Made by a program: the position numbers and the translations under genes | Notes under the pieces: model-generated | The model's database searches: none | What the model saw: the letters and a program-made list of their open reading frames with translations, nothing else | What the model was told of the DNA's origin: nothing | Assembly: GCA_946965045.2 (NCBI GenBank) | Contig: OX337236.1 | Location: forward strand, 868,001 to 932,000 | DNA: 64,000 nucleotides | Source of the DNA: Epithemia pelagica | Taxonomy: Eukaryota; Protista; Bacillariophyta | Direction: 5' to 3' | Shown here: positions 1 to 64,000 of the stretch, in pieces | How the letters are laid out: every line of letters starts with the position of its first letter | Numbering within the stretch: position 1 is the first letter of the stretch

Positions 1-1174
1 GCGATTCTTCTTCGGCTACCGTCATGGGAATGGCGGCTGGGTATGGAATGCCCGTGTATCGGCAATTTGTGGGTTCCCTGCGAAAGTCTGGTTTCAAAGG
101 CAACATTATTCTGGGTTTGGCACCCTCCGTGTCGCCAACGATTGTACAGTTTCTCCAGTCGAGAAACGTGACCACCAAAATACTCCAATACACCAAATGT
201 TCCTACAAAAAGAGTAACAACGAAAAGGGGGATCCCTTTACGGGGAAACAGTGTGCCGATCCGTATCCGGATATCAAAACGAGATGGAGCCGGTTCCCAC
301 TCCAACGCGATTGGCTCCTCGAATGCCAGACTTGTACCGGTCCTGTTTTGACGGTCGATGTCAGGGACACATTTTTTCAAAGGGACCCCTTTGGTCCAGG
401 CTCACCGCCCATTACGGGCCTTCAGGTCTTTCAAGAGCACCCCAGTCAGAGGTACGTTACAGTGTGTTTGGAGGAGGATGGAACACGGGACGACGGGATG
501 TGAAGCTCACACAGAACATCGATTCCTGAAACTTGGCACAGAACAACGCACTGGATCACAAACTGGCCCATTCGGGAATGCAAGGGTCTCAAATTCGATG
601 AACCAATGTTGTGCTCGGGTTCCACGATTGGGACAAGGGCTGCCATGCTCCGATATTTAGAAGCCATGTACGCCGAAATGAAGGAATGGATTGCCCAGTC
701 CAAGTGTAGATTCGGTATCCATGGAGATGATCAGAGCATCCACAACTATCTTTTCTACACGGGACAGTTACCATTTGCCACGCCCATTCCGAATCGAGTT
801 GGTATCGTCAACACACCGGGAGTGGAAGGCAGCATTTTACACACAAAATGGACCAATGAAGGCAAGGCCAAGGGCCTGGACCAGGGAGTTGCGGCGAAGA
901 AGCCTTTTCCGGGTGCCAACTCAAAGACCTGGATTAGTACCTCTTACAATTTGACGGATGAAGATGGTTTCTTCACCCAGTATGATGGCAGTCGGTCTCG
1001 CGTGGTCCATCAAGCGGATAGATTGGGATGTAAGTGTATGCGCTCGTTTGGTGCTCTGTGGATTGGTTGGATGCTCACACTTGATTTGATCAACGCGTAG
1101 ACTACTTCTGGCATATCTGGCTTCCAAAACAAGAATGGGCCAACGATCGAGAACCAGCAAAACGATTGAATTAA
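1..1174 (+). CDS. 5'-truncated glycosyltransferase-like (GT-A fold) protein; exons <3-451, 542-1029, 1101-1174
   Basis: ORFs 24-503 and 606-1100 join in frame through a GTACGT..CACAG intron (452-541). A second intron GTAAGT..CGTAG (1030-1100) leads to a TAA at 1172-1174. The protein has a DxD-like motif (VDVRD), a DDQSIHNY motif and a C-terminal HQADR, as in nucleotide-diphospho-sugar transferase-like proteins. The frame stays open to the window start. Confidence 0.7.
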
Positions 1175-1433
1175 GTCAGTAGATGTCCCAGTGAACTCTA
1201 ACCGCAATCCAAGCGGATTCATTGCACGGAATATGGAGTTAAACAGATTTTAGCATTCCTGGGATGTTGCAGTGTTTTGACCACGGCTCTTTTGGAGTGT
1301 CTAGCTAGCTATGCTCGTAGGATGATGGAGGAACTATGGATGACTAGCTAGGGGGCCTAAAATGAGTTGGAGCAGGTAGTTTTTGCGATGACAACAATCA
1401 TCGCCCATAAAAAAATAAAACAGCGTGGACCAA

Positions 1434-1907
1434 ATGATGGAAACAACAAACCAAGACGCAAACGAAATCCAAATGGAGGACATGGATGATAGCCACACGA
1501 GGGGATCAGAAGAAGAGTATGACCCCTTATTCATGACTCAACTGCCAAGGAATTTTGAGGAGAATCGGCACTTGGCCGCTTTGGCGAGCTTGCTAAATGA
1601 CGAGCCCACTGAATCGGTCGATGAGGACAATGAGAAGCTGAGCAACGAACCGAACATGACAACAAGTCCGATTTCCGATCTTAAACCCAGTCATTTGGCG
1701 TTGAGAAAAATGAAATCATCATCACACAGAGCTGGAGGAGGAAAAGTGGCACGAAACCGCCGCGTTCGTCCTGGGAGCAACGCCCGGTATGAGCCGTACT
1801 CCAAAGGGAGATCTTCCTCAAAATCGAAGGACCGAACGACAAGGTCCTCTTCGGCTTCCGTCGGAGAAGCTCAGTTATTCTTGAAATTGTGGAATTTGAA
1901 TGAATGA
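1434..1907 (+). CDS. hypothetical low-complexity acidic/basic protein
   Basis: Open frame of ~157 codons from the ATG at 1434, with an acidic N-half and an Arg/Ser/Lys-rich C-half. No recognisable domain. Confidence 0.3.
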   Translation: MMETTNQDANEIQMEDMDDSHTRGSEEEYDPLFMTQLPRNFEENRHLAALASLLNDEPTESVDEDNEKLSNEPNMTTSPISDLKPSHLALRKMKSSSHRAGGGKVARNRRVRPGSNARYEPYSKGRSSSKSKDRTTRSSSASVGEAQLFLKLWNLNE

Positions 1908-2316
1908 AACTGCGATTCTTGACGTTGTTTGGGTGGTCAATGTTTGTTGCGGAAACACTCCGGTCTTGAGAGTCAAGGTCGAGAGTCTCTCCTCTGTTTC
2001 TTGTATGATTCGTCGTAACCTGGTATGCGATGGGAACAGCAATTGAGTTGATTGTCTCTATAATTCTCAAGCGAGTTTCTTGTTGCTTGATGGAGAATGG
2101 AAAAGTGCTGTACTCCTCAAACAATAGTGCGCTTGCCGTCCTTAGTATCCCACCACCGATATGGCCGCATCAGAATGAAGCTTCACTGTGTGAAGAAAGA
2201 CGCTCTCGTTTGTCTCCAAGAAGGAGGGAGTGAACTCAAGAAAACTAGAGAATGTTCATCTCATGATTTGAAACAAAGTTTAACAGAATGCTATTGATAA
2301 AAAGTCTTGTGTGTCA

Positions 2317-4912
2317 TTATACGGCTACTTCTTTGTTGGACCAGTAACCTGCGTCCGGGTACATGGGAACGACTTGTGGAACCTTGTAAGCGGCCCCATC
2401 CAGCCACGAATAGTTTTCGGAGCGGTTGGCTTCAAAGCTGGCAATCTTGTCCACCTTTTCCAGAGTCAAACCAATCTTATCCAAACCATTCACCAAGCAG
2501 TGTTTACGAAAGGCATCAATTTCAAAGGAAAATTCTTCTCCATTGGGACGAATCACCTTTTGTTCCAGCAGATTCACTGTGAGTTTGGTACCCGGCGTGG
2601 CGGCATCTTCCAACAAGGCTTCGACTTGACTGCGTTCCAACGTCACGGGAAGCATGCCGTTGTTGAAGCAATTGTTGTAAAAGATATCGGCAAAGGATGT
2701 ACTAATGATGCACCGAATTCCCATATCATTAATGGACCAAGGGGCGTGTTCGCGGCTGGAACCACATCCAAAATTGTCTCCCGCAATCAGAATTTTTGTG
2801 GCACCATCCTTGTATCCATCTTGATTCAAGACAAAGTCACTGCGTGGCTTGGCTACGTCTTGTCCAATGGTGGCAACCTCTTCGGGATTCTCGTATCGCA
2901 ATTCTGCAAAGCCGGCAAAGCCCAATCCTGCGCGCTTAATGGTCTTGAGGAATTCTTTGGGAATGATCATGTCCGTATCAATGTTTTGAATGTCCAAGGG
3001 AGCTGCCACTCCGGTGAGAACATCAAATTTGGGGAGTCCCGAAGCTTCCGACGACGAGGAGGCATCCTCATCCGCCGACGATTCCATTAGTTGCTTGAGG
3101 TAGGGTGGTTCCGGAGAAACAATGGGTCCGGGATTGTCCAGCACTTGCGTCGAAAAGACTCGCGATTGAAAGAGGTGATCGTTCATATCTTTGGCATTTC
3201 GGGGATCGGCCGAAGGATCACCGAGAAAGGGGAACTTTCGGACATCGGCAATGGCTCCATCCACCGCTGCAGCCGCCGCCATGGCCGGGGACATTAAATG
3301 CGTGCGACCGCCATTTCCCTGCCGTCCTTCAAAGTTGCGATTCGAGGTGGATGCGCATCGTTCTTGAGGCTTGAGTTTGTCCGGGTTCATGGCCAAACAC
3401 ATGCTGCACCCAGGTTCACGCCAATCAAATCCAGCTTCCATCAAAATCTTGTCCAAGCCTTCGTCTTCGGCCTGTTTCTTGACCAAGCCGGACCCAGGAA
3501 CAACCATGGCATCCACATGATCCTTGACTTTGCGTCCCATGGCAATTGCGGCCACTTCACGGAAATCTTCAATCCGGCCATTGGTACAGGATCCAATAAA
3601 TACTTTATCCACGGGGACACCTTCCAGTTTCTGTCCCTCCTCCAAACCAATATATTCGAGGGACCGTTTCATGGCGGCTTGTCGAGCCGGTTCCTTGCCT
3701 TCCAAAAGGGGGACTGTCCCAGTGACGGGGGCGACATCTTGCGGACTGGTCCCCCATGTCACGGTGGGGGCAATATCCTTGGCATCAATCACAACCGTCT
3801 TGTCGTAGACGGCATCGTCGTCCGATACCAGTGACTTCCAATATTCCACAGCCTTGTCCCATTCATTGGTGCTGGGCGACATGGGACGACCCTTGAGATA
3901 GTCAAAGGTGATTTCATCGGGAGCAATGAGACCGGCCCGAGCCCCCGCCTCAATGGCCATGTTGGAGATGGACATGCGGGCCTCCATACTCAAGGATTGA
4001 ATGGCGGTTCCTCCAAATTCAATCGTGTAACCAGTTCCGCCACCTGTACCAATCTCACCAATAATGTGCAAAACGATATCTTTGGAGGTGACACCTGGTT
4101 CCAATTGGCCATCCACTCGAACCAACATGTTCTTGGTTTTCGTTTGAGGGAGTGTCTGAACCACAAAGACACGTCAGAATGAAGCATGGCGTAGGTAGAA
4201 AGATTCAGTGCCAAGAAAATTTTGGTGAGATATGGTATCGAGGATTTTGCATTGGTTGACAGTTCCAACGTCTCGCAGACATTACAAGTTGTATACTCGA
4301 CCAGCTTACCTGCGTCGCAAGGACATGTTCGACTTCACTCGTACCAATACCAAAGGCCAAGGCCCCAAAGGCTCCATGTGTGGCCGTATGAGAGTCTCCA
4401 CACACTGTGACGCATCCTGGTATGGTAAAGCCCTGTTCGGGTCCAATAATGTGGACTATTCCCTGTCGTTCATCGGCAAAGGAAAAGTAGGGCATTCCAA
4501 AATCCTGGACATTTTGTTCCAAGGTCAAGACTTGGGTTCGACTGGCGGTTTCTTCAATGAATTTTTCCACATCAATCAATTGTGTCCGATCGGATGTCGG
4601 AACATTGTGATCGACTGTCACCAAGGTGCAATCCGGTCGACGGACACTTCGACGGGCCATGCGCAACCCTTCAAAGGCTTGAGGCGACGTGACTTCGTGG
4701 ACTAAATGCCGATCGACATACAACAAACACGACATGCCATCGTCGTCCACCAAATGATCGTCCCAAATCTTGTCGTACAACGTTCGACCAGCCCCCAGAG
4801 CCGAGTAGTGTGGCCGTCCCAGATTCGTCGACAAGGTCCATGGCGAAAAGGCATGGACCGACGGTAGCAACGACACCGTCACAAGCAAGTGAACCGCGTC
4901 ACTATATCTCAT
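2317..4912 (-). CDS. LEU1: plastid-targeted 3-isopropylmalate dehydratase, fused large and small subunit (LeuC-LeuD); exons 4912-4310 and 4155-2317 (813 aa)
   Basis: Aconitase-family motifs [51 protein letters not shown] and [12 protein letters not shown], followed by LeuD motifs [10 protein letters not shown] and [13 protein letters not shown]. The intron 4309-4156 (GTAAGC..TTCAG) joins LATQ to TLPQ in frame. The N-terminus [22 protein letters not shown] is a signal peptide followed by Phe. Confidence 0.95.
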
Positions 4913-5197
4913 CTTTCCTGACTTATAATAGAGTATTTCTCTTTCCTTTCGGTTCTGCTCCGATGATCGATTCTGATCCCCGATTCTCGCAACCAACCTT
5001 GAACTTGCAGCACGTTTGATATTGGCGCAAGAAATGAAATGAAGGGACGACACGCACATCCAAAGATGTGGGTGATGGATACCCTGTCTGTCCTTCGACC
5101 GAAAGAACACTTTCAAAGTACTGACCACGCAAATCTTAGTTGCGCCGACGACGTCGACCGCGAAAAAGATCTTTGGAGAAAATGGTATCTTTGATAT

Positions 5198-6619
5198 ATG
5201 GTATCATTTCTGCTCATTTTTTCGGCGCACCGGCTGTTGGGGTTGTTCTGCTGCTCGTCCACCAGAACGACGGCAATGCTCCTTTCCATGAAAACGAGGA
5301 ATAGTAGTGTCTGGTCCAACCGATTGCTTCCTCGTCTTTCATCTCGCCGTAGTACCGTCTGCTGCTGGGCCTTGTTGAGTTCGCTCTGCTATCTGGCACC
5401 GGTTCGTTCGTTTGGTGGTCTGGCAAGGACACCCGTGCAACGACAACAACAACAACAACTGCGATCCTTGGGTGTTGGTACGTTGACAACGACAACTGCA
5501 TCGAAACCATTTCCTGCTCAAGGACAGCGGATCATGTCATCCTCCTTGTCGGCAAACAATGATTTTGGTGCGAGCGCGGTTGCATCCGAGGCACGACACG
5601 CCAACTTGTTTCGACAAACACCCCTCTTGTATTCTCCGTCCTTGTCGGAAAAATGCCAAAACCGTGTCTACCTCAAATTGGACTTTCTCCAAGCCTCGGG
5701 CTCGTTCAAAGATCGTGGCATGGCTCACTTGTGTTGGACCTTGCGGCATACCAAGGGCTGTCAAAAATTGATTTGTTCGTCGGGTGGCAATGCCGGCTTG
5801 GCCGTGGCCACGGTGGGCCAACAATTGGGCATGCAAGTTCAAGTGGTCATTCCTACCACGACCAAGGCCTTGGTGATTGCCAAATTGCAATCCCTGGGCG
5901 CGCAAGTAACGATTCATGGTGAAAATTGGAATGCCGCCGATGCCTTGGCCCGTCAATGGGTGAAACAAGATCCCGAAGCCTCGTATATATCACCCTATGA
6001 CAATCCCCTCTTGTGGACCGGTCATTCCACCTTGGTGGACGAAATTGTCCACGATTTGCAACACCTCAGTCCTCCTGTTCCCACGATTGGAACCTTGATT
6101 CTGAGTGTGGGTGGAGGTGGCTTGTTGTGCGGCGCCTTGGAAGGCTTGGAACGCCATTACCAAAACGATCCGACCAAGAGTTCCACACCAACAACCGTCG
6201 TGGTGGCAGCCGAAACGGAGGGTGCCAGTAGTTTTGGTCAGGCCTGGCAGGCGGGTAAACTGGTCCGCTTGTCCTCGATTGACAGTGTGGCCACCAGTTT
6301 GGGCGCCTTGGAGGTGACACCCGTGGCACTGGAACGAGCCTCGTCGACGACGGGAGCTGCCACGGTGCAATCGGCCTTGTGTACCGATGTCGAAGCCGTA
6401 CAGGCCTGTTGGCAATTTGCCCAAGATCATCGCATCTTGGTCGAACCAGCCTGTGGTGCAGCCCTCGCAGTGGCCTATTCCGAACGCTTGCGGAACCAAT
6501 ACTTGTCGTCGTCGTCCACTACGAAGGAAGCAGGACCCATTGTCATTGAGGTATGCGGTGGATCGGGAGTGAATGTGGAACTCTTGTCGCAATGGAAACA
6601 AGAGTTTGGCGTGGAGTAG
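5198..6619 (+). CDS. PLP-dependent L-serine/L-threonine dehydratase (fold type II), probably organelle-targeted; start uncertain (5198 or 5276)
   Basis: [27 protein letters not shown] (PLP lysine), [17 protein letters not shown] and [10 protein letters not shown]. The N-terminal extension is Ser/Arg-rich. Confidence 0.9.
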
Positions 6620-7490
6620 CGCGTCAAAACTCAATACTACACACAAGACTGTCCTAAACTTGTGGAGAGAGTAAACATCCCGATTAGAAATGGTCCTAAT
6701 TATAACATGAAAAACAAAACTCAACCATACTAGAGAACGATAGTAACATATTCTTGTTTTTAGACTGGAGTGACTTCACAAACTACCGGCAAATGGTTCC
6801 AAACAAGGCTCACAAACGATTGAATGCACAGCATCCCCGAACCGGTTGGCTCTTGAGGCAAAAGTCAAAACAGTCAGTCCTTGCGGGCCTAATGTCAACG
6901 GGGGAACTCGCATGGTTGTGGGTTCATGGTTCATGGTCCTCCGCTTTCCGCTTTGAAAATCGCAAATAATGAGGAGAGTCGCAGAAAAAAGGGGTGAGAT
7001 GTGAGATCTATTCTTCACGCACGTCGCAATGAGGAGAGTCGCAGAACCCGGAAACGGCTGGTGTATGTGGTCGCGCGAACAGCTAAAATGATAGCGGCAC
7101 TCAGATGCTACGAGTACATTTATTGGTGAACGGAATACGACAAGGAAGTGGGAATGAATTGTTTTGAAAAAGCCTGAAGGGCGAAACGATTCTAAACGTA
7201 CATGCGTCTACCTTCGAAGAACGACGATGCGAAAAGCGTGCGCGCCACAATAAGCAATCGAAAAGGCCTTAATTGCCTTGGTCAAATTGTTGCATGGGTG
7301 TTATCCAAGTGGAATCTTTGGACGACACTATCTTGTGAGGACGTTTTTGATAGATTAGCGCCATTGATCGGCTTCTTTTGGTTTGTGAATCGTGGTGGTG
7401 CTCGACGAAACGGATCGAATCCACGACCACACAAGAAAGAGACGTGCCACTTTGGTGGTTGAGTAACAACACCACAAACCACAACAAGCC

Positions 7491-8837
7491 ATGAATAACT
7501 CAACCAAACAACGGCAGGGAGGTATCCCTTCTGTTTTCGAACATGATGACGACCACCATGACGACAGCCATCGGAGTGAGGACAGTTTTGAGGTACATCC
7601 TCTGGTGGAACAAACAATTGCTGAGGGCAAGAAACGCAGACTTTCGCGCCATTCGTTTTGCTTGACTGGTGACATTGTCATCGATACAAAAGATGTCCTT
7701 GCGGTCTTGAACTATGTGGATACAACACCGTTCATTGCACGACTTGTTTTCGTGCAAACCATGTTCACCATGGAGTCCATGAATCTCTTTGCGCGGTACC
7801 TCGAGAGCCCTCAAACCACCAGAATTCGGAAGTTCATTTTCTCCAGTGTTCTATTGAGAGACGATATTGTCTCACGCTTATTTCAGGGCATTTCCAAAAA
7901 TCGATCCCTGCAAGAATTAGTCTTTCATGATTGTTGTTTCGATTTGGATGCCAAGATAGGCCGTGAACTTTCGACCAACTTGCCACAAAACCCGAAACTG
8001 CGATCGCTCAACTTGACCTCCAATGGATCAACCGACATGGGTTTGTTTCACATAACAAACGCACTGCGGAACATTACGGAGCTCAACCTCAGTGACTGTG
8101 AACTGAACTGTGGAAAGGCCTTGTTGCTGTTTCATGGACTTTGGCTGACGAAAAACTCGTTGAGGTCATTGGATCTATCCAACAATGACATTCGAGCCTT
8201 GGGCCTGAGGGTAATTGCCAAATTTCTTGCTAATCTTGGTACTTTTGATACACATAACAACGGAGAACTTGATTCTCTTTCGCTTGCAGGCAACACGAGA
8301 TTGTTCAACAATGCTTCTGAGGAAACGGACAAGCTAGCTCAGTCACTCTGTGTGAATCGATCATTGAAGCGACTAATACTGGAACGATGTGGGTTGGTCG
8401 GCCAAACGGTGTCATTGATCCTTGGTGCACTTTCGACAAATCAAGCATTGGAAGAGTTAAATATTCAGATCAACAGTGGAATTGGGATCTCCGGTTATGA
8501 GTGCATGGTGGACAGCATCCCTCGTTTTCGAGCTTTGAGATCTCTTTCGTTTGATGCCTTGCATCCGCAAATGGACCAACAACTGCTAGCTGCCCTCGAG
8601 AAAAACACCTCTCTTACCAAACTGATGCCTCATTACGGCCTCGATCAACATGTGCAGAAGCGAGTCAACACGATTCTTCGGCGGAATCGTTTGTGTCAAA
8701 TGGCCGCCTTGTCTTCCACTGATAGCTCCAATCGATTGGTGCGAGGTCTCACGGCAATCTGCCTGCGAAGATTAGGTGTGGAACTTGATTCATCGGCTGC
8801 AGCTTCGGCTATTTTCTCCCTGTTACGATGTTCTTAA
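7491..8837 (+). CDS. RNI-like leucine-rich repeat protein (448 aa)
   Basis: Repeated LxxLxLxxN/C units: LRSLNLTSN, ITELNLSDC, LRSLDLSNN, LDSLSLAGN, LKRLILERC, LEELNIQIN. Confidence 0.85.
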   Translation: MNNSTKQRQGGIPSVFEHDDDHHDDSHRSEDSFEVHPLVEQTIAEGKKRRLSRHSFCLTGDIVIDTKDVLAVLNYVDTTPFIARLVFVQTMFTMESMNLFARYLESPQTTRIRKFIFSSVLLRDDIVSRLFQGISKNRSLQELVFHDCCFDLDAKIGRELSTNLPQNPKLRSLNLTSNGSTDMGLFHITNALRNITELNLSDCELNCGKALLLFHGLWLTKNSLRSLDLSNNDIRALGLRVIAKFLANLGTFDTHNNGELDSLSLAGNTRLFNNASEETDKLAQSLCVNRSLKRLILERCGLVGQTVSLILGALSTNQALEELNIQINSGIGISGYECMVDSIPRFRALRSLSFDALHPQMDQQLLAALEKNTSLTKLMPHYGLDQHVQKRVNTILRRNRLCQMAALSSTDSSNRLVRGLTAICLRRLGVELDSSAAASAIFSLLRCS

Positions 8838-11443
8838 TTGTGGCTACGAGATTCTGGAGACAAATTTTCCTGATCCACCGTGTATCTGTTGGTGATTGCC
8901 CGTAGATCTCCAGCACTTTCATCTCACAGCGAAAATATTACGTGGCCTCATCAATAAGCTTCACCAAATGCCATACTCTGGCTTGATTCACAATCAAGAT
9001 GGTTTGGGTGAATTCTTTGCATTCTGTCGACTGAAAGCTTTGCCGGTTCTGAAAGCACATTAGCAATCCACTCCCTCTCCCTATGTTCCAAAGTTGGCTC
9101 TGATTGAGAGACTCTGTGATTTTTCAATCGGATGATAATTGACTGTGAGGACACCTCCTGTCCTTTCCTCTCATGCTGAAGCAATACGCTGCCACCAAAC
9201 CCATGGCTGGACACCGAAGACCATCCCGAGACATGATCCACAAGAGGTTAGCTTCCCTAAAGTAAGTCGTTAACTGATAGGTCCGCCACTTCTCAATAAT
9301 CCAAACCTGGCAAGAGGTTAAGTAGCCTGGTGGTAAGTTGCTCCTGAGTATACTCAAAACGTTCATGCCCCATCAGATCCTTGACAGCATGGCATAGTTT
9401 GCTAGCTTCCAGTAGGAGACCACATCGAAGGAGTGCTAGAATGGTGTCCACATAAGACTGTAGGTTACCTTCAATATTGTCCAGTGTCAGCTGATCTCGT
9501 AGTTGAATGCTCTTCATGTGCACCTCAGCTTTTCTCATCGATTCTTTATCGTCAGCTTCTCGAAAATTTTTCAACGCTCGCGTCAAATTCTTTAGGCTAT
9601 CCCCTAGATTCGCACTACTCTCAGCTGCAATGGCAAATTTTAGTCCATTCTTCGTCCACTGTTCCATTGTCATCACATTTGCTTCGACGTTGGACAGGTT
9701 TATCGAATCGATTAAACGTGTGTCTTTTTCACGACAAACATACGCCCATTTCTTGAAGGCATCAAAGGCAACGGAATCTCCAGTTTCGGCAAAAATAAGC
9801 CGTTTACAACAACGAGTAACTGCCGTATACAGCTGTTTGAGTTGGGTTTCCAGCTCTGGTGCACAGAATTGGATGTCTGATTTGTAATCTTCCAGGAACA
9901 GCTTTCTCCAAAAGCGTTGGTTTTCATTGGTCAAGTCCTGGAAAAAGTCAACAATCAACACGACATCGAACTCCAAACCTTTGGATTTGCGAATACTAAG
10001 GACAGACGCCGTCTCACCAAACAAACCCTGTAGCTGACTAATCTTAGTGTCATCCATAGAGAGGACGGCCACTCCCTGAAGTTTTTCAACCAGTTCCTTG
10101 AGTTCTTCCCATGACAAATTGGACAGAACGCAAGGTCGTTGGCCTCGAAAGAAACCTTCATCCCGGGGGAGTTCCTTGAACGAACCGGGGAAAGCTGAGA
10201 ACATATTATCCAGGATTCCCGCGGCTAGGTTAAGGACTCCGGCGTGGCTCCGAAAATTGACCTTGAGCATTTTTGGCTTTTCAGGTATCTTTCTGTTTTT
10301 CCCGGAACTGTTGTGGTCGTTCCTGTTGTACAACGTATCTGCCACTATACGAACATCTTCGAACCTGAAATCTATACCCTCTTCAACAGACTGTGCAGGG
10401 TCACCAGCCATAAACAATCCCCCTGGATTGCAAAGAGAGAAAAACAAGGCTATCTCGGCTTGTGTGTAGTCCTGGACTTCGTCCACGTAGAGACGGTTTT
10501 GAAACAGGTTCGAATCTGTGTCGAAATAACGGAGATCTCGTCTTGTCAACACATTCAGGATCCGAGCCACCCTGTTGTTATCGTCCCAAAAGTTGTTTTC
10601 ACGGCAGATCTGTTCGTACCTCTCGAAAATATCGTACGATACTTCACGCTGCTCAAGATTCAAGCGACACTGTCGTGAACCAAGACTCGTGTATTCATCC
10701 CTTGTTAGAGAGCGCCCCTTGCTCACTGCAACAATGGATCCTTTGATAAACGATCTGATTTGAGTCCACGAGACAAGAGCATCCAGCCCATCACTCTCCT
10801 TGTGAACATGTGATTTGAATTTATGGAAATCCATTCGAAGCCTTTCCAAATAGCTGGACCCCACAGTGAGTTCTTCTTCGCATGTTGACAATAGCTTTCT
10901 GTACGTCCAGTAGTCCAAAGACCCACTTTCGTTCTCCAAGCTTTCACCCACAGATTCTTTCACGTACTTGCATATACGTCGTGATCGAGCAACAAAGAGT
11001 TGAGAAAAGGCCAAACTTCCTTCATACTTGTGGCGGTCATTGTGAATGCGCGATGCAATGCAAACGGTTTTTCCTGTTCCGGATCTCCCAAGAACGCAAA
11101 CAGAACCTTCAGACTCAGCAATTTCTTTTTCCTTTGGTGTCATGTACATTGGTGGCCGCCATGTGTTGTGGTTTAAGTTACCCACAAAAGAGGCACCGAC
11201 TTCGTAGAGTTTGAGAGGCAGGTCTGCTTTCGGATCCAGCATTACTTCACCCGTGTCATAATGAAGGTTTTCAACCAGGACATCCGTCACAGGAACTAAC
11301 TGGCGCTTGCTTCGTTTTCCAGCGTCGTCAATCAGACCCATATAGCGAGACACTTTCTTGTGTGCGGCGACGTACCATATGAGAAGTGTTTCATTGGGTC
11401 TCGTCCAAAGAATTCGTTGCCCCGATTTTTGGAGGGGAGTGAA

Positions 11444-11482
11444 ATGACAGACTTTCATGACAGACTTTCATGACAGACTTTC
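11444..11482 (+). repeat. 13-bp unit ATGACAGACTTTC x3 in the left TIR
   Basis: Exact copies at 11444, 11457 and 11470. Confidence 0.95.
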
Positions 11483-12518
11483 GGATAAACTTTCAACTTT
11501 AGAGGGAATTTCGGCCCAACGAGATTCAATCCATACATTTTCCCAAAGTAAAAAACTAAGATGAATTGCCCCTCATCCCTCACATGTACCGACCGATCAA
11601 TGAGATGATCAATCTCAAGATATGCAAACTATCCTCACACACACCATGGCGAGGAGGCTCTAACACAACAGCAATCAACCCGCCTCCTCTACTTGTATGA
11701 ACATGACTAATTGAGTGAGAGCATGTACTAGTTACCTTTGTACATACTTGTATGTGTCATACTCGTAGGCAATCGTTTCGTCCATCCATCCTCGTTCACC
11801 ATCCTGTCTTTTGCCTGCATCGATCCATTTGTCTTTGTCTTTGTTTATTGTTGTTTCACCATCCAGTAAGACACTCCTTCTTCCACTCGAACTGTGTTAT
11901 CGGAAGCAGCCGAATGGTGCTGTTGCCGTGCCGTCGTCGCCGATTGTTTTGCCGTTCGGCAGAAACGAGGAGTTGATTGTTGAGTATGTTGTTCTTGTGG
12001 TTGTAGCCGCATGTTGTTGTTGTCGCTGTCGTTGTTGTAGCCGCATGTTGTTGTTGTCGCTGTCGTTGTCGACGCTTTCTGTCTTGTCGCATGTCGTTGC
12101 TGCAGTCGCCGCATGTCGTTGTTGCTTCTTGTTGTCATTGACGGGCACAGTCTCGTGCACTGGGTTCGGTGACAGCGAGTAGTTGATTGTTGCGTGCGGG
12201 TTGTTTTTGTTGTTGTTGCCGAGTGTTGTCATTGTTCGTTGTTCGTTGGCAGCAAGTAGTTGGTAGGTGATTGTTTGCTGCTCCCTTGGTGTGGTTGGTT
12301 CCATCATTGTTGGGTCCAAACGAGCAGTCTGATTACGGGAAATCAAGACTAAAAGGCAATAGTGTCTCTATCATGTGTAGATATGATGCCATATGTTCGG
12401 AGTTGGTTGGGAACATTTTTTTGTATTGTAAATAAAAGATGCTACAAAAATAAAAAGTTTTCCCGAATGTCTGTCAAAAAGCTACCTGAAACTCCGAATG
12501 TCTGTCAAACAACTACCC

Positions 12519-12642
12519 CGAAAGTCTGTCATTTCACTTTTTCAGGCCTGAATAGCGAAATGACAGACATTCGGGTAAACCGAAAGTCTGTCATTTCACT
12601 TTTTCAGGCCTGAATAGCGAAATGACAGACATTCGGGTAAAC
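12519..12642 (+). repeat. 62-bp tandem duplication made of internal TIR-TIR junctions centred on the palindrome TTCAGGCCTGAA
   Basis: CGAAAGTCTGTCATTTCACTTTTTCAGGCCTGAATAGCGAAATGACAGACATTCGGGTAAAC occurs at 12519 and 12581. Confidence 0.95.
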
Positions 12643-13684
12643 ATTCGTTTTTAGAGTTAGGGTTAAACCGGGTATCGTTGTCATGAACTTGAAGTGGCAC
12701 TGACGAGACAAAAAGGGCTATAGTAAAATGCCATTTTATTTAAATGAAGAGTGCATGTGGAAGAGCAGCAGCGACATGGAGTGCAACCGGATAGTCTGTC
12801 CGTATAACAGCCAACATTTTGAAAGTTTATCCGAAAGTCTGTCATTTCGCTATTCCCCGATTTTTGTTCCAAGTAGGTTTCATAAATTTTTGTGTTAGAT
12901 CCTTTCAAAAGTTTTGCAGTGGTGAAACCCCAGTCACCTTGTGCCAGCTTCTCTATCTTCTTTATGAAAAGCTCCTTGAACTTGGAATCTGCTTCTTTCA
13001 GCCATTTGAGAACTTCTTTTGTGAGCTTGATGCTTCCGTATGCTGAAGGGTTCGTCACAGGGACAACGTTTTCTTCGATAACAACGTCTTCAATGCCATC
13101 CGCATTCAGTTCAACTTCATCATCATTCTCTGTGACGTCGTCGTCTTGGCCTGTCTTCCTTGCCGCCGCTTCAGTAGCCCGCAGCAGCCTCGAGGCAGTG
13201 TGTGCCTTAAGCTCTCCCTCCTCATCGTCACTTTCATCGCCTCCAGATAGCTCGAATCTTATTTGGATAATACTCCACGTTTTCGGGGCCTCACTAAATT
13301 CCTCAGTTTTGGTGTACTCCAAGATTTCTCCCCAAGTCCTCAGGAATTCATCTTCCAACATTCTCAATTCATCTCTACGATTGATTTGGTCCAACAAACG
13401 TTCAGCATGTGAGGTATTCTTTTGCACGTGAAATGAATCCCATGGATCTTCCAAGAGTGAGCCTTTGAGACATTGTGAACGAGCTTCCTCTAGATATCCT
13501 TGTTGTTCCAGAATTCTAGCGTACTCCAAATGAACACCTCTGGCATTGGGTTTCTTTGAGAGAATACTTTTAGCATCTTCACGAGCACCTGTCACATCAC
13601 CACATGCTGCTTTGCATCGTATAATTCCACACATCACCTCAAGCCAGTGGTCCTCTTCCTGGAGCGTCCCTTCATTCAACGTAT

Positions 13685-14452
13685 ACTTAATGTATGTAGA
13701 AAACTAACGTAAGACGTGATGGTTAGTGCTCTGAACTTCTGTAGTCAACCAGTTCACTCGGTACACGATGGGGCCCTCACCTTGCACTAGGTTAGTATGG
13801 TTGACTCCTTCCTAAAGGTTGCTTACAACTTTCAGGTTTTTATAAGAAGTGAGCTTATTCTATCGAAAGTGTTTGTTTCTCATGATTGCTCTTTCATTAC
13901 TTCCTTTCAGTCATAAAGAGTTTACTTTTCCCGAATCGTTGGGCCCGGTGAAGAAACATCTTTGACTTCTAGGTAAGGCGCTACAGACGCTCTACGTTTA
14001 GGGACTAATGGAACCTGTTCTCTTAGTGCATAGAACCTGTTCCATATACTCAAACTGTGAGGGATAGAGGCGGAACTATTGGCTTGAACCAAGTATCCAT
14101 GATCCTTTGGTGAATCTTGTTGTAAGTTGGAGACGTGTATGTTTTAGGTGAGACATAGCCTGGACTTTGCTTCCGAGTGGAGCTCGTCCGGCTTTTGCCT
14201 GTCGTAGATAGTAGTGGGCATATGTAAATGTGTATCACAAAACACCAGGGTTATTCAGAGAGGGAACATTGTGCCGCAGGCTCGGACATGTCACATACAT
14301 GGGCACAGCTTCGTCAGCCGTCCACGCACGTGTTCGCACAAGCTTGCAGGACAGATGGCACAGCTATGTCATGGTAGACGCGTACTCTCATAGAGTCTAG
14401 GTGTTGTTCTTCGAAAGGTAGTTCTAGGTCTATAGCTAGCCGTACTTTAACT
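13685..14452 (-). repeat. 3' LTR (768 bp)
   Basis: Matches 23414-24181 at offset 9729; I saw no differences by eye. On the element strand it reads AGTTAA...TTAAGT. Confidence 0.95.
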
Positions 14453-14461
14453 CTCCCTCTC
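14453..14461 (-). other. polypurine tract GAGAGGGAG
   Basis: Purine run directly 5' of the 3' LTR on the element strand. Confidence 0.8.
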
Positions 14462-14501
14462 ATGGAGTGATTGGGGAATTACGACATGCCGTAGACTCAG
14501 T

Positions 14502-17500
14502 TTACCATCCTTGATTGAGCTTACGGCACTTTTCGAAGAGTTCCCGAGTTTGGCACTTGGTGAAATAATCTGCCCTTTGTTCCTCGGTTCCTACCATGCT
14601 TACCTTCACTCCGCCTGGATGATCACCTACATGTTCCCAGAAGAAGTGTAAGTACGTGTTGAAGTGTTTTGTCCTAGGTGTCAATCTTTGCTTAGTTGCA
14701 AGATAGAAGGCACCTGTATTGTCTTCAAATACTTCAGAGAAGATGGTCGGCTTCTCAAATGGCAGGTCTAGGTTTGCTAGAAGTTCCTCTATCACGCGTC
14801 TTGTAGCTATCACACTTCGCATGGCTTGGGAGAGAGCGTGGTACTCGGCTTGGAGGGTACTTAGTGCAACTGATGATTGTAGCTGCGACCGCCAAATAAG
14901 AGGACACCCACAAAAGCTAAGAATGTAACCAGTCCTGGACTTAGCACTTACTGGGTTGTCTTGAGGCTCCCTTCCATGTAGTCCTGCGAAATCGGCATCT
15001 ACATAGCAATCTAGCTTGAAATCTTTAGTTGGCGTAAAGATGGTTCCTTTATCCTTGGTGCGTGCTAGATAGCGCACTATAGTTTTCACTGCTGCCGCAT
15101 GTGATTTCTTCGGATTAGAGTTGAATCGTGCTACTTGGCTCACAGCGAAGGCTATATCTGGTCGGGTGTTAGTTGCAAGGTACAGTAACATTCCCACGAT
15201 AGAGCTGTATTGCCATTTCTCTTTCATGGGTTCCCCATCAGGATCGCTTCCCAATGCTAATTGTGTAGCAGGGGTCCAATTCGGGTTGCAGTCCTGCATA
15301 TTGGTAGCGTCAATTACCTTGTTGATAAGTCCCTTTTGAGTCATGGTGATCGAATTGGTCTTTTCATCTCGGACAAAGTTGATCCCCAAATAATTGGTGA
15401 AATTTCCTTCTTTTTCCAGTGATAAGCCCTTTTTCTTCAATCGTTCAACTAGTTCGTCAATTAAGGTAATTGTAGGTGCGCACACTCCACAGTCGTCTAC
15501 CCATAGAAAGATGATTATGTTTTCCTTGTACAGTAAACATTGGTCGTGTTTACTCATTTGGAATCCGTCTTCCTTGAGGGCCTGTATTAGGTGGTCATAC
15601 CATAGTCTAGGTGCCGATGACAATCCATAGAGGCTTTTGACCAACCTAAGGCATGTAGTTCCTTTTAACGATGATCGAAATCCTCTAGGCAGATGGATCC
15701 ATACGGGTTCATTCAAAGTGGCTTGCACGAAAGCATTATTGAAGTCAATGCATGCAAGTTCCCATCCTAGAATCAGACTGAGGGTGAGTACAATGCGAAT
15801 AGTACTCCAGTTGACTACAGGGGAATAGTTCTCTTGCTCTGACTCCTGGAGGTCACCGCGAACGCAATATCGTGCTTTGAACTTGGAAATTTCTCCGTCA
15901 GGGGTTCTTTTGCGTTTAAACACCCAGGTACCGGGTAAAATTCGCGTAGTTGCTTCACTCTGCTGCACCTCTACCCATGTTCCCTTTTCTTCTAGTTCTC
16001 GGATTTCTTTGCTGGCTGCAGCCTGCCACTTGGTGAGATCCTTATCTCGCATAGCTTCATCATAACTGAGGGTGTCAGGATCTGATAAGGAAGCTTTCAT
16101 CATGGAGAGAAGGTCACTAGACTGGACAGAGGCTGGGAAACTACATAGGTCTTGTACATAGCGTTTGGGCGGTCGAATAGTTCGTCCGGAACGCCTAGAC
16201 ACCATAGTTGGACCAGGTGTGGGAGCTGGAGTAGGGATGCGAGGCGATTGTGGTGGCTCCCTCTGAGGAGTGGAGGGCTCGAAAGAAGGGGGTGCAGGCA
16301 AAGAAGGGGTCATAGGAGAAGGTTGCTCTGCGATAGTAGGTAGTTTGGTAGGGGTGGTACGGACTGTTTCCCTCTGAGAAAGGGGCGTCGATGGAGAAAG
16401 AGGGGTTACTCCCTCTGACAACGGCACCGGTTTCTCGCCTGGAGCAGAGCCAGGAGTATTAAGAGGGTAGATACCAGGAGAGTTAGAATGACTAGGGAGG
16501 ACGGAAGGGGGGTCGTGAGTCTCAATAGATCGAGTTACAGTGGTCTGTTTGTTGCCAAAGTCGGAATAATGTAGAACATCATGTGGAGCTGGAGACTCAT
16601 AGTCTAGATCATCATCGTCCTCAATGTATTGGTAGTGTGAGTCACCAAAAAGTCGGTCCCATTCGTGACTGGTAAGGTCAGGAAGGTCTTCAACGGAGGT
16701 GGCAATTGTACTAAACCAGTCGTCGAAGACAACGTGGAATTGAGGGGTAATATACCCCGTATTGGGGTTGAGTACCAGTGGTACAGTTGTAGCATGACGG
16801 GTACTTAGGCCCATGAGAATTCCTCGCGTGGAGCGGGGCTTCCATCGTGGAAGCTTCTTACCGTCAGCCATGGCTTTGTCCAATACATAGACGGGACAAC
16901 CCCACACATGTAAGTCATGGAATTTCCGCTGCTCCCATCTTGTTCGTGTAAACAAGTCATGGGGACTTATGCCCGTGTCGAGGCTTGGGACATGGTTACT
17001 TAAGAAAGTTGCATGTGCGACTGCCATTGGCCATAGAGAAGGATCAGCCATTTCGGGCCATTGTATGGCCGCGTGTAGCATCATCGTTCTTGCTATAGAC
17101 ATAATGGTTTGTATTGCTCGTTCGGCTATACCGGCATGGTGATGTGCCCCAACTCCCGCAAATCGATAAGTTTGTGCAAAATTTTGTAGGGACTCCGTAT
17201 ATTTAGCCGATGTAAAGGCAGAGCCATTGTCAGTTAGGTACTGTAGGGGCACAACTCCCACATCTCTACAGAAAAGTTCGAATGAGTCTTTTACTCGTAG
17301 GGTCTCATGGGTGTTTAGATGACTCTGGAACCCAATCCAGGTGTACCCCGAAGCGTGGTCTACAAAGATTGCGCCGCCCATGTACAGGTCGGAAGATTTT
17401 GACTTGTCTCGGGATGTAAATAAGCGTCCTTTAGTGGAGCATACAAAGTGATCTACGCTTACACACTGACCAGGGTAAAGATTTCCGGCTTTTGTTATTC

Positions 17501-20500
17501 CCCGTCTGTCTTTTACAATGGAACTCAAGGTTCCAGGTGATGGACGTCTCTTTTGTTTTCCATATTGACACGCTGCACAAAGAGGTAAGTCGGTGAGTGA
17601 TGCTGCTTTTGTGTGCAAACGGCGCTGTTGCTCAGTTTTTGCGAGAATTCCAGTTCTCATAATGAACTGGATTCGACGAAACGATAGGTGCCCAAGGCGA
17701 AGATGCCAACGTACCAGTTCCTTCTGTGTCTCACTAAGATTCTTGTTTTGTTCTGATGTTTCGTTGACGATTGTGTTGAGAGCATGCGAACTCTTGGTTA
17801 CTTCCTCATGGTTGTAACCGTACGACATTGGGAGATTGTTTTGCGGATTCACAACGACAGTGACTTGTGTTCGTGTTGTGTCTTCAGGTAAACCGGTGAG
17901 TACCAATGTTTTACCGTCTTGCACAATCTTTTCTCCGTCATACGTCTGAAGCAAACTCTGTGTCGATAACAGTCTGACACTTGTCTTGGGTACCAGGAAA
18001 GCAGGAATTCGAAGTTGTCGGATGTTTCCAGAAGAATCAAGGATGCTCCACAAGACCTCTCCGCGGCCAATCGCTTTCATGCGATTGGCGATGCCTTTCA
18101 CCTTGAAGTTTGGTAGTGGTTCGATCTTGCCCACGAAGTCTTTTTCGTTGTTGGTGATGGAGATGCTGGCGCCACTATCCCAGATGATGGGATAAGACGC
18201 GTCATTCGGCATTGCGCTCCTCAAGGCCATTGGATCCTGAAGGCACGCTTCCAAGCCAGCAGGAGTGATGTACCTCCATGAGTCGTAGTTGCGTGTGTTC
18301 CCCAAGACTTGAAAGGCGTTGAGGGAGCGGAGTTCCTCAAGGTATGCAGTCAAACCAAAGACTTGTCTTGGGGTTGATGACTGTCGGTTGCTCCTCAAGG
18401 CTTCACTTCGAGTGGGTGAGTGGTTATCGGTGTTTCTGTTACGACGATTGGGCGTCGTGAACGAGGTTCGGTTGTTGTAATGGAAGCGCTGGTAGCTATT
18501 CGTGGGAATCACAGAGCTGCGGGTTCCCATGGGTGGATTAAACCTGGTACGTGCTGAGTTGTTGTTGTTGTTGTACGGAGTTGCGCGACGACGGAGAGGG
18601 ATTGGTCGCGGCATCCGTTGTCGCATACGCGCTCGTTTGTGTGCCGGTGAAGAAGTCACGGATCGAAACGACGGCTTTCGCTTGACACGAGGGTGATTCA
18701 AAGGGAATGCAGTGTTCTTCCTTCTTTTCGGACGGGTACTGACTGGTGCACACGGAGGAGCAGCGTGAGTGGACCCAAAAGAGTCCAGATGCAACAACTT
18801 ACAAAACGACCCAACAATCAAACGGATGTAAATGAGCGGGAAACGGCGGCTCATGGCATAGGCCAGTCCATTGCTCACCACACTCCACAATCCACCAGAT
18901 GATAAGGTAGAAGAGGGCGGAGGTACCGGATGGAGAGTGGCACGGAAATGGTGGACGGAAGGTGTCGATGTGGAGTTGAACAAAGGAGAAGGATGGCCTG
19001 TCACGGGTGAAATGGTCTTGGGAAGCAAGATCAAAACAACAATCCAGCAGGAAAGCCAAGAAAAGAAGGCAGGTTGGCATGATGGATGGGCCAAAACGCT
19101 CCAGAGCAAAGCCCATAGTCCATAAAATAAAGTCTTGGTTCCCATCCAGTAGTAGCCAAAGCTAGACATGAGAGAGGCCATTCCGTCTGTGAAGACTGTA
19201 GTTGCATAGGTGGAGGGTTGGGGTGATGGCAGAAGATAGAGGACACTGGGTACCACCACAACCAACGTGATGAAGCTAGCACGTAACATGTGACGGCTCA
19301 GGGATCTTGAGTCAACAGTAGTGTCGACAGGCGCGGGAGCGCGTGGCGGAGTCACGTAAGGGCGACCACGGCGGGTTGACTCGGTGTATGACATGTCAAA
19401 GGCAGCCATATAAACCTTCGCGTGGTCATCTGTAGGATAGGACCTGTCTTGGTCAACAGTCACGGTAGAGATGGAGTCATTAGAAGAGACTCGATCGGGA
19501 GTGACCGTAAGACAGGGGCGATCCAAGTTGTACCACGGTGGTGAAATTGGTCCACATTTCGTCAGTTCATAGGCTACATCATGTACGAGACTCAATCCCG
19601 CATGTTCGTAGGGCGATCCTGGTGTTTGTTCGCACTCAAGAATAAAATACCACATGTCGCGAATCATGCGACGGGTATTTTGAATCCGAAGAGTCAAAAG
19701 ATCTTTGAGTCCCGGGTCAGCTGCATGGGAATACTCAGCATACAAAAACCATAAGTGGTCGGCCGCACTTGTGATCAGCTCATCCATGGTGTCAGGATGG
19801 CGAGCCAGTTCGGCTTCATTTTCTGCAGCATCGTCTCCTTGCAAGTTTGTGGTGTCGTCGAGATCCACCATGGCAGCACAGGCATAGTATTTTGCAAATG
19901 GATTTTCGCTGCGCTTTTTGGTCCTAGAGTCGTCGTCGGTTTCGCTGGTATCTGTTGGTACGTACAGTGCACCAAGTTGACTGTTGTCGACGAAAGAGGT
20001 GGATGAGACAGATTCATCAGCCATGTTCTCCAAGGTCTCACACGCTGTGCTTCTTGAATGTAGATCGACGGGCGGTGGATCGGAAATATTCACGGGAGAA
20101 GGCGTGGCGTTACTCTGATTCAAGAACGAGACAAATTGATCATATTTCTGGTCAATGGGTCGGTGCTCCATGATTCGAGAGCGAAGAAGGCAAGGAAGAG
20201 GAGTTGAGTGCACACTCATCTCGGGCCAGACGGGAGCTGGATTCGGATGGTTCGGGATTCTGGTTCCATCAATGAACCATCCCACGAACCATTCTTCGTC
20301 CTTGACTCGCTGGTAGGCGACAGCCACGGTAAGTTCTGGTTCTTGGTGTCGAAGAGCGTACACCGTGTACTGTGCCCTTTCGTACCTCATTCCGTCTCTT
20401 TTTGCTGTGTTGGCTTCTTGCTCGATGGAGATGCGTGGATCACGTGGACGTGGCCGAGGTACAAAACCTCGAGTCCACTGCTCGAGAGCTTCAGTGGCAG

Positions 20501-23153
20501 GAGTCGGGAATTGGTCATGGCGCAATGGCGTCGGGTTCGTCACCGGTGAGATCTCGGGTCGCCGAAGAGCTGGCGGCTTCGAGTCGTCCAGGAGTCCTTC
20601 TTGCAGGTTCTTGAGGTGGGTAAGGTCGCTGCTGTTGTCATGGCTGATAAGCGATCCTTCTTGTGTATCCATGGTTGTGTCCAAACCACCAGCATTCTCA
20701 TCACTATCCTGTTCGTCCTCCTGCTTGATCTTGGTGCTGTCGAAGCTTTTGTCGTGCACAGCTGCGTTGGCTTCAACGCTAGAGAAGGTACGTTGGTCTG
20801 TGGGACTGTGGTCACTGCCGTACCACATATCGATGTCGTCCCACCTGTCGAAGTACAGTGTCTTGGCATGCGATCCACTCAACTTTCCCTTTTTCATTTC
20901 TTGTTCTTCTTCCTTGTTACTTGCCGAACTCGGTAAGTCTTTGTTTGCCACAACCACAACTGGTGTGAGTTTTTGTGCCACAAGTGGTGGCATATCAGCA
21001 TACTCATCTTCGTTGTCTTCACTTTCAGTGGAGCTGTCATCGTCCTTGTGAGGTCGACAGATCGAGACTGTTGCATTATTTGTGCTTGTTTTCTTTTCTT
21101 TTGTTTCTGTGTTGCAAGTGCATGGTTCATTGTCATCATCCTTGTGGTCGCTATCGTTGTGATTGGTGGCGGTTGGTTCATTGTTGTTGGGTGACAGGAT
21201 GCGGCGCAATTCGTCAAACGGAATAGGCGGTGTCCGGTCAGTGTCATCATCGTCGTTTCCAGAGTTGGTGGAACTGCAGTCCATGGACGAGCTGTCATCG
21301 GATGGTGACATGTCCCAAATGGTGAAGAAGACGTAGTGGTCGACGGTGTCCTTGCAACAATCAACCGAATCGCAACAATCATCATCATCATTCATCAGAG
21401 CTTCGCAACAATCCATAGAGGCAAGGGACATACAGTCGGGTAAAGCAGCGACGGGCAAGGCAGGAGGATCAAGTTGGTCGAGATCGAATTCGGTCTGCCA
21501 AGCGGATACTTCGAGTTCAAGTTTCTTCGCATGGGTGGCATTCCGAGGTTTTGCTTTGTCCTTGTCGCCAGGAGACTTTTTATACCCAACAATATGGTTT
21601 GCCGTGGTGTGAGAGGTGTTCCAACGGGTACAAACACCACACCAGAACCACCGCTGACCCTGGATCGTCTGCTGCTCAGGTGCACCAGGAGCAGGAGGGA
21701 TCTTCTTCCAAGGGTGAGCCTGCGATCGATCAACGCGAGTGTTGTTACGCTTGTGAATCGGCTTTCCCTTCCTGTCGCGGTGATTGGAGCCAGGCTGGGT
21801 GTTTGGTCCATTGCTTGGAGTCGGATTGGAACCCGGCGGGTTTCGAAGTGTCTGAATGAGTGCATTAAGACTAGCTTGAGTCATAATAGAATGCCGTTTC
21901 TTCTTAGTCTTCGAAACGGTAGCCTTGTTAGCGGTGAACGACGAGGGGACGGATTTAGAATCAGGAGAACTTCGTTTAGGTGACCATTCACCTTCCTTGA
22001 CACAGATTAGGTACTTCTTGTTCGCCTCTTCGATAACATCTGTGTACAAAAGACGCTCTTTCTTCATATGACTGTCTCCGATAGAGCGATCTAGAAACCG
22101 AATATGGATAATACCGTCATTGACAGGCTTGTTCAGAGTAAGTAGGTCGAACTTAGGCGTGTCAGGCCATTCAGTCTTGAGGATGTTAGCTAGGAGGTTC
22201 CCAGTCAGAGTGTGGTCGTACTGTCCAGCTGCGATCAACGGTCGCGCTTTTTCCGAAAAATCTTTAGTCAACGCCATAATATCGTGGCCAGGGTACTTGT
22301 GAGGCACAAGAGCTCGCATCTCGTGCTTCACTTGTTCCCAGTGCTGCGGGGAATCATGTGTCACGATGGTGACAAGGACCATGAAGAGCTCGGGGAAGCA
22401 CGTCACTTCCCGACTCTGGTCCTCAACTTCGTGCCTAAAGGACTTTTCCAAACAGTCCAGTAAGTAGTCCTGGGCACTGACGTCGTTGTTTCTGTCGTAC
22501 TTGTCATAACTCACAATCTGCGTCTTCATCAATTCCTTCACCTTGCTCATCGTATATTTTGGGTGCTCGATTACAATGAACAACATGTCTTTGGGATCAT
22601 GAGGATTGGGGAGGTATGCGATCGAGTCCATGCCGTGTTTAATCAAGTGCTGCTTGATTTCATCCTGGAGACGGCTAAAATCACCGGTCTTTTTGCTGTA
22701 CTTTTCGTCAGGCCCGGAGATACGATCGTAGTATTTCTTGTCTGTCAGGGTACGTATCTGCATCGTTCGCAGTGGTTCTGTCGCCTTTACCTCTAACCCA
22801 TCCCACTTGTACGTGGGTTTTCCTCCAGTCCAGGCCACCCATTCGTCCTTCTTGCTTCGGACCAGTCCGCCAATCTTCGGCGGGTCGGGGCGGTAATCGA
22901 TACCGGGTGGAGGAGTAGGAGTCTCGTCACTCATGGTGGTCTTCCTTCTTTGTCGTTGAGATGCAACAATCAAACCCTGATGTTGGGTGTCGTTGTTAGA
23001 TGGACCTGGTGGAGACTCAACAATCTGCGATTCCGAAGCAGCAATACTCTGTCCTTGTTCGTCAACAAGGGCGTCTTCGTTCGTCGGATTGGCTACAGGT
23101 GTTGGAAGATCAACGGTACTGGATACGGTGTCTTTGTCACCTGGTATGGACAC
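14502..23153 (-). CDS. copia Gag-Pol polyprotein with a ~1,000-aa extra region (2,883 codons from GTG; first ATG at 22934 gives 2,810 aa)
   Basis: Gag Cys/His motif WFWCGVCTRWNTSH (~21610-21650); protease IWDSGAS (DSGA at 18168-18179); integrase HLRLGH..CAAC, SVDH, YLTDNGSAF and GIAERAI; RT WVFKRKR, KARYCVRG, LYGLSSAPRLW and WVDD; RNase H YVDADFAG, QAEY, EDN and QRADYFTK. Confidence 0.95.
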   Translation of the reverse strand: MSIPGDKDTVSSTVDLPTPVANPTNEDALVDEQGQSIAASESQIVESPPGPSNNDTQHQGLIVASQRQRRKTTMSDETPTPPPGIDYRPDPPKIGGLVRSKKDEWVAWTGGKPTYKWDGLEVKATEPLRTMQIRTLTDKKYYDRISGPDEKYSKKTGDFSRLQDEIKQHLIKHGMDSIAYLPNPHDPKDMLFIVIEHPKYTMSKVKELMKTQIVSYDKYDRNNDVSAQDYLLDCLEKSFRHEVEDQSREVTCFPELFMVLVTIVTHDSPQHWEQVKHEMRALVPHKYPGHDIMALTKDFSEKARPLIAAGQYDHTLTGNLLANILKTEWPDTPKFDLLTLNKPVNDGIIHIRFLDRSIGDSHMKKERLLYTDVIEEANKKYLICVKEGEWSPKRSSPDSKSVPSSFTANKATVSKTKKKRHSIMTQASLNALIQTLRNPPGSNPTPSNGPNTQPGSNHRDRKGKPIHKRNNTRVDRSQAHPWKKIPPAPGAPEQQTIQGQRWFWCGVCTRWNTSHTTANHIVGYKKSPGDKDKAKPRNATHAKKLELEVSAWQTEFDLDQLDPPALPVAALPDCMSLASMDCCEALMNDDDDCCDSVDCCKDTVDHYVFFTIWDMSPSDDSSSMDCSSTNSGNDDDDTDRTPPIPFDELRRILSPNNNEPTATNHNDSDHKDDDNEPCTCNTETKEKKTSTNNATVSICRPHKDDDSSTESEDNEDEYADMPPLVAQKLTPVVVVANKDLPSSASNKEEEQEMKKGKLSGSHAKTLYFDRWDDIDMWYGSDHSPTDQRTFSSVEANAAVHDKSFDSTKIKQEDEQDSDENAGGLDTTMDTQEGSLISHDNSSDLTHLKNLQEGLLDDSKPPALRRPEISPVTNPTPLRHDQFPTPATEALEQWTRGFVPRPRPRDPRISIEQEANTAKRDGMRYERAQYTVYALRHQEPELTVAVAYQRVKDEEWFVGWFIDGTRIPNHPNPAPVWPEMSVHSTPLPCLLRSRIMEHRPIDQKYDQFVSFLNQSNATPSPVNISDPPPVDLHSRSTACETLENMADESVSSTSFVDNSQLGALYVPTDTSETDDDSRTKKRSENPFAKYYACAAMVDLDDTTNLQGDDAAENEAELARHPDTMDELITSAADHLWFLYAEYSHAADPGLKDLLTLRIQNTRRMIRDMWYFILECEQTPGSPYEHAGLSLVHDVAYELTKCGPISPPWYNLDRPCLTVTPDRVSSNDSISTVTVDQDRSYPTDDHAKVYMAAFDMSYTESTRRGRPYVTPPRAPAPVDTTVDSRSLSRHMLRASFITLVVVVPSVLYLLPSPQPSTYATTVFTDGMASLMSSFGYYWMGTKTLFYGLWALLWSVLAHPSCQPAFFSWLSCWIVVLILLPKTISPVTGHPSPLFNSTSTPSVHHFRATLHPVPPPSSTLSSGGLWSVVSNGLAYAMSRRFPLIYIRLIVGSFCKLLHLDSFGSTHAAPPCAPVSTRPKRRKNTAFPLNHPRVKRKPSFRSVTSSPAHKRARMRQRMPRPIPLRRRATPYNNNNNSARTRFNPPMGTRSSVIPTNSYQRFHYNNRTSFTTPNRRNRNTDNHSPTRSEALRSNRQSSTPRQVFGLTAYLEELRSLNAFQVLGNTRNYDSWRYITPAGLEACLQDPMALRSAMPNDASYPIIWDSGASISITNNEKDFVGKIEPLPNFKVKGIANRMKAIGRGEVLWSILDSSGNIRQLRIPAFLVPKTSVRLLSTQSLLQTYDGEKIVQDGKTLVLTGLPEDTTRTQVTVVVNPQNNLPMSYGYNHEEVTKSSHALNTIVNETSEQNKNLSETQKELVRWHLRLGHLSFRRIQFIMRTGILAKTEQQRRLHTKAASLTDLPLCAACQYGKQKRRPSPGTLSSIVKDRRGITKAGNLYPGQCVSVDHFVCSTKGRLFTSRDKSKSSDLYMGGAIFVDHASGYTWIGFQSHLNTHETLRVKDSFELFCRDVGVVPLQYLTDNGSAFTSAKYTESLQNFAQTYRFAGVGAHHHAGIAERAIQTIMSIARTMMLHAAIQWPEMADPSLWPMAVAHATFLSNHVPSLDTGISPHDLFTRTRWEQRKFHDLHVWGCPVYVLDKAMADGKKLPRWKPRSTRGILMGLSTRHATTVPLVLNPNTGYITPQFHVVFDDWFSTIATSVEDLPDLTSHEWDRLFGDSHYQYIEDDDDLDYESPAPHDVLHYSDFGNKQTTVTRSIETHDPPSVLPSHSNSPGIYPLNTPGSAPGEKPVPLSEGVTPLSPSTPLSQRETVRTTPTKLPTIAEQPSPMTPSLPAPPSFEPSTPQREPPQSPRIPTPAPTPGPTMVSRRSGRTIRPPKRYVQDLCSFPASVQSSDLLSMMKASLSDPDTLSYDEAMRDKDLTKWQAAASKEIRELEEKGTWVEVQQSEATTRILPGTWVFKRKRTPDGEISKFKARYCVRGDLQESEQENYSPVVNWSTIRIVLTLSLILGWELACIDFNNAFVQATLNEPVWIHLPRGFRSSLKGTTCLRLVKSLYGLSSAPRLWYDHLIQALKEDGFQMSKHDQCLLYKENIIIFLWVDDCGVCAPTITLIDELVERLKKKGLSLEKEGNFTNYLGINFVRDEKTNSITMTQKGLINKVIDATNMQDCNPNWTPATQLALGSDPDGEPMKEKWQYSSIVGMLLYLATNTRPDIAFAVSQVARFNSNPKKSHAAAVKTIVRYLARTKDKGTIFTPTKDFKLDCYVDADFAGLHGREPQDNPVSAKSRTGYILSFCGCPLIWRSQLQSSVALSTLQAEYHALSQAMRSVIATRRVIEELLANLDLPFEKPTIFSEVFEDNTGAFYLATKQRLTPRTKHFNTYLHFFWEHVGDHPGGVKVSMVGTEEQRADYFTKCQTRELFEKCRKLNQGW

Positions 23154-23400
23154 GAGGTCGAAGCTTCCTGCACCACTGGAAGTTGGTGAGTCCTCGTCGC
23201 TCGTGTTGGTACCTTGGTTGGAGCCTTGATGGCTTCCGGCGCGCTTGGTTGGATGCTAGTGGGTCGATAACCACGTAGCAATGGAGATTTGTCGTTCCCT
23301 TCCTGATGAACACAATAATTCACACTGAAGAGAGGTTGGTTCGGTCCGTCGGTCTTGTCGGCAATACGATAGAGGAGGCGTACGGTTCGTCAGCCTCTTT

Positions 23401-23413
23401 GGGCTCAATAACC
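23401..23413 (-). other. primer-binding site GGTTATTGAGCCC (half-tRNA iMet type with one extra base)
   Basis: Starts immediately after the 5' LTR. It is complementary to the initiator-tRNA anticodon arm GGGCUCAUAACC except for one inserted T. Confidence 0.65.
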
Positions 23414-24181
23414 ACTTAATGTATGTAGAAAACTAACGTAAGACGTGATGGTTAGTGCTCTGAACTTCTGTAGTCAACCAGTTCACTCGGTACACGATGG
23501 GGCCCTCACCTTGCACTAGGTTAGTATGGTTGACTCCTTCCTAAAGGTTGCTTACAACTTTCAGGTTTTTATAAGAAGTGAGCTTATTCTATCGAAAGTG
23601 TTTGTTTCTCATGATTGCTCTTTCATTACTTCCTTTCAGTCATAAAGAGTTTACTTTTCCCGAATCGTTGGGCCCGGTGAAGAAACATCTTTGACTTCTA
23701 GGTAAGGCGCTACAGACGCTCTACGTTTAGGGACTAATGGAACCTGTTCTCTTAGTGCATAGAACCTGTTCCATATACTCAAACTGTGAGGGATAGAGGC
23801 GGAACTATTGGCTTGAACCAAGTATCCATGATCCTTTGGTGAATCTTGTTGTAAGTTGGAGACGTGTATGTTTTAGGTGAGACATAGCCTGGACTTTGCT
23901 TCCGAGTGGAGCTCGTCCGGCTTTTGCCTGTCGTAGATAGTAGTGGGCATATGTAAATGTGTATCACAAAACACCAGGGTTATTCAGAGAGGGAACATTG
24001 TGCCGCAGGCTCGGACATGTCACATACATGGGCACAGCTTCGTCAGCCGTCCACGCACGTGTTCGCACAAGCTTGCAGGACAGATGGCACAGCTATGTCA
24101 TGGTAGACGCGTACTCTCATAGAGTCTAGGTGTTGTTCTTCGAAAGGTAGTTCTAGGTCTATAGCTAGCCGTACTTTAACT
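23414..24181 (-). repeat. 5' LTR (768 bp)
   Basis: Direct repeat of 13685-14452. A candidate TATAAAA lies on the element strand near 23566-23573. Confidence 0.95.
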
Positions 24182-25287
24182 CGTATCGACAGCTCGACGG
24201 TAATAATTTAGAGCCAAGGTCCACTTTTCAAGGCCTTCCAGGGCTGCCCCCATCCTCCGATAGGGTTCCACAATGAGCATTCGATTATTGCCAACCTCAG
24301 TTGTATTTGCTTTTGTTGTGCTGTATGTAATCATCTCTAACAGAACCTCCTCTGCAGTGTCGAATGTCTGAAGCCTCAGGTACATGTCGGCCAGTAGCAG
24401 GTATCCCTCAAACAACTTCCTTTCGTTGGTCTGGGTAGATTTTTCGAGGGATGGGAGTGCCTTTAAGTAAGTGATAGCATCACGAATGTAGACATCTTTT
24501 CTCTCGCTAGGAATCGATGGATGATCGGAATTCTCGACACACTGCCGGGCATGGTTGACTATGAGTTCTTCAAAACACTTTGTCAGCTGTTGTCGACACG
24601 AAGGACATCGTCCAAAAGGCGTTCGACCACGGGAGCCCAAGATTTTAGACTGGAGTGATTTCACACATTGCAGGCACATACGTTCTTGACATGGCTCCAG
24701 AACGATTGGATGCAAAACATGCCCCGAACGTTTGTTGGGACAAGTGGTCAGAGCACAAGCGACACTGGCATCGAACCGATGAAACGATTGTGGATATCCT
24801 TCGCCTAAAACATGTTGTGCTTTCTCTTCGAAAGAAAAACATTGAGCTTTATGTCTATTCAAATAGTCATCTTTCTGACATCTGAGGAAGAGTTTTGTAA
24901 GTTGCCATTGCCAAGGTAATCGACTCATAATCCATTTCTTGAGACTCACTTTGAGGAACAGTAGAAAGCATTTCGACAGCGGGAGCACTGGAACTGTGGA
25001 TCTTCCTTCCCACATAATTCACATCGTCTGATCAATGACATGGTTACGGTTCAGGAACCGGCTAAATATACAGCCATCGTCGGGATCAGATGCCACGGCG
25101 CCAGAAAACTACCTCTGCTACTAGCTAGAGTAGAGAGGAGGCCTCAATAGACTACCCCAACTATAGACTACCCCGATTGATACTTCTCCTATTGAGAGCG
25201 GGTACCGACTCCTCCGCCTACAACGAACGATGAGTTCCTAGATCGCAGATGGATTTCATGATTTCTTATTCAGCTCGTGTAGATCAA

Positions 25288-25899
25288 TTATTCATTACTT
25301 GAAACGGCAGTCTGCTGTTGCGTTTGTTCCGTTCGGGGACGCCTATTGATGGGGTATCTGTACCAGTCAATCTTTTCTTTCTTCTTTAGCGGCTCAGGCG
25401 GTGGCACCACATGACCCAAGTCCAGCATCATTTGGTCGTACTTATCAAGATCTTCCTCTGCGATGACATGGTACACCACACGCTTATGATTTTTGGGTAG
25501 GCGGGTAACCTTGATAATGCCGTCTATCTTGGCGAATAAGGTATGGTCCCTACCAATACCCACATTTACTCCAGGACGAAATTTGGTTCCCCGCTGTCGA
25601 ACCAAAATATTGCCTGCACGACACTTCTGCAGAGCAAACAACTTGACACCCAATCGACGACCCGCTGAATCGCTACTGTTCGTGGTATGCCCAGCCGCCT
25701 TGACTTTTTTCGTTCTCACTTGTTGATGGTGAAGTCCACCCAAGAGCGATGCAATGATTTGACTCCCATCGGAAGAATCTTGCTGTTGTTGATTGAGTTG
25801 GAGCAGGTTCGGAAGTACGGCAATGTTGCCACGGAGCACCCTACTACTCGTCGCCAACGCAGAGCGACAAATACCGGAGCGCATCACAATACTCTGCAT
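25288..25899 (-). CDS. MRPL27: mitochondrial ribosomal protein L27 (bL27m) with presequence
   Basis: [52 protein letters not shown]. Arg/Ser-rich presequence from the ATG at 25899. Confidence 0.92.
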
Positions 25900-26271
25900 G
25901 GTGACACAGTTTGAGCGTAGTCCAGAAACAAAGCAGCTCTTTCGTCTCACGTTCCTTGCTCGTCCTCAACAATCAATGACGGATGATTGTAGATCGAACA
26001 AGAGAAGGATTTGGAGTTGGGGATTTGGAATTGGGAGTTCGGCGGTGTGTCTTTTTTGCCGGTGGTTTTTGTGTCCGCCGTCCGACCGCCACACGATGAT
26101 GGAGGTCGCACGTGACGCGCGACTCGATTCGGAACAGGATCTTCTTTGCGCGCGCGCAGATACCTTGAAGGACGAGATTGATGAGATTGTGTGGTGTCAA
26201 GACACACATGCACATGCGGTGGTTCACCGAAAAACAAAGAAGTTGACACTTTACAGAAAACACGTTGCACC

Positions 26272-26580
26272 ATGATGAAGTCTTGCTTTGTTACCTTTTT
26301 GTTTGGCCTCTTCATGGCCCTGACCGTATCGGCCTTTGCTCCTTCCGCTACATTTGTCAACAAACAATGCACCACATCGGAGCTCTCCATGGGTCTCTTT
26401 GATTTCATGCAGCCCTCGAAACCTGCTCCCAAGAGCGAAGCCGGTGGAAAGAATGTGGACGTGTTTGGTGGACGTGGATCTCGGATTACAGTGCGTGAAG
26501 ACGAAGACAATGCAATGTGGGTAGACGAAGACCCGAAAACTGGAGATCGCAAATCGGCATGGCCATTTGGCGGAAAATAA
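26272..26580 (+). CDS. small plastid-targeted protein of unknown function (102 aa)
   Basis: Signal peptide MMKSCFVTFLFGLFMALTVSA, then FAP (ASAFAP-type motif) and a short transit peptide, then a mature part starting near MGLFDF. Confidence 0.8.
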   Translation: MMKSCFVTFLFGLFMALTVSAFAPSATFVNKQCTTSELSMGLFDFMQPSKPAPKSEAGGKNVDVFGGRGSRITVREDEDNAMWVDEDPKTGDRKSAWPFGGK

Positions 26581-28111
26581 ACAAGTCGTTGTCAACGTCT
26601 CCTTCCTCTCGGCCATTTCAGCCTCCTCCGTTCTCAGGGGTTCTCAAGAACGCGCAAGACCTACATGATCACTTCCTTCACACATGATATTCAATCTAAT
26701 CTCTTCTGTGATCAAGAGATTCAAGATAGTACTTCACACAGTCGTCTTGTTCAAAGATCAGATTTCTGAACTCATAACTTAAAGCTTGCTCGGATCTTCC
26801 TTCGATAGTTTCGTCAACAGAATTTTACTGTAATGACTTTCATTGAACCAGCTCTCTTACACTGTTTTTAGTATGATTCTTGCGCTTTCGCCCGATGTTG
26901 TTGATGGGATGGGATGGTTTGGGTCCCTTTGTGGGGAAGTTGCGGGGCGTTCTACGGAAGATCTTTGCGCTTTGTCGAACTACGTCCTGTCCATCATTAC
27001 AATATGGGAACGCCGACCTATATTGTAAAGTTGCCAGAATCAACGGTGGATCCAACAATCTTGGTGATCGCAAAGCGACCACCCACCTGTCAGTGGAAAG
27101 GATACAACTGCGTTGCTGTTTGTGCTTGATCTCCAGCTTACAATTTGGGTCATGATTCTAGCCTCAGTGCTTCGGTGCACAACATATTGTACCTCCTTTT
27201 TGCCCTTGACGCAGAGAATCAAAACACGACAACCATCTAAAGGACAACATTGCCACCGTGGACGTTGACGAGTTTCAAGCGTCGAAATGCCCTGTTATCT
27301 CGATTTTGCAGCGAGCATTTCCCCCTAAGGCAGGATCTAGTCATACGGTGACACCGCAAGCAGGAGATCCATTAACCTTGGTTTGTTGCCACACGTGTGA
27401 TATTTCTACTCTAGGTTCGACATTAACGTAGGGGCGATGTTTCGTTTGCTGTTGTTATTATGAGCTGTTAGATCCTCAACATGAAAGTGGACGAGACTCC
27501 CAAGGCTCATTGAGGCTTGCCCTCATTTGTTGATTGCGAACATGCTGATGATGTATACTAGAGATGACTGCAGTGCGTGCTACTGTCCCCGTATCACTCC
27601 CATTGAGACGGACAAAGAGAACTTAATTGTCTAGTTGATTGGTTTGATCATGTTTCTGCCATTCAATGGGCACTTCTTCTTCCCAATGACGTCGCATCCT
27701 GTGGTGATACAAAAAATGCAGCCTCACAAATGCCAGACTGCAAACACTTTCTTTGAGCCGCTTCGACTTTGAAGGATAGGGTAGTGCAGCCGATGTAAGT
27801 GCTACTCACAGCCGAACTCCAATAAGCTTTGAAGACCAGCTTTTGTGGGCCCACGGAAAGATGTGCATACAACAGAGAATGAGCTGGTTTCATTGTCAGG
27901 AGCTCAAGCTCAGGTAAGATTTTACATTTCATGGAAACATCGACCATCCATCCACGAGGACGAGATCTATTGCGAAGAGAAGGCAATTCGGAACACGTAA
28001 GACAATCGTGGCCAACCTTGGATCACATGACGTCCTGTTCCGTTATCGATGAGAGTTCAAAAAACGAATAAGATCAAGGACGAGTCATTCGATGTCGCCA
28101 TAAGTCATCAA

Positions 28112-28750
28112 CTATCTCAGTTGATCTAAGAATGCCACCTCCGCTTTTGTACTGATACGGTTCAGGGCTTTGTTGCGTTCAGGGAACCGTCCAAAAAGAT
28201 GAATCCGTTCTTCATGTTTTTTGGCAATTCGGACAAGTGCACAGTGTATCTCTTTCTTGTTGCCTTTACCATCCATTTTACTCAAACAGCTTTTCAAAAG
28301 AATGTGCAATTCTGCAATTTCAGCGTGACAAAGGCATATGCAGAGAGTGCCTTGAAATTGGAAAGGCAACTCTTGGAAAGATGATTTGATGAGGGAAGTT
28401 GCAATTTTCAATGCTTTGTCGTCAAAGGCGTAAGCCATTGGAGTACCCCGCTTTGCGTTACGAGAAACCTGATCAAATAAAACAATCAAGGCCATTTTCT
28501 CCCACAGCGGTCGGTCATGGCACGTCTCGTCGTGTTCGTCCATTGCTATCTTGTCCAATAACATTCCATAATGTTGCCGGATTTCTCTATCAACCCGCGC
28601 CGTCAAATCACCCTTTGCAAACCACTTTGTCCGCCATAAATGTTCCATCTGAGATGCAGATAGTTCTGCGTATTTCGCCATGATTCCTGAGTCACTCGGG
28701 TGAGTTGCCAGGATTCGTCGGGTAGCATGATAGTTGCCATACCAATACAT
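28112..28750 (-). CDS. DUF924 family protein
   Basis: KWFAKG..VDREIRQHYG, ALIVLFDQVSRNAKRGTPMAYAFDDKAL, HEERIHLFGRFPERNKALNRISTKAE. Confidence 0.88.
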   Translation of the reverse strand: MYWYGNYHATRRILATHPSDSGIMAKYAELSASQMEHLWRTKWFAKGDLTARVDREIRQHYGMLLDKIAMDEHDETCHDRPLWEKMALIVLFDQVSRNAKRGTPMAYAFDDKALKIATSLIKSSFQELPFQFQGTLCICLCHAEIAELHILLKSCLSKMDGKGNKKEIHCALVRIAKKHEERIHLFGRFPERNKALNRISTKAEVAFLDQLR

Positions 28751-29203
28751 ATAGAGACGCCAAGTCTTCGCGAAAGTCCCACGCTTCAGATTCGCTCATT
28801 GTTGAAACGCATTTCAAGTAAGTAAGGAGTCATGGAGTTGCATACTGTTTTCAATCATGCCACATGCCACTGTGAACTGAGAAAGCAAGATCTTGGATCT
28901 TGGATCTTGGATTTTCTCGTGGGTTCTCGCTTGATCGTCGCGACGCGCGCGATCTTTTCTCTACACGTCTAAGTGTGTCGCACTTCTGTCGCTTTTCTAG
29001 AACTTTCCCCCCTTTTTTTCTGCAAAGGGTTCACAAATTTCACATTTGGGGACCCCGATCGTGGCACGTCGTGAAGGGGCACCCTTTTTGGACGACCATG
29101 AAGGTCCTTCCATCTTTCGTTCTGTCTCTGATCTTCATTTCCGTCATAGCTCTTCGACCTGTCTAATCCAGAAACGCAAGGAACTGATTGCCTGGTTGTG
29201 GGG

Positions 29204-30130
29204 ATGAACTTTCAACTGAACCTTCCTGGCAAAAAGAAGGGCAAATCGAAAAAAACGTTGGCTGGTCTGAATCGTCGGGACGGCCACAAGACACCCAAGA
29301 ATGTGTTTGGCGCAGGTGATTCGGATGACGATGACGAGGTTCACCTCAGTAAAAGTACTTCAGGTTCATCCTATCGGGACAACGTGAACCGTGCTATAAA
29401 AAAAGAGCAAGACGCCATGAGAAAGCGAGCAGAACAAAGCATGAAGAGAGCAGCGCAAAGTCAAGAAGGAACGTCAATCTACGACTACGATGGGAGCTTT
29501 GAGTCCTTTAGTAGTCAGCAGCAAAGCACCAAGCCAAAGAAAGATTCCAATGGGGACAATGACAAGAAAGAAAGTCGATACATGAGTGAACTTCTAAAGG
29601 CTGCAAAGGAACGAAACTACGAACGCGACATTGCCTACGAACGGAAAATGGCACGTGAATTGAAATCAGAAGAAGAGGCCAATATCGAGTTACAGGCCAA
29701 AGATAAATTTATCACTGCCGGATATAAGAGAAAGTTAGAGGAACGACAGCTATGGAAAGAAAGTCGAGAGAAGCAGGACAAGGAAGAGACCAAGAAAGGT
29801 AATGCAATTGCCAACTTTTATGGGAACCTTTCGAAAAATGTTGCCATGGGAGGTTCTGCAGAGGTTGGAGGAAAAGAACCTCCGTCAGGACAAACTGAAA
29901 ACTCTAATCACGTGGATGGAACTCGCAGTTTCATGGACGGGTTTGAACGTTCTAAAGTTGCGAATGACATCGCAACAAACGAATCGACTCAATCGGCGAG
30001 AGCGAAAGATACTGAAACCACTTATATTGACCCAGAACAGTTGAGAAGTGAGAGAAGGAGACTGAGAGACGAAAAAGTTGCACAAGCAAGGGAGCGTTAC
30101 TTTAAACGTCATCCAATAACATCCGATTGA
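29204..30130 (+). CDS. NSRP1: nuclear speckle splicing regulatory protein 1-like (DUF2040/CCDC55)
   Basis: IYDYDG, KESRYMSELLKAAKERNYERDIAYERKMARE, KDKFITAGYKRKLEER, and C-terminal AQARERYFKR. Confidence 0.85.
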   Translation: MNFQLNLPGKKKGKSKKTLAGLNRRDGHKTPKNVFGAGDSDDDDEVHLSKSTSGSSYRDNVNRAIKKEQDAMRKRAEQSMKRAAQSQEGTSIYDYDGSFESFSSQQQSTKPKKDSNGDNDKKESRYMSELLKAAKERNYERDIAYERKMARELKSEEEANIELQAKDKFITAGYKRKLEERQLWKESREKQDKEETKKGNAIANFYGNLSKNVAMGGSAEVGGKEPPSGQTENSNHVDGTRSFMDGFERSKVANDIATNESTQSARAKDTETTYIDPEQLRSERRRLRDEKVAQARERYFKRHPITSD

Positions 30131-30316
30131 TCCACATTGGCTTCAGCCATGTGTGTCGCATAGCTGCAAGGTGAATGTTTCTCTTCTTCGTCACAGACAG
30201 GCAACTCGTCATCAACTCGAGAGTAAAACCACAAGAATGGACACTTGCGATTGTGTATTTCTAATTGTTCCTCTAGAAAATTGCTTCTGTGATTTCAGAC
30301 CAATCACCGGGTGACC

Positions 30317-30937
30317 CTAGAAAGTGGTTCCATCCTGTGGTTGACGCAGTCTTCGATTTTGATCGCTACACATCTCCATTCGAATGGACTGGAGCACTTG
30401 CTCAATTCCCATATTCCGGTTCCAGTTGCGCATAGCTGGTACTTTGTTTGGATTTACTTTTCCTGATTTGCCGTCAACGCATCCCATATTGATTTTGGAA
30501 ACAAAACGCACATCCGGTGGGACAGCAGGATATTTTGAGGGGCAATGAATTCGAAGTTCGTAGAAGCGATCCGCAAACATGGTCTGGATTTCAGAATAAG
30601 AAACAAATGCCAACGTGGTGGTTCCAATAGGTCATTGTAGGGCATGAAAATAACAGAAGCCAACATTGTGGTTTATGGCGCACGTAAAGAAATACGAAGA
30701 ATTTCAGCTTTGTGTGAGCGTACTGAACAATAATCCCTCATCAGCTGAAAAATGTTCACTCACTGCCGGTGGACCCAATATGCCACCATTCCATTCTGTC
30801 AAAAAGGTATCCCCAGAATCGACGAGTCCGAATGATATGCACATATCACCATGACCCTTCTCACTTTTTTCCAGTTCTTCAAGAAGTTTGAAGTTACGAG
30901 GGACTATGACGACCTCGCCTGCAGGGGTTTTCTTCAT
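30317..30937 (-). CDS. UEV1: ubiquitin-conjugating enzyme E2 variant (UEV1/MMS2); exons 30937-30764 and 30583-30317 (146 aa)
   Basis: VPRNFKLLEELEKSEKG, WNGGILGPP, YELRIHCPSKYPAVPPDVRFVSKINM. The intron GTGAGT..ATCCAG (30763-30584) is in frame, and there is no catalytic Cys motif. Confidence 0.93.
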
Positions 30938-31452
30938 CGTTTCTCGCAGTTGTGGTTGTCCTTTCTGTCGATGAATTAACGGGGCCCTCTCACCTCTCCT
31001 TTCTCAATGCTCGAATACTGCGGTTTTCGCTGCGGTGGCTCGAGTCTTCCAGAATCGCGCGGATTCCGATGACTCCCTAGCTGTTCCCTCAGTCAAAGCT
31101 CATAGAATCTTCAGGGGTAAGGCCTAACAGTGGCGCGGAAGCGTGTGCCCAAACTACCGGTAAGTATTACTCCTACGGCATAATAGTAAGCCTCATAATA
31201 TAGGAGTAGGAGTAGATTATAGGAGTAGGACGCAAGTAGAGACTATTGTGGGTCTATGCTCTTTCTAGACGTGCCGCTAAAAGCTGAAAGGAAGCTCCAC
31301 CCAGGTTAACGACGGAAAATGTGAGTCGTTTCAAGCATCCTGACATAATAGGACGGGTATGCTGCATGTTGTATAGGTACCGAAGTTTCCCTCTCATTCT
31401 TGGAATATATAGACTTGCTCGAAGACTCGATTCGAAATTTAGATGTGAACGC

Positions 31453-34400
31453 TTACTTTTTTGTCTTTTGAGTGGTAGAAGAGCTCTCAAACTTGCAAAC
31501 TCTTGCTTGACCATTTTTATCCAAAATGTTTAACCAATCTTCCTGTCGACCGTCTAGTCGATCGTTTGAACTCTTGACTTCAACCATCATGCATTCGGGA
31601 ACAATCTCCTTGCCGTTGTAACAAAGCTCGAGTCTGTCTGGAAGATCTACGGCAGATAGTCGCAACGAAGCTCCGTTAACTTGTTCGTTGGTACCACTGC
31701 TTTGCTGGGGTCGTCTATTCCAGTTGTTTCCTCGACCGGCACTTCTCCCACCTCCCACTCCAGAATCCCCCACTTTGCTACATCCAAGAAACTCTTCGTC
31801 AGAAACCATTGTAACCACACGGAGGACCTCCTGTTCTTCTTGACTTGCTTTGCTTAACGATTCTCCGACCCAATCAGAAAGATCAACAAGAGTCGTACTT
31901 TTCTTGGAGGAAGATCCATAGAATGCACGAACCAGCAACAAGTCAGGAAGCCCACCGCTGTAATGGCGGTAGTCGAAGAGCAAACAACGAAATATGACAG
32001 CCAGCTGCCTACCACCGCATCCAGCCGCTATAAGCGAAAGAGTGCGTAGATTTGCCATGTCACGTTCAAGCAACGGATCTCGTTTGTCGGTCTGGGTTGC
32101 ATACAACAAACGAGATGATATAGCGTCATGCACGGAATTACATACTTCTTGCGGCGAACAAGTTGCCAGCTCAGACAAGTATTCTCCGATCTCTTGTCTT
32201 CTGCGGTGATAAAAGCATGGAAGGGGATATTTCTGTTCGCCATGTTGATGATCGCTTTGAAGGGAAAATCCAACATGAAGATCGAATGGCGCACCTTGGT
32301 ATGGACTAAGATGAACTGTGTCCGTTTCCGAACCCGATAAGTTGTTCGGGCAAGAACAGCCCCAATTGATTCCCATGAGTGGAGCACTACACAAAATTCG
32401 AAAAAGTGCCCGTATATGCCCTCCCTCATCGTGCCATCCAATCCATCCACCCTGGCTGTTAGCTCCATCGTCTTTCTCAGGATGGCACACTGGAAGGCGC
32501 CCAATGTGGTAATGTTCCATCGCCAATTGCTCCACGTTCAGAGAGGAATCATCGTGACCAATGTATGAGCACCTAAAACCAGGTCCCTGTGAGGCATCGA
32601 TTGCCTTGTCGCTGACAAGGGCGTTGGCGACCGCCATGTCGGTGACGGGAGTCCAGTCGGAGTATCGCTTGTCGTCGACAGCGTCCTCAACCTTTTCGTC
32701 AGTGCTCCCAAGTCGAAGACCCAGTTCATTGGCTTCAAGGCAGAACTTTGTGCTGCTTAGCGATGTTGTCAAAGGCTGTTTGAGTCGACGCGCAAGACTC
32801 CGAATAGAGGAGAAGCTCACTTGACTAGTGGGAACAAAAGCATGAAGGATTTTCCGGCACCATGAAGAGAGAATGGAAGCGGAAGTGTCCCGGTCTTTCT
32901 TCAGCATGGCCCGAACGTCCTTGCTGTTTCCTTCTTGATGGCAAATACTGTGGTTTCTATGTTGCCGATCCAAGTGGGTCTGGTCAATCATGAGACGATC
33001 TAAAGCTTTCCCCCTTGCCCGCCGAGAAAGCAAAACAATAGCCATGGGGTGGCATGCGATTTCACTCGTTGCGTTTTCTTCACCCTCGGAATCAAGATCA
33101 CACTGAGTTGATCCAAACAAAAGAACTTGGAGAGCATGAACGGCGAGTTTATACAATTCGAGTCGTTCGATGTATGGGATAATATCCCATAGGATATAGG
33201 CTAGGCATCCTTCCCACCACATGTGTCGAAGCCATGGCTTGGTGGACATTCTTGTCACCTCGTCCGATCGAATCGTGCCCAAACGTGCTTGCAATAAATG
33301 AATGATCGCGATTGCCAGAGTGACAAGAATTTTTTCGCACTCGGTGTGAATCGGTATATGTGAAAGCTGGTAGAGGTCGTGGTTGACATTCCTCCGCACC
33401 GCGATGGTAAGTGACAGTACATCCTCCGGACTGAGATCAAAAGCGGCGAGAAATGTGCTCAATAAAGAGTCCAGTCCAGCTTTCGTTTGAATATTGAGAA
33501 AGTCAAGACTCTCATGAGACGCCTCGTCTGAGACATTGGCTTTGGGTTCAGCTCTGACGTTGTTATTAGCCTGCGCAGCTTTGAGGCGACGTTCGCGTTG
33601 TCGTGATTCGTACCTCATGAGTTCGTGCAGCTCAATCCAATAATCAACATTCGCACGCCTTCCATCATGAAAAGAAAAACCCAGTCAGTAAAAATACCAA
33701 CAAGTGTAATGTAGCAAGCGGCACAATATGATGGAACTTACAGGTCCGCGCAAAGCTCCCACGCACGAAAGGAAGCGACAGAGTGAAACACTTCACAAGT
33801 TTGACCACGGTTGGAAGCCATGATTGGTTTGTAGGCACCACGAAATAAGGCCGATGCCAACCCAAAACGAACCATTGATCCAGGATACACCACTTGACTG
33901 AAGGTATGTTCTCCAGGTGGCTTGATTTTATCGCTCAAGGGAAATGTTCTCAACGTCTCGTTGTTGCTGTGGTCGTCATCACGACGACGACTATACACAT
34001 CCAAAAGACTTTTCCATCCGTTTGAATCATCACTTCGCATCTCCCCTGGTCCACTCGTGGCGCACAAGTAGAGTCGACAACATCGACGCAAAGTTCTCGT
34101 GGGACTTTCTCGTAACCTCCAGCACGCATGCGAAGAACAGGACAAGGTGGGGTTGGTATGAGACAAACCACTCTGTGCCACCAATTCGCGCAGTTGCCGC
34201 AAAATATTGCCGCTGTATTCTTTTCGAACAGAACTTGGAACATAGCCGGCAGGTCCCATGGTGGAAGGAGATATTCCACAGCATAACTTTAATATGTCTA
34301 AGGCAATTTTGTCCAGCAGTAGGGCATTGACATGCTTTACGACAGGAAGAAGCTGTTGCGATCTTCCTTTCCAATTAGCTTTTGAACACCCCTTGCTATT

Positions 34401-36335
34401 GCGATTGTTCATGGACACCAAGATGGATTGTTGTTGATTCATCTGTCTCCATACTTGATTCTTTGTAGTTCTCATGCGACTGTTGTTGAGGTTGTTGTTC
34501 GTATTGTTGATTGACGTGTTGCTTTTACCCCTTGCTTGTTTCATTCCCAGTTTTTCCAGAAGTGAGCTCCTCATATCACTCGTCAGAACCGATAGACCCA
34601 CGGTCCGACCACATTCTTCTTCCCCATCGAACGATCGTATCAAACCGGACGATGCCAGCTGGTTCAAATCTCGAAACATTTTTTCTGCTTGAGCCAAGTG
34701 GAGAGCTAACAAATTCATATTGGGTACCACTTTTCGAGTACTGCGATTCTTCATACTGTCGTTGTTGTCCTTGTCTTCCAACGAATCAGATTCCCTGGAT
34801 GCAAACGTGTTTGTACCCCTGTCTTGCTCTTGCTTCTCGCTCGTCTCCTCCGCGTCAGCCAAAGCGTCCTTGGGTCTGTAATATCGTTCGTAGATATCAT
34901 CAATACGAAACCAGGGTCCCCGGCGATAGAACAAACGACAGTATAAATGTAGCCATCGAATGGCATCATCGTGCTCCATGGTTTCGCCATCTTCCGAGTG
35001 TGATTCTGCTGCGAGCCGCATCTTACGAGGGACCTTTTGGTGTTGGGGCGGTGGATCCTCCGAATTCGTACAACAGTTGTCCGTCTTGAATGGTTGAGGA
35101 GGTTCCTGCTTGTTTCGACAACGACGACGACGACACAGCAAACAAGTACAAGAAGAATCCAGGGTTGGTACTGCAATTGGACGGTACAGGCGCTGGAGGA
35201 ACAGGACAGCAGTCAAATCGTCGCCTCTATCCCATGCCATTAATTGAGTCGATCCACCCACCCTCCACCGAGCATCGTTGGAAATGGTAAAGGCAATCTC
35301 GGCCAGTGTTTGTATATATGCGGACTGGACCAGAGGGAAACGGCAAGGACGATTGACGGTGGAAGCCTTGGGGTCTGTGTCCTGTCCTACCACTTCTTCT
35401 CCGTCTTGTGGAACCAACGAGTCATGATTCAGACCGAGGGCGGAAGCGGCATCCAATAAAGGTGAGGATTCTTTGCCTTGTTGAGGGATGCCCAAGAGTG
35501 GATGCGTCGTACTTGTGGAATACTGTGGTGGTGGAGGAAAGTCCAGCAGTGCGCCAGACACGACTTTTTTCATCACTTTGGTGGAACCATGCTGTTTCGT
35601 CGTTGATTGCATAGTCGCATCTCTCGTTCTTTCACATGCGTCTACGGTCGCTCCATTAACACATTGTGGTTTGTCCTTGAAAGGCTCAGGAGGAGGCCCC
35701 ATTGGAGTATTCGAGGGTGGACGTTGTCGTCGTGACGGTGAGGGAGGAAGTGTCCACATAAACTGCACTTCGTCGTCGTCGTCGTCCTCCGCCTGAGAGT
35801 CAGTCTGTTGAGAACCTGCTCTCTCGTTCAGTGCTGTTGTTGTTGTTGTAGTCGAATCCGTAGAGTTGTCCGGACCGCCTCCATTCGTTGTGGTGGTTTG
35901 GCTGTTGGCATCAAATAATTCAAAACTGGAACGATCCAAGGAAACTCGAGCCGGTTTGGGGATGGGATCCTTGTTCGTGCGACGCGAGCACTGTTGCTTT
36001 TTGGAAGAATCCCGAGGAGGAGGTGCATGAGGTTCCTCGGCCACCTCGGATGGAGCTTCTCGATGCACCAAGTGTTGAGGTACCCACTCCAACTCCAATG
36101 ACGAAGCCCATTGAATCAAGCATTGATGTTCATGAGAGACGGACTCTTCACCATCAGCATCTTGAACGAGAAATGCCGCATACCGGGTTTCCGTTGTGCG
36201 TTTTCGTTTTCCCTTGACGGATGCTGCTCTACGTTTCACCCATACCTTGGGAAGCGACGGCAATTCTTCAAGATCCTCTTTGTGGTTGTTGTTCTGTGGT
36301 GTGGATGATGATGGTTCAGCAAACGGGTGCTCCAT
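31453..36335 (-). CDS. FAN1: Fanconi-associated nuclease 1-like protein (VRR-NUC); exons 36335-33742 and 33658-31453 (1,599 aa)
   Basis: HDEGG, YSGGLPDLLL and MVEVKSSNDRLDGRQEDWL (PD-(D/E)xK VRR-NUC). The intron GTAAGT..GGAAG (33741-33659) joins ADL to RANVDYW in frame. Confidence 0.88.
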
Positions 36336-36515
36336 TTTATTTTTTTATGGTGGGGGTGTGCCTCCATGCTTTTGTCTTCCAAGTGCGCGCGTCCGCGCGC
36401 GTGTCGGGCTGTGCCTGGGGGCACCCCCAAACTCTGACCAACGAAAGTAACAAAATTCCTGAATCTTTTTCCATTTCTGACATTTTTCTCGAAACATCTG
36501 CATTTTCAGACCAGA

Positions 36516-37316
36516 ATGATTCTTGCGGAAACGACAATGATGAAGAAAACAACTTCCCTCTTCAGACCGTTTGTCGGAGCAATAAGATATACATCTCGAC
36601 AGAGATGCATCGGCCACAGAGATTCTCTGCTTGGCATAGAATGGACACGATGGGGCGGTGAAATGTCACTCAAGAGAAGCTTGACCACGAATGATTCCGC
36701 GAATCGTACAACGAATGAGCCGTCCGACAGTTCAATCACAACGAATGCCTTTCATATTCTGGGCATTCCACAATCGTTTGAGATCGATGCCAAGGAGCTC
36801 AAGCAAAAATATCTTGCTCTCATGAACCAACATCATCCAGATCATCAACAACACCAAACTAGTTCAGACGTGGAGGCAACCGCCACAACGGCATCGACCA
36901 TTACGCATGCCTACGAACAACTCTTGAACCCACACCGTCGAGCGGTTCATTTACTCGAAGTCTTGGGGAAACCACTGTTGGAGGGCGAAAGCAATCACCC
37001 CAACAAGCACAGCAAGAGGGACGCATCTTCTCCCGTTGTGGACATGGAATTCTTATCGCAGGTTATGGAAATCCGGGAACAAATTGATCACACACTCAAC
37101 CGTGAAAACCCAGAGGAAGAGGATGGAGCGCTGCTGGATGCCGCCCTCAAGCCTCTGTGGCATGAGAACAATGCCAGGATCCATGAAACATGTCATGCGT
37201 TGCAACAAGCCTTTCAACAAGGTGATTTGGATCAGGCCCTTCGACTCACGGGACATTTGCAATACTGGAATCGCATCGATGAAACAATACGAGAGAATCT
37301 GTCATCCCTCAACTAA
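36516..37316 (+). CDS. HSCB: Fe-S cluster co-chaperone HscB/Hsc20 (Jac1), mitochondrial
   Basis: J domain NAFHILGIPQSFEIDAKELKQKYLALMNQHHPD, AYEQLLNPHRRAVHLL, and C-terminal DMEFLSQVMEIRE..LQYWNRI. The presequence is Arg/Thr/Ser-rich. Confidence 0.9.
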   Translation: MILAETTMMKKTTSLFRPFVGAIRYTSRQRCIGHRDSLLGIEWTRWGGEMSLKRSLTTNDSANRTTNEPSDSSITTNAFHILGIPQSFEIDAKELKQKYLALMNQHHPDHQQHQTSSDVEATATTASTITHAYEQLLNPHRRAVHLLEVLGKPLLEGESNHPNKHSKRDASSPVVDMEFLSQVMEIREQIDHTLNRENPEEEDGALLDAALKPLWHENNARIHETCHALQQAFQQGDLDQALRLTGHLQYWNRIDETIRENLSSLN

Positions 37317-37422
37317 TAGGGCACGAACAAGGATACAAAATTCAATACACCAGCATGTTCTGTGTTCTTCCACGTTGAAAACTTTTGTCTTGTAATGGGA
37401 GCTGATGACAAAATCGATACGC

Positions 37423-38196
37423 TCACTGCACACTCGCTCTTCCCCGGAATTGAAAGAAACTCTTGAGGCCGTGACCAAGGCCATTAGCTTCTCTTTTATG
37501 TCCTCGTTTTTGCTTGCGTCTGCGTTGCCGTTCTTCTCGTCGTGCGGCCTGGTCCACATTATCATTCTTGCTGGCCATGCGAGATTTTTGGATCTGAAAC
37601 ATTTCCACTTGAACCTTGGTCAGACTTTCGCGGGTGTGGTTCCGTCGTGCAATTTCTTCCCGGGCAAACATGTCCAACCGTCTCAAGCCGGGTTCTTGTC
37701 GTTGCTCGTATTCGCTCTTTTCTCGTTGCCGTTCTTGAAATGCGGCAAGGTCAATCTCCTCCGAATCATCGACTTCCCACGCCAACATGACTGGCAAACC
37801 TCGAGCGGATGGATGATCACCCAGAGTCATTCGATGTTTATGAACACGGACCGAACCAAATTGGACCGAACCACTTTCCTCATGTTGCGTGGAATCCGAA
37901 CTACTATCCAACGATGATCGACTGGAATCTTGGACAGTCAGGTTGTCGTCATCACTGAGTGGATCCGTCAAGCCACTCCTACTCGACATGTTGTCATGCG
38001 CATTGGACTTGACATACCCCACTGCTGCGATGGAATCACGCGGAATCAACTTTCCAAACGGCCGAATTGGAACGTCTCGTTCATTGTCATCATCATCATC
38101 TGGTACAGTACAAGATTGTTTGTCGAAAACGTTTGTCGCTTCCGTCGACTTGGGTTGTTCCGTATTACAGAGCATCGTTCCCACTGTCCGAATCAA
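37423..38196 (-). CDS. diatom-type protein of unknown function (257 aa)
   Basis: Contains VQFGSVRVHKHRMTLGDHPSARGLPVMLAW, which resembles the V.F..V.(I/V)...LGD(N/H)PS..G.P..L.W motif of a family expanded in diatoms. Confidence 0.7.
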   Translation of the reverse strand: MIRTVGTMLCNTEQPKSTEATNVFDKQSCTVPDDDDDNERDVPIRPFGKLIPRDSIAAVGYVKSNAHDNMSSRSGLTDPLSDDDNLTVQDSSRSSLDSSSDSTQHEESGSVQFGSVRVHKHRMTLGDHPSARGLPVMLAWEVDDSEEIDLAAFQERQREKSEYEQRQEPGLRRLDMFAREEIARRNHTRESLTKVQVEMFQIQKSRMASKNDNVDQAARREERQRRRKQKRGHKREANGLGHGLKSFFQFRGRASVQ

Positions 38197-38502
38197 TGAG
38201 CAAGGTACAAACTACCGTAGGACCTTGGTGTGATGTTTTGTGTTGTGTATGATCCTTTGTCGAGAGTCTTACGGGGGGGAATACTCCTAGGAAAAAATGG
38301 AGGAACCCATGAGAATGAGAACCCATGAGATCAGGTATCAGGTAGCCATATTACCGGGAGTAGATGTCGTTCCTGGGAAGTGTGATTGGAAGAGAACCCA
38401 TCTTCGGTATCTGAGCCGTGAACTCCCAAGAGAATATTAATGACATTTACCCCCAAAACTAAACCTCATCGCCACAACATGCTACAGAAGTCAACCGTTG
38501 AG

Positions 38503-38643
38503 TGGCTATCGCCACTTCAGTTGCGTGCTACCTCAACCGTCCTTGGCTTGTGATAGAAGATAGCTAGACGAGTAGCTGGTGTTGGGCGAAATACTCCTAG
38601 TTTTCTAGGAGCCCAAACCTTGCTACCGTGCTAGCGGAAAGCC
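38503..38643 (-). repeat. split direct repeat B2 (141 bp)
   Basis: Matches 38801-38935 except for 6 extra bases (GAAATACTCCTAGTTTT versus GAAATAGTTTT). Confidence 0.95.
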
Positions 38644-38658
38644 AGGGCGGGTAGGGCG

Positions 38659-38801
38659 GGTTAATCTATTCTATTCCGAACGGTCTCTCGTGACGGCAAG
38701 AAAAGAATGAGACTTGGCTCTGTGCGATGTGTGTGACACCCGGGTTGCTTTGCTGGACGGGCACGCGCGTCGTCCGTCAATCGTCCGCACGCAACAACAA
38801 T
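38659..38801 (-). repeat. split direct repeat A2 (143 bp)
   Basis: Identical by eye to 44539-44681 (offset 5880). Confidence 0.95.
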
Positions 38802-38935
38802 GGCTATCGCCACTTCAGTTGCGTGCTACCTCAACCGTCCTTGGCTTGTGATAGAAGATAGCTAGACGAGTAGCTGGTGTTGGGCGAAATAGTTTTCTAG
38901 GAGCCCAAACCTTGCTACCGTGCTAGCGGAAAGCC
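38801..38935 (-). repeat. split direct repeat B1 (135 bp)
   Basis: Matches 38503-38643 and shares one T with A2 at the junction. Confidence 0.95.
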
Positions 38936-39082
38936 CACTTCTTGGTGGGCCAAGATAGTGACGGGTGGGACGGGTGACATCGGAGGTGTGGGAGATTGTA
39001 GAGAATGAGTGGGGAATTTGGATGGGAAATAGAAATGGGTATGGGGAGGGTTGGTGCCGTAGGAGTAGGTATGGAACTCGGG

Positions 39083-40648
39083 CTATTCGGGGTAGGCGTC
39101 AAGGAGAGGATCGACGGTTGTTGGTGTGGTGGCGCCCGGGGCTAGAGTGAAGGATCCATGGTCCAGCATGGTTTCGGCGAGACCGCATACGACGGGGATG
39201 GAGCGGGCGTGGAGGTAGCGGAACATGGCATCGGACCGCCATCGTCCCACGAGGCGGATGAGGTCCGTGTCAACTTTTGCTGCCAACAAGGCCATGGCAC
39301 CGCCCGAACGGAGCCCACGAGTTTGGATGTTTTGCATGTCAAGTCCGCAAAGGGGGACACCACCGGACACCTGTCGCAGAAAGGCCGCAATCATAGTGGA
39401 GGTGACGTAATGGAAGAAGCCTTGTCGTGTGGTTGTGTATGCGCAAAGGGGAGTTTCAGGGCCTGCTCCTGCGTGTCGAAGGGCGATTATGCGGCGAACC
39501 AACGAGCGTGTTGGACACATTACTGCATCACCGCTGAGGGCATGGGCGATTATTTCACCTTTGTTGCGATTCTTTTGGTTGTCAAAGGTGATGGCAGAAG
39601 TTGTTGCCTTGAGCAATTCGGTTTCCGGGCAAGCGAAGATGTCAAGCTTGCGGATTCCGACGCAAATAGAAATGTTGCGGCAGAGAAGTGGATAGTTGTC
39701 ATGTGTGAAGGAAAATTCACCGGGGCGGAGCAGGTAGAAAAAACCAATCCATGCCAGTTCCATGGTTGCCTGTGTTTCTTCATCCAAAGTACAGGCGGCG
39801 ATCCGTTGTGCAGTGCGAAGAAGTTGAAGTGGTATGGGTTGTACACGGGCCGGAGGAGGGTCTTTGTTGCGCCAGCTTTTCAACAAGCGTTGGAGGCGGA
39901 TGTCGATGGCGCCGAATTTGTCAAGCCGTGGGTCAGGGGCCCCCATATGGCTAAACGTTTTTGCAATGGAGTGCAGCTCGTCAGCCACGGTATCAGCTTT
40001 GACGGGCTGGTGACTGCGGCTGCATCGTCCATCTCGTATGCGAACGGCGAGGACCTGCAGGATGGGGATTTTGTCTTCGGTGGCAGCAAGGAGGGTGTCG
40101 ACTCCGAGGGATCTGCAAAAAGGTTGCCAAATCTTGGTCCACGAGCGTTGTTGGGCGGATGCGCGTGAGGGTGTGACTGAGTTCCAGGCCGACAACCTTG
40201 CAATGCGCAGATCACTGAGGAAAGAACGTCGGATTGGGGGTGGCGAAGCTGCCAGGAGTGTGTCTGTGGAAAGGCGTTGTTGAAATGGGTGAGTAAAGCA
40301 TGTTGGGACAGATGTGTTAGACGTGACGCATGATCGGCCATGATGTTTTTCTCCCCTGGGAGGTAATGAACCGCGTGTTGGTAGCGGTATTGTCGTTGGT
40401 GAAGGCTCTGCAGTCGGAGTAGGTAAGCTGCTGCGCCGTCGGACGTAATGCTTTTTCGCTTGTTCCAAGCCACGGCGCTGACGTTGTCGCAACCGGTGGC
40501 GAGTGTTGTTTCCTGGATGTTGGCCATGGAGGACAGGACATCGGCATGCAGGATTGTAGCGGCGAGTTCTAAATCGTTGATAGTAATTGTGCCACCGGGG
40601 TTTTCGAATGTCTGCAATTGGGATGTGATGCAGTCTGGCAAAGAGCAA
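39083..40648 (-). CDS. tyrosine recombinase ORF of the retroelement (true start unknown; overlaps pol)
   Basis: AWIGFFYLLRPGEF (catalytic Arg), FDNQKNRNKG (Lys), TRGLRSGGA and GRWRSDAMFRYL (Trp and Tyr nucleophile). Confidence 0.92.
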   Translation of the reverse strand: MLFARLHHIPIADIRKPRWHNYYQRFRTRRYNPACRCPVLHGQHPGNNTRHRLRQRQRRGLEQAKKHYVRRRSSLPTPTAEPSPTTIPLPTRGSLPPRGEKHHGRSCVTSNTSVPTCFTHPFQQRLSTDTLLAASPPPIRRSFLSDLRIARLSAWNSVTPSRASAQQRSWTKIWQPFCRSLGVDTLLAATEDKIPILQVLAVRIRDGRCSRSHQPVKADTVADELHSIAKTFSHMGAPDPRLDKFGAIDIRLQRLLKSWRNKDPPPARVQPIPLQLLRTAQRIAACTLDEETQATMELAWIGFFYLLRPGEFSFTHDNYPLLCRNISICVGIRKLDIFACPETELLKATTSAITFDNQKNRNKGEIIAHALSGDAVMCPTRSLVRRIIALRHAGAGPETPLCAYTTTRQGFFHYVTSTMIAAFLRQVSGGVPLCGLDMQNIQTRGLRSGGAMALLAAKVDTDLIRLVGRWRSDAMFRYLHARSIPVVCGLAETMLDHGSFTLAPGATTPTTVDPLLDAYPE

Positions 40649-42426
40649 CTCCAGACAGTTGGCGGGATGAAAGGTGTGTTTTTGGACGGCCGGATAGGCG
40701 GGAGCCAGACACCGCCAAGGCCCAGTCCAGAAGCATCGCAGGTGCCGTGGAAGGCGGGTTTGGACGGTACAATTTCAGCAATGCGTGTGGGTCGTGACGC
40801 AAGGTCGGTGGCTAACAGTAGCAGGTCGTCGAGTTGGTCGCGGACGGCTGCTGTAATTTGGATGATGCCAGAGTTGTGTGCTTGTGACATGGCGTGCTGT
40901 AACTGGGAAAAGAGGCCATGGGAACCAGGTATCCCAATGGCCATGCTGCGGAGCTCGCCCAATAGTTTTTGAAATTCGAGAAGCGTGGCCGTGGTGCGAT
41001 GGCGAAACATGTGAAGGAGTTGTAGCAGTTTTGTCTTTCGATGGTCTGGCAGTTCGATGGTTTTTTTGATGGTATCAATTTTCCAACCAAGAATAATTTT
41101 GCTGGTCGACCAACAAGCGTCTCCTCGCGTCAGTTTTTTGGTTGATATTGGTTCTCGGCGGCCTTGGCTGTTGTCGGTGTCATCGTTGGGGCGGAACACC
41201 ATGTCATTACAATGGAGGAGCGTCCGCCGCAGTCGGTTGAGTCTTGCTTGGGATCCCTGTCCTAACATTATCTCGTCGTCAAGATAGACATCGCAGTAGG
41301 CCAGGGGTTTGTTGTGCTGATAACGAACAATTTTGGAAGTTGGTTCAGCAGGCAAGTTTGGAAGCGAGACAAGAATGTCGGGCGATGCCGTTGGTGGTGG
41401 TGCAGCTGGGATGTTGGTGGGGGCAGGGAGGCAGATGGTTGTTCGACTGGGGTCCAACGGTGGCTCGGAGCTGGCAAGGCGTTCCAATGGGTGGGCTGGT
41501 GGGTCCCAGGACGTTTCGGACACGAGACGGTTTGTAAGATCTGTCACTGTTTCAGTGAACGCGGTGAACTGAGGGGGACTTTCCGTCCATCCCATTGGGA
41601 GCGTCACCGGGAAGGCTATCAAATCGTTGTGTGAGCCAGGGAGGGGCGGTAGGATGACGCCAAGCCGTGGTACGTCGGCAGGGCGGACAGGGACGCGATA
41701 GAATCCGTCAGATAGGTCAATTTTGAGCATATAGGTGTGCCCATGTTTTGGATTTGCCGACATTATTTGCCGTAGGATGCGCTTGAGAGTGCCCCCAAAT
41801 TGCATGGCTTCTTGGTGGGCTTGGCGGTCGGTGACGGCGTTGATACCGCTGTAAGTATAGTCAACAATGATGCGTGGACGACGCTCACGCTGCGGTACGC
41901 AGCCAATTGGAGAAATTCGTAGGTTTGGCAGCGTTTTGACAAGGTGGTAGGGAAGGACTACCCAGTAGCCGCGTGAGACCATATCGGCCATGTCGCTGTG
42001 GACAAAGGAACGATATTCGCGCGCGCTTTTGTGGCAGCCACGTGTGGTTGCCATGTGTCGAATGCTAGGCGACCACTCGGGGTCGGTGCATAGGACTGGG
42101 ACTCCGGCTCGACGGAATTCGTCTAAGATCGTTGCAGCTCGATGCGGCACACGAGATACGAGCGGGGCAATACAAGACCGTCCGCGGACACGGTGAACGA
42201 AATCCACCCAGGGGAGGGAAGAAAGCAAGGCTGAATGTTGTTCTACTAACTTACCCAGTTCTGTGTTCGCGGTGTCGGTCTTGGTGTTGCTATCGGTTGT
42301 TGCGTGTGCTGTTGTGTGGATCTGGACGACAGGGGGCGGTACAGGATGGGAGTTAGATGGCCTAGAGATGTTCGCGGAGAGTCGCACTCGTTTGTGCGGC
42401 TGGACGGTAACATCTTGGCCTGCATC
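39880..42426 (-). CDS. RT-RNase H (pol) frame of the retroelement, continuous with gag after one TAG
   Basis: ISPIGCVPQRERRPRIIVDY, KIDLSDGFYRV, LPMGWTESP and YLDD; RNase H CDASG, INDLELAA, CDN and NIMADHASR. The frame is open from 42426, immediately after the gag stop. Confidence 0.93.
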   Translation of the reverse strand, partial: DAGQDVTVQPHKRVRLSANISRPSNSHPVPPPVVQIHTTAHATTDSNTKTDTANTELGKLVEQHSALLSSLPWVDFVHRVRGRSCIAPLVSRVPHRAATILDEFRRAGVPVLCTDPEWSPSIRHMATTRGCHKSAREYRSFVHSDMADMVSRGYWVVLPYHLVKTLPNLRISPIGCVPQRERRPRIIVDYTYSGINAVTDRQAHQEAMQFGGTLKRILRQIMSANPKHGHTYMLKIDLSDGFYRVPVRPADVPRLGVILPPLPGSHNDLIAFPVTLPMGWTESPPQFTAFTETVTDLTNRLVSETSWDPPAHPLERLASSEPPLDPSRTTICLPAPTNIPAAPPPTASPDILVSLPNLPAEPTSKIVRYQHNKPLAYCDVYLDDEIMLGQGSQARLNRLRRTLLHCNDMVFRPNDDTDNSQGRREPISTKKLTRGDACWSTSKIILGWKIDTIKKTIELPDHRKTKLLQLLHMFRHRTTATLLEFQKLLGELRSMAIGIPGSHGLFSQLQHAMSQAHNSGIIQITAAVRDQLDDLLLLATDLASRPTRIAEIVPSKPAFHGTCDASGLGLGGVWLPPIRPSKNTPFIPPTVWSCSLPDCITSQLQTFENPGGTITINDLELAATILHADVLSSMANIQETTLATGCDNVSAVAWNKRKSITSDGAAAYLLRLQSLHQRQYRYQHAVHYLPGEKNIMADHASRLTHLSQHALLTHFNNAFPQTHSWQLRHPQSDVLSSVICALQGCRPGTQSHPHAHPPNNARGPRFGNLFADPSESTPSLLPPKTKSPSCRSSPFAYEMDDAAAVTSPSKLIPWLTSCTPLQKRLAIWGPLTHGLTNSAPSTSASNAC

Positions 42427-44538
42427 CTATTCGAGGTGCTGCTGGGCCATGGTGGCGAGGGCAGAGGCTTCAGCATCGGAAAGTGGGCGGTGTGTTGCCA
42501 CTCGGTTACAATTGGAGAAGCAGTGGCCACGCATGTGGTAGCTGAGGCAAATCGGAATTGGCTTGCCTTCGTTGCTGGTGTTGGTAGAGTTTGGTGCGTG
42601 GCTTTGGAAGTCACGAATGCGCTTGGTGGAGGCTTCCAATTTGTCTTTAAGGGCTTTGGAGATGGTGGGATTTGTGACGAGGGCACCGCCACGGTTGGAA
42701 GTGGTGGTGGTGCGTCCCGCATTGGAGGAATCGGGAGTTGTGCTGTCACGCTTCGTTTGTTCGGTTGGTTTGGCTGCGGGCTTGGTGTCTGTCGGTGCAG
42801 TCGGGGCTGGGGCAGGCGAAGGGAGGAGGCGGTAAGCGTCGGGGAGATCCGGTAGCAAGTTGAATTGCTGTAGAGAAATCATGTTTTGTAAGTCGGCAAA
42901 AGGAGGCAAGGGAACAGGATTGCCATCATTTGTCATCAATTGGTGGAAGTAGCAAACAAGATGCGTTTGAATCCAGCGCAGGATGCGTGGAAGCACGGAT
43001 TGGGAAAGGGCGGGATTGTAGCGCGACGAGAGGTGCAATGTGGTTGCAATGGTGGGCCATTGTTTCGTGCAAAAGTACCGGTAGGCGATCGCGCATGGGT
43101 GGTTTTTACCTTGTAGTACATCGAGTTGCACACTCGTAGATGTTAGCATGAGCCCTGCGGTGAAAGGGTCTTGGGGTATGCGGATCTCCTTAGTGTTAAA
43201 GGTGGCTTGTTCGCCTAAGGTAGGAGCGGCAAGCCCTTGGAGCATTGTCTCGTATCCTGTTGCGCGTAACTCCACCGTCTTGCTGAGTTCATCGCCCACA
43301 AAGAGGCCCATACTGAAAGGCTGCAGGCCCAAGGTGAGATCATGGGCTTGGTGGGGCTCCACTCCAAAGCGTGCCGAAAGGACCATCTCTTTTGTTTCTT
43401 TTGAGACCACTGGGGTTTGGTCTGTGGCAGCGTCAGAACTGCGAGCTCGTGCTTTGACCGCGTTGCGGAGAATTGTGAGATGTTCTGCCTTGTCGCTGTT
43501 GACGATTTCGTGGTAGATGGCTGGGAGGTGTTCTTCGTTGGTAACGGAGCAGAAAGTCATCCACTCTCGGGCAACGACTTTGTACTTGGTGGCGGACGGA
43601 AGTTTGTCCTGTTTATCGGCTACGCGGCGCGCTTCGTCTTGGGCACGTTCTTGTGCACGATCACTCCGCATTGTGCTCAAGAATTTGACAAAGTGTTGAT
43701 CGGTGATGCCGCCAACATTGCTCACTGTTGTTGTGCGGTTGAGGGCAGGCATGTCTCGTGTGAGAATGTTCCAACGATGACGATCCAATTGCTCGTCTGC
43801 TGGAACGTTGGGGAAGACGGTGTTGATATCGCCCAGACAGGTAGCTGGTGCACTCCCCTTTTTGCGGCGAAAGGATGCCACACGTAACCAATCAACCAGT
43901 TGTACGCATGCCAGTTCGCGTGAGTCTTGTACAAGAGCGGTGGTTAGAACGGACCAGGCTTCTCGTGTGGAAAACGTTTTGCCCAAGACGAGGGAAACGT
44001 ATGCTGCGGGGACGGGTATAAGGCGTCGAGTGGTGATGGATGTGGAGCCGGCTTCGTTCTGAGGGACAGGTTCAAGGATGTCTACGTTGTAATCCGCCTT
44101 CCACTTGGCGTCCATGTTGGCGTGGACGGTGACTCGCTGCGGTTCGGTGACTTCGAAACAGTCATCAGGGAGTGTGACAGTTCGGATGAAGTGACTGCCT
44201 GCCCGAATGTCGCCGATGAAGGCGAAGACCTTGTCGTCCCATGTGTGCGAGATGCGGGTCATGTCTTGCTCGTAACGTGATGGTCGGTGGACGGCGATTA
44301 CACAGTAGTCGTTGTCGATCTCCACTTGGGCGAGGAACACCTTGGGAATGTTTTGAGCGGAGGTGACGACGGTTTCAAACAGAGCTTCCTTGGAAAGACC
44401 GTTGACGGGGTGATATGGCTTGTACAGAGCTGAATACTGGCCATTGAAGGCATCACGTTGGTTATGGTAGCGTGCTTTGTAGTTGGTGGCGGCCACAGGT
44501 GGCTGTGCCGCAGCGGTCGGGGCACCTGGGGTGGCCAT
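42427..44538 (-). CDS. gag-like ORF1 of the retroelement (703 aa)
   Basis: The ATG directly abuts repeat A1. C-terminal CCCH-like finger ICLSYHMRGHCFSNCNRVATH. Confidence 0.85.
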   Translation of the reverse strand: MATPGAPTAAAQPPVAATNYKARYHNQRDAFNGQYSALYKPYHPVNGLSKEALFETVVTSAQNIPKVFLAQVEIDNDYCVIAVHRPSRYEQDMTRISHTWDDKVFAFIGDIRAGSHFIRTVTLPDDCFEVTEPQRVTVHANMDAKWKADYNVDILEPVPQNEAGSTSITTRRLIPVPAAYVSLVLGKTFSTREAWSVLTTALVQDSRELACVQLVDWLRVASFRRKKGSAPATCLGDINTVFPNVPADEQLDRHRWNILTRDMPALNRTTTVSNVGGITDQHFVKFLSTMRSDRAQERAQDEARRVADKQDKLPSATKYKVVAREWMTFCSVTNEEHLPAIYHEIVNSDKAEHLTILRNAVKARARSSDAATDQTPVVSKETKEMVLSARFGVEPHQAHDLTLGLQPFSMGLFVGDELSKTVELRATGYETMLQGLAAPTLGEQATFNTKEIRIPQDPFTAGLMLTSTSVQLDVLQGKNHPCAIAYRYFCTKQWPTIATTLHLSSRYNPALSQSVLPRILRWIQTHLVCYFHQLMTNDGNPVPLPPFADLQNMISLQQFNLLPDLPDAYRLLPSPAPAPTAPTDTKPAAKPTEQTKRDSTTPDSSNAGRTTTTSNRGGALVTNPTISKALKDKLEASTKRIRDFQSHAPNSTNTSNEGKPIPICLSYHMRGHCFSNCNRVATHRPLSDAEASALATMAQQHLE

Positions 44539-44681
44539 GGTTAATCTATTCTATTCCGAACGGTCTCTCGTGACGGCAAGAAAAGAATGAGACTTGGCTC
44601 TGTGCGATGTGTGTGACACCCGGGTTGCTTTGCTGGACGGGCACGCGCGTCGTCCGTCAATCGTCCGCACGCAACAACAAT
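44539..44681 (-). repeat. split direct repeat A1 (143 bp)
   Basis: Identical by eye to 38659-38801. Confidence 0.95.
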
Positions 44682-44835
44682 TTGAAATCCATGATTGATT
44701 TTTCCTCTTACGGATAGGTTGTGCCCAATACGACTTCTTGTCCCCACAATCACTTGCCGCGTTGTAAATGTACTCTCCGGAGGGGGTGGGTCGCAGTCGG
44801 GAGTGAGTCATGCATCTTCGATACATTCTTAACGG

Positions 44836-45897
44836 ATGGAACATGAGCGACTTGAGACTAGAACCCGCTGGGAGTTAGTAGTTGGGTCAATTTTCGCTTC
44901 GTCCTGCATTTTGAGGCGACGCGATGGTTTTCTCCTTGGGAAACTCGTCTTCTCCCGAAGGAGAGAAGAGGGCAATAAGCAACGAACCCAGAATCTGGCA
45001 ACAGGACGCTCCGGATCCAGATCCAGCAACTCCAAGCATCGGCATGCGACACGACCAGAGCCGGACGACGACAATGAGAAGAACAGCAACAACAAGACCT
45101 CTGCCACACTCATTCGTGACCTGTTGGACGACGAACACAAGTGTCATCAAGTGGTCGTTTGGATCAAGCCAGCCTGTCCCTATTGTCATGCCACGGTAGA
45201 TTTGTTGCAACAGAAACTCAAAGGCTTGGATGTCAAGGTTCATTATTTGTTCCAGTCGCCTCAAGATGCATTGGTCCACGACGAATTGGCTCACTTAACG
45301 AGTGGCCAACGCACGGTGCCGTATATTTTTATTCATGGACAACCCATTGTGGGTGGCAATAGTCAATTGCAAGAACTGTACCATCACGACCAACTCGAAG
45401 CCTTGCTGTTTCCACAATTGTCTGTGGCATCCGACAAAGGTCATGGTGCCGATCGACAACAACAACAACAAGAATATGTTCGGGCCGTTTGGAAAGGTAG
45501 AGTGGTGGCAGAATGTGAGGAATCTCGCATTCGCGTCGTTGGCGTGTTGCATCCCCAGTATTATTTCCCTCCGGATTTCATACTTGCTCTACAGGACGAA
45601 GACAACAAGAAGAATAACAAAGTGTGCCATTTGGAACCCATTGACGACGACACGACTCCCTATTATTGCGGATCCAAGGGAGGTGAGGCCACCTATTATA
45701 CACTCCTCGTGAAACAAACGACGACGGTGGGTGAGAAGAACAATCCTGATGCAAAACGCACGTGGTATAAGTATCCCCACGCGGCATGGTCCTATCCGAA
45801 TCCCACAAAGGCAGCCGAACTCAAGGATCATGTTTGCTTTGACAGTGAGGTTGCCATTCTCAAGGGACGGGAACAGATATATCCACCATTGGTCTAG
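44836..45897 (+). CDS. glutaredoxin (CPYC) - DUF427 fusion protein; N-terminus uncertain
   Basis: Grx motifs WIKPACPYC, GQRTVPYIFI and VGGNSQL. DUF427 motifs VRAVWKGRVVAE, YYFPPDFI, YCGSKGGEATYY and AAWSYPNPTKAAELKDHVCF. Confidence 0.8.
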   Translation: MEHERLETRTRWELVVGSIFASSCILRRRDGFLLGKLVFSRRREEGNKQRTQNLATGRSGSRSSNSKHRHATRPEPDDDNEKNSNNKTSATLIRDLLDDEHKCHQVVVWIKPACPYCHATVDLLQQKLKGLDVKVHYLFQSPQDALVHDELAHLTSGQRTVPYIFIHGQPIVGGNSQLQELYHHDQLEALLFPQLSVASDKGHGADRQQQQQEYVRAVWKGRVVAECEESRIRVVGVLHPQYYFPPDFILALQDEDNKKNNKVCHLEPIDDDTTPYYCGSKGGEATYYTLLVKQTTTVGEKNNPDAKRTWYKYPHAAWSYPNPTKAAELKDHVCFDSEVAILKGREQIYPPLV

Positions 45898-46512
45898 TAG
45901 TCGACAAAAATGGACACAGTGGTTTATTGAAAAAAGCCGAGGAGGTGTTTCATTTTCTGGGATCTTTGCTCTTCCAAGCATGAAACTCGCGTGATTGGAG
46001 CGTGGCGGTCGTGTCCAAATGATATCGAATCAAGAAACCCCACTGAAACAGGTGGCTGATGCTGTATCAAGACGCCACTGCTGAGTTGAAAGCTTTGGCC
46101 CGTGACTTGTCCAGGACAAGTACAAGAAAGGATCCCGTAGCCTCATAACAAATGGACCGTTCCAACTACCGTTGCATGACACGATTTCAATCTCGTTTTC
46201 ATAACACATTACTTGGAAACACGTGCTCGTCGCAGCGGAACGGCAATACAAGCTTCAAAGAAATCACTAAAAGAGCAAACAACAAATGATTCTATAGCAT
46301 TGGACATTCTGAACGGGTACTGCTTCTCTTGAATGCCGGTCGTTCTGATTCACGCCACACGGGACAAGAGCACAGCAAATGAGCATTTACCCAGAAGTGA
46401 TTCTAATCTTGGAAGTCTGTGCAAGCGTTGATCGTTGTGCCGCGGGAAGTTTCCAAGTCTTTGAATACCGAACCCATCAAAATTCCACTAATGATCTTCA
46501 AGTCTGTCATGA

Positions 46513-49500
46513 CTACTTTGCAAGGTTGCTACTGTTCATGAAGTGAGAGGCAGAGGTAGGGGATGCTGGTGGTGGTGAGTGTGGCACCGTTCTGGAGGTC
46601 GGTGCTACGCGAACCGACGCCACTGCTGTCGTTGACACTGCGGAGCTGGCATTGTTGTTGCCGGTCGATCGTGTGGCGATTCGCAGAAATGATACCAGGA
46701 CCAGGACAAAGAACATTGCAACCCAACTAATGTACCATTGTTCCACAACCAGAAAGGCTGTTGATAAGATCCATAAAATGATTTGCATTGGCGTACCAAA
46801 TCGCAAAAAGTCATTGTACTTGTAACCACCTGGTCCGTAAATCAACAAGTTCGTAGTATACCCAAACGGGGACATGAAACTCGCCGAGGCGCCCAACATG
46901 AGTGCATAACTCATAATGATTCGATCTGTTCCGGTTTGTTCTGCAGCATCCAAGGCAATGGGGAACAAAAGAGCTGCGGCTGCATTGTTGGTAACCACGT
47001 TGGAAATAAGAAATGTGGCAAAATACACAGCTCCCAGCAAACCGGCATCGCCTATTCCTACGGCTTCTCCAACATCCACCAAAAAGTTGGCAATGCCACC
47101 GGCCACACCTGAATTTACCATTGCATTACCAATCCCAAACGCACATGCGATAGTGATATAAATATCCCACTTGAACGCATCTCTTGCTTCTTGTTCTGAC
47201 AAAATTCCCAGTGCCACCATGGAAACGGCCGCCACTAGCGCACATATCAAGATGGACGTAACTCCAGCCGTAAAGACGGCAAGCATGGCAATCGCAATCG
47301 CCAAGGCAGGAATGAGCAAATCTAGTCTGGGAGGTGCCGAGTCTTTGACTTCGGCCAAAAGGGCAAAGGCTCGATCATTCTCAGCAGATCGTCCTAAAAA
47401 CGAAGGCCCAGCTTCCAAAAGTAACACATCACCAGCTTGAAGTTTGATCCGACCAGGGTGTTCATGGACGCGTTTGCCCTCACGATGAACTGCAATAACA
47501 GCAGCTCCGAAACGAGTTCGAAACTGTAGCTCCTTGACAGTCTGACCGACCAATGGTCCATTTCGTGCAACCACTGCCTGTACCAAGCGGCGGTCGTGTA
47601 CCCTCTCGTTGATTTTCTCCACTTCCTCATTTTGATATTGCACCAAACCAGGAATCTTCCTCAAATCTCCTACAGCCGACGCTGAACCAGAAAACCACAA
47701 GACATCACCTTCTTGCAGAGGTTCATCGGGATCAATGGCTTCAAAAGCGATGTGGTCTGTTCGAACAGATTGCAAATCGCTTCCAACATGCTGCCCTTCT
47801 TCGTCGCCACCATGTGGTGATGTTGATCTGGTATGGAGAAACGCTTGTGGGTGTAACAACGCATGTTTGAATTTGGCGATGCGGGGAAAGTCGCTGTTCA
47901 TTGTGTTGCCAGCCGCGGCGTTGTGATGACTGGTAGTATCTTCCAGTTGTGATTCTCCTAATTGGTCCCGCGGTCGTTCAATACTAACCAGAAACAAGTC
48001 TGGTAGCTTGTGAATACCGCCTTGAGCGACTGTCTTTCCGACAAACTTGGAGCCTGGTGCAATCGCCATGGCAGTGAGAAATTCTCGTGACGCAGCCGCC
48101 TTGCCGTGACTGTCTCCGTCCTCTTTAAAGACTACCATTAAATCTTGCCATACTTTTTCTTGCTGCATCTTCCGATGCATTGTGATATCATCCGATGGCT
48201 CGTCCGCCTGGAAGGATTCTTCATGGACATCGGTATTTGTGTTGTTGGCCGCACCACCTTCTGCGGCAGAAAATGGACCACTGCTATAGTCGTCATCTCC
48301 ATCTGAGGACGAAGGAATTTCTTCACGGACAAAAAACATTTCTCCCTCGACGTCTTCCATGCCTTCCAAGGTCGGAAGAATGGTACCATGGGTTGTGTCG
48401 TTGGTCGAGGTGGGTACCGGTGGTTCTGATTTGACAATACCGGCTGTACTATGGGGCGCGGTTATCGTAGTAGGTGTAGTAGCACCACTCGTGGCTTTGC
48501 TGGATGACGGTTTGGTGCTGGCAGTTCCCATTTGCCGTGTGGCATCCGACGACGACACTCCACTTTCTTCATCGTCGTCACTGGTTCCAAGACCAGCACC
48601 TGCAGAACCCAGATTACTGTTGCTTCGTCTCCGAATCATCTTGACCAAGTTCGACACGGATCCAGTTCCCCGTGTCAACAATCCACTGCTACTACCACCA
48701 TGATTATGAGACATCAACAGGGGGTGCTGGTGTTGTTGCTCCGCTCGTTCTTGTTCGGCCAACGATTCTTCCAATTCTTTGTAAAAGTTGGCGGGCGGTT
48801 GGTTCAACAACGGGGAGTCGTCGCTGGCTTGCAAAATCAAAATATCTCCGACATCCAATCGGACCGTGGCCAAATTGGCCGTGGGAACATTGGTTCCTCC
48901 CTGTCTCAAGGCCACAATTGCGGTTTTGTACACTTGTCGAAAATTGATTTCCGTCGCCGTCTTTCCGATCAATCGCGACCCCTTGACCACAGTGGCTCGA
49001 ACGACTCGCAATCCCCGTTCCTTGATCGCTTCGACTCCGGCATCAGCCGACAACAAGGCATGTAAGACGGACCAAATTTGTTCGACATCGGGCAAGTCTG
49101 TACCAATCACTTGACACCGCCAAATCGAGACAGATCGTTCGATAAAGACGGCTGCTTCTGTGTGATGCAATTGCAAATCCAGTCGTAGCAAGCCCTTGGA
49201 AATGTCCAACAACAAGCCAGCCCGATCACGCGCATTAATACCAACGACCACCAAATCTTTCTCGACTGTCACCACAATTTTGGGCGGATCAGTGGGACGT
49301 AATCCATCCACCGTATTGACTTGATGATGATGAACATGTGGGTGTATTTGATGGTTCGCATGCTGCGCGTGATTCTGTCCGGGAAGCAATGGATTGTGGG
49401 GTGGTCTCAATCCCCGCATGGGCGGTAGCAATCGACCTGGTCCTCCAGAACTGTGTACAGTTCCTCCTCCTCCTCCCGCATGATTGGGTGGTCCCACGAA

Positions 49501-51171
49501 GGTCGTCCCAGAGGTCGTGGTCGTGGTGGGTGCATCGGGGGCCAAAATACTTCTCTGACTACTGGAGGTATTGGCATTGCGAATGATATCTCGCATCCGA
49601 TTAATGTTTCGAATCAACTCATCGTAGTCAGCTTGCAATAAGGATTCTTTTGAACATCCGACAACTCGATCAGTCAGTTTCATATCATCATCTTCGTCAA
49701 TAGTTTCCAAATCCAAATTCGATTGCCAATTCATGGGTTGGAAAGCCAAACTAGACATGGCCCCCTCGTCACCCTCATGGATGGTGATCGAGTTCACTGT
49801 TGTATGTCCTTCTTCTTCTTGTTCGCCTTGTTCTTGTGGCTCGTCCAAATCCGGGCCATTGAGGGGAATGGTCGTAAAGGGTGCTGTCGCAGCACCATCA
49901 TCATTTTCGTTCTCCCAAACAGGTACACCATTGTGAGACTTGAGGGTGGTGGTAGTGGCCGTCGTGGTTGCCGATCCCGGTGCGAGTGGTTCATGTTGTG
50001 TGGCTACTTCATTGGTGAGTACCTCCAGTCCATTGTCGGCACAAAAATCTCCAAAATTCTCGACATTGTGTCCGGTAAAGTACAGGATATCGCCGACATT
50101 AAGGACAAAGTCTTGCGAGACGGCCCGATGGACATTGCCCGTGGCGGCACGATGGACACTGACCAAATAAATACCACCGGTATCGCGCAATCCCGATCGT
50201 TGGACGGTCCGATTGACTGCGGGAGACCATTGGGTCAAGCGAGCTCCCAACAAGAGTTCATCGGCTTCGGCGGCGGCATCGACAGTGTCGTTCCCACCGG
50301 GCAGTAAAAAGGGAGAAGCAATCAAAATGTAGGCTACACCCGCCATGGCAACGGGGACACCAAACTGTCCCAAATCAAACAAACCAATGCTCACGGGTTC
50401 TTCGTCTTGTGTCGTACCGTCGTCATTGTTGTTGTTGTTACCACTGTATCGTTCCTCCAACAATCCAGTAACCACCAAGTTGGTGCTGGTTCCAATCAAG
50501 GTACAGGTACCACCCAAAATACTGGCAAAACTGAGTGGAATGAGTAATTGTTGTGGCGATTGACGTATATTTTTGGCCCATCGTTGAACAATGGGGATCA
50601 TGACAACCACGACGGGTGTATTGTTCAAAAAGGCAGACACGAGGGCAATGGGGATCATCAATCGCAATTGTGCCGATGCCAAATTTTTGGGATGTCCCAG
50701 CAATTTTTGCATGTACCAATCCAAGGCACCTGTTTTGCCAATGCCTTCTGCCACGACAAACAGAATCATGACGGCCCACAAACCTTCATTGGCAAACCCC
50801 TCCAATCCTTCTTTGACCGATATAATTTGGGACGCCAAAAAGGCCGTCAACGATGCCAACATGATGGAATCGGCTCCAAAACGATCCGAAATCAAGGCGA
50901 GAAACATGAAACACAAGACCAGCGATGTAAAGGCAATCTCCCATGGTTCATTGTCACCATCATCTTCTTCTTCGTCGTCATCGTTACTGTTCAACCATCG
51001 GCGCACAAAGGTTGGCATACGACCCAAACTTGTCGTTGTTGCCGTTTCACACGGACAGTACGGATAGTTCAAGAAGGACTCTTGCATGAGTGGATCCGTG
51101 GGATACTCGTAGGAATCATAGTTGTCTGTTTCGCTATGGCCCCTCTCAAATTCTAGTTCAACCGGTTCCAT
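46513..51171 (-). CDS. SLC13/CitMHS-type anion transporter (SLT/SAC1-like putative Na+/sulfate cotransporter) with four TrkA-C (RCK_C) domains and an ACT-like domain (1,552 aa)
   Basis: [47 protein letters not shown] and [30 protein letters not shown]. Four TrkA-C-like segments (e.g. [29 protein letters not shown]). The substrate is inferred only. Confidence 0.88.
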   Translation of the reverse strand: [1552 protein letters not shown]

Positions 51172-51845
51172 GGTGGTGTTGACTCAAAAAGACTTGTCTT
51201 GTTGTATATAATATATAAATGGTGGACGTGCGAGTGTCAAGAAGCAGTGCATGTGCTTTCACACCATCGAATGCCTTCCTGTGCAGAGTTTGGTTGGCAC
51301 GACACAGAAATGTCGTGGAGAAAACGACACAACCACACACCTCACGTACAACAAAACCAATCAATCGTTTGTTCCTTCTCACGAGACGAAATGGTATGAA
51401 ATTTGGAACGTGGTGACGTTTGCGGCGTCCTCGTCCTCCAGTCTGGTTGCGTCTCTCGAGTGCAAGTGGCACAACAAAAAGCAAAACGTCTATTGGAATG
51501 CACGTGACAACAGTCTGTTCACTGTTCACTTCTTCATTCCATGAATGGGTGTCCGATCGAAAACTTGTAAGTTTTGGAGCTCATCTGTTGTTGTTCCAAA
51601 GTTTTACAAGGGGGCCCGCGTGTGTTCGCGTTCGTCGAGACGAAGGTGTGACATGGATGACACATGACAATGACACCACCTGTGACATGTCTTCGGTCGA
51701 ACGCCGACACGGTGACGGTGACGCACGACATGCCTATCGAATCGCTTCTAAATCGCGTTGCGTACTCGATCGGCTTTGTGGCTGTAACCTTAGTTACTCA
51801 TAGCACTCTCCTACCTAGAAGGTATCCCATTTTCGATCCACTGCT

Positions 51846-52727
51846 CCAACCTAGAAGTATTCTTGGATGTCCAAGACAATGAAAAGGTCACCATGATCGT
51901 CGGCACGCCTCTTGGATAGGTGTGAGATATCCTCTCCATCGTTCCCCAGAGACTCCATGGATTGTCGAGTAAATTCTCAACTCTTTTGCGCACTGGAACG
52001 GCAAACAAGGGAGCCATTCATCGAGTCTGAGCTCCCAAAGGAATTGTTGGCCTCCACTACAGACAACAATTGCTTGGATTGTTATTGCGCACATGCTTCT
52101 TGTGTGGCTTTATCATCAACACAAAAGAAGATGGTTTCAAGGTGATGATGATGATGATGGTCTTGTTTGGTACAGGAAAATGGTCGATGTGGCATTTCCC
52201 GATTCGGGAATCTCCCACGTTTGCGTGGGAGGAATCGACGACAATCCCCAGGTATTGCAAACCACCTTTAAGTGTGGCAAACACGCCAACCTAGAAGTAT
52301 TCTTGGATGTCCAAGACAATGAAAAGGTCACCATGATCGTCGGCACGCCTCTTGGATAGGTGTGAGATATCCTCTCCATCGTTCCCCAGAGACTCCATGG
52401 ATTGTCGAGTAAATTCTCAACTCTTTTGCGCACTGGAACGGCAAACAAGGGAGCCATTCATCGAGTCTGAGCTCCCAAAGGAATTGTTGGCCTCCACTAC
52501 AGACAACAATTGCTTGGATTGTTATTGCGCACATGTTTCTTGTGTGGCTTTATCATCAACACAACAAGATGGTTTCAAGGTGATGATGATGATGATGGTC
52601 TTGTTTGGTAGAGGAAAATGGTCGATGTGGCATTCCCCGATTCGGGAATCTCCCACGTTTGCGTGGGAGGAATCGATGACAATCCCCAGGTATTGCAAAC
52701 CACCTTTAACTGTGGCAAACACGCCAA
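51846..52727. repeat. tandem duplication, 440 bp + 438 bp, bounded by CCAA microhomology
   Basis: Copy 1 is 51846-52285 and copy 2 is 52286-52723. CCAA occurs at 51846, 52286 and 52724. The unit includes the last ~50 codons of the adjacent methyltransferase. Confidence 0.95.
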
Positions 52728-53423
52728 TAATTCCACCAAGTTGGCTTGGAGTAATTGAATCGATTCCGGCAACAAGTACAAACAGAGGACCGTGGGCACC
52801 GGCCACCGTCTTGTTGTTGTTGGTGTCGTAGGATCTTTGACTTGTTGGACCAATTCGTCCAGAACCTGTCGTAAATCTTGTTGGACAATGCGAGGGAGGG
52901 CTGCCAGTGGTTTGTTGGTGCTGTTATTGTTGTTTTCAAAATGGTCGTGGTGCAATTGTTGATTTATGGAACGAAATTTGTCAATCAAATCGTCTTCCAA
53001 TTCGACACCGACAATGGTTCGACATTGATAGTGGGCCCAGGCTTGCAAACACAGTCGACCATCGCCACATCCCAAATCGTACACAACATCGTCGCGCGTC
53101 AACTGCACGTGTCGAAACATGGTATGCAAGGTTGCAATCGACGTTCCGCAAGGGGGTGCCAAGGAATCCCCTTCCATCCAAAATCCAGCTTGCAACGGAT
53201 TCGTCGGCTGAGAATCGTCGTCCTCGTCCTCGTCCGTGTCGTCCGTCGTGAGAGGACGCTTGTCGTCCAACGCAATTCTTTCTGGAACAGTTTGGGGGTC
53301 GCCCGTATCGTCGTGTGTAGAGTCTGCTCCGGACAAGAAGACAAAGTGCGTGGGTCCATTGTAATCGCAATAGCCGGTCAAGTTGCTCATGGTCGACACA
53401 AAGTTTCGTTCCACAACAGTCAA
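52575..53423 (-). CDS. class I SAM-dependent methyltransferase (282 aa)
   Basis: DSLAPPCGTS, DDVVYDLGCGDGRLC (motif I), VGVELEDD (motif II) and VLCLYLLPE. Confidence 0.88.
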   Translation of the reverse strand: MTVVERNFVSTMSNLTGYCDYNGPTHFVFLSGADSTHDDTGDPQTVPERIALDDKRPLTTDDTDEDEDDDSQPTNPLQAGFWMEGDSLAPPCGTSIATLHTMFRHVQLTRDDVVYDLGCGDGRLCLQAWAHYQCRTIVGVELEDDLIDKFRSINQQLHHDHFENNNNSTNKPLAALPRIVQQDLRQVLDELVQQVKDPTTPTTTRRWPVPTVLCLYLLPESIQLLQANLVELLACLPQLKVVCNTWGLSSIPPTQTWEIPESGNATSTIFLYQTRPSSSSSP

Positions 53424-53567
53424 TGGTCATTTTTCGGGAGTCTGTCCCTCTGTCACTATCTGTCACATCGGTTTGGTAAAAGCCGGGTTTCTTTGAAGAA
53501 AAGACGTCAACAAAATCTTGCAATTTTTGCAATCGACTAAAAACAAAATTTTCCAGTGGATTGGACC

Positions 53568-56500
53568 ATGGAGATAGTCAAGAACAACGAGCAGGAATAT
53601 GGACACAACAAGGAGACAAGAAGATCAGGATTCGAAGCTTCAGTCAGCATGGAGACAAAAAGGGTGAATCAAGCCATGAGTGCATGCTTCAAACCCAAGA
53701 AACAGGCACTTGGGTCTCACAGAATTCTACAAAATGGGAACCGCTTGTCGTCATACCATAACAATTCCAGGACCAGAGCCACCCGTCGTGTCTTGTCGTT
53801 GTTGCGATTGGTGGTAGTAGTGACAGTCTTGTGGTTTGTGACGGGTTCCATACCTGTGGTACTGGTGGTGGCTCTGATTGTCAACACAGACGACTCTCCA
53901 AGGAGGACTACTTCCACATGTCAACCAACTACTACGGCCGGTTTGTCGTATCGTCGTCCTCCTCTATGGAACTGCGTGCAACGACGACAACGTCCGAAAA
54001 GAACAACAAGATTACCATGGGAACTATCCAGATCACAATCTCCTTTGAATGGCCTGCCAAATGAACATACAGAGGGCGATGGACATGATGACGATCCTGT
54101 ATTGAGATTGTGGGACTCGTTGGACGATGTTGCATCGTTCTCGTCGTCCACAGCCACACAAGCATCACTAGACAGGGACGTTTTCAATGACAAGGACGAC
54201 GACGAATGGTTGTGGTCAACCACTCCATGGGAACACCTGGATGAGACAACCCATGAAGTGAACTGGTTCTCCAACGACAATTACCCACACGAGAAGAACA
54301 ACCACCATGACACGGATACCAGCACCTCCTTGTCCTTGACACAAGTGTTGGACGATTTACAAAAAGCGCGTGTTTCGTTTTCTCCAACGGCGTCACGATC
54401 GGAATTGATTCACTTGTGGCAACAGCAGCAACAACAACAAAATCAGACGACGGTTTCCTCCACCCTCGAACCCGACCGAGCACCACTGACAACCGAGCCA
54501 CCCAAACAACCAAAGCAACCAGAACAAGACGTTGAAGCACAGGAACTACTTCCAGAGCAACAACAGCAACCGCAATCACAACAGTTCCAACCGCAAACAC
54601 AACCACAACAACAAGAAGCGCAACAAGAAGAAGAACGTCGTTGGCGTCGTGAACAGCGACGACATCACAACAACAACAAAAAGTCTACCGTTTCCAATGC
54701 GGCTGCTTCCCTTGCCTCTTCATTTGTTGGTTCCTCTCAGTTTTCTCGACGCGATCGACCGCGCAGCCAATCCCAACCAATGGGTTCCATGTCCAAGAGC
54801 AATGCTCGTCGTTCGTCATGTCGTGAATCCAACCATCGAGATAGAACCACAACATTCAGAACCACCACCACGCCAGCAAGACCATCAACACGAGCCGCAC
54901 CGCGCACAACAGGACATCAGGCCGCTCCCATGTCTACCGACACTGCCTCGTCGTCTTTGCCATCCCCATCCGTATCGTGGAGGACGGTAGCAGCCACTCC
55001 TTCCTCTTCACCAACCAAAACCACCACCAACAAGAGAGTGTCGGATCGGGTCGTCGATACAACGATAGAAACTCCTTTGCACCCTTCTGATACGGGCCAC
55101 TGGTCGCCGTCGTCGTCCTCCCTCCCGGGTGGTCATCGTCGTCGTCGTTCCTCACCGCCATCCTTTACCGATGCCATTGTCGTACCGGCATCCATTGTCA
55201 CCGATACCGACCATAAGGACAAGGACGACGACAACAAGGATGATCGTCCTGTTGAGGATGGCGATGCAGACGACGAGAGAAATCAGCGAACCATGCCCTT
55301 CACCGCAAGGGCGACCCCCATGCAAAAGGAGAGTTTTGTGCACAAGTCACGAGAGATGGCGTCAGCACCACACCATGATTCTGTGTTTACCAAACAAGAC
55401 ACAATGCCATTGCAATCGGAACCAACTGCAACGGATACGAAACGATCGTCGTCGTTGTCCGACAAACCCATTTATTCTCCCTATGCGACGACATCGTCCC
55501 CTCTTAAATCATCCGTTCGGGACTCATCCGTCACGAGCTCGTCGAAACTACCCTCCTTTTTTTACTTTTTCAAGAGCAAACCACGACGACAACAAGGACA
55601 CGAAAACATCAAGTCTCACAATCGAGACCAAACCAAGAATGGGACATCTTCGTCTGTTCCCGCTTCGGATCATCAACGACCTGACAGGTTCCAAACCAAC
55701 AACGATCAAGACAATGACCATGAATCGTGGAATGTCGTGGAACTGGTCGACTCGGTAGATCCGGTTGTGCACATGTTTACCCAGGCGGCCGACTATGTCT
55801 TGTTTGGAGCCTTTGAACGACAACAACAACAATTGCAACAGCAGCAAAAACAGAAACGGCCAACAAAAGTGGTTGTGGAACATGACCCGGATCAACAATG
55901 GTCACAGGCATACCGCACGAGTGACAGCAACGATAAGAATGACAGTCAGCGAAACCCAGCCATGAACCAGCCAAAGAGTAGAACGGAAGACGACAAGGAT
56001 ACCGATCCACGTCTCCATGTAGGTGACAGGAACAAATCGTCTCGCTCGTCTGCTCCCAGCGATCGAATGCAATCGCCTACTTCACCCAAACAACGTCTCC
56101 GACGTCGTCAATGGGAGGAACGATTGGATAAACTCATGGGGATTCACGAAGATGGTTCCTTTTACAATTCCTGGATCTCGGACGAACCAGACGGGGAGAG
56201 CAACCGGAATGACCAAAGTGATCGGAAGAGCCGCGACGGTCGGAGAAAACAACGACGTGGTTCGGAGCTCTCTCCAGACAATCTTGATCCAACTCGATCG
56301 AGAACAACAAGACCAAACTATTCTGATTCTGATTCCACCCCGCCTCGTCGTCGCCGCCGCCGCACCAGGGACGAACAACATTACAGCAGCCACAGCAATG
56401 TCGATCAACCGCTGTGGATGCGGTCCCTCAATCTTCCACTTGATTACTACAACAACAACAAGAACGATCAGGATAGAAACCAAGGATTCTTTTTGACATC

Positions 56501-57098
56501 GCTCTTGTTCGGTGGTCAGCAACAGAGGCGCCACTATCCTGGAGGACTCTTTCCATCCGAGCAAGAAGAACGGCTGTCCGACCGGCACGACAGCAACGGC
56601 TATTCCCAGCCAGTGGATCGGTCTCCCTTATCGTGGTTGGATCGATCGTTCTTGTCTGCCTCCAGCTCGAAGAGTAACAATCAGTATTATTCTCCTCGCA
56701 GTGGATCCTCCAATTCGTTGCAACTCTTGAACGCGTTGGGTGTTGTGGGTCGATTGGGATCGAATCTCGTGCGATGGGCCAGTGTACGTGGTACGCTTCC
56801 ACCTCAATTGGTATGGGTCACAACGGGCATGGCAGCCTTGATGGGACCCAAACATCCCATTCGATCCATGGTTCTCTCCTTGCTGTTGATGCGGGTCATG
56901 GGTGAGTGGCTCGTGGTCACCACGAACATGGACCCTGTCGAACACAAGGATGATGCGGCCTATTACCAATTCTCGTCGGACCATGGCAACCCTTCCGTTC
57001 CTGGAGAAAACCACCACGACAGGGATGGAACTTTTCAGTCACGGCATTCCTCACAAATACACCAACAGCACTATGACGACGAGGTTAAGAATGAATGA
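53568..57098 (+). CDS. large low-complexity protein with N- and C-terminal hydrophobic segments (~1,176 aa), unknown function
   Basis: Long uninterrupted ORF with an N-terminal TM (LLRLVVVVTVLWFVTGSIPVVLVVALIV), Q/S/T/R-rich tracts and C-terminal hydrophobic helices. Confidence 0.7.
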   Translation: MEIVKNNEQEYGHNKETRRSGFEASVSMETKRVNQAMSACFKPKKQALGSHRILQNGNRLSSYHNNSRTRATRRVLSLLRLVVVVTVLWFVTGSIPVVLVVALIVNTDDSPRRTTSTCQPTTTAGLSYRRPPLWNCVQRRQRPKRTTRLPWELSRSQSPLNGLPNEHTEGDGHDDDPVLRLWDSLDDVASFSSSTATQASLDRDVFNDKDDDEWLWSTTPWEHLDETTHEVNWFSNDNYPHEKNNHHDTDTSTSLSLTQVLDDLQKARVSFSPTASRSELIHLWQQQQQQQNQTTVSSTLEPDRAPLTTEPPKQPKQPEQDVEAQELLPEQQQQPQSQQFQPQTQPQQQEAQQEEERRWRREQRRHHNNNKKSTVSNAAASLASSFVGSSQFSRRDRPRSQSQPMGSMSKSNARRSSCRESNHRDRTTTFRTTTTPARPSTRAAPRTTGHQAAPMSTDTASSSLPSPSVSWRTVAATPSSSPTKTTTNKRVSDRVVDTTIETPLHPSDTGHWSPSSSSLPGGHRRRRSSPPSFTDAIVVPASIVTDTDHKDKDDDNKDDRPVEDGDADDERNQRTMPFTARATPMQKESFVHKSREMASAPHHDSVFTKQDTMPLQSEPTATDTKRSSSLSDKPIYSPYATTSSPLKSSVRDSSVTSSSKLPSFFYFFKSKPRRQQGHENIKSHNRDQTKNGTSSSVPASDHQRPDRFQTNNDQDNDHESWNVVELVDSVDPVVHMFTQAADYVLFGAFERQQQQLQQQQKQKRPTKVVVEHDPDQQWSQAYRTSDSNDKNDSQRNPAMNQPKSRTEDDKDTDPRLHVGDRNKSSRSSAPSDRMQSPTSPKQRLRRRQWEERLDKLMGIHEDGSFYNSWISDEPDGESNRNDQSDRKSRDGRRKQRRGSELSPDNLDPTRSRTTRPNYSDSDSTPPRRRRRRTRDEQHYSSHSNVDQPLWMRSLNLPLDYYNNNKNDQDRNQGFFLTSLLFGGQQQRRHYPGGLFPSEQEERLSDRHDSNGYSQPVDRSPLSWLDRSFLSASSSKSNNQYYSPRSGSSNSLQLLNALGVVGRLGSNLVRWASVRGTLPPQLVWVTTGMAALMGPKHPIRSMVLSLLLMRVMGEWLVVTTNMDPVEHKDDAAYYQFSSDHGNPSVPGENHHDRDGTFQSRHSSQIHQQHYDDEVKNE

Positions 57099-57447
57099 GG
57101 CGGAGAGAGGCGTTGCTTCAATCATGCCCATGGGTCAACTCGTTGCCTTGCGACTTGCAGTCACAGGTATAATGAAAAGTTCCAAGGCAATGGCTATTAT
57201 GTACACTATATAATGTTATTGAGTATGCTAGCTTGTGCTTTTTCAATATTTTCCTAAAACTGTTCCCGTCTGAGCACCGGGTTGGGATAAGCCCACCGGA
57301 GGTTGACAACAGGCTTGGGATGGGACAATAGGATGTGTATGTGCTTTTTGGTTGAGTTCATGGAGGATCACAAGGAACGAGCGTCCAAGAATGGCGGTTG
57401 AGGGATATTTTCCACCCTGGATGCGTCCAGATCAACAGGTTTGTTTC

Positions 57448-59460
57448 TCAATAATCCAGTAGGATTTCTTCCTCCAGTTCCATGACCTGTCGTTTGCGAG
57501 AGCCCGTTTTCATATTGGGCATACTGGACATGGAGAGGTCCGGATGCTTGTTCTTTTTCTTTCTCGTTTTCTTGTTCTGCTTGTTGTTTGGTACCACCAT
57601 GGAATCTCCCCCTTCCTCGAGTAAGTCTTCCAAATTTTCCGCTTCGTCATAGAGCATGTATTTCTCATCGTCCTCATCCGTTTCGGAATTCCACAATTCC
57701 AACAAATCTTGTTCGGTCCAGACATGTTTGTGCTGGACAGTGTTTCGATCTTGTCCCTCAAACCAATGTTGTTTGGCTCTCATTCCCGGTCGAATGCCCT
57801 TTTCATGAACAATGGCTTGAAACAAGTCATTCCAATCGTCAATCGAGGGCCCCGAAGTCGTCCCACCCCGCAATTTCCATGAAAAATTGGGAATGGCTTG
57901 TTCCACGGCTTCAATGCGCTTCTCTGTCAAGGGACAGGGTATTTTGGGTGATTCTTGGTGTTGTTGTTGTTGTCGCGTGTGTTGCTTGAGAGCTCGTTGC
58001 CGAACATTGTAATAATAGCGCTGCACACTCAACCAGAGTCGCAATTCCTTGTGCGTGGCATCGTGCGGACTGATATGAACATGACCATGTTGTTCGTAAT
58101 AGAGCTTGGCTTGATGCAAGCGACGGTACCATTTGGTTTCTCGAAGATTCCAGGTGAAATTCAAGTCTTGCAACAATTGAATCTTGTCGGGTGTCAAACT
58201 GCTGGACAAGCCCTGGACATGGCGACGATAGGCGGTGCGTTGATTCATGCACCATTGACCCAAGGAAAACCAATCCGAAGGACTATTGTTGTTGCTGCTT
58301 CCAATCGTTGCATTGGCTGGACCGGGCACTGTGGCTAGAGGAGTGCTACCACCACCACCATGTTCAGGGACATGAGCATGTCCATGCTGGGCCACGTATT
58401 GGACCAGTGCTTGATATTGCGTTTGCCAGGCCGTATCGCGGGGTGTTCCAAAACTAAAATTGGCTTGTTGCAATTGCTGCAATCGATGAGGATGGGTGGC
58501 AAAGGTACTTGTCGCTCTTTGTTGTTGTTGATTTTGCAAATGTCGATATTCTCGTTTTTGATTGCGGACCCAGACGGCCACTTCGGCATACTCACTGTTA
58601 CTACTCGACGACGAAGACGACGACGATACTGGAATGGTGGCGCCCGGTCCCCCATGACGGGCACAAAAGTCTTGCCATTGATGAAATCGTTTGTTCCACA
58701 AGGCTTCTTGGACATCCCAGACAAACCCACACTCCTCCAATTGGTCCAGTTTGTCGGCGGGCAAGGCTTTTTTGGAGGATTTGTTGTTGTTGGTGGTGGC
58801 TGTCGTGGGGAGCGGACTGGTACTTGTCGTGTCCTTGTTCTCCAACTTTTGCTGCTGTGGTGCTTGATAATTTTTGCGAATGGAATTGGCCCAGACAAAG
58901 AGTTGGGCATCGTCTTGTTTGGAAACAATGCCATGGCCATGAATACGACGATACTCGTGCAAGCGTTGGACCATTTGTTGAAATTTTTCGTCTCGACGAG
59001 AGAGACCCTTGGATTTGCCATGCGCCGACGAACGACGAGTTGTCGTCTTGGAGGCCATGGAACCACGACGAGGACGACGACGAGGTTTTGGTGATGGACA
59101 TGTCGAGGTCGAATGGGTGCTGCTGCCCATTTGTGTCGGTGACGGGGCAGCAATTCCTTCCGAAATGGGTCGTCGGCAAAAATGCAAGGCCGAAGACGAC
59201 GACGAGGACCACAAGGATTCCTTCCACGGTCTGCCACTAGATCTTGCAGCAGTCCAGGGTAGTATCATGGTAGAGCTTGTACGGGATAGTGTCGTTGTTG
59301 TCGTCGTCGTTGTGGTTGTGGTGGTGGGTGAAGGATGGGGCAAGGGACCTAGAATGCTCGGTCGAGTAATCCGACGGGTGGGTTTCGTCCAAGCCAACAC
59401 CCTGCAGTGCCACACCACAAAGATGCATCGCCACATGGTTTGGAAACTTGCAGCCTTCAT
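57448..59460 (-). CDS. helicase-associated (HA) domain repeat protein, possibly organelle-targeted
   Basis: Four HA-like units (FQQMVQRLHEYRRIHGH..LFVWANSIR; WNKRFHQW..RHG..VWVRNQK; WQTQYQALVQYVAQHGH..LGQWCMNQR; WYRRLHQAKLYYEQHGH..LRLWLSVQR). The first ATG is at 59460. Confidence 0.85.
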   Translation of the reverse strand: MKAASFQTMWRCIFVVWHCRVLAWTKPTRRITRPSILGPLPHPSPTTTTTTTTTTTTLSRTSSTMILPWTAARSSGRPWKESLWSSSSSSALHFCRRPISEGIAAPSPTQMGSSTHSTSTCPSPKPRRRPRRGSMASKTTTRRSSAHGKSKGLSRRDEKFQQMVQRLHEYRRIHGHGIVSKQDDAQLFVWANSIRKNYQAPQQQKLENKDTTSTSPLPTTATTNNNKSSKKALPADKLDQLEECGFVWDVQEALWNKRFHQWQDFCARHGGPGATIPVSSSSSSSSSNSEYAEVAVWVRNQKREYRHLQNQQQQRATSTFATHPHRLQQLQQANFSFGTPRDTAWQTQYQALVQYVAQHGHAHVPEHGGGGSTPLATVPGPANATIGSSNNNSPSDWFSLGQWCMNQRTAYRRHVQGLSSSLTPDKIQLLQDLNFTWNLRETKWYRRLHQAKLYYEQHGHVHISPHDATHKELRLWLSVQRYYYNVRQRALKQHTRQQQQHQESPKIPCPLTEKRIEAVEQAIPNFSWKLRGGTTSGPSIDDWNDLFQAIVHEKGIRPGMRAKQHWFEGQDRNTVQHKHVWTEQDLLELWNSETDEDDEKYMLYDEAENLEDLLEEGGDSMVVPNNKQNKKTRKKKNKHPDLSMSSMPNMKTGSRKRQVMELEEEILLDY

Positions 59461-59907
59461 GGTTTCCGTCACCCGAGCCACGACACACAACCGACAAACT
59501 CACACGACGGTGGGTGTCGCAAGAACACGACAAGAATGTGTTGTGGACTTGTGTGTTGCTGCTCGATACCAGTCGTTGGCGTCTGCTTTGTGTAGGATAG
59601 TTCCGTCCGCTTCGTACGCTACCAAAAACGTTTTGCTCAATGGGACACTGGCAAAACTAAACTGATACAGCCATCTTCGTGCAATGATTGGCAAAGGGAT
59701 GACGATGTGATTATCCTGATGAAATGGAAGAATGGTTCGCTCTCGACTCTCTGTGATGATGGTCTGTGCGCGATGATGTTTGCGGAGCGCTATCATCCGG
59801 CGGCCAGACGGTTCTGCGACCACATGACGTCAGAATAATGGGTCGCGGATAAACAGCGGGAGCGCGATCTTTTCTCAGGACGATCTTTTGGGGAGAATAC
59901 AAGCAAG

Positions 59908-60862
59908 ATGGTCTGCACCATGATTCGCTCGATTCCAACGACCCTTGTTTGGACGGTCTTGACGACAATTCCACTCCTCGTGGCATGCTCGGAGCAGCAG
60001 CACGTTCCAGGTCCAGAATCATCCTCCATCCCTCCAACAACCACAACCACAACCACAACGACCCCAACACAACACCATTCTCCTCCGCGTGTGTCGCATG
60101 TTCAAGACACGGGTCATTTGGTGGCCGCAGCTCGTGCTGTGGATGCCTCCTGTCCCGACAATCCCTTTGCCGATGCGTGGGCACCCTTGTTGGCGTCACG
60201 AGAAACCATGCGCTGGTTGCAACCCCCATCCTCCGACGCCCAACAACAACAACAACAACCAACACGACGACGCTGGTGGCCACAACGACACTCCTCCTCC
60301 TCCAAGAATAAAGTCTATCATGTCACGTGTCGTACCATGATGCTGGACGAATTGCTCCATCAACGCTTGACCATGACACCTCCCACAGCAAGAGGCCGCC
60401 CAAACGGGTGTTTGTCGTCGTCGTATCATACGCCCAAACAAGTCGTCTTGTTGGGAGCCGGAATGGATACGCGAGCATGGCGCATGCCCGTCCCAGGCGT
60501 TGAGTGGTACGAGGTGGATTTGCCCGACATGTTGGCCGCCAAACAAGAGGCCCTCGTGTCGTCTCAGGAACAACGAAACAAGACAATCACCACCAACAGA
60601 CCCATGGAACCGGACCGCATTCACTATGTACCACTCAATTTGCAAACCCAACTGCACGAGTTACTGCCCTCCTTGCAAGCTCTGGGATGGGATTGCAATG
60701 CACCGACCATTTTTGTGTTGGAAGGGTTGGTCTATTATTTACCCAAATCCATTGTGGAACAATTGTTTCACGAAATCCTTCCCACGGTACCCACCAGTCG
60801 CATTCTCGTGACCACCATTGATGCACCCTCCAAACCACCACCACGACACTCTCAACAAACCC

Positions 60863-60901
<39 letters not shown>

Positions 60902-61104
60902 CTACGGGCATTCACGCTCTGGTACAAAGTTACCTGTCAGACTTGCACAATATCATGCGTCACCAACCTCCAGTCCGACCCAAATGGAAACCAGTCACCA
61001 AGCTCTTGGTTGGAAGACAAGGTGCTCGACGCTTGTTATCCTTGAATCTAGAGATTCGAGTTCGTCGATCCAAGGAATACATTTTGGAATACGTTGCCAT
61101 CTAA
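59908..61104 (+). CDS. leucine carboxyl methyltransferase (LCM)-family SAM-dependent methyltransferase
   Basis: VTCRTMMLDE, QVVLLGAGMDTRAWR, WYEVDLPDMLAAKQ and FVLEGLVYYL. The N-terminus is hydrophobic, and an (AAC)n poly-Asn tract lies at ~60864-60900. Confidence 0.88.
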
Positions 61105-61599
61105 AGTGGGCGATGGAGGGATCCATCCCACCAATAAAACAATAAGGAGAAAAAAGGGGCTATGTGGCTGGGTGCGAAAAATGCCCATGAACTACTACGG
61201 AACCAGGAGCCTCTTGTGTGTTTTGCCTTGATTGGACCTCTGGACGACTACCAACCACATGTGCATAGAGGTCGTCCATCAAGACCATGGAGGCTCTGAT
61301 GTATGACGAACCTACAAGATTGGTTCTTTTTTAGGAGTATATGGAAACAACCTCTTAGCTATGCATACAAATACAGACTCGCTAGCAACGAAAATATCAT
61401 AGAACAACTCACTCACTGTCATGATCATGGACTCTTTCGCGTAAGTAATACAATCCGACAACCCTTCACCACCGCAAGCCTTGAACAGTGGAACGAATCG
61501 GTGTGTTACTCTCGCGAACAAAATCCTTGGTAGAGGAACCACCGACCCCTGTCAAGTCTCAACCCCATCTAGTCTGATGCTGTTCTCCACCACGTTTGA

Positions 61600-62385
61600 T
61601 TACGGTGCCAAGACGGATCGGATTCTCGTTCCAGCTTGTGTCGACAGTGGTTCGCCTCGAAGACCACGACGACGATCGCGTACGCGATTTCCGAGACACC
61701 CACGACACGATCGATAGATGCTCAATTCACTGAGATAGGCTTCCTTGAGAGTGTCCTTGCGGGTCGTCAAGGCTCGTTGCGTACGTTGCGGCCATGTGGG
61801 AGCAGGCGTGGGTGCCGGAACCACGGTGGGAGCCCTTGTGGGTACCGTGGGAGCGGCCAAACCACAACCACACGGGTCTCGGACATAGCGTTCCAATGGA
61901 ACACAGACGGGTGCCAAAATGTGTCCATCCAAACCATCTTGGAACAAGCGCTCACACGTGGCACTTCCATCTCGAATAAAGTTGCTGAAAATGATGTTTT
62001 GAGGATATCCAGGAAAGTCTCCACCCCGACAAATGTCGCAGGGTGGCTCGGATCCCAGTGGAACGGATCCCGGAGCCACGGTGGGGGGCGGTGGTTGAGG
62101 TGCTTGCGTACCGGCTCGGTCCGTGTAGCAACAAACGTCCTTGAAGTTGGCTATCAAGTCGATGCATTCAGGAGAGTCATTTTCCGATCCGGCCACCGAA
62201 AGATACTTGTCGTTGCACGTGATGCCCTCTTCCACGTACCAATTGTTTCGTTCTGGGATGGGACCAGCCGAATAATATACATAGAGAGTGTCGGGACAAA
62301 GATCACAAGCTTGAATACCATGGTTGTCCAAGAGGAAGGCGGACCACAACACGAAGGCTCTCAGAAAAAGTTGCTGCACACTCAT
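61600..62385 (-). CDS. secreted Cys-rich, Pro/Thr-rich protein (261 aa)
   Basis: Signal peptide MSVQQLFLRAFVLWSAFLLDNHGIQA, two Cys-rich units (CDLC..ITCND..C..CC; CDIC..ATCER..C..CGC), a PT linker and a basic tail with RRRGLR. Confidence 0.78.
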   Translation of the reverse strand: MSVQQLFLRAFVLWSAFLLDNHGIQACDLCPDTLYVYYSAGPIPERNNWYVEEGITCNDKYLSVAGSENDSPECIDLIANFKDVCCYTDRAGTQAPQPPPPTVAPGSVPLGSEPPCDICRGGDFPGYPQNIIFSNFIRDGSATCERLFQDGLDGHILAPVCVPLERYVRDPCGCGLAAPTVPTRAPTVVPAPTPAPTWPQRTQRALTTRKDTLKEAYLSELSIYRSCRGCLGNRVRDRRRGLRGEPLSTQAGTRIRSVLAP

Positions 62386-64000
62386 GATACTGCCCTTTTT
62401 TTGATCGAAAATGGCAGGGTTGCAAATTTGTGAGGGAGAGGAGACTTTCGATCTGCTGTGGGGTCATTTGGGCTCAATTTCACTGGTCACTTCTGTTTTC
62501 TCGAAATTCTCGAAAGAGGGGCATATTTAACAAGTGATGTACGAACGAGTACACAAATTAATACTTTCTCTTTGCTTCCGAGTTGATGGATTTTCTCTTG
62601 GTCTTGGTCACTTGAGGCTTAAATACAAAAGCGGACCGGGATACCCCGTTTCAGTTTCACGCTATCCATTGCTCGAAGCTCCGACATGCTTATCCATATC
62701 TTGCACTCATAGAATGTTTGGGCCTTGCAACAAACCGAAATATCCAGTATAACACTAGCAGCAAAGAAAGCGAGTACTACTGATAACCATGTATGGTCTT
62801 TGTTTGGGCGTGAGAGAAAAGCCTCCAAGTCATTCAAAGATCATCCCCAATGCAAATCATCTTCACTTGACACTGTGCTTTTCCTTGGGACAACCGAACT
62901 TACTTTAGTCAATTATATATCAAGGTCGAGATACTCCAGCGAGATGGGGTAACCGGCAGTCCAAACAAAGGTCCAACGGGGTCAGAATGCAGAGTTCAAG
63001 CAATCGATATCTCACGGGAGAAGAAGTCCCACATACGGACGAAGAAGACTTGGTTACTTTGATGAGCCCTTTTGCCTTCTGAACGTCATTGTATCAGCTT
63101 TTTCCTATCCCTTCAGATTATCGACTGGACTCATTGCACGAGCAATGGCCGAGAACAGTCATTCAAGGAATGAACGGACGGACCCAACCGACTCCAGCAA
63201 GCATATCCTATCCCCAATGGGACGCCTCTTTTGTGGTATGAGACACAATCGCGATGTGAAGTGGCCGCTTGTGAGGTGTAAATCCTATTGGGAAAGGCAC
63301 CAACCGGATGCGTGATCTTTACAATCGCTCTCAGGAGTAATCATCGGTTCCCTGATCAGTGGTGAACATAGACGACGGGGGAGGGGAGTCCTGAAACTCT
63401 TAGCGTGAGTCGGATGAACTGCAACAACAGCGGCGTGTAATCCAGGACCGATCAAAGGGAAAGGACCAAGGCGACATTGTCCTGGCATACAACACAACAT
63501 CATCCTCCGTGTACGATATTGCTAATGGGCCTTTCAGAGACATGGATATTGGGCCGGTTTGTCGCGAGTTGGCGATTGACTCGTTCTTGGGACCGATGGG
63601 TATGGGTGCGAATTGCGAATTCGTAACACTTAGACGAGTGTCATCAGGAGTTTCTCAGTTGACCAGAAGCAAAGGCCGCTTTGGTGGAACACGTGCTTCG
63701 TTTTCTTTCACAGCTTCTTGGGCAGAATCCACCGACCGCGACCGTGGTATTCTCGTAGTGGTATTCTCTTCATGGCATTTTATGGTATGGTGGGCATGGT
63801 ACATGAGTTAATTCTCCATTTTATTCGCAGATTCGAAGAATAGGATGACGTGAATTGTTTTTTCCCATTGTCTGTTGCTCCCAACACGATCTCTCCTTCA
63901 GGGTCCCCCAAAGAATTAGTGATTGGCGCACCTCTCATGATTTGGCGAAAATCATAGGCATGTGACCTCAATAATGATGGTCTGAGACTTTGTAGCATGG

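What the first reader, a model, noticed from the sequence alone, without database searches (positions are those of the whole stretch)
9293..25015. Hidden 1,261-aa RING-TPR-RelE-like-UvrD helicase gene reassembled across two transposon insertions
Seen: three separately called ORFs (24176-25015, 12681-13679, 9293-11458) fuse exactly in frame once each element and one TSD copy are removed (..RRAVDT|LNEGT..; ..YLEQKS|GQRILW..). The product carries an N-terminal RING-like finger (with Glu where His is expected, PCQERMC), TPR-like helices, an acidic linker, a RelE-like domain and a complete SF1 helicase with TRANK1-like motifs. Inference: a ubiquitin ligase, scaffold, ribosome-dependent RNase and helicase in one chain suggests an innate-defence or translation-surveillance effector. 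I do not recognise this architecture as described for diatoms.
Basis: partly seen in the sequence, partly recalled or inferred. Interest (0 to 1): 0.85.

Follow-up and report, generated by a model that had tools for sequence, protein, structure and literature searches.

The report
Transposon-broken TRANK1-like helicase gene
A diatom gene for a large helicase carrying a bacterial-toxin-like RNase fold has been cut into three pieces by two transposon insertions; an intact copy exists in a related diatom, and the same RNase-like module appears in the uncharacterised vertebrate gene TRANK1.

Summary
Three minus-strand ORFs are one gene, split by a 10.5-kb Ty1/copia LTR retrotransposon (identical 768-bp LTRs, 5-bp target duplication) and by a 1.43-kb non-autonomous inverted-repeat element. 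Both joins are exactly in frame.

The decisive evidence is an intact, syntenic orthologue in Epithemia clementina (KAL7575582.1, 1254 aa). It is colinear and contiguous with all three pieces and has an intron at the same position.

A 92-nt first exon and a 68-nt intron give a MYND zinc finger, so the product is 1247 aa, not 1261.

Domain calls:
- **MYND:** solid.
- **TPR-like repeats:** modest support.
- **RING-like finger:** motif evidence only. The Glu-for-His is shared with Epithemia.
- **RelE/ParE-fold domain:** strongly supported by an AlphaFold model (pLDDT 92) whose structural matches are nearly all RelE, YoeB, YafQ or HigB.
- **UvrD-type SF1A helicase:** all motifs intact.

The RelE-like plus helicase core defines a large eukaryotic family that includes vertebrate TRANK1, with invariant Lys, Glu, Arg and His. 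Function, perhaps RNA surveillance or defence, is inferred and untested. This copy is almost certainly unable to make the full protein.

The parts
24950..25041 (-). Exon 1 (92 nt), holding the true start codon and the first two thirds of the MYND zinc finger
   Evidence: Pfam zf-MYND scores 25.3 bits against a cutoff of 22.7 on this exon alone. The spliced product aligns from residue 3 of the orthologue P0358.
24882..24949 (-). 68-nt GT..AG intron, phase 2
   Evidence: Splicing restores the frame and completes the MYND pattern. The E. clementina gene has an 89-nt intron at the same codon and phase. A more distant orthologue, L002, also has an intron here.
24182..24881 (-). Exon 2, first part (to residue 264): end of MYND (to 24839), RING-like finger (24596-24757) and first TPR-like helices (about 24182-24466). 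It ends at the retrotransposon insertion site.
   Evidence: The pattern C-x4-C-x14-C-x-E-x2-C-x2-C-x18-C-x2-C is present. Pfam RING and TPR hits are weak. Identity to P0358 is 56%.
13685..24181 (-). Ty1/copia-type LTR retrotransposon (10,497 bp) inserted between codons 264 and 265, with LTRs at 13685-14452 and 23414-24181 and a 2883-aa ORF at 14502-23153
   Evidence: The LTRs are 100% identical, and the 5-bp duplication CGTAT lies at 13680-13684 and 24182-24186. Pfam finds gag_pre-integrs, rve, SH3_retrovirus and RVT_2 in copia order.
13065..13679 (-). Exon 2, second part: remaining TPR-like helices, a family-conserved W..W motif and an acidic linker (22 Asp/Glu in 75 residues)
   Evidence: Pfam TPR_19 is weak. 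Identity to P0358 is 62%. The composition is, and the conserved Trp residues across homologues are.
12855..13064 (-). N-terminal half of the RelE/ParE-fold domain (strand 1, helices 1-2, strands 2-3), ending ..IYETYLEQKSG
   Evidence: It aligns to the family profile A1. The fold was established on A1.
11432..12854 (.). Non-autonomous terminal-inverted-repeat DNA element of about 1.43 kb, inserted inside the RelE-fold domain between residues 539 and 540. The exact ends are ambiguous within the 12-nt flanking repeat.
   Evidence: A 27-nt perfect inverted repeat lies at 11470-11496 and 12819-12845. A 12-nt direct repeat lies at 11420-11431 and 12855-12866. Six subterminal repeat copies are present. 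The only sizeable ORF has no Pfam hit.
11285..11419 (-). C-terminal half of the RelE/ParE-fold domain (QRILWT.. strands and the AAHKKVSR helix start), carrying the conserved Arg and His
   Evidence: The window copy keeps 17 of the 20 positions that are at least 90% conserved.
9740..11137 (-). SF1A UvrD-type helicase core
   Evidence: Pfam UvrD-helicase scores 34.5 bits (cutoff 23), UvrD_C_2 31.8 (27.4), AAA_19 29.0 (25.1) and UvrD_C 25.8 (25.6). Motifs I GRSGTGKT, Ia, II VDEVQD, III GDPAQ, V KSKGLEF and VI TRC are present. The family profile hits UvrD, PcrA, AddA, FBH1 and GajB in the PDB.
9293..9739 (-). C-terminal helical region conserved in the family, plus the stop codon (9293-9295)
   Evidence: Homologues align to about residue 700 of 708. 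Identity to P0358 is 73% to the last residue.

Best explanation
**What is shown.** The region is a single nuclear gene of a rhopalodiacean-type diatom. It is the syntenic orthologue of Epithemia clementina ACA910_020154. Two transposon insertions have interrupted it:
- A very young Ty1/copia retrotransposon lies in the TPR-like region.
- A short non-autonomous inverted-repeat element lies inside the RelE-fold domain.

The uninterrupted reading gives a 1247-aa protein, in this order:
1. MYND zinc finger
2. RING-like finger with Glu in place of the usual His
3. TPR-like repeats
4. Conserved W..W motif and acidic linker
5. RelE/ParE-fold domain
6. UvrD-type SF1A helicase
7. C-terminal helical region

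The RelE-fold plus helicase core is the conserved engine of a large eukaryotic family that includes vertebrate TRANK1. N-terminal protein-interaction modules vary among members (ankyrin, TPR, MYND, ubiquitin-like).

**What is inferred.**
- The intact protein is an NTP-driven nucleic-acid translocase coupled to a RelE-type endoribonuclease.
- It is probably aimed at ribosome-bound or otherwise marked RNA, with the N-terminal modules recruiting or regulating it.
- A role in RNA surveillance or antiviral defence fits the family's expansion and variable N-termini.
- In this window the full-length protein cannot be made, so the copy is a recently inactivated allele or a young pseudogene.
For: **Gene identity and breaks**
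- Colinearity with intact P0358 is gap-free at both joins.
- Gene order matches E. clementina: ribosomal L27 gene, this gene, LRR gene on the opposite strand. The intron position is the same.
- Neighbouring genes are 61-65% identical in protein against 56-73% for this gene, so it diverged at the local rate.

**Domains**
- MYND.
- Helicase.
- RelE fold: an AlphaFold model built on 42 homologues has pLDDT 92.2. Foldseek top hits are RelE, YoeB, YafQ, HigB and Cami1, with target-normalised TM-scores of 0.72-0.79 and probability 1.0.
- The only sequence-model hits are RelE-superfamily families: Gp49 in 6 of 42 members and TIGR02683 in 4 of 5.

**Family**
- The library search found 2408 relatives.
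- Vertebrate TRANK1 proteins are hit at about 1e-38 by a diatom member and at 162 bits by the window's own helicase piece.
- Diatom and animal RelE-like profiles align with hhalign probability 98.2% and E 5e-14, with the same Lys, Glu, Arg and His invariant.
- TRANK1 recurs in transcriptome studies of virus-infected or interferon-stimulated bird, reptile and mammalian cells (from titles and abstracts only, not read in full).
Against: - No activity was tested. The RelE-fold domain falls below every curated sequence-model threshold, so it could be a non-catalytic binding module.
- ParE-type members of this fold are not RNases.
- The nearest solved helicases act on DNA, not RNA.
- The fold was modelled on a homologue (P0004), not on the window's split copy.
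- The window copy differs at 3 of 20 conserved positions, although E. clementina shares two of these (the GDWG(F/Y)TT loop); the third, Arg to Lys, is also seen in P0004.
- Whether the transposon-bearing state is fixed or heterozygous is unknown.
Confidence: 0.8

Rival explanations
1. The three ORFs are separate genes, or gene fragments, that only appear to join. The in-frame fusion is a coincidence.
For: Automatic annotation of the source assembly calls them separately. P0001 is the 721-aa ORF, starting at an ATG inside the inverted-repeat element.
Against: An intact 1254-aa orthologue is colinear and gap-free across both joins, with the same flanking genes and the same intron. In 30 of 45 relatives the second join is contiguous inside a folded domain. 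The flanks of both insertions carry target-site duplications.
Confidence: 0.01
2. The insertions are tolerated. They are spliced out as introns (introner-like behaviour), or the assembly shows one haplotype while an uninterrupted allele supplies function, so the organism still makes the full protein.
For: The three pieces carry no other stop or frameshift. The LTRs are identical, so the retrotransposon insertion is very recent and could be heterozygous. Diatoms are diploid (general knowledge).
Against: By my reading of the junction sequences, no GT..AG pair lies at any position that would remove either element exactly. The first piece reads two codons into the LTR and then hits a stop. Both protein searches found only the 721-aa fragment from this organism, and no full-length protein near 100% identity.
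Confidence: 0.2
3. The RelE-fold domain is not a nuclease. It is a structural or binding module (ribosome, RNA or protein docking, or ParE-like) that regulates a DNA-repair-type UvrD helicase. The protein would then work in genome maintenance rather than in RNA surveillance or defence.
For: The closest solved helicases are DNA enzymes: UvrD, PcrA, AddA and FBH1. The domain is below threshold for all RelE family models. MYND and RING-like fingers are common in chromatin and repair factors (general knowledge).
Against: Lys, Glu, Arg and His are invariant from diatoms to vertebrates. They sit on the strands and the helix start where, by my own comparison from memory, RelE and YoeB carry their catalytic residues. 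The best structural matches are RNase-type toxins, with ParE ranking lower.
Confidence: 0.3

Closest known systems
Epithemia clementina hypothetical protein ACA910_020154 (KAL7575582.1, 1254 aa; shorter isoform KAL7575583.1)
   Same: It is the orthologue. It has the same domain order, including the MYND finger, the Glu-containing RING-like finger and the GDWG(F/Y)TT loop. It shares the same flanking genes and intron position. Protein identity is 56-73% by segment.
   Different: It is uninterrupted, spanning 3.85 kb against 15.7 kb here. It is annotated only as hypothetical, and no function is known.
TRANK1 (TPR and ankyrin repeat-containing protein 1) of vertebrates, and TRANK1-like proteins of invertebrates, chytrids and algae
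   Same: They share a homologous UvrD-type helicase core and a homologous RelE-like module just upstream, with the same invariant Lys, Glu, Arg and His. TPR-type repeats lie N-terminal.
   Different: This protein has no ankyrin repeats, and has MYND and RING-like fingers instead. It is much shorter (1247 against about 2900 aa). Animal proteins carry an insertion of about 25 residues in the RelE-like domain and long inserts in the helicase. It is a paralogous family member, not an orthologue of TRANK1.
Bacterial type II toxins of the RelE/ParE superfamily (RelE, YoeB, YafQ, HigB/Gp49), and the CARF-RelE effector Cami1
   Same: The fold is the same: strand, two helices, then a three-stranded sheet, with target-normalised TM-scores of 0.72-0.79. 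Conserved basic and acidic residues lie on the sheet. Cami1 is a precedent for a RelE domain fused to a regulatory domain (PDB 8phb and 8phj among the hits).
   Different: Sequence identity is only 10-19%, and curated family thresholds are not reached. The domain is embedded in a 1247-aa eukaryotic protein with no separate antitoxin. Catalysis is untested.
SF1A helicases UvrD, PcrA and Rep; AddA and RecB; FBH1; Gabija GajB
   Same: Pfam UvrD-helicase and UvrD_C are above threshold, and all canonical motifs are present.
   Different: A single-sequence search of the PDB finds nothing. Only the family profile reaches these enzymes, at E 1e-14 to 1e-4. The substrate, RNA or DNA, is unknown.

Membership tests
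TRANK1-like helicase family | Helicase core significantly similar to bona fide vertebrate TRANK1 | tested here: met
   Window piece C scores 162 bits against Manis javanica TRANK1, and 151-160 bits against elephant, bird and shark TRANK1. A diatom member hits many named TRANK1 proteins at about 1e-38.
TRANK1-like helicase family | Conserved RelE-like module immediately upstream of the Walker A motif | tested here: met
   The diatom profile hits animal TRANK1 at about residues 830-900, with Walker A at about 1070. hhalign gives probability 98.2% and E 5e-14.
TRANK1-like helicase family | N-terminal ankyrin repeats (the 'ANK' of the name) | tested here: not met
   There is no Ank hit in the window pieces or in the orthologue, whereas 23 of 49 relatives have them. 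I therefore file this as a paralogous variant of the family, not as TRANK1 itself.
TRANK1-like helicase family | N-terminal TPR repeats | tested here: inconclusive
   In the window, TPR_14 scores 21.8 bits (cutoff 23.5) and TPR_19 scores 22.1 (cutoff 25). In the orthologue, TPR_14 scores 27.6, above the cutoff.
SF1A UvrD/Rep/PcrA helicases | Family model above the curated threshold, with motifs I, Ia, II, III, V and VI | tested here: met
SF1A UvrD/Rep/PcrA helicases | ATP-dependent translocation or unwinding | not testable with these tools
   This needs biochemistry.
RelE/ParE (BECR-fold) superfamily | Characteristic fold | tested here: met
   The AlphaFold model of the family alignment has pLDDT 92.2. 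The top 13 Foldseek PDB hits are all RelE-superfamily toxins, and nearly all of the top 50 belong to that superfamily or to the RelE-fusion Cami1. It was modelled on an intact homologue, and the window copy retains 17 of 20 conserved positions.
RelE/ParE (BECR-fold) superfamily | Sequence-model membership at curated thresholds | tested here: not met
   The only hits are below threshold: Pfam Gp49 (best 1.6e-4, 6 of 42 members), ParE_like (2 of 42) and NCBIfam TIGR02683 (15-19 bits against a cutoff of 62.85). The PDB profile search finds nothing.
RelE/ParE (BECR-fold) superfamily | Catalytic residues and RNA cleavage | tested here: inconclusive
   Lys, Glu, Arg and His are invariant across diatoms and animals. 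Their equivalence to the YoeB or RelE active site is inferred from position in the fold, not from a residue-level superposition. Activity is untested.
RING finger (C3HC4) E3 ligases | Eight zinc ligands in cross-brace spacing | tested here: inconclusive
   Eight positions are present, but the first pair is C-x4-C rather than C-x2-C, and Glu replaces His. Both features are shared with E. clementina. A more distant orthologue (L002) has the canonical C-x2-C and His.
RING finger (C3HC4) E3 ligases | Family model above threshold, or a confident fold | tested here: not met
   The best Pfam RING hit scores 18 bits against a cutoff of 50, and the others are weaker. The AlphaFold model has pLDDT 46 and is unusable.
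zf-MYND | Family model above threshold and the C4-C2HC ligand pattern | tested here: met
   The score is 25.3 bits on exon 1 alone and 29.8 bits in the orthologue, against a cutoff of 22.7. The full ligand pattern appears after splicing.
Ty1/copia LTR retrotransposon | Two LTRs, a 5-bp target duplication, and integrase upstream of an RVT_2 reverse transcriptase | tested here: met
Class II terminal-inverted-repeat transposon, non-autonomous | Inverted terminal repeats, flanking direct duplication and no transposase | tested here: met
   The superfamily is not assigned, because the duplication length is ambiguous (8-12 bp).

The most novel reading that the evidence does not exclude
The RelE-fold module is a catalytically active, ribosome- or RNA-directed endonuclease that the attached helicase drives. 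This nuclease-helicase engine, conserved from diatoms to the vertebrate gene TRANK1 (known in the literature searched here mainly from association and expression studies), would be a previously undescribed eukaryotic RNA-surveillance or antiviral effector of bacterial toxin ancestry. In the searchable literature I found no paper linking TRANK1 to RelE or UvrD. An annotation pipeline had already labelled one relative as a toxin-antitoxin component.
Probability: 0.3. Interest if true: 0.8.

Novelty: new variant of a known kind. Interest (0 to 1): 0.5.

Why it matters
**For this genome.** The finding corrects the annotation. Separately called ORFs, including a 721-aa 'gene' that starts inside a transposon, are really one 1247-aa gene knocked out by two mobile elements. 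One of those elements is young enough to be active.

**More broadly.** The locus led to a family-wide observation. The conserved core of TRANK1-type proteins is a RelE-fold domain joined to a UvrD-type helicase, with the same four polar residues invariant from diatoms to mammals. TRANK1's function is unknown. A predicted nuclease next to its motor gives a concrete and cheap hypothesis to test.

The diatom expansion with swapped N-terminal modules (ankyrin, TPR, MYND, ubiquitin-like) looks like the diversification seen in conflict or immunity genes. It offers small, intron-poor versions that are suitable for biochemistry.

Tried and rejected
- **Paralogue check.** The other 721-aa ORF in the window (31453-33618) is not a paralogue. 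It is a FAN1-like VRR_NUC gene.
- **PDB sequence searches.** Neither the helicase piece alone nor the RelE-like profile found anything. Only the helicase family profile did.
- **RING-like structure.** The prediction from a three-sequence alignment gave pLDDT 46, so no fold search was run on it.
- **More orthologues.** A metagenome scan for further MYND-RING orthologues returned only the species already in hand.
- **Prokaryotic relatives.** A scan of bacterial genomes with the RelE-like alignment could not be launched, because no sufficiently conserved stretch was found. Prokaryotic relatives of the fused core were therefore not examined.
- **Introns instead of transposons.** I rejected reading the insertions as introns. 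By my reading of the junction sequences, no GT..AG pair sits at a position that restores the reading frame exactly.
- **dN/dS.** A comparison with E. clementina was not attempted, because at 56-73% protein identity synonymous sites would be saturated.
- **Literature.** Searches for TRANK1 with RelE, UvrD or RNase found nothing mechanistic. Three reviews of RelE or BECR domains mention neither TRANK1 nor UvrD-type helicases (two contain no 'helicase' at all), and a HEPN survey adds nothing relevant.
- **One failed call.** One search failed on a frame error of mine and was repeated.

Full report
**1. The observation**

A 10,497-bp element (13685-24181) lies between the first two.
- Its 768-bp LTRs are 100% identical.
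- It is flanked by the 5-bp duplication CGTAT.
- Its single 2883-aa ORF carries gag-pre-integrase, integrase core and RVT_2 in the Ty1/copia order.

An element of about 1.43 kb (about 11432-12854) lies between the second and third ORFs.
- A perfect 27-nt inverted repeat sits near its ends.
- It has six copies of an 18-nt subterminal repeat, where none is expected by chance.
- It has no transposase.
- A 12-nt direct repeat flanks it.

Read across each insertion, with the element and one copy of the duplication left out, the frame is continuous..RRAVDT|LNEGT.. and ..YLEQKSG|QRILW...

**2. Proof that it is one gene**

A search of 1.8 billion representative proteins with the helicase piece gave 2408 relatives. 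In 30 of 45 of those with both parts, the end of piece B and the start of piece C are contiguous without a gap.

The closest relative is Epithemia clementina ACA910_020154. Its longer isoform, KAL7575582.1, is 1254 aa. The three pieces align to it colinearly and contiguously:

| Window piece | Residues | Orthologue residues | Identity |
|---|---|---|---|
| A (spliced) | 4-264 | 3-264 | 56% |
| B | 12-275 | 277-546 | 62% |
| C | 2-708 | 548-1254 | 73% |

The orthologous locus has the same neighbours: a ribosomal L27 gene upstream on the same strand and an LRR gene downstream on the opposite strand. The gene there spans 3.85 kb, uninterrupted. The neighbours are 61-65% identical in protein, so this gene diverged at the local rate.

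**3. Correction of the N-terminus**

Upstream, 25041-24950 encodes MSLIRRCELCGK..YCSSK, followed by a 68-nt GT..AG intron (24949-24882). Splicing completes a MYND zinc finger.
- Pfam zf-MYND passes its threshold on exon 1 alone (25.3 against 22.7 bits).
- It also passes in the orthologue (29.8 bits).
- The annotated E. clementina gene has an 89-nt intron at the same codon and phase.
- A more distant orthologue, L002, also has an intron at this place.

The product is 264 + 275 + 708 = 1247 aa, and the breaks lie after residues 264 and 539.

**4. Domain calls**

*Helicase.* Pfam UvrD-helicase, UvrD_C, UvrD_C_2 and AAA_19 are all above threshold. Motifs I, Ia, II, III, V and VI are intact. The family profile reaches UvrD, PcrA, AddA, UvrD1, FBH1, GajB, Rep and RecB in the PDB.

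*RelE-like domain.* I aligned the 124-residue region from 42 intact homologues.
- AlphaFold gave pLDDT 92.2, with a strand, two helices, a sheet and a helix.
- The top 13 Foldseek PDB hits were all RelE, YoeB or YafQ-type toxins. Nearly all of the top 50 belonged to the RelE/ParE superfamily or to the RelE-fusion Cami1. Target-normalised TM-scores of the top hits were 0.72-0.79 and probability 1.0.
- Sequence models give only sub-threshold hits, all to that superfamily.
- The window copy, although split, keeps 17 of the 20 positions that are at least 90% conserved. E. clementina shares two of the three differences (the GDWG(F/Y)TT loop), and the third, Arg to Lys, is also seen in P0004.

*TPR.* Support is weak in the window and above threshold in the orthologue.

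*Acidic linker.* It has 22 Asp/Glu in 75 residues.

*RING-like finger.* The eight ligand positions are present as C-x4-C..C-x-E..C-x2-C..C-x2-C. The same variant occurs in E. clementina, and a canonical C-x2-C..C-x-H occurs in the more distant L002 species. Pfam hits are well below threshold and the structure model is unusable. I call this domain RING-like and unproven.

**5. The family**
- Seminavis members are annotated as TRANK1.
- A diatom member retrieves dozens of named vertebrate and invertebrate TRANK1 proteins at about 1e-38.
- The window's own helicase piece scores about 150-160 bits against them.
- The RelE-like profile finds animal TRANK1 at about residues 830-900, upstream of the Walker A motif at about 1070.
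- Profile-profile comparison gives probability 98.2% and E 5e-14, with the same Lys, Glu, Arg and His invariant in both groups.
- N-terminal regions vary widely: ankyrin in 23 of 49, plus TPR, IQ, ubiquitin-like and HSP70. MYND occurs in several other diatom members.
- The MYND plus RING-like combination was seen only in this gene, its Epithemia orthologue and the L002 species.

**6. How it probably works**

Shown: a folded RelE-type domain sits directly before an intact SF1A motor, and both are conserved across eukaryotes together with a fixed set of polar residues.

Inferred:
- The motor loads onto or remodels a nucleic acid, and the RelE-like domain cuts RNA, possibly on the ribosome as bacterial RelE does.
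- MYND, the RING-like finger and TPR act as docking or regulatory modules.
- The acidic linker might mask the basic face of the nuclease, as an antitoxin would. This is speculation.
- The family's expansion and its swapped N-termini fit a surveillance or defence role. So does the recurrence of TRANK1 in transcriptome studies of virus-infected or interferon-stimulated cells (from titles and abstracts only).

I put the gene-structure part at well above 0.9 and the mechanism at about 0.3-0.4. The main rival is that the RelE-like domain is a non-catalytic module on a DNA-repair-type helicase.

**7. State of this copy**
- Piece A runs two codons into the LTR and stops.
- Piece B runs 57 codons into the second element and stops.
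- The annotated 721-aa protein starts at an ATG inside that element.
- By my reading of the junction sequences, no canonical splice sites allow exact removal of either element.

The full protein cannot be made from this allele. The identical LTRs and the otherwise clean frame show that the disruption is recent. Whether an intact allele survives is not testable here.

**8. Novelty**

The gene itself is a new variant of a known but uncharacterised family, and its intact orthologue is already in GenBank as a hypothetical protein. The family-wide RelE-fold observation was not found in the searchable literature. However, one relative carries an automatic toxin-antitoxin label, so I do not claim priority.

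Noticed in passing
window 14502-23153 (-): The copia-type element encodes a single 2883-aa ORF, roughly double the size I would expect for a Ty1/copia gag-pol (from general knowledge). Its first 1700 residues or so have no Pfam hit and include a long hydrophobic stretch.
   Followed up: partly
window ~39083-44538 (-): Three large overlapping or adjacent ORFs lie in a region of strong GC skew like that of the copia element. One has a weak RVT_1 hit. This is probably a second, degraded retroelement.
   Followed up: partly
window 9293-11458 (-): The source assembly's gene call (P0001, 721 aa) begins at an ATG inside the terminal repeat of the inserted DNA element. Its first 8 residues or so are therefore transposon-derived.
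   Followed up: yes
window 31453-36335 (-); L002:1-1517: A FAN1-like VRR_NUC nuclease gene lies upstream on the same strand, both here and in the more distant L002 species. This is partial conserved gene order beyond the immediate neighbours.
   Followed up: partly
window 13065-13382 (-), and alignment A2: A short motif with two nearly invariant Trp residues, followed by an acidic linker, precedes the RelE-like domain across the family. The conserved core therefore starts about 170 residues before the second break.
   Followed up: partly
P0230, P0236, P0235, P0245 (vertebrate TRANK1), about residues 780-965: Vertebrate TRANK1 carries the same RelE-like module, with an insertion of about 25 residues between strands and the same invariant Lys, Glu, Arg and His.
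   Followed up: yes
window 46513-51171 (-); 57448-59490 (-): There is a 1552-aa ORF combining citrate-transporter (CitMHS) and TrkA_C domains, and a 680-aa protein made of helicase-associated (HA) domain repeats. These are ordinary diatom genes and are unrelated to the finding.
   Followed up: no

Follow-up and report, generated by a model that had tools for sequence, protein, structure and literature searches.

[quoted passage not shown] The described proteins closest to the domain analysed here are the ribosome-dependent mRNA interferases of the HigB/Gp49 and YoeB types, among them HigB of S. pneumoniae (6af3), HigB1 of M. tuberculosis (7nbu) and YoeB of E. coli (2a6q). In the Type II/III-A CoCoNuT systems, a RelE fold termed RTL (RNase toxin-like) lies directly N-terminal to an SF1 helicase in the single polypeptide CnuH; it was recognised via structure prediction only, and its predicted target is RNA (PMC10542128). 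In Cami1 (CARF-RelE, 8phb), an ancillary nuclease of type III CRISPR, RelE is fused to a sensor or regulatory switch. A survey of multidomain RelE/ParE members from 2025 lists few eukaryotic toxin-antitoxin fusions and zero helicase fusions (PMC11980606). For the eukaryotic helicase TRANK1, we found no paper in the open-access literature that connects it with RelE. TRANK1 is a psychiatric risk locus. It also turns up in a number of studies on gene expression in interferon and virus responses.

The window (the whole stretch of 64,000 nucleotides of Epithemia pelagica DNA analysed here) contains a gene in which a RelE-like domain precedes a helicase. We estimate a probability of roughly 0.8 that this domain of about 100 residues has a RelE/ParE (BECR) fold closest to the HigB/Gp49 and YoeB mRNA-interferase types, that it belongs to the core of the TRANK1 family, and that a TIR element and a copia element have inserted here; in the mechanism proposed along with this reading, it would act as an RNase or RNA clamp coupled to the helicase. 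The likeness to HigB and YoeB comprises the predicted β-α-α-β-β-β-α fold, the K-x-L-x-G loop, the H-R-hydrophobic β3 strand and the His directly after β4, together with a C-terminal helix as in HigB. In contrast to these toxins, the diatom domain is located inside a eukaryotic protein of a family with 1100-3000 aa, lacks an antitoxin or operon, has only sub-threshold sequence similarity and possesses a conserved set of its own (K48, E59, R103). With CnuH it would share, by analogy, the order of a RelE-fold domain ahead of an SF1 helicase in one polypeptide, and this system bears out the statement in the initial annotation that such fusions occur in prokaryotes. However, the CnuH helicase is UPF1-like and part of bacterial McrBC-type defence operons, whereas the diatom helicase is UvrD-like and eukaryotic. 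Cami1 is comparable in that RelE is joined to a switch, but it is prokaryotic and its sensor is a cyclic-oligoadenylate-binding CARF domain instead of an ATPase motor.

Organisation of the split helicase gene

The gene is encoded on the minus strand and is interrupted twice. In the direction of translation, its parts and the inserted elements are the following:

24182-24574, minus strand: N-terminal portion of this gene, lying ahead of the copia element (tblastn of residues 1-131 of the Epithemia ortholog P0002, 57% identity, E 1e-39)
about 13680-24186, minus strand: copia-type LTR retrotransposon, the second element splitting the gene (gag-pol ORF and tblastn gap)
13041-13646, minus strand: TPR-like region and acidic linker, in the same frame upstream of the RelE-like domain (Pfam TPR_19; tblastn of P0002 residues 144-414)
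12858-13040, minus strand: N-terminal half of the RelE-like domain with β1, α1, α2, K-L-L-K-G loop and β2 (translation; secondary structure from the ortholog model)
ending at 12858, minus strand: last codons of this half, Q-K-S, which are the upstream copy of the target duplication
12858-12866, no strand: target-site duplication copy 1, CGATTTTTG on the plus strand
11432-12857, no strand: non-autonomous TIR element of 1426 bp, Mutator-like by duplication length, with the ends GAGGGGAGTGAAATGACAGAC... and ...GTCTGTCATTTCGCTATTCCC (inverted and direct repeats)
11423-11431, no strand: target-site duplication copy 2
11294-11431, minus strand: C-terminal half of the RelE-like domain with β3 (H/Q-R-I-L-W), β4 (L-L-I-W-Y-V), His and C-terminal helix (translation)
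9293-11293, minus strand: linker, UvrD-like SF1 helicase (Walker A GRSGTGKT), C-terminal helical region and stop codon (Pfam, comparison with the ortholog and TRANK1)

The ORF at 12681-13679 on the minus strand reads ...YGSIKLTKEV...IYETYLEQKSG and then enters the TIR element, while in the minus-strand ORF at 9293-11458 the letters ...PLQKSGQRILWTRPNETLLIWYVAAHKKV... lead on to the helicase; the frame is left with ...YLEQKS at 12858 and picked up with QKSGQRILW at 11431. Both halves are nearly identical to the intact Epithemia ortholog P0002 (57/61 positions to its residues 352-412 and 43/46 positions, respectively) and match the diatom-type domain profile A1 at model positions 4-68 (E 3e-20) and 64-109 (E 2e-16), the two matches overlapping exactly at the target duplication. 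ORFs, repeats and profile matches confirm the observation in the initial annotation that a RelE-like stretch adjoins the helicase upstream and is cut by a TIR element. The boundaries proposed there need one correction, as the domain extends beyond HKKV with a C-terminal helix that runs on to about 11294.

The helicase part, whose Walker A motif follows the RelE-like domain at a distance of about 180 residues, is 73% identical to P0002 and matches PF00580 (1.9e-8), PF13538, PF13361 and PF13245. In the Pfam scan of the window's protein, TPR_19 scored 22.1 bits and stayed below its cut-off of 25, and ankyrin repeats, present in other diatom members of the family, were absent. The copia element with its gag-pol ORF of 2883 aa (14502-23153) occupies the gap at 13646-24182 in the tblastn map of P0002. 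Searches of the organism's own genome with the domain profile and the helicase revealed no paralog, returning only this locus and one distant UvrD-like gene, and the Pfam model of YoeB had zero matches there. Within the assembly of this diatom, the gene is the sole helicase of the TRANK1 family.

The TRANK1-family core and its predicted fold

A family search with the helicase region retrieved proteins named TRANK1, and the window's helicase is 35% identical to echidna TRANK1 over 395 aa (BLASTP, E 3e-46). By sequence comparison, the gene is a UvrD-like SF1 helicase of the TRANK1 family. In animal TRANK1, the matches of profile A1 lie 180-250 aa ahead of Walker A, and hhalign aligned A1 to the animal-type profile A2 with a probability of 99.05 (E 2e-18). 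The RelE-like domain and the helicase form the conserved core of the TRANK1 family. This core is shared by diatoms, labyrinthulids and a green alga and reaches as far as the TRANK1 proteins of invertebrates and monotremes, preceded by variable N-terminal modules (TPR, ankyrin, MYND, ubiquitin or RING). The fusion is therefore no one-off but belongs to a eukaryote-wide helicase family, a point overlooked in the initial annotation. The diatom protein shares with animal TRANK1 the homologous helicase, the homologous RelE-like domain upstream of it and putative TPR-type repeats. It differs by its length of approximately 1100-1260 aa in comparison to approximately 2900-3300 aa, by the absence of ankyrin repeats and by the lack of the insert of 20-45 residues that animal members carry in the β3-β4 hairpin.

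The fold was predicted for the intact domain of the Epithemia ortholog (P0002:347-461) in place of the split domain of the window. The AlphaFold2 model (pLDDT 87.8, pTM 0.81) has the topology β-α-α-β-β-β-α. In the Foldseek comparison with RelE, YoeB, HigB and ParE structures that had been suggested at the outset, 47 of the top 50 rows from PDB were toxin chains of the RelE/YoeB/YafQ/HigB type, with Txp40 and HP0894 filling the remaining three; the best E was 3.4e-4, and TM by target ranged over 0.65-0.75. VIA-align against 48,161 chains placed members of the RelE/ParE superfamily at all ranks from 1 to 23, led by HigB 6af3_A (Z 10.1, 95 aligned residues), with YoeB 2a6q_E at Z 9.2, scores to be read against the Z of 7-8 that unrelated best matches commonly reach in this tool. 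Below rank 23 followed Txp40 (Z 5.6) and then the first clearly unrelated fold (Z 5.5). Searching the ESM Atlas by shape returned, apart from three nameless rows and one SEC-C protein in row 8, only RelE/ParE families, with a Gp49 cluster as the best match (TM by query 0.74), and the language-model neighbours of the domain were RelE, ParE-like and YhaV clusters. The corresponding region of echidna TRANK1 models as the same fold (pLDDT 84.3; YoeB Z 11.2 and 10.5; first clearly unrelated fold in VIA-align Z 6.5). Across the diatom and echidna searches, Cami1 matched with Z 7.2-7.4 over 94-95 residues.

A RelE/ParE-superfamily fold is hence supported on predicted models of the ortholog domain, in line with the initial annotation, whose motif layout also reappears in the K-x-L-x-G loop, the R-I-L of β3 and a β4 strand ending in His. 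Since this fold includes the non-nucleolytic ParE toxins, the fold alone is no proof of RNase activity. From diatoms to mammals, this helicase family has as a constant component a domain of predicted RelE fold with near-invariant Lys, Glu, Arg and His.

Candidate active site and competing readings

A conserved Arg on β3 and a His after β4 are hallmarks of the RNase branch of the superfamily. Among 58 aligned members, R69 and I70 are invariant, and K48, L50, G52, E59, W72, W82 and H87 are conserved in at least 90%. The 218 full-length domain matches retain K48 in 216, E59 in 213, R69 and H87 in 217 each and R103 in 210 cases. R69 and H87, both 99% conserved, would be in register with R65 and H83 of YoeB, judging from their spacing and from the residue ranges paired in VIA-align (7..88 of the domain against 1..84 of YoeB): the distance from Arg to His is 18 residues in both, within H-R65-L-V-Y...L-L-I...H83 of YoeB and H-R69-I-L-W...L-L-I...H87 of the domain. 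With low probability, hhalign paired R69 with R61 and E59 with K52 of RelE. E59 on β2, R69 on β3 and H87 after β4 constitute the candidate active site, with K48 and R103 as putative helpers.

We infer catalysis, an RNA substrate and gating by the helicase. The domain would act as an endoribonuclease or as an effector that clamps RNA, with its access to RNA tied to the ATP-driven helicase, an arrangement akin to the sensor-gated RelE domains of prokaryotic defence, CARF-RelE in Cami1 and RTL-helicase in CnuH. A more far-reaching reading, to which we give less than even odds, is that TRANK1-family proteins, mammalian TRANK1 included, would be fused RelE-type endoribonuclease-SF1 helicases and thus a eukaryotic counterpart of prokaryotic RNA-targeting defence proteins such as CoCoNuT CnuH or Cami1, in which the helicase would sense or thread RNA and license cleavage, possibly of ribosome-bound RNA, by the E-R-H site. 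If true, this would provide a first biochemical hypothesis for the poorly understood TRANK1 family. An active domain would point to a testable function of the TRANK1 type, helicase-coupled RNA cleavage that probably serves RNA surveillance or antiviral defence, and would be a further example of eukaryotic machinery that has taken up the fold of a bacterial toxin.

The same fold might instead be a true but non-catalytic RelE fold, an accessory module that binds RNA, ribosomes or proteins and thereby positions or auto-regulates the helicase. SF1 helicases elsewhere carry such accessory domains, and some divergent members from animals and fungi have another residue in place of the Glu or His. The general base of YoeB is E46. 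This residue has no clear counterpart in the domain, its position being near K48, and the canonical K52/K54/R81/Y87 set of RelE is unrecognisable as well. We nevertheless regard a purely accessory role as somewhat unlikely, because 96-99% conservation of K48, E59, R69, H87 and R103 in the 218 members resembles an active site more than a binding surface, and because R69 and H87 appear to occupy the positions of R65 and H83 in YoeB.

At the level of sequence, all matches to toxin families are sub-threshold. Gp49 of Pfam (PF05973) weakly matched 16 of 58 members at E<1 (best E 1.2e-4), its best score of 17.5 bits, for the ortholog, missing the curated cut-off of 23.9, and the RelE/ParE toxin model TIGR02683 of NCBIfam matched 14 of 58 (best 3.8e-4) with 15.9 bits, below the curated 62.85. 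No RelE/ParE family model in Pfam or NCBIfam reached its curated cut-off, the N-terminal half of the window's domain alone had no Pfam match, and Pfam is without any model for the region of the domain. Profiles A1 and A2 yielded only noise against PDB sequences, A1 aligned to the single sequences of E. coli YoeB and RelE with negligible probability in hhalign, with the YoeB alignment out of register, and in a large profile search the best 150 of 397 matches were all family members. Together with the Z values of 7-8 common among unrelated best matches, this could indicate a chance or convergent small α/β fold or a modelling artefact, that is, an N-terminal extension specific to this helicase family and unrelated to RelE/ParE. 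Such a coincidence is improbable, given that independent diatom-type and animal-type alignments led to the same fold (pLDDT 84-88), that the top 23-24 rows of both VIA-align searches belong to one superfamily, with the first clearly unrelated folds only at 5.5 and 6.5, and that two independent HMM libraries share the same toxin subfamily as their commonest weak match.

We give an even lower probability to a domain of the ParE type which, working beside a DNA helicase and not on RNA, would poison or regulate a topoisomerase or some other DNA enzyme. UvrD-like helicases mostly act on DNA, PADLOC assigned the helicase generic GajB/UvrD matches, the former weak, and found nothing for the RelE-like domain, ParE structures reached Z 8.5-9.4, and the ParE_like model PF24732 weakly matched 3 of 58 members. 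However, the top structural and sequence matches are of mRNase types (HigB/Gp49, YoeB, RelE, YafQ), and the conserved Arg of β3 and His after β4 mark the RNase branch.

The locus is no type II toxin-antitoxin module and has no toxin-antitoxin context: the domain lies within a eukaryotic ORF of several domains, with no adjacent antitoxin, and the Pfam and NCBIfam scans found no antitoxin family. A bacterial toxin-antitoxin gene outside the eukaryotic gene, derived from contamination or recent transfer, could appeal to the fold alone and is refuted by the conservation in hundreds of eukaryotic proteins, by the lack of an antitoxin here, by the continuous frame with TPR region and helicase that is collinear with the diatom ortholog, and by the interruption with eukaryotic transposons of this very genome.

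TIR element insertion and the empty-site allele

In this haplotype, the TIR element has inserted into the modelled β2-β3 hairpin loop of the RelE-like domain, the position between these strands that had been predicted from the sequence alone. The direct repeat CCCCGATTTTTG is found at 11420-11431 and 12855-12866. A 9-bp duplication accompanies each of three further full-length copies, which end in ...TATTCCC, so that the element comprises 11432-12857 and the duplication is CGATTTTTG, corresponding to the codons Q-K-S. A target duplication of 12 bp was rejected, as the other copies show 9 bp, and the additional CCC matches by chance. In total, four copies have 9-bp duplications and common termini, and the genome holds approximately seven full-length copies with 86-91% identity in addition to many fragments. 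No transposase was found, and the assignment of the element as Mutator-like (MULE) therefore derives solely from the length of the duplication.

Given that the TIR element is situated in the loop and the copia element further upstream, this copy is unable to make the full protein. Both copies of QKSG share the same codon phase, and excision of the element with one duplicate would thus restore the frame. In each of the four public runs (X1-X4), contigs connect 11419 directly with 12855 and thereby skip 1435 nt, with 12 letters fitting either side of the junction. The insertion is polymorphic, an empty-site allele being present in the sequencing runs of the organism. This allele and the integrity of all conserved residues suggest that the insertion is recent. 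The polymorphism provides a natural knock-out plus an intact allele of a single-copy gene in one diatom.

Twofold interruption of the helicase gene

The RelE/ParE-like domain lies upstream of the TRANK1-family SF1 helicase and is distributed over two open reading frames (ORFs) with an element bearing terminal inverted repeats (TIRs) between them. The intact ortholog of Epithemia clementina, P0002 (1121 aa), is 73% identical to the window across the helicase piece and is collinear with it in three blocks. The gene is therefore split twice, by a copia-type element and by the TIR element, as follows:

24574-24182, minus strand: collinear block 1 (P0002 residues 1-131)
~13680-24186: copia-type element with a 2883-aa ORF, the second split of the helicase gene
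13646-12852, minus strand: collinear block 2 (P0002 residues 144-414)
12681-13679, minus strand: upstream ORF with a TPR-like part, an acidic linker, then ...YGSIKLTKEV...KLLKGSNTKIYETYLEQKSG
11431-9296, minus strand: collinear block 3 (P0002 residues 410-1121)
9293-11458, minus strand: downstream ORF with ...PLQKSGQRILWTRPNETLLIWYVAAHKKVSRYMGLIDDAGKRSKRQL, then the UvrD-like SF1 helicase

In translation, the upstream ORF enters foreign sequence past KLLKGSNTKIYETYLEQKSG and reaches a stop 56 codons later. The helicase of the downstream ORF matches Pfam PF00580 (1.9e-8), PF13538, PF13361 and PF13245 and has the Walker A motif GRSGTGKT. Searches of the 60.5-Mb assembly with the domain profile and with the helicase each matched this locus alone; the one TRANK1-type gene of the assembly is therefore interrupted in this haplotype. 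In principle, the interrupted allele could yield a predicted helicase from which the TPR part and the N-terminal half of the RelE-like domain are missing. Many TRANK1-type paralogs with varying N-terminal modules (ankyrin, MYND, ubiquitin, IQ, PABP) were seen in Seminavis, Skeletonema, Thalassiosira and Cylindrotheca.

The inverted ends of the TIR element are based on the motif GAAATGACAGAC, and the direct repeat CCCCGATTTTTG flanks it (11420-11431 and 12855-12866). Its family comprises approximately seven full-length copies in the genome (86-91% identity) and many fragments. Clean target duplications of 9 bp flank three other full-length copies, which end in ...TATTCCC, and the termini GAGGGGAG... 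and ...TATTCCC together with 9-bp duplications are common to all copies checked (loci L007, L008 and L009). Therefore, the element in the window spans 11432-12857 (1426 bp), and the duplicated target reads CGATTTTTG, the Q-K-S codons of the coding strand. A 12-bp duplication was rejected, as the other copies indicate 9 bp plus a chance CCC match. The 9-bp duplication and the TIRs suggest a non-autonomous, Mutator-like element. Because both QKSG copies share the codon phase, the frame is restored once the element and one duplicate are removed, as the initial annotation had stated. A minus-strand ATG in the terminal repeat (11438-11458) starts a 721-aa ORF, MKVCHFTPLQKSGQRILW....

A contig joining 11419 straight to 12855 was found in all four public E. 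pelagica sequencing runs covering the stretch (X1-X4; one study, at most three samples, read as Logan contigs). The joint skips 1435 nt, and 12 letters fit either side. The X2 and X3 contigs (1258 and 3972 nt) cover both flanks with several mismatches to the window and thus belong to another haplotype or strain, while the X1 contig carries the joint on a window-like flank with just 30 letters past it. In the X2-X4 contigs, at least eight flank differences in about 600 nt (~1.5%), at 10946-11304 and 13068-13073, suggest that the empty site is carried on a fairly divergent second haplotype or strain. Depth in the element interior was 5-300 times that of the flanks, as expected of a repeat. Given the contigs bridging the empty site, the TIR insertion is polymorphic and recent; all conserved residues of the domain are intact in the window, in agreement with a recent insertion.

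Fold of the interrupted domain

The domain was studied through the intact ortholog (P0002:347-461), which is identical to the window halves at 57/61 and 43/46 positions. A word search with the helicase piece gave 371 relatives, chiefly proteins of diatoms or other marine eukaryotes, and 58 complete domains that aligned well were used for conservation and modelling. R69 and I70 are invariant in this alignment; K48, L50, G52, E59, W72, W82 and H87 are conserved in at least 90%. The AlphaFold2 model (pLDDT 87.8, pTM 0.81) has the order b1 (9-11), a1, a2, b2 (58-61), b3 (68-73), b4 (79-86) and a3 (87-107). The insertion point, Q64-S66, falls in the modelled b2-b3 turn, where the initial annotation had placed it.

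A Foldseek comparison of the ortholog model, a kind of check that this annotation had proposed, supported its RelE/ParE assignment: 47 of the first 50 PDB rows were RelE, YoeB, YafQ or HigB-type toxin chains, the other three being Txp40 and HP0894 (best E 3.4e-4, probability 1.00, TM by target 0.65-0.75). [quoted passage not shown] In the ESM Atlas shape search (best TM by query 0.74, a Gp49 cluster), the named rows all belonged to RelE/ParE families apart from a single SEC-C protein; three rows carried no name. Language-model neighbours were RelE, ParE-like and YhaV clusters. Sequence-level agreement was weak yet consistent: Pfam Gp49 (PF05973, the HigB-like branch) was the commonest match, in 16 of 58 members and under the cut-off (best E 1.2e-4), and NCBIfam TIGR02683 (RelE/ParE family toxin) was the commonest weak match in an independent library (14/58, best 3.8e-4). 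Profile searches of PDB sequences gave nothing significant, nor did hhalign against E. coli RelE and YoeB as single sequences. The model-based fold assignment is well supported, and homology to RelE/ParE is probable.

The domain in the TRANK1 family

The domain profile was run with HMMER against 1.84 billion representatives and matched 397 proteins, of which 274 had E <=1e-10. Among the best 150 of the 397 matches (81-2929 aa), the domain in every case lies internally or precedes a helicase. Among the named members are the Seminavis robusta protein 'tetratricopeptide repeat and ankyrin repeat containing 1' and proteins of Nitzschia, the labyrinthulid Mucochytrium and the green alga Cymbomonas. 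With its helicase region as query, one member matches animal TRANK1 (amphioxus, oyster, echinoderms, acorn worm, echidna) as well as fungal and plant UvrD-like proteins, and the helicase piece of the window is 35% identical to echidna TRANK1 over 395 aa (E 3e-46).

In a local HMM search, the domain profile matched animal TRANK1 180-250 residues upstream of Walker A, which corresponds to its location in the diatom proteins. When 26 of these regions, from animals, fungi and other sources, were aligned, hhalign matched the result to the diatom alignment with a probability of 99.05 (E 2e-18, 97 columns). The modelled echidna region (pLDDT 84.3) shares this fold, with 20-45 residues inserted into the b3-b4 hairpin; the highest-scoring structures were YoeB (Z 11.2 and 10.5), RelE (10.2 and 9.9) and HigB (9.8). 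Pfam has no model for the TRANK1 region holding the domain. While the N-terminal parts of the family vary (TPR, ankyrin, zf-MYND, ubiquitin, IQ, PABP), the RelE-like domain and the helicase are constant; the domain is part of the TRANK1 family core. The same local HMM search gave no match in the plant helicase homologs (P0320-P0361); the plant lineage has either lost the domain or had it replaced. DNA2/NAM7-type helicase domains were seen upstream in these plant relatives.

Candidate active site

Residues R65 and H83 in YoeB, and K52, K54 and R61 in RelE, are catalytic. Across 218 full-length domain matches, K48 is conserved in 216, E59 in 213, R69 in 217, H87 in 217 and R103 in 210; position 61 is occupied by Tyr, or by Lys/Arg. 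E. coli YoeB (...E-H-R65-L-V-Y-A-V-T-D-D-S-L-L-I-A-A-C-R-Y-H83-Y) and the domain (...G-H-R69-I-L-W-T-R-P-S-G-T-L-L-I-W-Y-V-A-A-H87-K) share an H-R-hydrophobic strand, an L-L-I strand and the 18-residue spacing from Arg to His. The VIA-align ranges (model 7..88, YoeB 1..84) are consistent with the register R69/R65 and H87/H83, and hhalign against RelE, at low probability, set R69 opposite R61, E59 opposite K52 and position 61 opposite K54. In view of the catalytic residues of YoeB and RelE, we rate an active endoribonuclease site in the domain as somewhat more probable than not (roughly 0.5-0.6). Putative cleavage would involve R69 and H87, with E59 or K48 as partner. The main rival, a non-catalytic domain that binds RNA or the ribosome, appears less probable to us. 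A toxin-antitoxin module was rejected because neither an antitoxin nor a stand-alone toxin is present.

The invariant fusion suggests that this candidate nuclease domain may be coupled to the helicase, by analogy with Cami1, a CARF-gated RelE (structural match Z 7.2-7.4), and with bacterial CnuH of CoCoNuT, in which an RTL domain is preceded by an OB fold and followed by a UPF1-like SF1 helicase (PMC10542128). CnuH also confirms that RelE-like fusions to SF1 helicases exist in prokaryotes, as initially annotated; the activity of its RTL domain is left undecided (PMC10542128).

Helicases go unmentioned in a recent survey of RelE/ParE toxins with one or more domains, and the eukaryotic toxin-antitoxin fusions it includes are few (Gerdes 2025, PMC11980606). 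No description of the domain in TRANK1 was found in the open-access full-text literature; an earlier account elsewhere is possible. The modelled RelE/ParE fold thus appears newly recognised in a conserved eukaryotic helicase context, and our analysis adds its place in the TRANK1 core and the transposon insertion as a polymorphism with an intact allele. TRANK1 is listed among virus- or interferon-responsive genes in several expression studies.

Follow-up and report, generated by a model that had tools for sequence, protein, structure and literature searches.

A conserved hydrophobic and basic block between Gag and protease in a diatom Ty1/copia lineage, with a possible role at membranes

The question raised by this locus is whether an LTR retrotransposon of the diatom Epithemia pelagica encodes a membrane module within its Gag-Pol polyprotein, and what such a module could do. 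The element lies in a stretch of 64,000 nucleotides (contig OX337236.1, positions 868,001 to 932,000; hereafter the window), and an initial annotation described its polyprotein as twice the usual size, with a multi-transmembrane (TM) block and a basic arm inserted between Gag and protease. To our knowledge, the particles of Ty1/copia elements are usually considered soluble and confined to the inside of the cell, and the membrane proteins of LTR elements that we know of are encoded by separate ORFs.

The element is an intact, recently inserted Ty1/copia retrotransposon. It is complete at 13685-24181 on the minus strand (10.5 kb) and possesses two LTRs with a target site duplication, the copia domain order with a copia-type reverse transcriptase, and a primer binding site and polypurine tract. 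Two traits that are common in Ty1/copia elements and do not define them are absent. The LTR termini read AGTTAA...TTAAGT, that is, AG...GT rather than TG...CA, and the CCHC knuckle that is present in the Gag of most relatives has no match in the Gag of the window element and its clade. The boundaries of the element are marked by the following features.

23414 to 24181, minus strand: 5' LTR, 768 nt, its ends placed by the 5-bp target duplication
13685 to 14452, minus strand: 3' LTR, 768 nt
13680 to 13684 (left copy) and 24182 to 24186 (right copy), unstranded: target site duplication, 5 bp
23401 to 23413, minus strand: primer binding site, complementary to the anticodon arm CU-CAU-AA with one extra base
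14453 to 14461, minus strand: polypurine tract

The LTR pair shows 100% identity across 769 aligned nt. An empty site was seen in contigs of runs X1 and X3, where position 13679 is joined to 24182 and five letters fit both sides. Together with the identical LTRs and the duplication, this empty site indicates that the insertion is recent and is missing from some chromosome copies or sampled cells. Five other full-length copies (2,871-2,883 aa), one of them identical to the window protein, are found among the 15 of 33 cluster members listed, and the sister families have several full-length copies each. The insertion lies between coding stretches for a RING/TPR protein (24176-25018), a TPR protein (12681-13703) and a UvrD-like helicase (9293-11467), all on the minus strand; it probably interrupts one large gene, and an empty allele exists. 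The interval from the TPR to the helicase stretch contains short repeats, both direct and inverted and about 60 nt long (12485-12642), which are possibly a small insertion or footprint. Elsewhere in the window, 38503-44681 (minus strand) holds what we take to be a tyrosine-recombinase retrotransposon of the DIRS/Ngaro type, with three ORFs (Gag-like, 42427-44550; reverse transcriptase with a weak RVT_1 match, 39880-42426; recombinase-like, 39083-40774) and split direct repeats, in which 38659-38801 equals 44539-44681 and 38503-38643 resembles 38801-38935. A tandem duplication of 440 nt, 98% identical, occupies 51846-52727.

Priming likely involves a half-tRNA, which we take to be that of tRNA-iMet. 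In Hemivirus-type priming, the primer is a half-tRNA and ends in the anticodon stem-loop (PMC1181622); in the window, the complement of the primer site can be read as an anticodon arm with CAU, interrupted by an extra base that is also found in some relatives. The sequence GGTTAT(N)GAGCCC directly follows LTR ends other than TG/CA in the window (23401-23420) and at 12 places in related loci (L006-L078). The element is probably of the CoDi type; no named CoDi sequence occurs among the matches listed. It resembles the CoDi Ty1/copia elements of diatoms (PMC2806351) in its copia domain order and recent insertion, and it has named relatives from the diatom Fragilaria crotonensis. Its LTR falls within the CoDi range of 153-844 bp and TG/CA termini are likewise absent in CoDi3.2, 4.2 and 4.3, whereas CoDi elements measure 5,182-8,062 bp, compared to 10.5 kb here (PMC2806351).

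The polyprotein is encoded by one minus-strand open frame (14502-23255) of 2,917 aa from stop to stop, or 2,810 aa when translation is taken to begin at the first Met (22934), in agreement with the uninterrupted frame of about 2,800 aa first described. Its parts are arranged as follows.

14502 to 22934, minus strand: single Gag-Pol ORF, 2,810 aa
21585 to 22934, minus strand: Gag, aa 1-450, aligning with the Gag of most relatives
17775 to 18257 (approximate limits), minus strand: aspartic protease, DSG motif at about 18180; Pfam Pol_BBD match below the cut-off (E 0.023)
16665 to 17747 (approximate limits), minus strand: integrase, gag_pre-integrs (E 1.6e-8)
15267 to 15953, minus strand: reverse transcriptase, RVT_2 (134.5 bits, E 6e-39)
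14505 to 15047, minus strand: RNase H, acidic catalytic-type motifs, no Pfam match

The integrase has further Pfam matches below the cut-off to rve (E 7e-4) and SH3_retrovirus (E 2.8e-5). The last region, which we take to be RNase H from a motif read off the sequence, is 93-94% identical in two sister families, and with RNase H assigned by motif the order Gag-protease-integrase-reverse transcriptase-RNase H is that of copia elements. About 40 nt separate the pol stop from the polypurine tract, with no further ORF between them. Gag shares 61, 62 and 53% identity with three sister families. At its end is a C-x2-C-x6-H-x4-H motif (21650-21609), which is conserved in the lineage and predicted at pLDDT 93 in a relative.

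The spacer between this Cys/His motif and the protease, estimated initially at about 1,000 aa, is slightly longer at 1,142 aa. The motifs looked up were all in place: EQWTRGFVP (20483), DEEWFVGWF (20300), DELITSAADH (19784) and RDMWYFILEC (19661); hydrophobic stretches at 19280, 19130, 19070, 18893 and 18836; and, for the basic arm and protease, RPKRRKN (18734), KRARMRQR (18638) and IIWDSGAS (18188). The statement that the polyprotein is twice the usual size fails within its lineage, where it is about 1.4-fold the median of 2,062 aa, a median that is taken from the 95 of 107 scorable proteins above 1,900 aa and is biased upward by a search that admitted 1,545-4,918 aa only. The hydrophobic and basic part of the spacer consists of the following segments.

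19230 to 19286, minus strand: predicted TM helix 1, aa 1217-1235, KD19 2.07
19086 to 19202, minus strand: loop, likely an amphipathic helix, aa 1245-1283, KD19 at most 1.13
19023 to 19079, minus strand: predicted TM helix 2, aa 1286-1304, KD19 1.92 and the best biological-scale score
18801 to 18839, minus strand: conserved RLIV..C.LL helix, not TM-like
18345 to 18749, minus strand: basic arm, aa 1396-1530, net charge +29

Of the three to four hydrophobic segments originally counted, two are TM-like (KD19 2.07 and 1.92), while the third is marginal (1.13) and the fourth, GLWSVVSNGLAY, is unconserved and not TM-like. TM helix 1 aligns with a hydrophobic helix in all four sister families. At positions aligned with the loop, the sister families have charged residues. 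Arg and Lys occur within the conserved RLIV..CKLL helix. TM helix 2 is likely the counterpart of the lineage-wide APLxW helix, with which it pairs weakly by hhalign (E 0.015, probability 3%). The hydrophobic peak of the window exceeds composition shuffles at p = 0.01 (200 shuffles), and the spacer includes 38 consecutive residues that are free of D, E, K and R. Based on hydropathy and alignment, from which the topology in the window is drawn (the AlphaFold model being that of a relative's spacer, L007), the block looks like a two-helix hairpin rather than three to four passes. The basic arm begins about 90 aa after TM helix 2.

The block is a lineage-wide feature and not a private insert, and the excess length of the element sits elsewhere. 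Relatives were the best 120 of 374 by protease-integrase (the window protein and 119 matches), of which 107 were scorable and 13 lacked a landmark; the named eukaryotic ones are all from Fragilaria crotonensis, and one further named relative among the matches listed carries a bacterial MAG label. The median spacer in the 107 polyproteins is 337 aa. Segments with a Kyte-Doolittle KD19 of at least 1.6 occur in 101/107 spacers, compared to 1/100 Gags and 0/107 protease-integrase regions, and 99/107 spacers beat composition shuffles at p <= 0.05. The median net charge of the tail that follows the block is +27, the charge after the block exceeds that before it in 77/91, and an H..YP..LR motif is present in 51/107. 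The block is not universal: 6/107 fall below KD 1.6, L044 and P0254 do not possess it, and it is present in 16/25 more distant proteins.

The number of segments varies within the lineage. At the threshold giving two in the window, exactly two are found in three sister families and in 3/4 other long-spacer families. A rough biological-scale score assigned two segments to 38 of the 107 spacers, one to 53 and none to 16, and so does not support a clean hairpin lineage-wide; a single pass between two cytosolic domains poses a topology problem. Homology of the window block to the block of short-spacer elements appears weak, as a short-spacer profile scored 1.4 bits with the window block, 11.5-19.1 with the sisters and at most 9.2 with reversed sequences.

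The block is under purifying selection in the relatives. Its dN/dS is 0.16-0.21 in the closest group (4/6 pairs computable) and 0.34-0.68 in more distant pairs, these pairs being relatives with DNA from outside the window's own clade and with synonymous sites near saturation throughout. A T-rich DNA tract was rejected as the source of the hydrophobicity because T is enriched at codon position 2 alone (0.52 vs 0.26; position 3, 0.30 vs 0.30) in 34 open frames with DNA (33 loci and the window; L044, with no segment, was left out). In the AlphaFold model of the L007 spacer (50-row alignment), three consecutive helices of 18-22 residues at pLDDT of about 70-90 are followed by a basic helix; the model is locally confident and has no global or packed fold (pTM 0.26). 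A fold search with this relative's spacer gave 0 matches to viral structures at E <= 0.001. No match was obtained in IMG/VR. A glycosylated luminal loop was rejected as a general feature, as N-glycosylation sequons are not enriched in the loops (5 of 34 Asn vs a background of 0.17). Overall, the membrane module proposed in the initial annotation is supported by its hydrophobic helices, its basic C-terminal side, its conservation and a dN/dS below 1 in relatives. The results that had been named as speaking against it, namely no TM prediction, absence from relatives or neutral evolution, were not obtained, with TM prediction here made by hydropathy.

The excess length of the window protein is an acidic extension between the end of Gag and TM helix 1, which contains two islands.

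19305 to 21497, minus strand: clade-specific acidic extension, aa 480-1210, net charge -71, likely mostly disordered
20235 to 20405, minus strand: island 1 core, aa 844-900 (57 aa), extending to 20010 in the three closest families
19560 to 19799, minus strand: island 2, aa 1046-1125, predicted helical hairpin (pLDDT about 50-60)

A quick tree was built from 40 chosen proteins and 30 loci (70 rows; SH-aLRT values only). Nine long-spacer families group together in it (SH-aLRT 95), on a branch that arises within the short-spacer elements, from which it follows that the extension is derived. The five families with island 1 form a sub-branch (SH-aLRT 94), and most of the long-spacer families probably come from one assembly. 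The spacer of L029 lengthened independently. Long spacers with extra CCHC-like knuckles were observed in L029 (2110-4552, 814 aa) and L061 (797-2408, 537 aa), the latter also with tandem repeats; sequence gains seem to be favoured in the spacer.

Across the sisters, identity in the first acidic part is 9-18%. The island 1 core shares 81, 81, 70 and 58% identity with four sister families and is better conserved than Gag (58-81% vs 53-62%). It is predicted to be helical at low confidence (island model mean pLDDT 40.5, 3 rows), and a PDB fold search with the island model was empty. Island 2 is present in 2/4 sister families at 25-30% identity and absent from P0173 and P0220; a likeness seen by eye in P0055 scored 2.2 bits and is not claimed. 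No island homologue outside these elements was identified among 1.84 billion representatives, which gave four matches (one with a downstream protease and three short unannotated fragments), or among shorter proteins, which gave one match, a copy of the same family. A captured host domain was rejected as the origin of the extension, with no non-retroelement homologue identified, as was internal duplication, with no self-match. The short hydrophobic motifs CAF(V/M)A and YYA recur between the acidic tracts and may be protease sites. Among the differences between copies in the 40 rows listed (83 further rows lie outside the listing), 5/9 in the spacer change an amino acid vs 2/17 in Pol; none of the four listed nearest the island 1 core, island 2 and the helix that follows the TM block alters the protein.

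Further evidence for the position of the module comes from two distant families, L048 and L049 (with which L050 is counted as one family). In these, an in-frame TGA followed by GGA ends Gag (2696-2698 in L048, 338-340 in L049), and Pol continues in the same frame. Between the Gag Cys/His motif and the TGA lies a conserved Ala-Trp motif, and the downstream Pol frame starts with the hydrophobic and basic module. Several proteins related to the L048/L049 clade also begin with such a hydrophobic segment. The TGA therefore likely marks the end of Gag, placing the module at the head of Pol, with which it travels. The TGA-GGA sequence is also a candidate for programmed readthrough in a copia clade. 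A conserved splice-donor motif was not found at the Gag end (1/29 loci vs 4/29 background), so splicing is not an evident route to free Gag.

Based on these observations, we propose that a two-helix membrane hairpin tethers Gag-Pol to the ER or to the nuclear envelope while particles assemble, a reading to which we give an even chance. The nascent chain would be brought to the ER by the signal recognition particle at helix 1. With two passes, Gag and Pol would both stay cytosolic, as would the basic arm, for which RNA or acidic lipids are possible ligands. The membrane would then be the place where the polyprotein is translated, where the arm captures RNA and where particles assemble before the protease frees the parts. 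Cuts by the protease may fall at A-N/H-L-like sites behind Gag and at V-N-M-A-like sites ahead of the protease domain, allowing Gag and the enzymes to leave the anchor. These flanking sites are candidates guessed from motifs, and they loosely resemble the Ty1 cleavage sites TARAH/N, VPTIN/N and IHLIA/A (PMC6952103). The acidic extension would be a cytosolic accessory region freed by the same protease, and island 1 a small interaction module; a factor of host defence or of assembly is its most plausible partner. Yeast Ty1, of the same superfamily, offers a precedent in which translation and the ER membrane are tied to assembly: SRP takes part in the translation of its RNA, and the ER nucleates the sites at which its particles form (PMC3945221). 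The Gag of Ty1 travels through the ER lumen, with no membrane anchor described in the abstract of that study (PMC3945221), whereas here an anchor is predicted within the polyprotein.

Alternatively, the module may set the Gag:Pol ratio, with ribosome stalling or membrane-linked degradation of the Pol part leading to the excess of Gag for which an element with a single ORF needs some means. This reading is tentative and rather doubtful. The module lies just past the natural end of Gag marked by the TGA in L048 and L049, basic tracts can stall ribosomes, and the lack of a conserved splice donor is also in its favour. However, the families with the stop already have a means of making free Gag and still keep the module, and a degron would not require helix spacing and motifs (APLxW; H..YP..LR) as well conserved as these. 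Membrane tethering and control of Gag:Pol stoichiometry are mutually compatible.

It is unlikely that the helices are not inserted in a membrane and instead form a hydrophobic oligomerisation core in the particle, with the basic arm serving as an extra nucleic-acid chaperone. The many spacers with one or no segment on the stricter score are consistent with such a core, and an extra RNA-binding arm could compensate for the missing CCHC knuckle in the window Gag. The 38-residue run without charged residues argues for membrane insertion instead, as does the free variation of the sequence while its hydrophobicity stays, as in TM helices, and the AlphaFold model of the relative's spacer shows no packed fold.

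The initial annotation also suggested budding or cell-to-cell spread, and nothing found favours either over simple tethering or control of the amount of Pol. In this scenario, which we consider quite unlikely, the module, once excised, would act as a small membrane protein, budding particles into membranes or carrying them from cell to cell, perhaps at gamete fusion. Vegetative diatom cells are walled in silica, and the module has no ectodomain, no match to viral folds and no enrichment of sequons, all of which count against it. Candidate protease sites on both sides of the module are in its favour, and horizontal transfer is favoured for CoDi4 by Maumus et al. (PMC2806351). Additionally, the sORF2/FAST-like proteins of the insect MDG1 group, LTR elements without env, are reported to have a comparable layout, with polybasic and amphipathic segments behind a TM helix (PMC11952523). 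In contrast to the module, which is internal and in frame in a copia element and has two predicted passes, sORF2/FAST proteins are encoded by separate ORFs of 63-107 aa in Ty3/gypsy elements and have an N-myristoylation motif and one TM segment (PMC11952523). The polybasic and amphipathic regions are thus shared, but the separate ORF, and with it an N-terminal myristoylation site, is lacking.

We judge it similarly improbable that the module is a substitute for an envelope within Gag-Pol, in which the freed hairpin would wrap particles in ER membrane or cross gamete membranes and the acidic region would act as a counter-defence protein. Extra coding capacity, sometimes with TM domains, is known from the env-like 3' ORFs of Sirevirus and Athila elements; those ORFs are separate and outside gag-pol, whereas the extra sequence here is inside the polyprotein (PMC6317226, PMC7264820). 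Finally, we consider it highly improbable that the spacer, in full or in its acidic extension, is no more than a tolerated linker, open only because Pol is downstream: the poorly conserved first acidic part and the amino-acid-changing copy differences are in its favour, but the island 1 core, the four synonymous differences and a TM-block dN/dS near 0.2 in the closest relatives with DNA refute it for the TM block and island 1 and leave it tenable for aa 520-690.

The word 'transmembrane' occurs 0 times in the main text of PMC2806351, in 10.1101/2025.10.24.684338 and in PMC6317226. Literature searches outside subscription journals, Repbase/GyDB and the Maumus supplement gave no paper with a TM block in diatom copia elements in its title or in the opening of its abstract. 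If the module proved to be a substitute for an envelope, these would be the first membrane-associated, possibly infectious Ty1/copia elements. Island 1, conserved better than Gag, is a candidate for a new accessory protein. Returning to the tethering that we propose, if a membrane module is conserved within Gag-Pol across a large lineage, then a dominant group of diatom transposons would assemble on membranes, and the module would offer a direct handle on the site of particle nucleation and on how an element with a single ORF makes an excess of Gag.

Follow-up and report, generated by a model that had tools for sequence, protein, structure and literature searches.

The element and its open reading frames

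The window, meaning the whole 64-kb stretch of Epithemia pelagica DNA that was analysed, carries a single copy of an intact, 6.2-kb, Ngaro-like tyrosine-recombinase (YR) retrotransposon whose terminal repeats are nearly identical and whose open reading frames (ORFs) are intact (Table 1). An empty site exists, in that contigs from three of three runs join position 38502 to 44681, and no target-site duplication was seen at the element ends. The element is classed as Ngaro-like by its repeat layout, its YR and its reverse transcriptase (RT) content, the RT tree covering its own clade alone. Its split direct repeats (A1-B1A2B2), with internal repeats lying 3' of the YR, follow the layout defined in PMC8547959 and PMC4157794, and the YR ORF itself is present. 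Pfam scans of the element and its homologues returned no family of DDE integrases. The absence of a methyltransferase separates Ngaro from PAT/DIRS elements; no methyltransferase family was found in 60 Pol proteins by Pfam, which also missed RNase H, and the room after the end of RNase H comes to only about 150 codons, which overlap the YR. A pattern search of viral contigs gave 16 matches and no relatives.

ORF1 is likely a Gag, a name given from its position and its C-terminal Cys/His motif. In 32 ORF1 proteins C673 and C677 are invariant and C664 and H683 nearly so, and the motif sits 17-48 codons 5' of the stop wherever the pattern matched. ORF1 has no Pfam family, and its whole-chain model (pLDDT 84.6, pTM 0.44) found no Foldseek match at E<=0.001 (best Z 4.8) and no match of weight with VIA-align. 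For Pol 1150 homologues were found; the window protein matches RVT_1 at an E of 5.7e-05, which falls under Pfam's cut-off, and 37 of 60 homologues match the same family. The RNase H domain, which has no Pfam match, is one that we take to be present from its motifs. The YR has no sequence-level match in the PDB, Phage_integrase is matched weakly by 7 of 36 of its homologues, and the model of 40249-39086 resembles Cre (E 2e-08, TM 0.61). The YR ORF always lies in the -1 frame, with no classical slippery heptamer conserved from the end of RNase H to the YR body, and it often lacks an early ATG, so that these elements must use another non-standard start route for it.

Table 1. Features of the retrotransposon and of its gag-pol junction (positions in the window)
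Feature	Position	Strand	Basis or remark
Full-length tyrosine-recombinase retrotransposon, A1-[ORFs]-B1-A2-B2	38503..44681	-	Repeats and empty site
Repeat A1, 143 nt	44539..44681	-	100% identical to A2
ORF1, Gag-like, 703 aa, TAG-terminated	42427..44538	-	Relatives carry a homologous ORF at this place
C-terminal Cys/His (zinc-finger-like) motif C664-H683 of ORF1	42490..42549	-	Comparison of 32 ORF1 proteins
In-frame amber stop, context UAG GAU	42427..42429	-	Type III readthrough context; kept in sister contigs
Spacer GATGCA, 6 nt	42421..42426	-	Family geometry
5' arm of basal helix, GGCC	42417..42420	-	Predicted pairing with 42359-42362
5' arm of upper helix, AGATGTT	42409..42415	-	Predicted pairing with 42366-42372; a 1x3 internal loop lies below
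Apical hairpin CGCAC/GTGCG	42383..42398	-	Variable, not conserved in the family
3' arms AACATCT-CTA-GGCC	42359..42372	-	Predicted fold
pol (RT and RNase H-like), 848 codons, in gag frame	39880..42426	-	RVT_1, homologues
Tyrosine recombinase ORF in -1 frame; overlap with 3' end of pol	39083..40774	-	Predicted fold like Cre
Repeat B1	38801..38935	-	Repeat comparison
Repeat A2	38659..38801	-	100% identical to A1
Repeat B2	38503..38643	-	Identical to B1 except for a 6-nt insertion

The gag-pol junction in the window copy

An earlier note, made from the letters of the window, had proposed that gag and pol are separated by one in-frame amber codon followed by a stem-loop, and that this codon is a candidate for readthrough. 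Its description of the junction holds in every detail: gag ends CAC CTC GAA TAG, the same frame then stays open until the stop at 39882-39880 (1,552 residues, counting X at the stop), the first pol-frame ATG is at 42054, 124 codons after the stop, and the out-of-frame ATG in TAGGATG yields a peptide of 59 aa. The context belongs to type III (UAGGGV, UAGGUA or UAGGAU), which according to the accessible text of PMC13517186 generally requires a 3' structure.

The stem proposed in the note, with its inner CGCAC/GTGCG hairpin, is both the minimum free energy and the centroid structure (-23.8 kcal/mol, z -3.84, none of 200 shuffles as stable), and its 11 arm pairs have probabilities of 0.92-1.00 in three context sizes. 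Among the 509 72-nt windows of the element it ranks 8th; of the seven ahead of it five are in the terminal repeats and two are internal. Judged from the window copy alone the hairpin is no more than suggestive; the case for its being more than a product of chance comes from the comparison with relatives.

The nearest of these are sister contigs from three runs of one study (two samples at most, possibly the window's own source), which keep the TAG and differ at three positions, +21, +22 and +28, all outside the conserved arms. The same runs contain a diverged family whose match to the element is limited to a 24-nt island (42410-42433, one difference) spanning the stop, the spacer and the 5' arm, with adjoining segments that differ by 3 nt in length.

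The stop codon among relatives

More distant relatives are 38-53% identical to the window element in Pol, and clustering at 80% nucleotide identity reduced 74 loci with upstream DNA to 55 clusters, among which the window is counted. A single in-frame stop closes ORF1 at 70 of the 74 loci and in 52 of the 55 clusters, pol follows in the gag frame in all 52, and a sense-codon fusion of gag and pol occurs at none of the 74 loci; one nested clade (3 clusters) lacks both an ORF1 homologue and the motif. These counts bear directly on whether the TAG arose privately, as a nonsense mutation in a gag-pol ORF that had been continuous, and is followed by a hairpin through chance. Decayed copies with extra stops do exist among the loci (L064, L041, L005, L014, L025, L028 and others), as such an account would predict, but it is refuted by the stop kept family-wide and in the sister contigs and by the absence of any fused relative, and the nearly identical terminal repeats and intact ORFs of the window copy also speak against it; we give it practically no weight.

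The identity of the stop is skewed. The 52 junctions comprise 41 TGA, 10 TAG and 1 TAA, whereas TAA makes up 41 of the 79 ordinary pol and YR stops of the same elements (Fisher p 1e-10, with clusters treated as independent). Since TGA predominates, amber is the minority state, and the amber codon of the earlier note is correct for the window copy and does not extend to the family as a rule. G is the next base after all 10 junction TAG codons but after just 1 of 19 ordinary TAG stops, and 6 of the 10 junction codons lie in a type III hexamer (GGA 2, GGC, GGG, GAU 2). In a quick tree that holds just this clade of elements the TAG rows occupy 8 separate places, of which two share a single open fork. 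After UGA any base may follow (13 A, 12 G, 11 C and 5 U among 41 clusters); C follows in just 11 of the 41 and the known leaky contexts CGG or CUA in 5, so most UGA contexts are not type II, a point against readthrough. A host with a reassigned stop codon was considered and rejected: the host's ORFs nearby have TAA, TAG, TAG and TGA as their stops, the window element's own YR terminates in TAG, and TGG is used 822 times in the Pol ORFs of the 52 clusters.

From the gag stop to the conserved Pol block, 4,723 codons contain 1 stop, whereas the other frames have 185 and 273. This openness follows from how the junction was located, as the first stop encountered upstream of pol, and is given no weight as evidence. 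Ten close pairs were compared over the stretch before the first ATG: in five of them, one just 8 codons long, pN/pS is 0.27-0.42, and in the other five it is 0.62-1.03, the lower values favouring readthrough and the higher ones counting against it.

The predicted stem-loop among relatives

The sequence after the stop has a fixed geometry. GG occupies +7/+8 in 48 of 52 clusters, compared with 4 of 79 control stops; GG(C/T) starts at +7 in 46, and in 42 the 6-nt spacer is followed by GGC, with a partner GCC predicted 30-100 nt further on. The constraint sits on the nucleotides, because the glycine codon at this place is GGC in 42 of 48 cases and in 38% of cases in pol. Over the 90 nt that follow the stop, folding z averages -2.17, with 24 of 52 clusters below -2, while the controls range from -0.81 to +0.02 at 11 other offsets and give -0.11 and -0.79 at natural stops. 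Family-wide pairing probabilities at +7 to +9 and +12 to +14 are 0.92-0.95. An upper helix of at least 4 bp is predicted in 34 of 52 clusters, against 22% with foreign arms, and the remaining 18 fail this rule; a cluster's own 5' arm folds at -17.5 kcal/mol and foreign arms at -13.4, a difference not found at three control offsets.

Little can be concluded from the three basal pairs by themselves, as they hardly vary and their sequence also codes for Gly and x-Pro; RNAalifold applied to a plain alignment returns just these three pairs and no covariation term. More can be learned from the fourth pair, which was evaluated in the 34 clusters with the partner GCC picked on the upper helix alone. 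It is Watson-Crick or GU in 22 of the 34 (GC 8, TA 5, CG 4, AT 3, GT 2; A-A in 8), compared with 10.6 by permutation (0 of 10,000), and double changes number 9 where 3.8 are expected (0 of 500 shuffles). A covariance model trained on 22 junctions places junctions of other loci in its top six matches and falls exactly on junctions in 13 of 25, and it is a weak model, with a best E of 0.002 and two top matches that are close kin of training rows. The earlier note had looked to other copies for a retained stop and for covariation in the stem, and both are found, the latter at the fourth pair of GGC(N)/(N')GCC. What the family conserves of the junction is the 6-nt spacer together with the GGC/GCC base and the helix on top of that base. 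The inner CGCAC/GTGCG hairpin does not belong to this conserved part, since the apical region varies among clusters in both length and sequence.

Instead of being misread by a near-cognate tRNA, the stop might be recoded, either in the RNA by A-to-I editing of UAG or UGA to a Trp codon or through decoding of UGA as selenocysteine. The dominance of UGA suits such recoding, the shortage of UAA would follow from editing as well, because two edits would be needed, and in the longest context the stop of the window copy does lie within a predicted helix. A stop-containing helix was rejected as a family feature, however, since the stop pairs family-wide at no more than background (about 0.6), far less than the arms. 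The 5' G of UGA is moreover a poor context for ADARs, which are known from animals, while selenocysteine would leave 10 TAG and 1 TAA unexplained and Rfam, SECIS included, gives no match in the element or in seven loci. Recoding of the stop in either form is accordingly very improbable.

Routes to Pol

In 20 of the 52 clusters, the window element included, there is no ATG ahead of the conserved N-terminal block of Pol. Pol might nevertheless have an RNA of its own, separate or subgenomic, or be translated by ribosomes that reinitiate, or initiate internally, at an AUG or near-cognate codon after the gag stop; the stem would then serve in initiation, as a promoter or in packaging. Tca2 offers a precedent, in that its gag-UGA-pol junction, with a predicted pseudoknot, gave no readthrough in a yeast reporter and contained a cryptic promoter (accessible text of PMC2194720). 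An ATG does precede the conserved block in 32 of 52 clusters, an ATG in any frame lies within about 12 nt of the stop in 22, and the YR ORF already points to a non-standard start in these elements. Separate initiation would have to do without an ATG in the other 20 clusters, an in-frame ATG, CTG, GTG, ACG or TTG occurs in the first five codons in just 14 of 52 with no common position, and there would be no explanation for the gag-frame position of pol in 52 of 52, the avoidance of UAA or the G after every UAG. We regard this route as improbable.

A spliced mRNA could equally remove the stop and join gag or a leader to pol. In each of the 10 TAG clusters the TAG and its following G look like a 3' splice site, the 15 nt 5' of TAG are slightly richer in pyrimidine (0.60 vs 0.49), and three annotated diatom gene models (P0122, P0124, P0125) skip the junction, presumably by predicted introns. 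These models skip differing stretches, however, and in P0122 the Cys/His motif is cut short at its end, as may be expected from automatic prediction. The stop is TGA, without the AG, in 41 of 52 clusters; YAG 3' of the stop is scattered, with at most 8 of 52 at any one position; a YTRAY branch motif is present in 1 of 10 TAG and 4 of 39 TGA clusters; and splicing would not require gag and pol to share a frame. Splicing therefore has very little probability. The earlier note had set a spliced or separate transcript against its own proposal, and the 52 clusters hold neither a common splice acceptor nor a common start codon.

The clade-wide single in-frame stop, the skew in its identity and context, the fixed spacer and the predicted covarying structure together argue strongly for programmed, structure-stimulated readthrough that yields a Gag-RT/RNase H fusion, so that the candidate of the earlier note is now very probable on comparative grounds. 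Given readthrough, the stem probably stimulates it, and is less likely to be an adjacent signal that serves some other purpose. Most ribosomes would stop at the gag end and release Gag, while a few would insert an amino acid at the stop by means of a near-cognate tRNA, with the stem positioned at the mRNA entry channel. The product, running across the junction as HLE-X-DAGQDVTVQPHK, would be a Gag-RT-RNase H fusion of about 1,550 aa and would set a low ratio of RT to Gag. Because the D[ST]G[AS] protease motif is absent from the first 200 pol codons in the 52 clusters, the fusion would remain uncleaved. A search for natural Gag-Pol fusions among longer proteins gave no match with a Gag query and four with a Pol query (the three annotated gene models and one gag-less type), both weak negatives.

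Comparison with known systems

The element shares with the Ngaros of Cafeteria burkhardae (PMC8547959) and Xenopus (PMC9210276), as far as the accessible text of these papers describes them, the A1-[ORFs]-B1A2B2 structure, a length of about 6 kb, the order gag - RT/RH - YR, the lack of a detected methyltransferase and the internal repeats 3' of the YR. In the Xenopus Ngaro as described there all ORF frames overlap, whereas in the window element gag and pol form one frame with one stop. The same text does not mention readthrough for Ngaros, no report of readthrough in the DIRS order was found in the literature searched, and the papers found there that pair "Ngaro" with "readthrough" mean transcriptional readthrough.

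The mechanism would likely resemble gammaretroviral and alphaviral readthrough. The gammaretrovirus MoMLV and the epsilonretrovirus WDSV also have a single in-frame stop at the gag end, a UAG-G context and a structure after a short spacer, and they make a low-ratio Gag-Pol fusion such as the sequences suggest for the window clade; WDSV has the exact UAG GAU context of the window element. The window clade differs from these viruses in having UGA in most clusters, a spacer of 6 nt instead of 8 and a stem-loop with an internal loop in which no pseudoknot was seen, and the window element lacks a protease motif and has a YR in place of the DDE integrase. The alphavirus and coltivirus cases VEEV, SINV and CTFV resemble the clade in having UGA followed by a basal stem with conserved arms and an enclosed part of variable length. 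They have UGA-CGG or UGA-CUA and a stem from +12 or later, counted from the first base of the stop, whereas in the window clade the base after UGA is free and the stem begins at the 7th base after the stop; the spacers of MoMLV, VEEV, SINV and CTFV are at least 8 nt, and the shorter spacer of the window clade counts against readthrough. Tca2 of Candida albicans, an LTR-class element, likewise has gag and pol split by an in-frame UGA with a predicted 3' structure, but the invariance of that structure as given in the accessible text of PMC2194720 is among eight strains only, while the structure described here was compared over 52 divergent clusters.

With some reserve, we incline to the broader view that a large algal clade of YR retrotransposons has a readthrough signal of its own, so that recoding would here be described in the DIRS order for the first time. 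The signal would combine any of the stops with a spacer of exactly 6 nt and a clamp, GGC(N)/(N')GCC, above which a small, asymmetric internal loop leads into a helix whose sequence is free and which encloses 10-80 nt. It would have no need for the known leaky UGA contexts and would yield the uncleaved Gag-RT/RNase H fusion, leaving a second non-standard route for the recombinase.

Significance

How DIRS-order elements express Gag and RT and keep them in balance has hardly been addressed in the literature consulted, and readthrough, if true, would be a precise answer for a large algal clade. The approximately 50 divergent cassettes, with all three stops, varied apical regions and one fixed geometry, form a natural series for studying how termination is weakened by a 3' stem positioned at the entry channel. 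The in-frame stop also explains why automatic annotation truncates Pol or bridges the junction with an intron. For diatoms or related algae, the finding would add a structure-stimulated readthrough signal that would be useful for expression at a fixed ratio.

Conservation of the gag-pol junction

In the window's copy of the element, a Ngaro-like tyrosine-recombinase retrotransposon, the Gag-like ORF1 and pol share a single frame divided by one TAG, as the earlier note had reported when it proposed stop-codon readthrough, and a recheck recovered both the nearest pol-frame ATG (42054) and the 59-aa peptide encoded from the out-of-frame ATG by the stop. The 62-nt stem-loop which that note placed at 42420-42359 is indeed the minimum-free-energy fold (z -3.84), and its arms pair with probabilities of 0.92-1.00 at three context sizes. 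Because it ranks only eighth among the 509 folding windows of the element, the window's own copy is no proof of function by itself.

Layout of the element in the window
Feature	Position	Strand	Detail
Repeats A1-[ORFs]-B1-A2-B2	44681 to 38503	-	repeat comparison
ORF1 (Gag-like)	ATG 44538 to TAG 42429-42427	-	703 aa
pol	to 39880	-	848 open codons; same frame as ORF1
YR ORF	40774-39083	-	-1 frame relative to pol

Relatives were sought with an alignment of 60 Pol proteins, which gave 483 in metagenome contigs, and 78 loci (38-53% identity) were kept. The junction was defined for each locus by extending the Pol match 5' to the nearest in-frame stop; four of the 78 end before any such stop, leaving 74 usable. 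Clustering at 80% nucleotide identity groups these 78 loci, with the window's copy added, into 58 clusters, of which 55 have upstream DNA and 52 are in-frame. The stop terminates an in-frame ORF1 in 70 of the 74 loci (52 of the 55 clusters), and a sense codon occupies the junction in none of the loci examined. For L064 an additional TAA, 129 codons downstream of the junction, was skipped manually when the junction was set; the Cys/His motif of L041 contains an additional stop; and ORF1 of L015 and L068 is presumed, because only 2 and 14 codons lie upstream.

The other four loci (L039, L073, L075, L076; three clusters) form one nested clade on the tree, a derived, possibly gag-less form: their Pol, like protein P0123, has a low-complexity N-terminal extension of 250-600 residues, and their contigs contain neither an ORF1 homologue nor the junction motif. 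Separately, a second ORF1 match lies 3' of YR in the contigs of L004, L022, L023, L043, L051, L074 and L077, reflecting tandem copies, circular intermediates or collapsed assembly.

Among sister copies, the contigs of three sequencing runs of one study all keep the TAG, and a nonsense mutation private to the window's copy is scarcely credible. Contig variants 21, 22 and 28 nt past the stop leave both helices intact, and a diverged family matches 42410-42433 only, with one difference. The homologous protein P0004 (70% identical) retains the peptides that the two arms encode, GQDV and NISRP, together with an N-terminal block lying 5' of the window copy's first ATG. Separate initiation of pol, on which Tca2 is a cautionary case (PMC2194720, in part), is improbable, since no start codon is common to the clusters.

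Stop identity and context

The junction stop is TGA in 41 of the 52 clusters, TAG in 10 and TAA in one, and TAA makes up 19/45 and 22/34 of the ordinary terminators of pol and YR in the same elements. G directly follows the junction TAG in 10/10 clusters, spread over eight places on a quick tree, vs 1/19 ordinary TAG; tests on clusters assume independence, so that significance is overstated. The base after TGA is free, the type II readthrough context occurring in only 5/41. The window's UAG GAU is a type III readthrough context, identical to that of WDSV (PMC13517186, in part). Splicing across the junction could draw on the acceptor-like TAG|G and on three gene models that skip the junction, but the skipping differs from model to model and 41 of the 52 clusters have TGA, and it is judged very unlikely; RNA editing or selenocysteine insertion at the stop is given equally little credence.

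A predicted structured motif downstream of the stop

Six nucleotides past the stop, GG is present in 48 of the 52 clusters and GGC in 42, GGC being used for 38% of pol Gly codons generally. Folding of the 90 nt past the stop exceeds that of shuffles (mean z -2.17; below -2 in 24/52), a comparable excess being absent at eleven other offsets and at natural stops. Under free folding the G at +8 pairs downstream with probability of at least 0.5 in 45/52 clusters, its partner being GCC in 36. With the GCC partner picked for pair statistics by the upper helix alone, that helix has at least four contiguous pairs in 34/52 clusters, vs 22% with foreign arms. The fourth, clamp-adjacent pair in those 34 (GC 8, TA 5, CG 4, AT 3, GT 2, AA 8, other 4) is standard in 22, where permutation gives 10.6. 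At the second pair of the upper helix, CG (14) and GC (13) alternate with AT (6) and TA (1). An alignment of 22 short cassettes from the 34, hence pre-selected for the upper helix, contains nine double changes at the fourth pair vs 3.8; RNAalifold reports three basal pairs only.

The consensus is the stop, N6, GGC(N), an internal loop (1x2, 1x3 or 2x3), a helix of 4-8+ pairs, a variable apex and (N')GCC. This GCC lies at +36 to +102 and in a single codon register in 33/34 clusters (background 102/147), the expected pattern for a translated stretch. The window's stem matches the motif exactly; the predicted stem of the earlier note is family-wide, with covariation at the fourth pair, while the inner hairpin included in it is the variable apex. 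The top six matches of a covariance model are junctions of other loci, with modest E-values, and Rfam gave no match for the element and seven loci.

Element architecture and the YR frame

The element is Ngaro-like, a label resting on its repeat and ORF layout, which is that of Ngaro (PMC8547959; PMC4157794, both in part). Its A repeats (143 nt) are identical, its B repeats identical but for 6 nt, and contigs that connect 38502 to 44681 show that the insertion site also occurs empty. A 17-nt flanking stretch (38274-38290) resembles the region of the 6-nt insertion in B2 (38584-38600; 88%). Five of the element's six most stable folding windows (z -3.85 to -5.0) fall in the B repeats and B1/A2 junction (38933-38754, 38633-38550), possibly as replication signals. 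Flanking host genes at 36438-37316, 44833-45897 and 46513-51183 encode an HscB co-chaperone, a glutaredoxin-DUF427 fusion and a CitMHS/TrkA-C transporter.

A Cys/His motif is conserved at the C-terminus of ORF1, which has no family or fold match; its predicted model (44538-42430) has high local confidence (pLDDT 84.6), as a whole matches no solved structure, and has an N-terminal mixed alpha/beta part that the comparison barely covered. The RVT_1 match of Pol is weak, and its named homologues all come from diatoms (Mayamaea, Pseudo-nitzschia, Cyclostephanos, Skeletonema), consistent with a diatom as the window's host. A Pfam scan of 60 Pol proteins detected no methyltransferase; the same scan also missed RNase H.

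The third ORF, whose model resembles the tyrosine recombinase Cre (E 2e-08), occupies the -1 frame relative to pol in 48/48 clusters (the window and 47 related loci). Its conserved N-terminal domain often begins 5' of the first ATG, which in the window (~39946) lies past four helices of the model. An NTG codon directly precedes the conserved part in 36/47 (TTG 21, CTG 7, ATG 7), which may simply be due to a Trp conserved in Pol. No slippery heptamer common to relatives was found between the RNase H end and the YR body. Within the overlap of pol and YR, close to the pol stop and the first YR ATG, a strong hairpin (z -4.8) is predicted at 40037-39954.

Proposed mechanism and comparison with known systems

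The comparisons establish the geometry, conservation and stop bias of the junction and, at the level of prediction, a structure with covariation. Termination at the gag stop is likely leaky, the stem probably stimulating readthrough, and the readthrough product would be a minor Gag-RT-RNase H fusion. Because YR retrotransposons lack a protease (PMC3783388, in part) and no protease motif was found in the first 200 pol codons of the 52 clusters, this fusion would stay whole.

By analogy, readthrough in the element would work in the same way as gammaretroviral, alphaviral and coltiviral readthrough, with a shorter spacer and free stop identity in the element's clade. The one-frame gag and pol are also unlike the overlapping ORFs of Xenopus Ngaro (PMC9210276, in part). 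Translational readthrough in DIRS-order elements is not described in the available parts of PMC6681497, PMC3783388, PMC5890265, PMC7192593, PMC4157794, PMC5009743, PMC11572971 and 10.1101/2021.04.08.439009, nor was it found in searches of the wider, openly accessible literature. Unreported for the DIRS order in the literature searched, the putative signal of the element's clade would be a variation on known viral readthrough.
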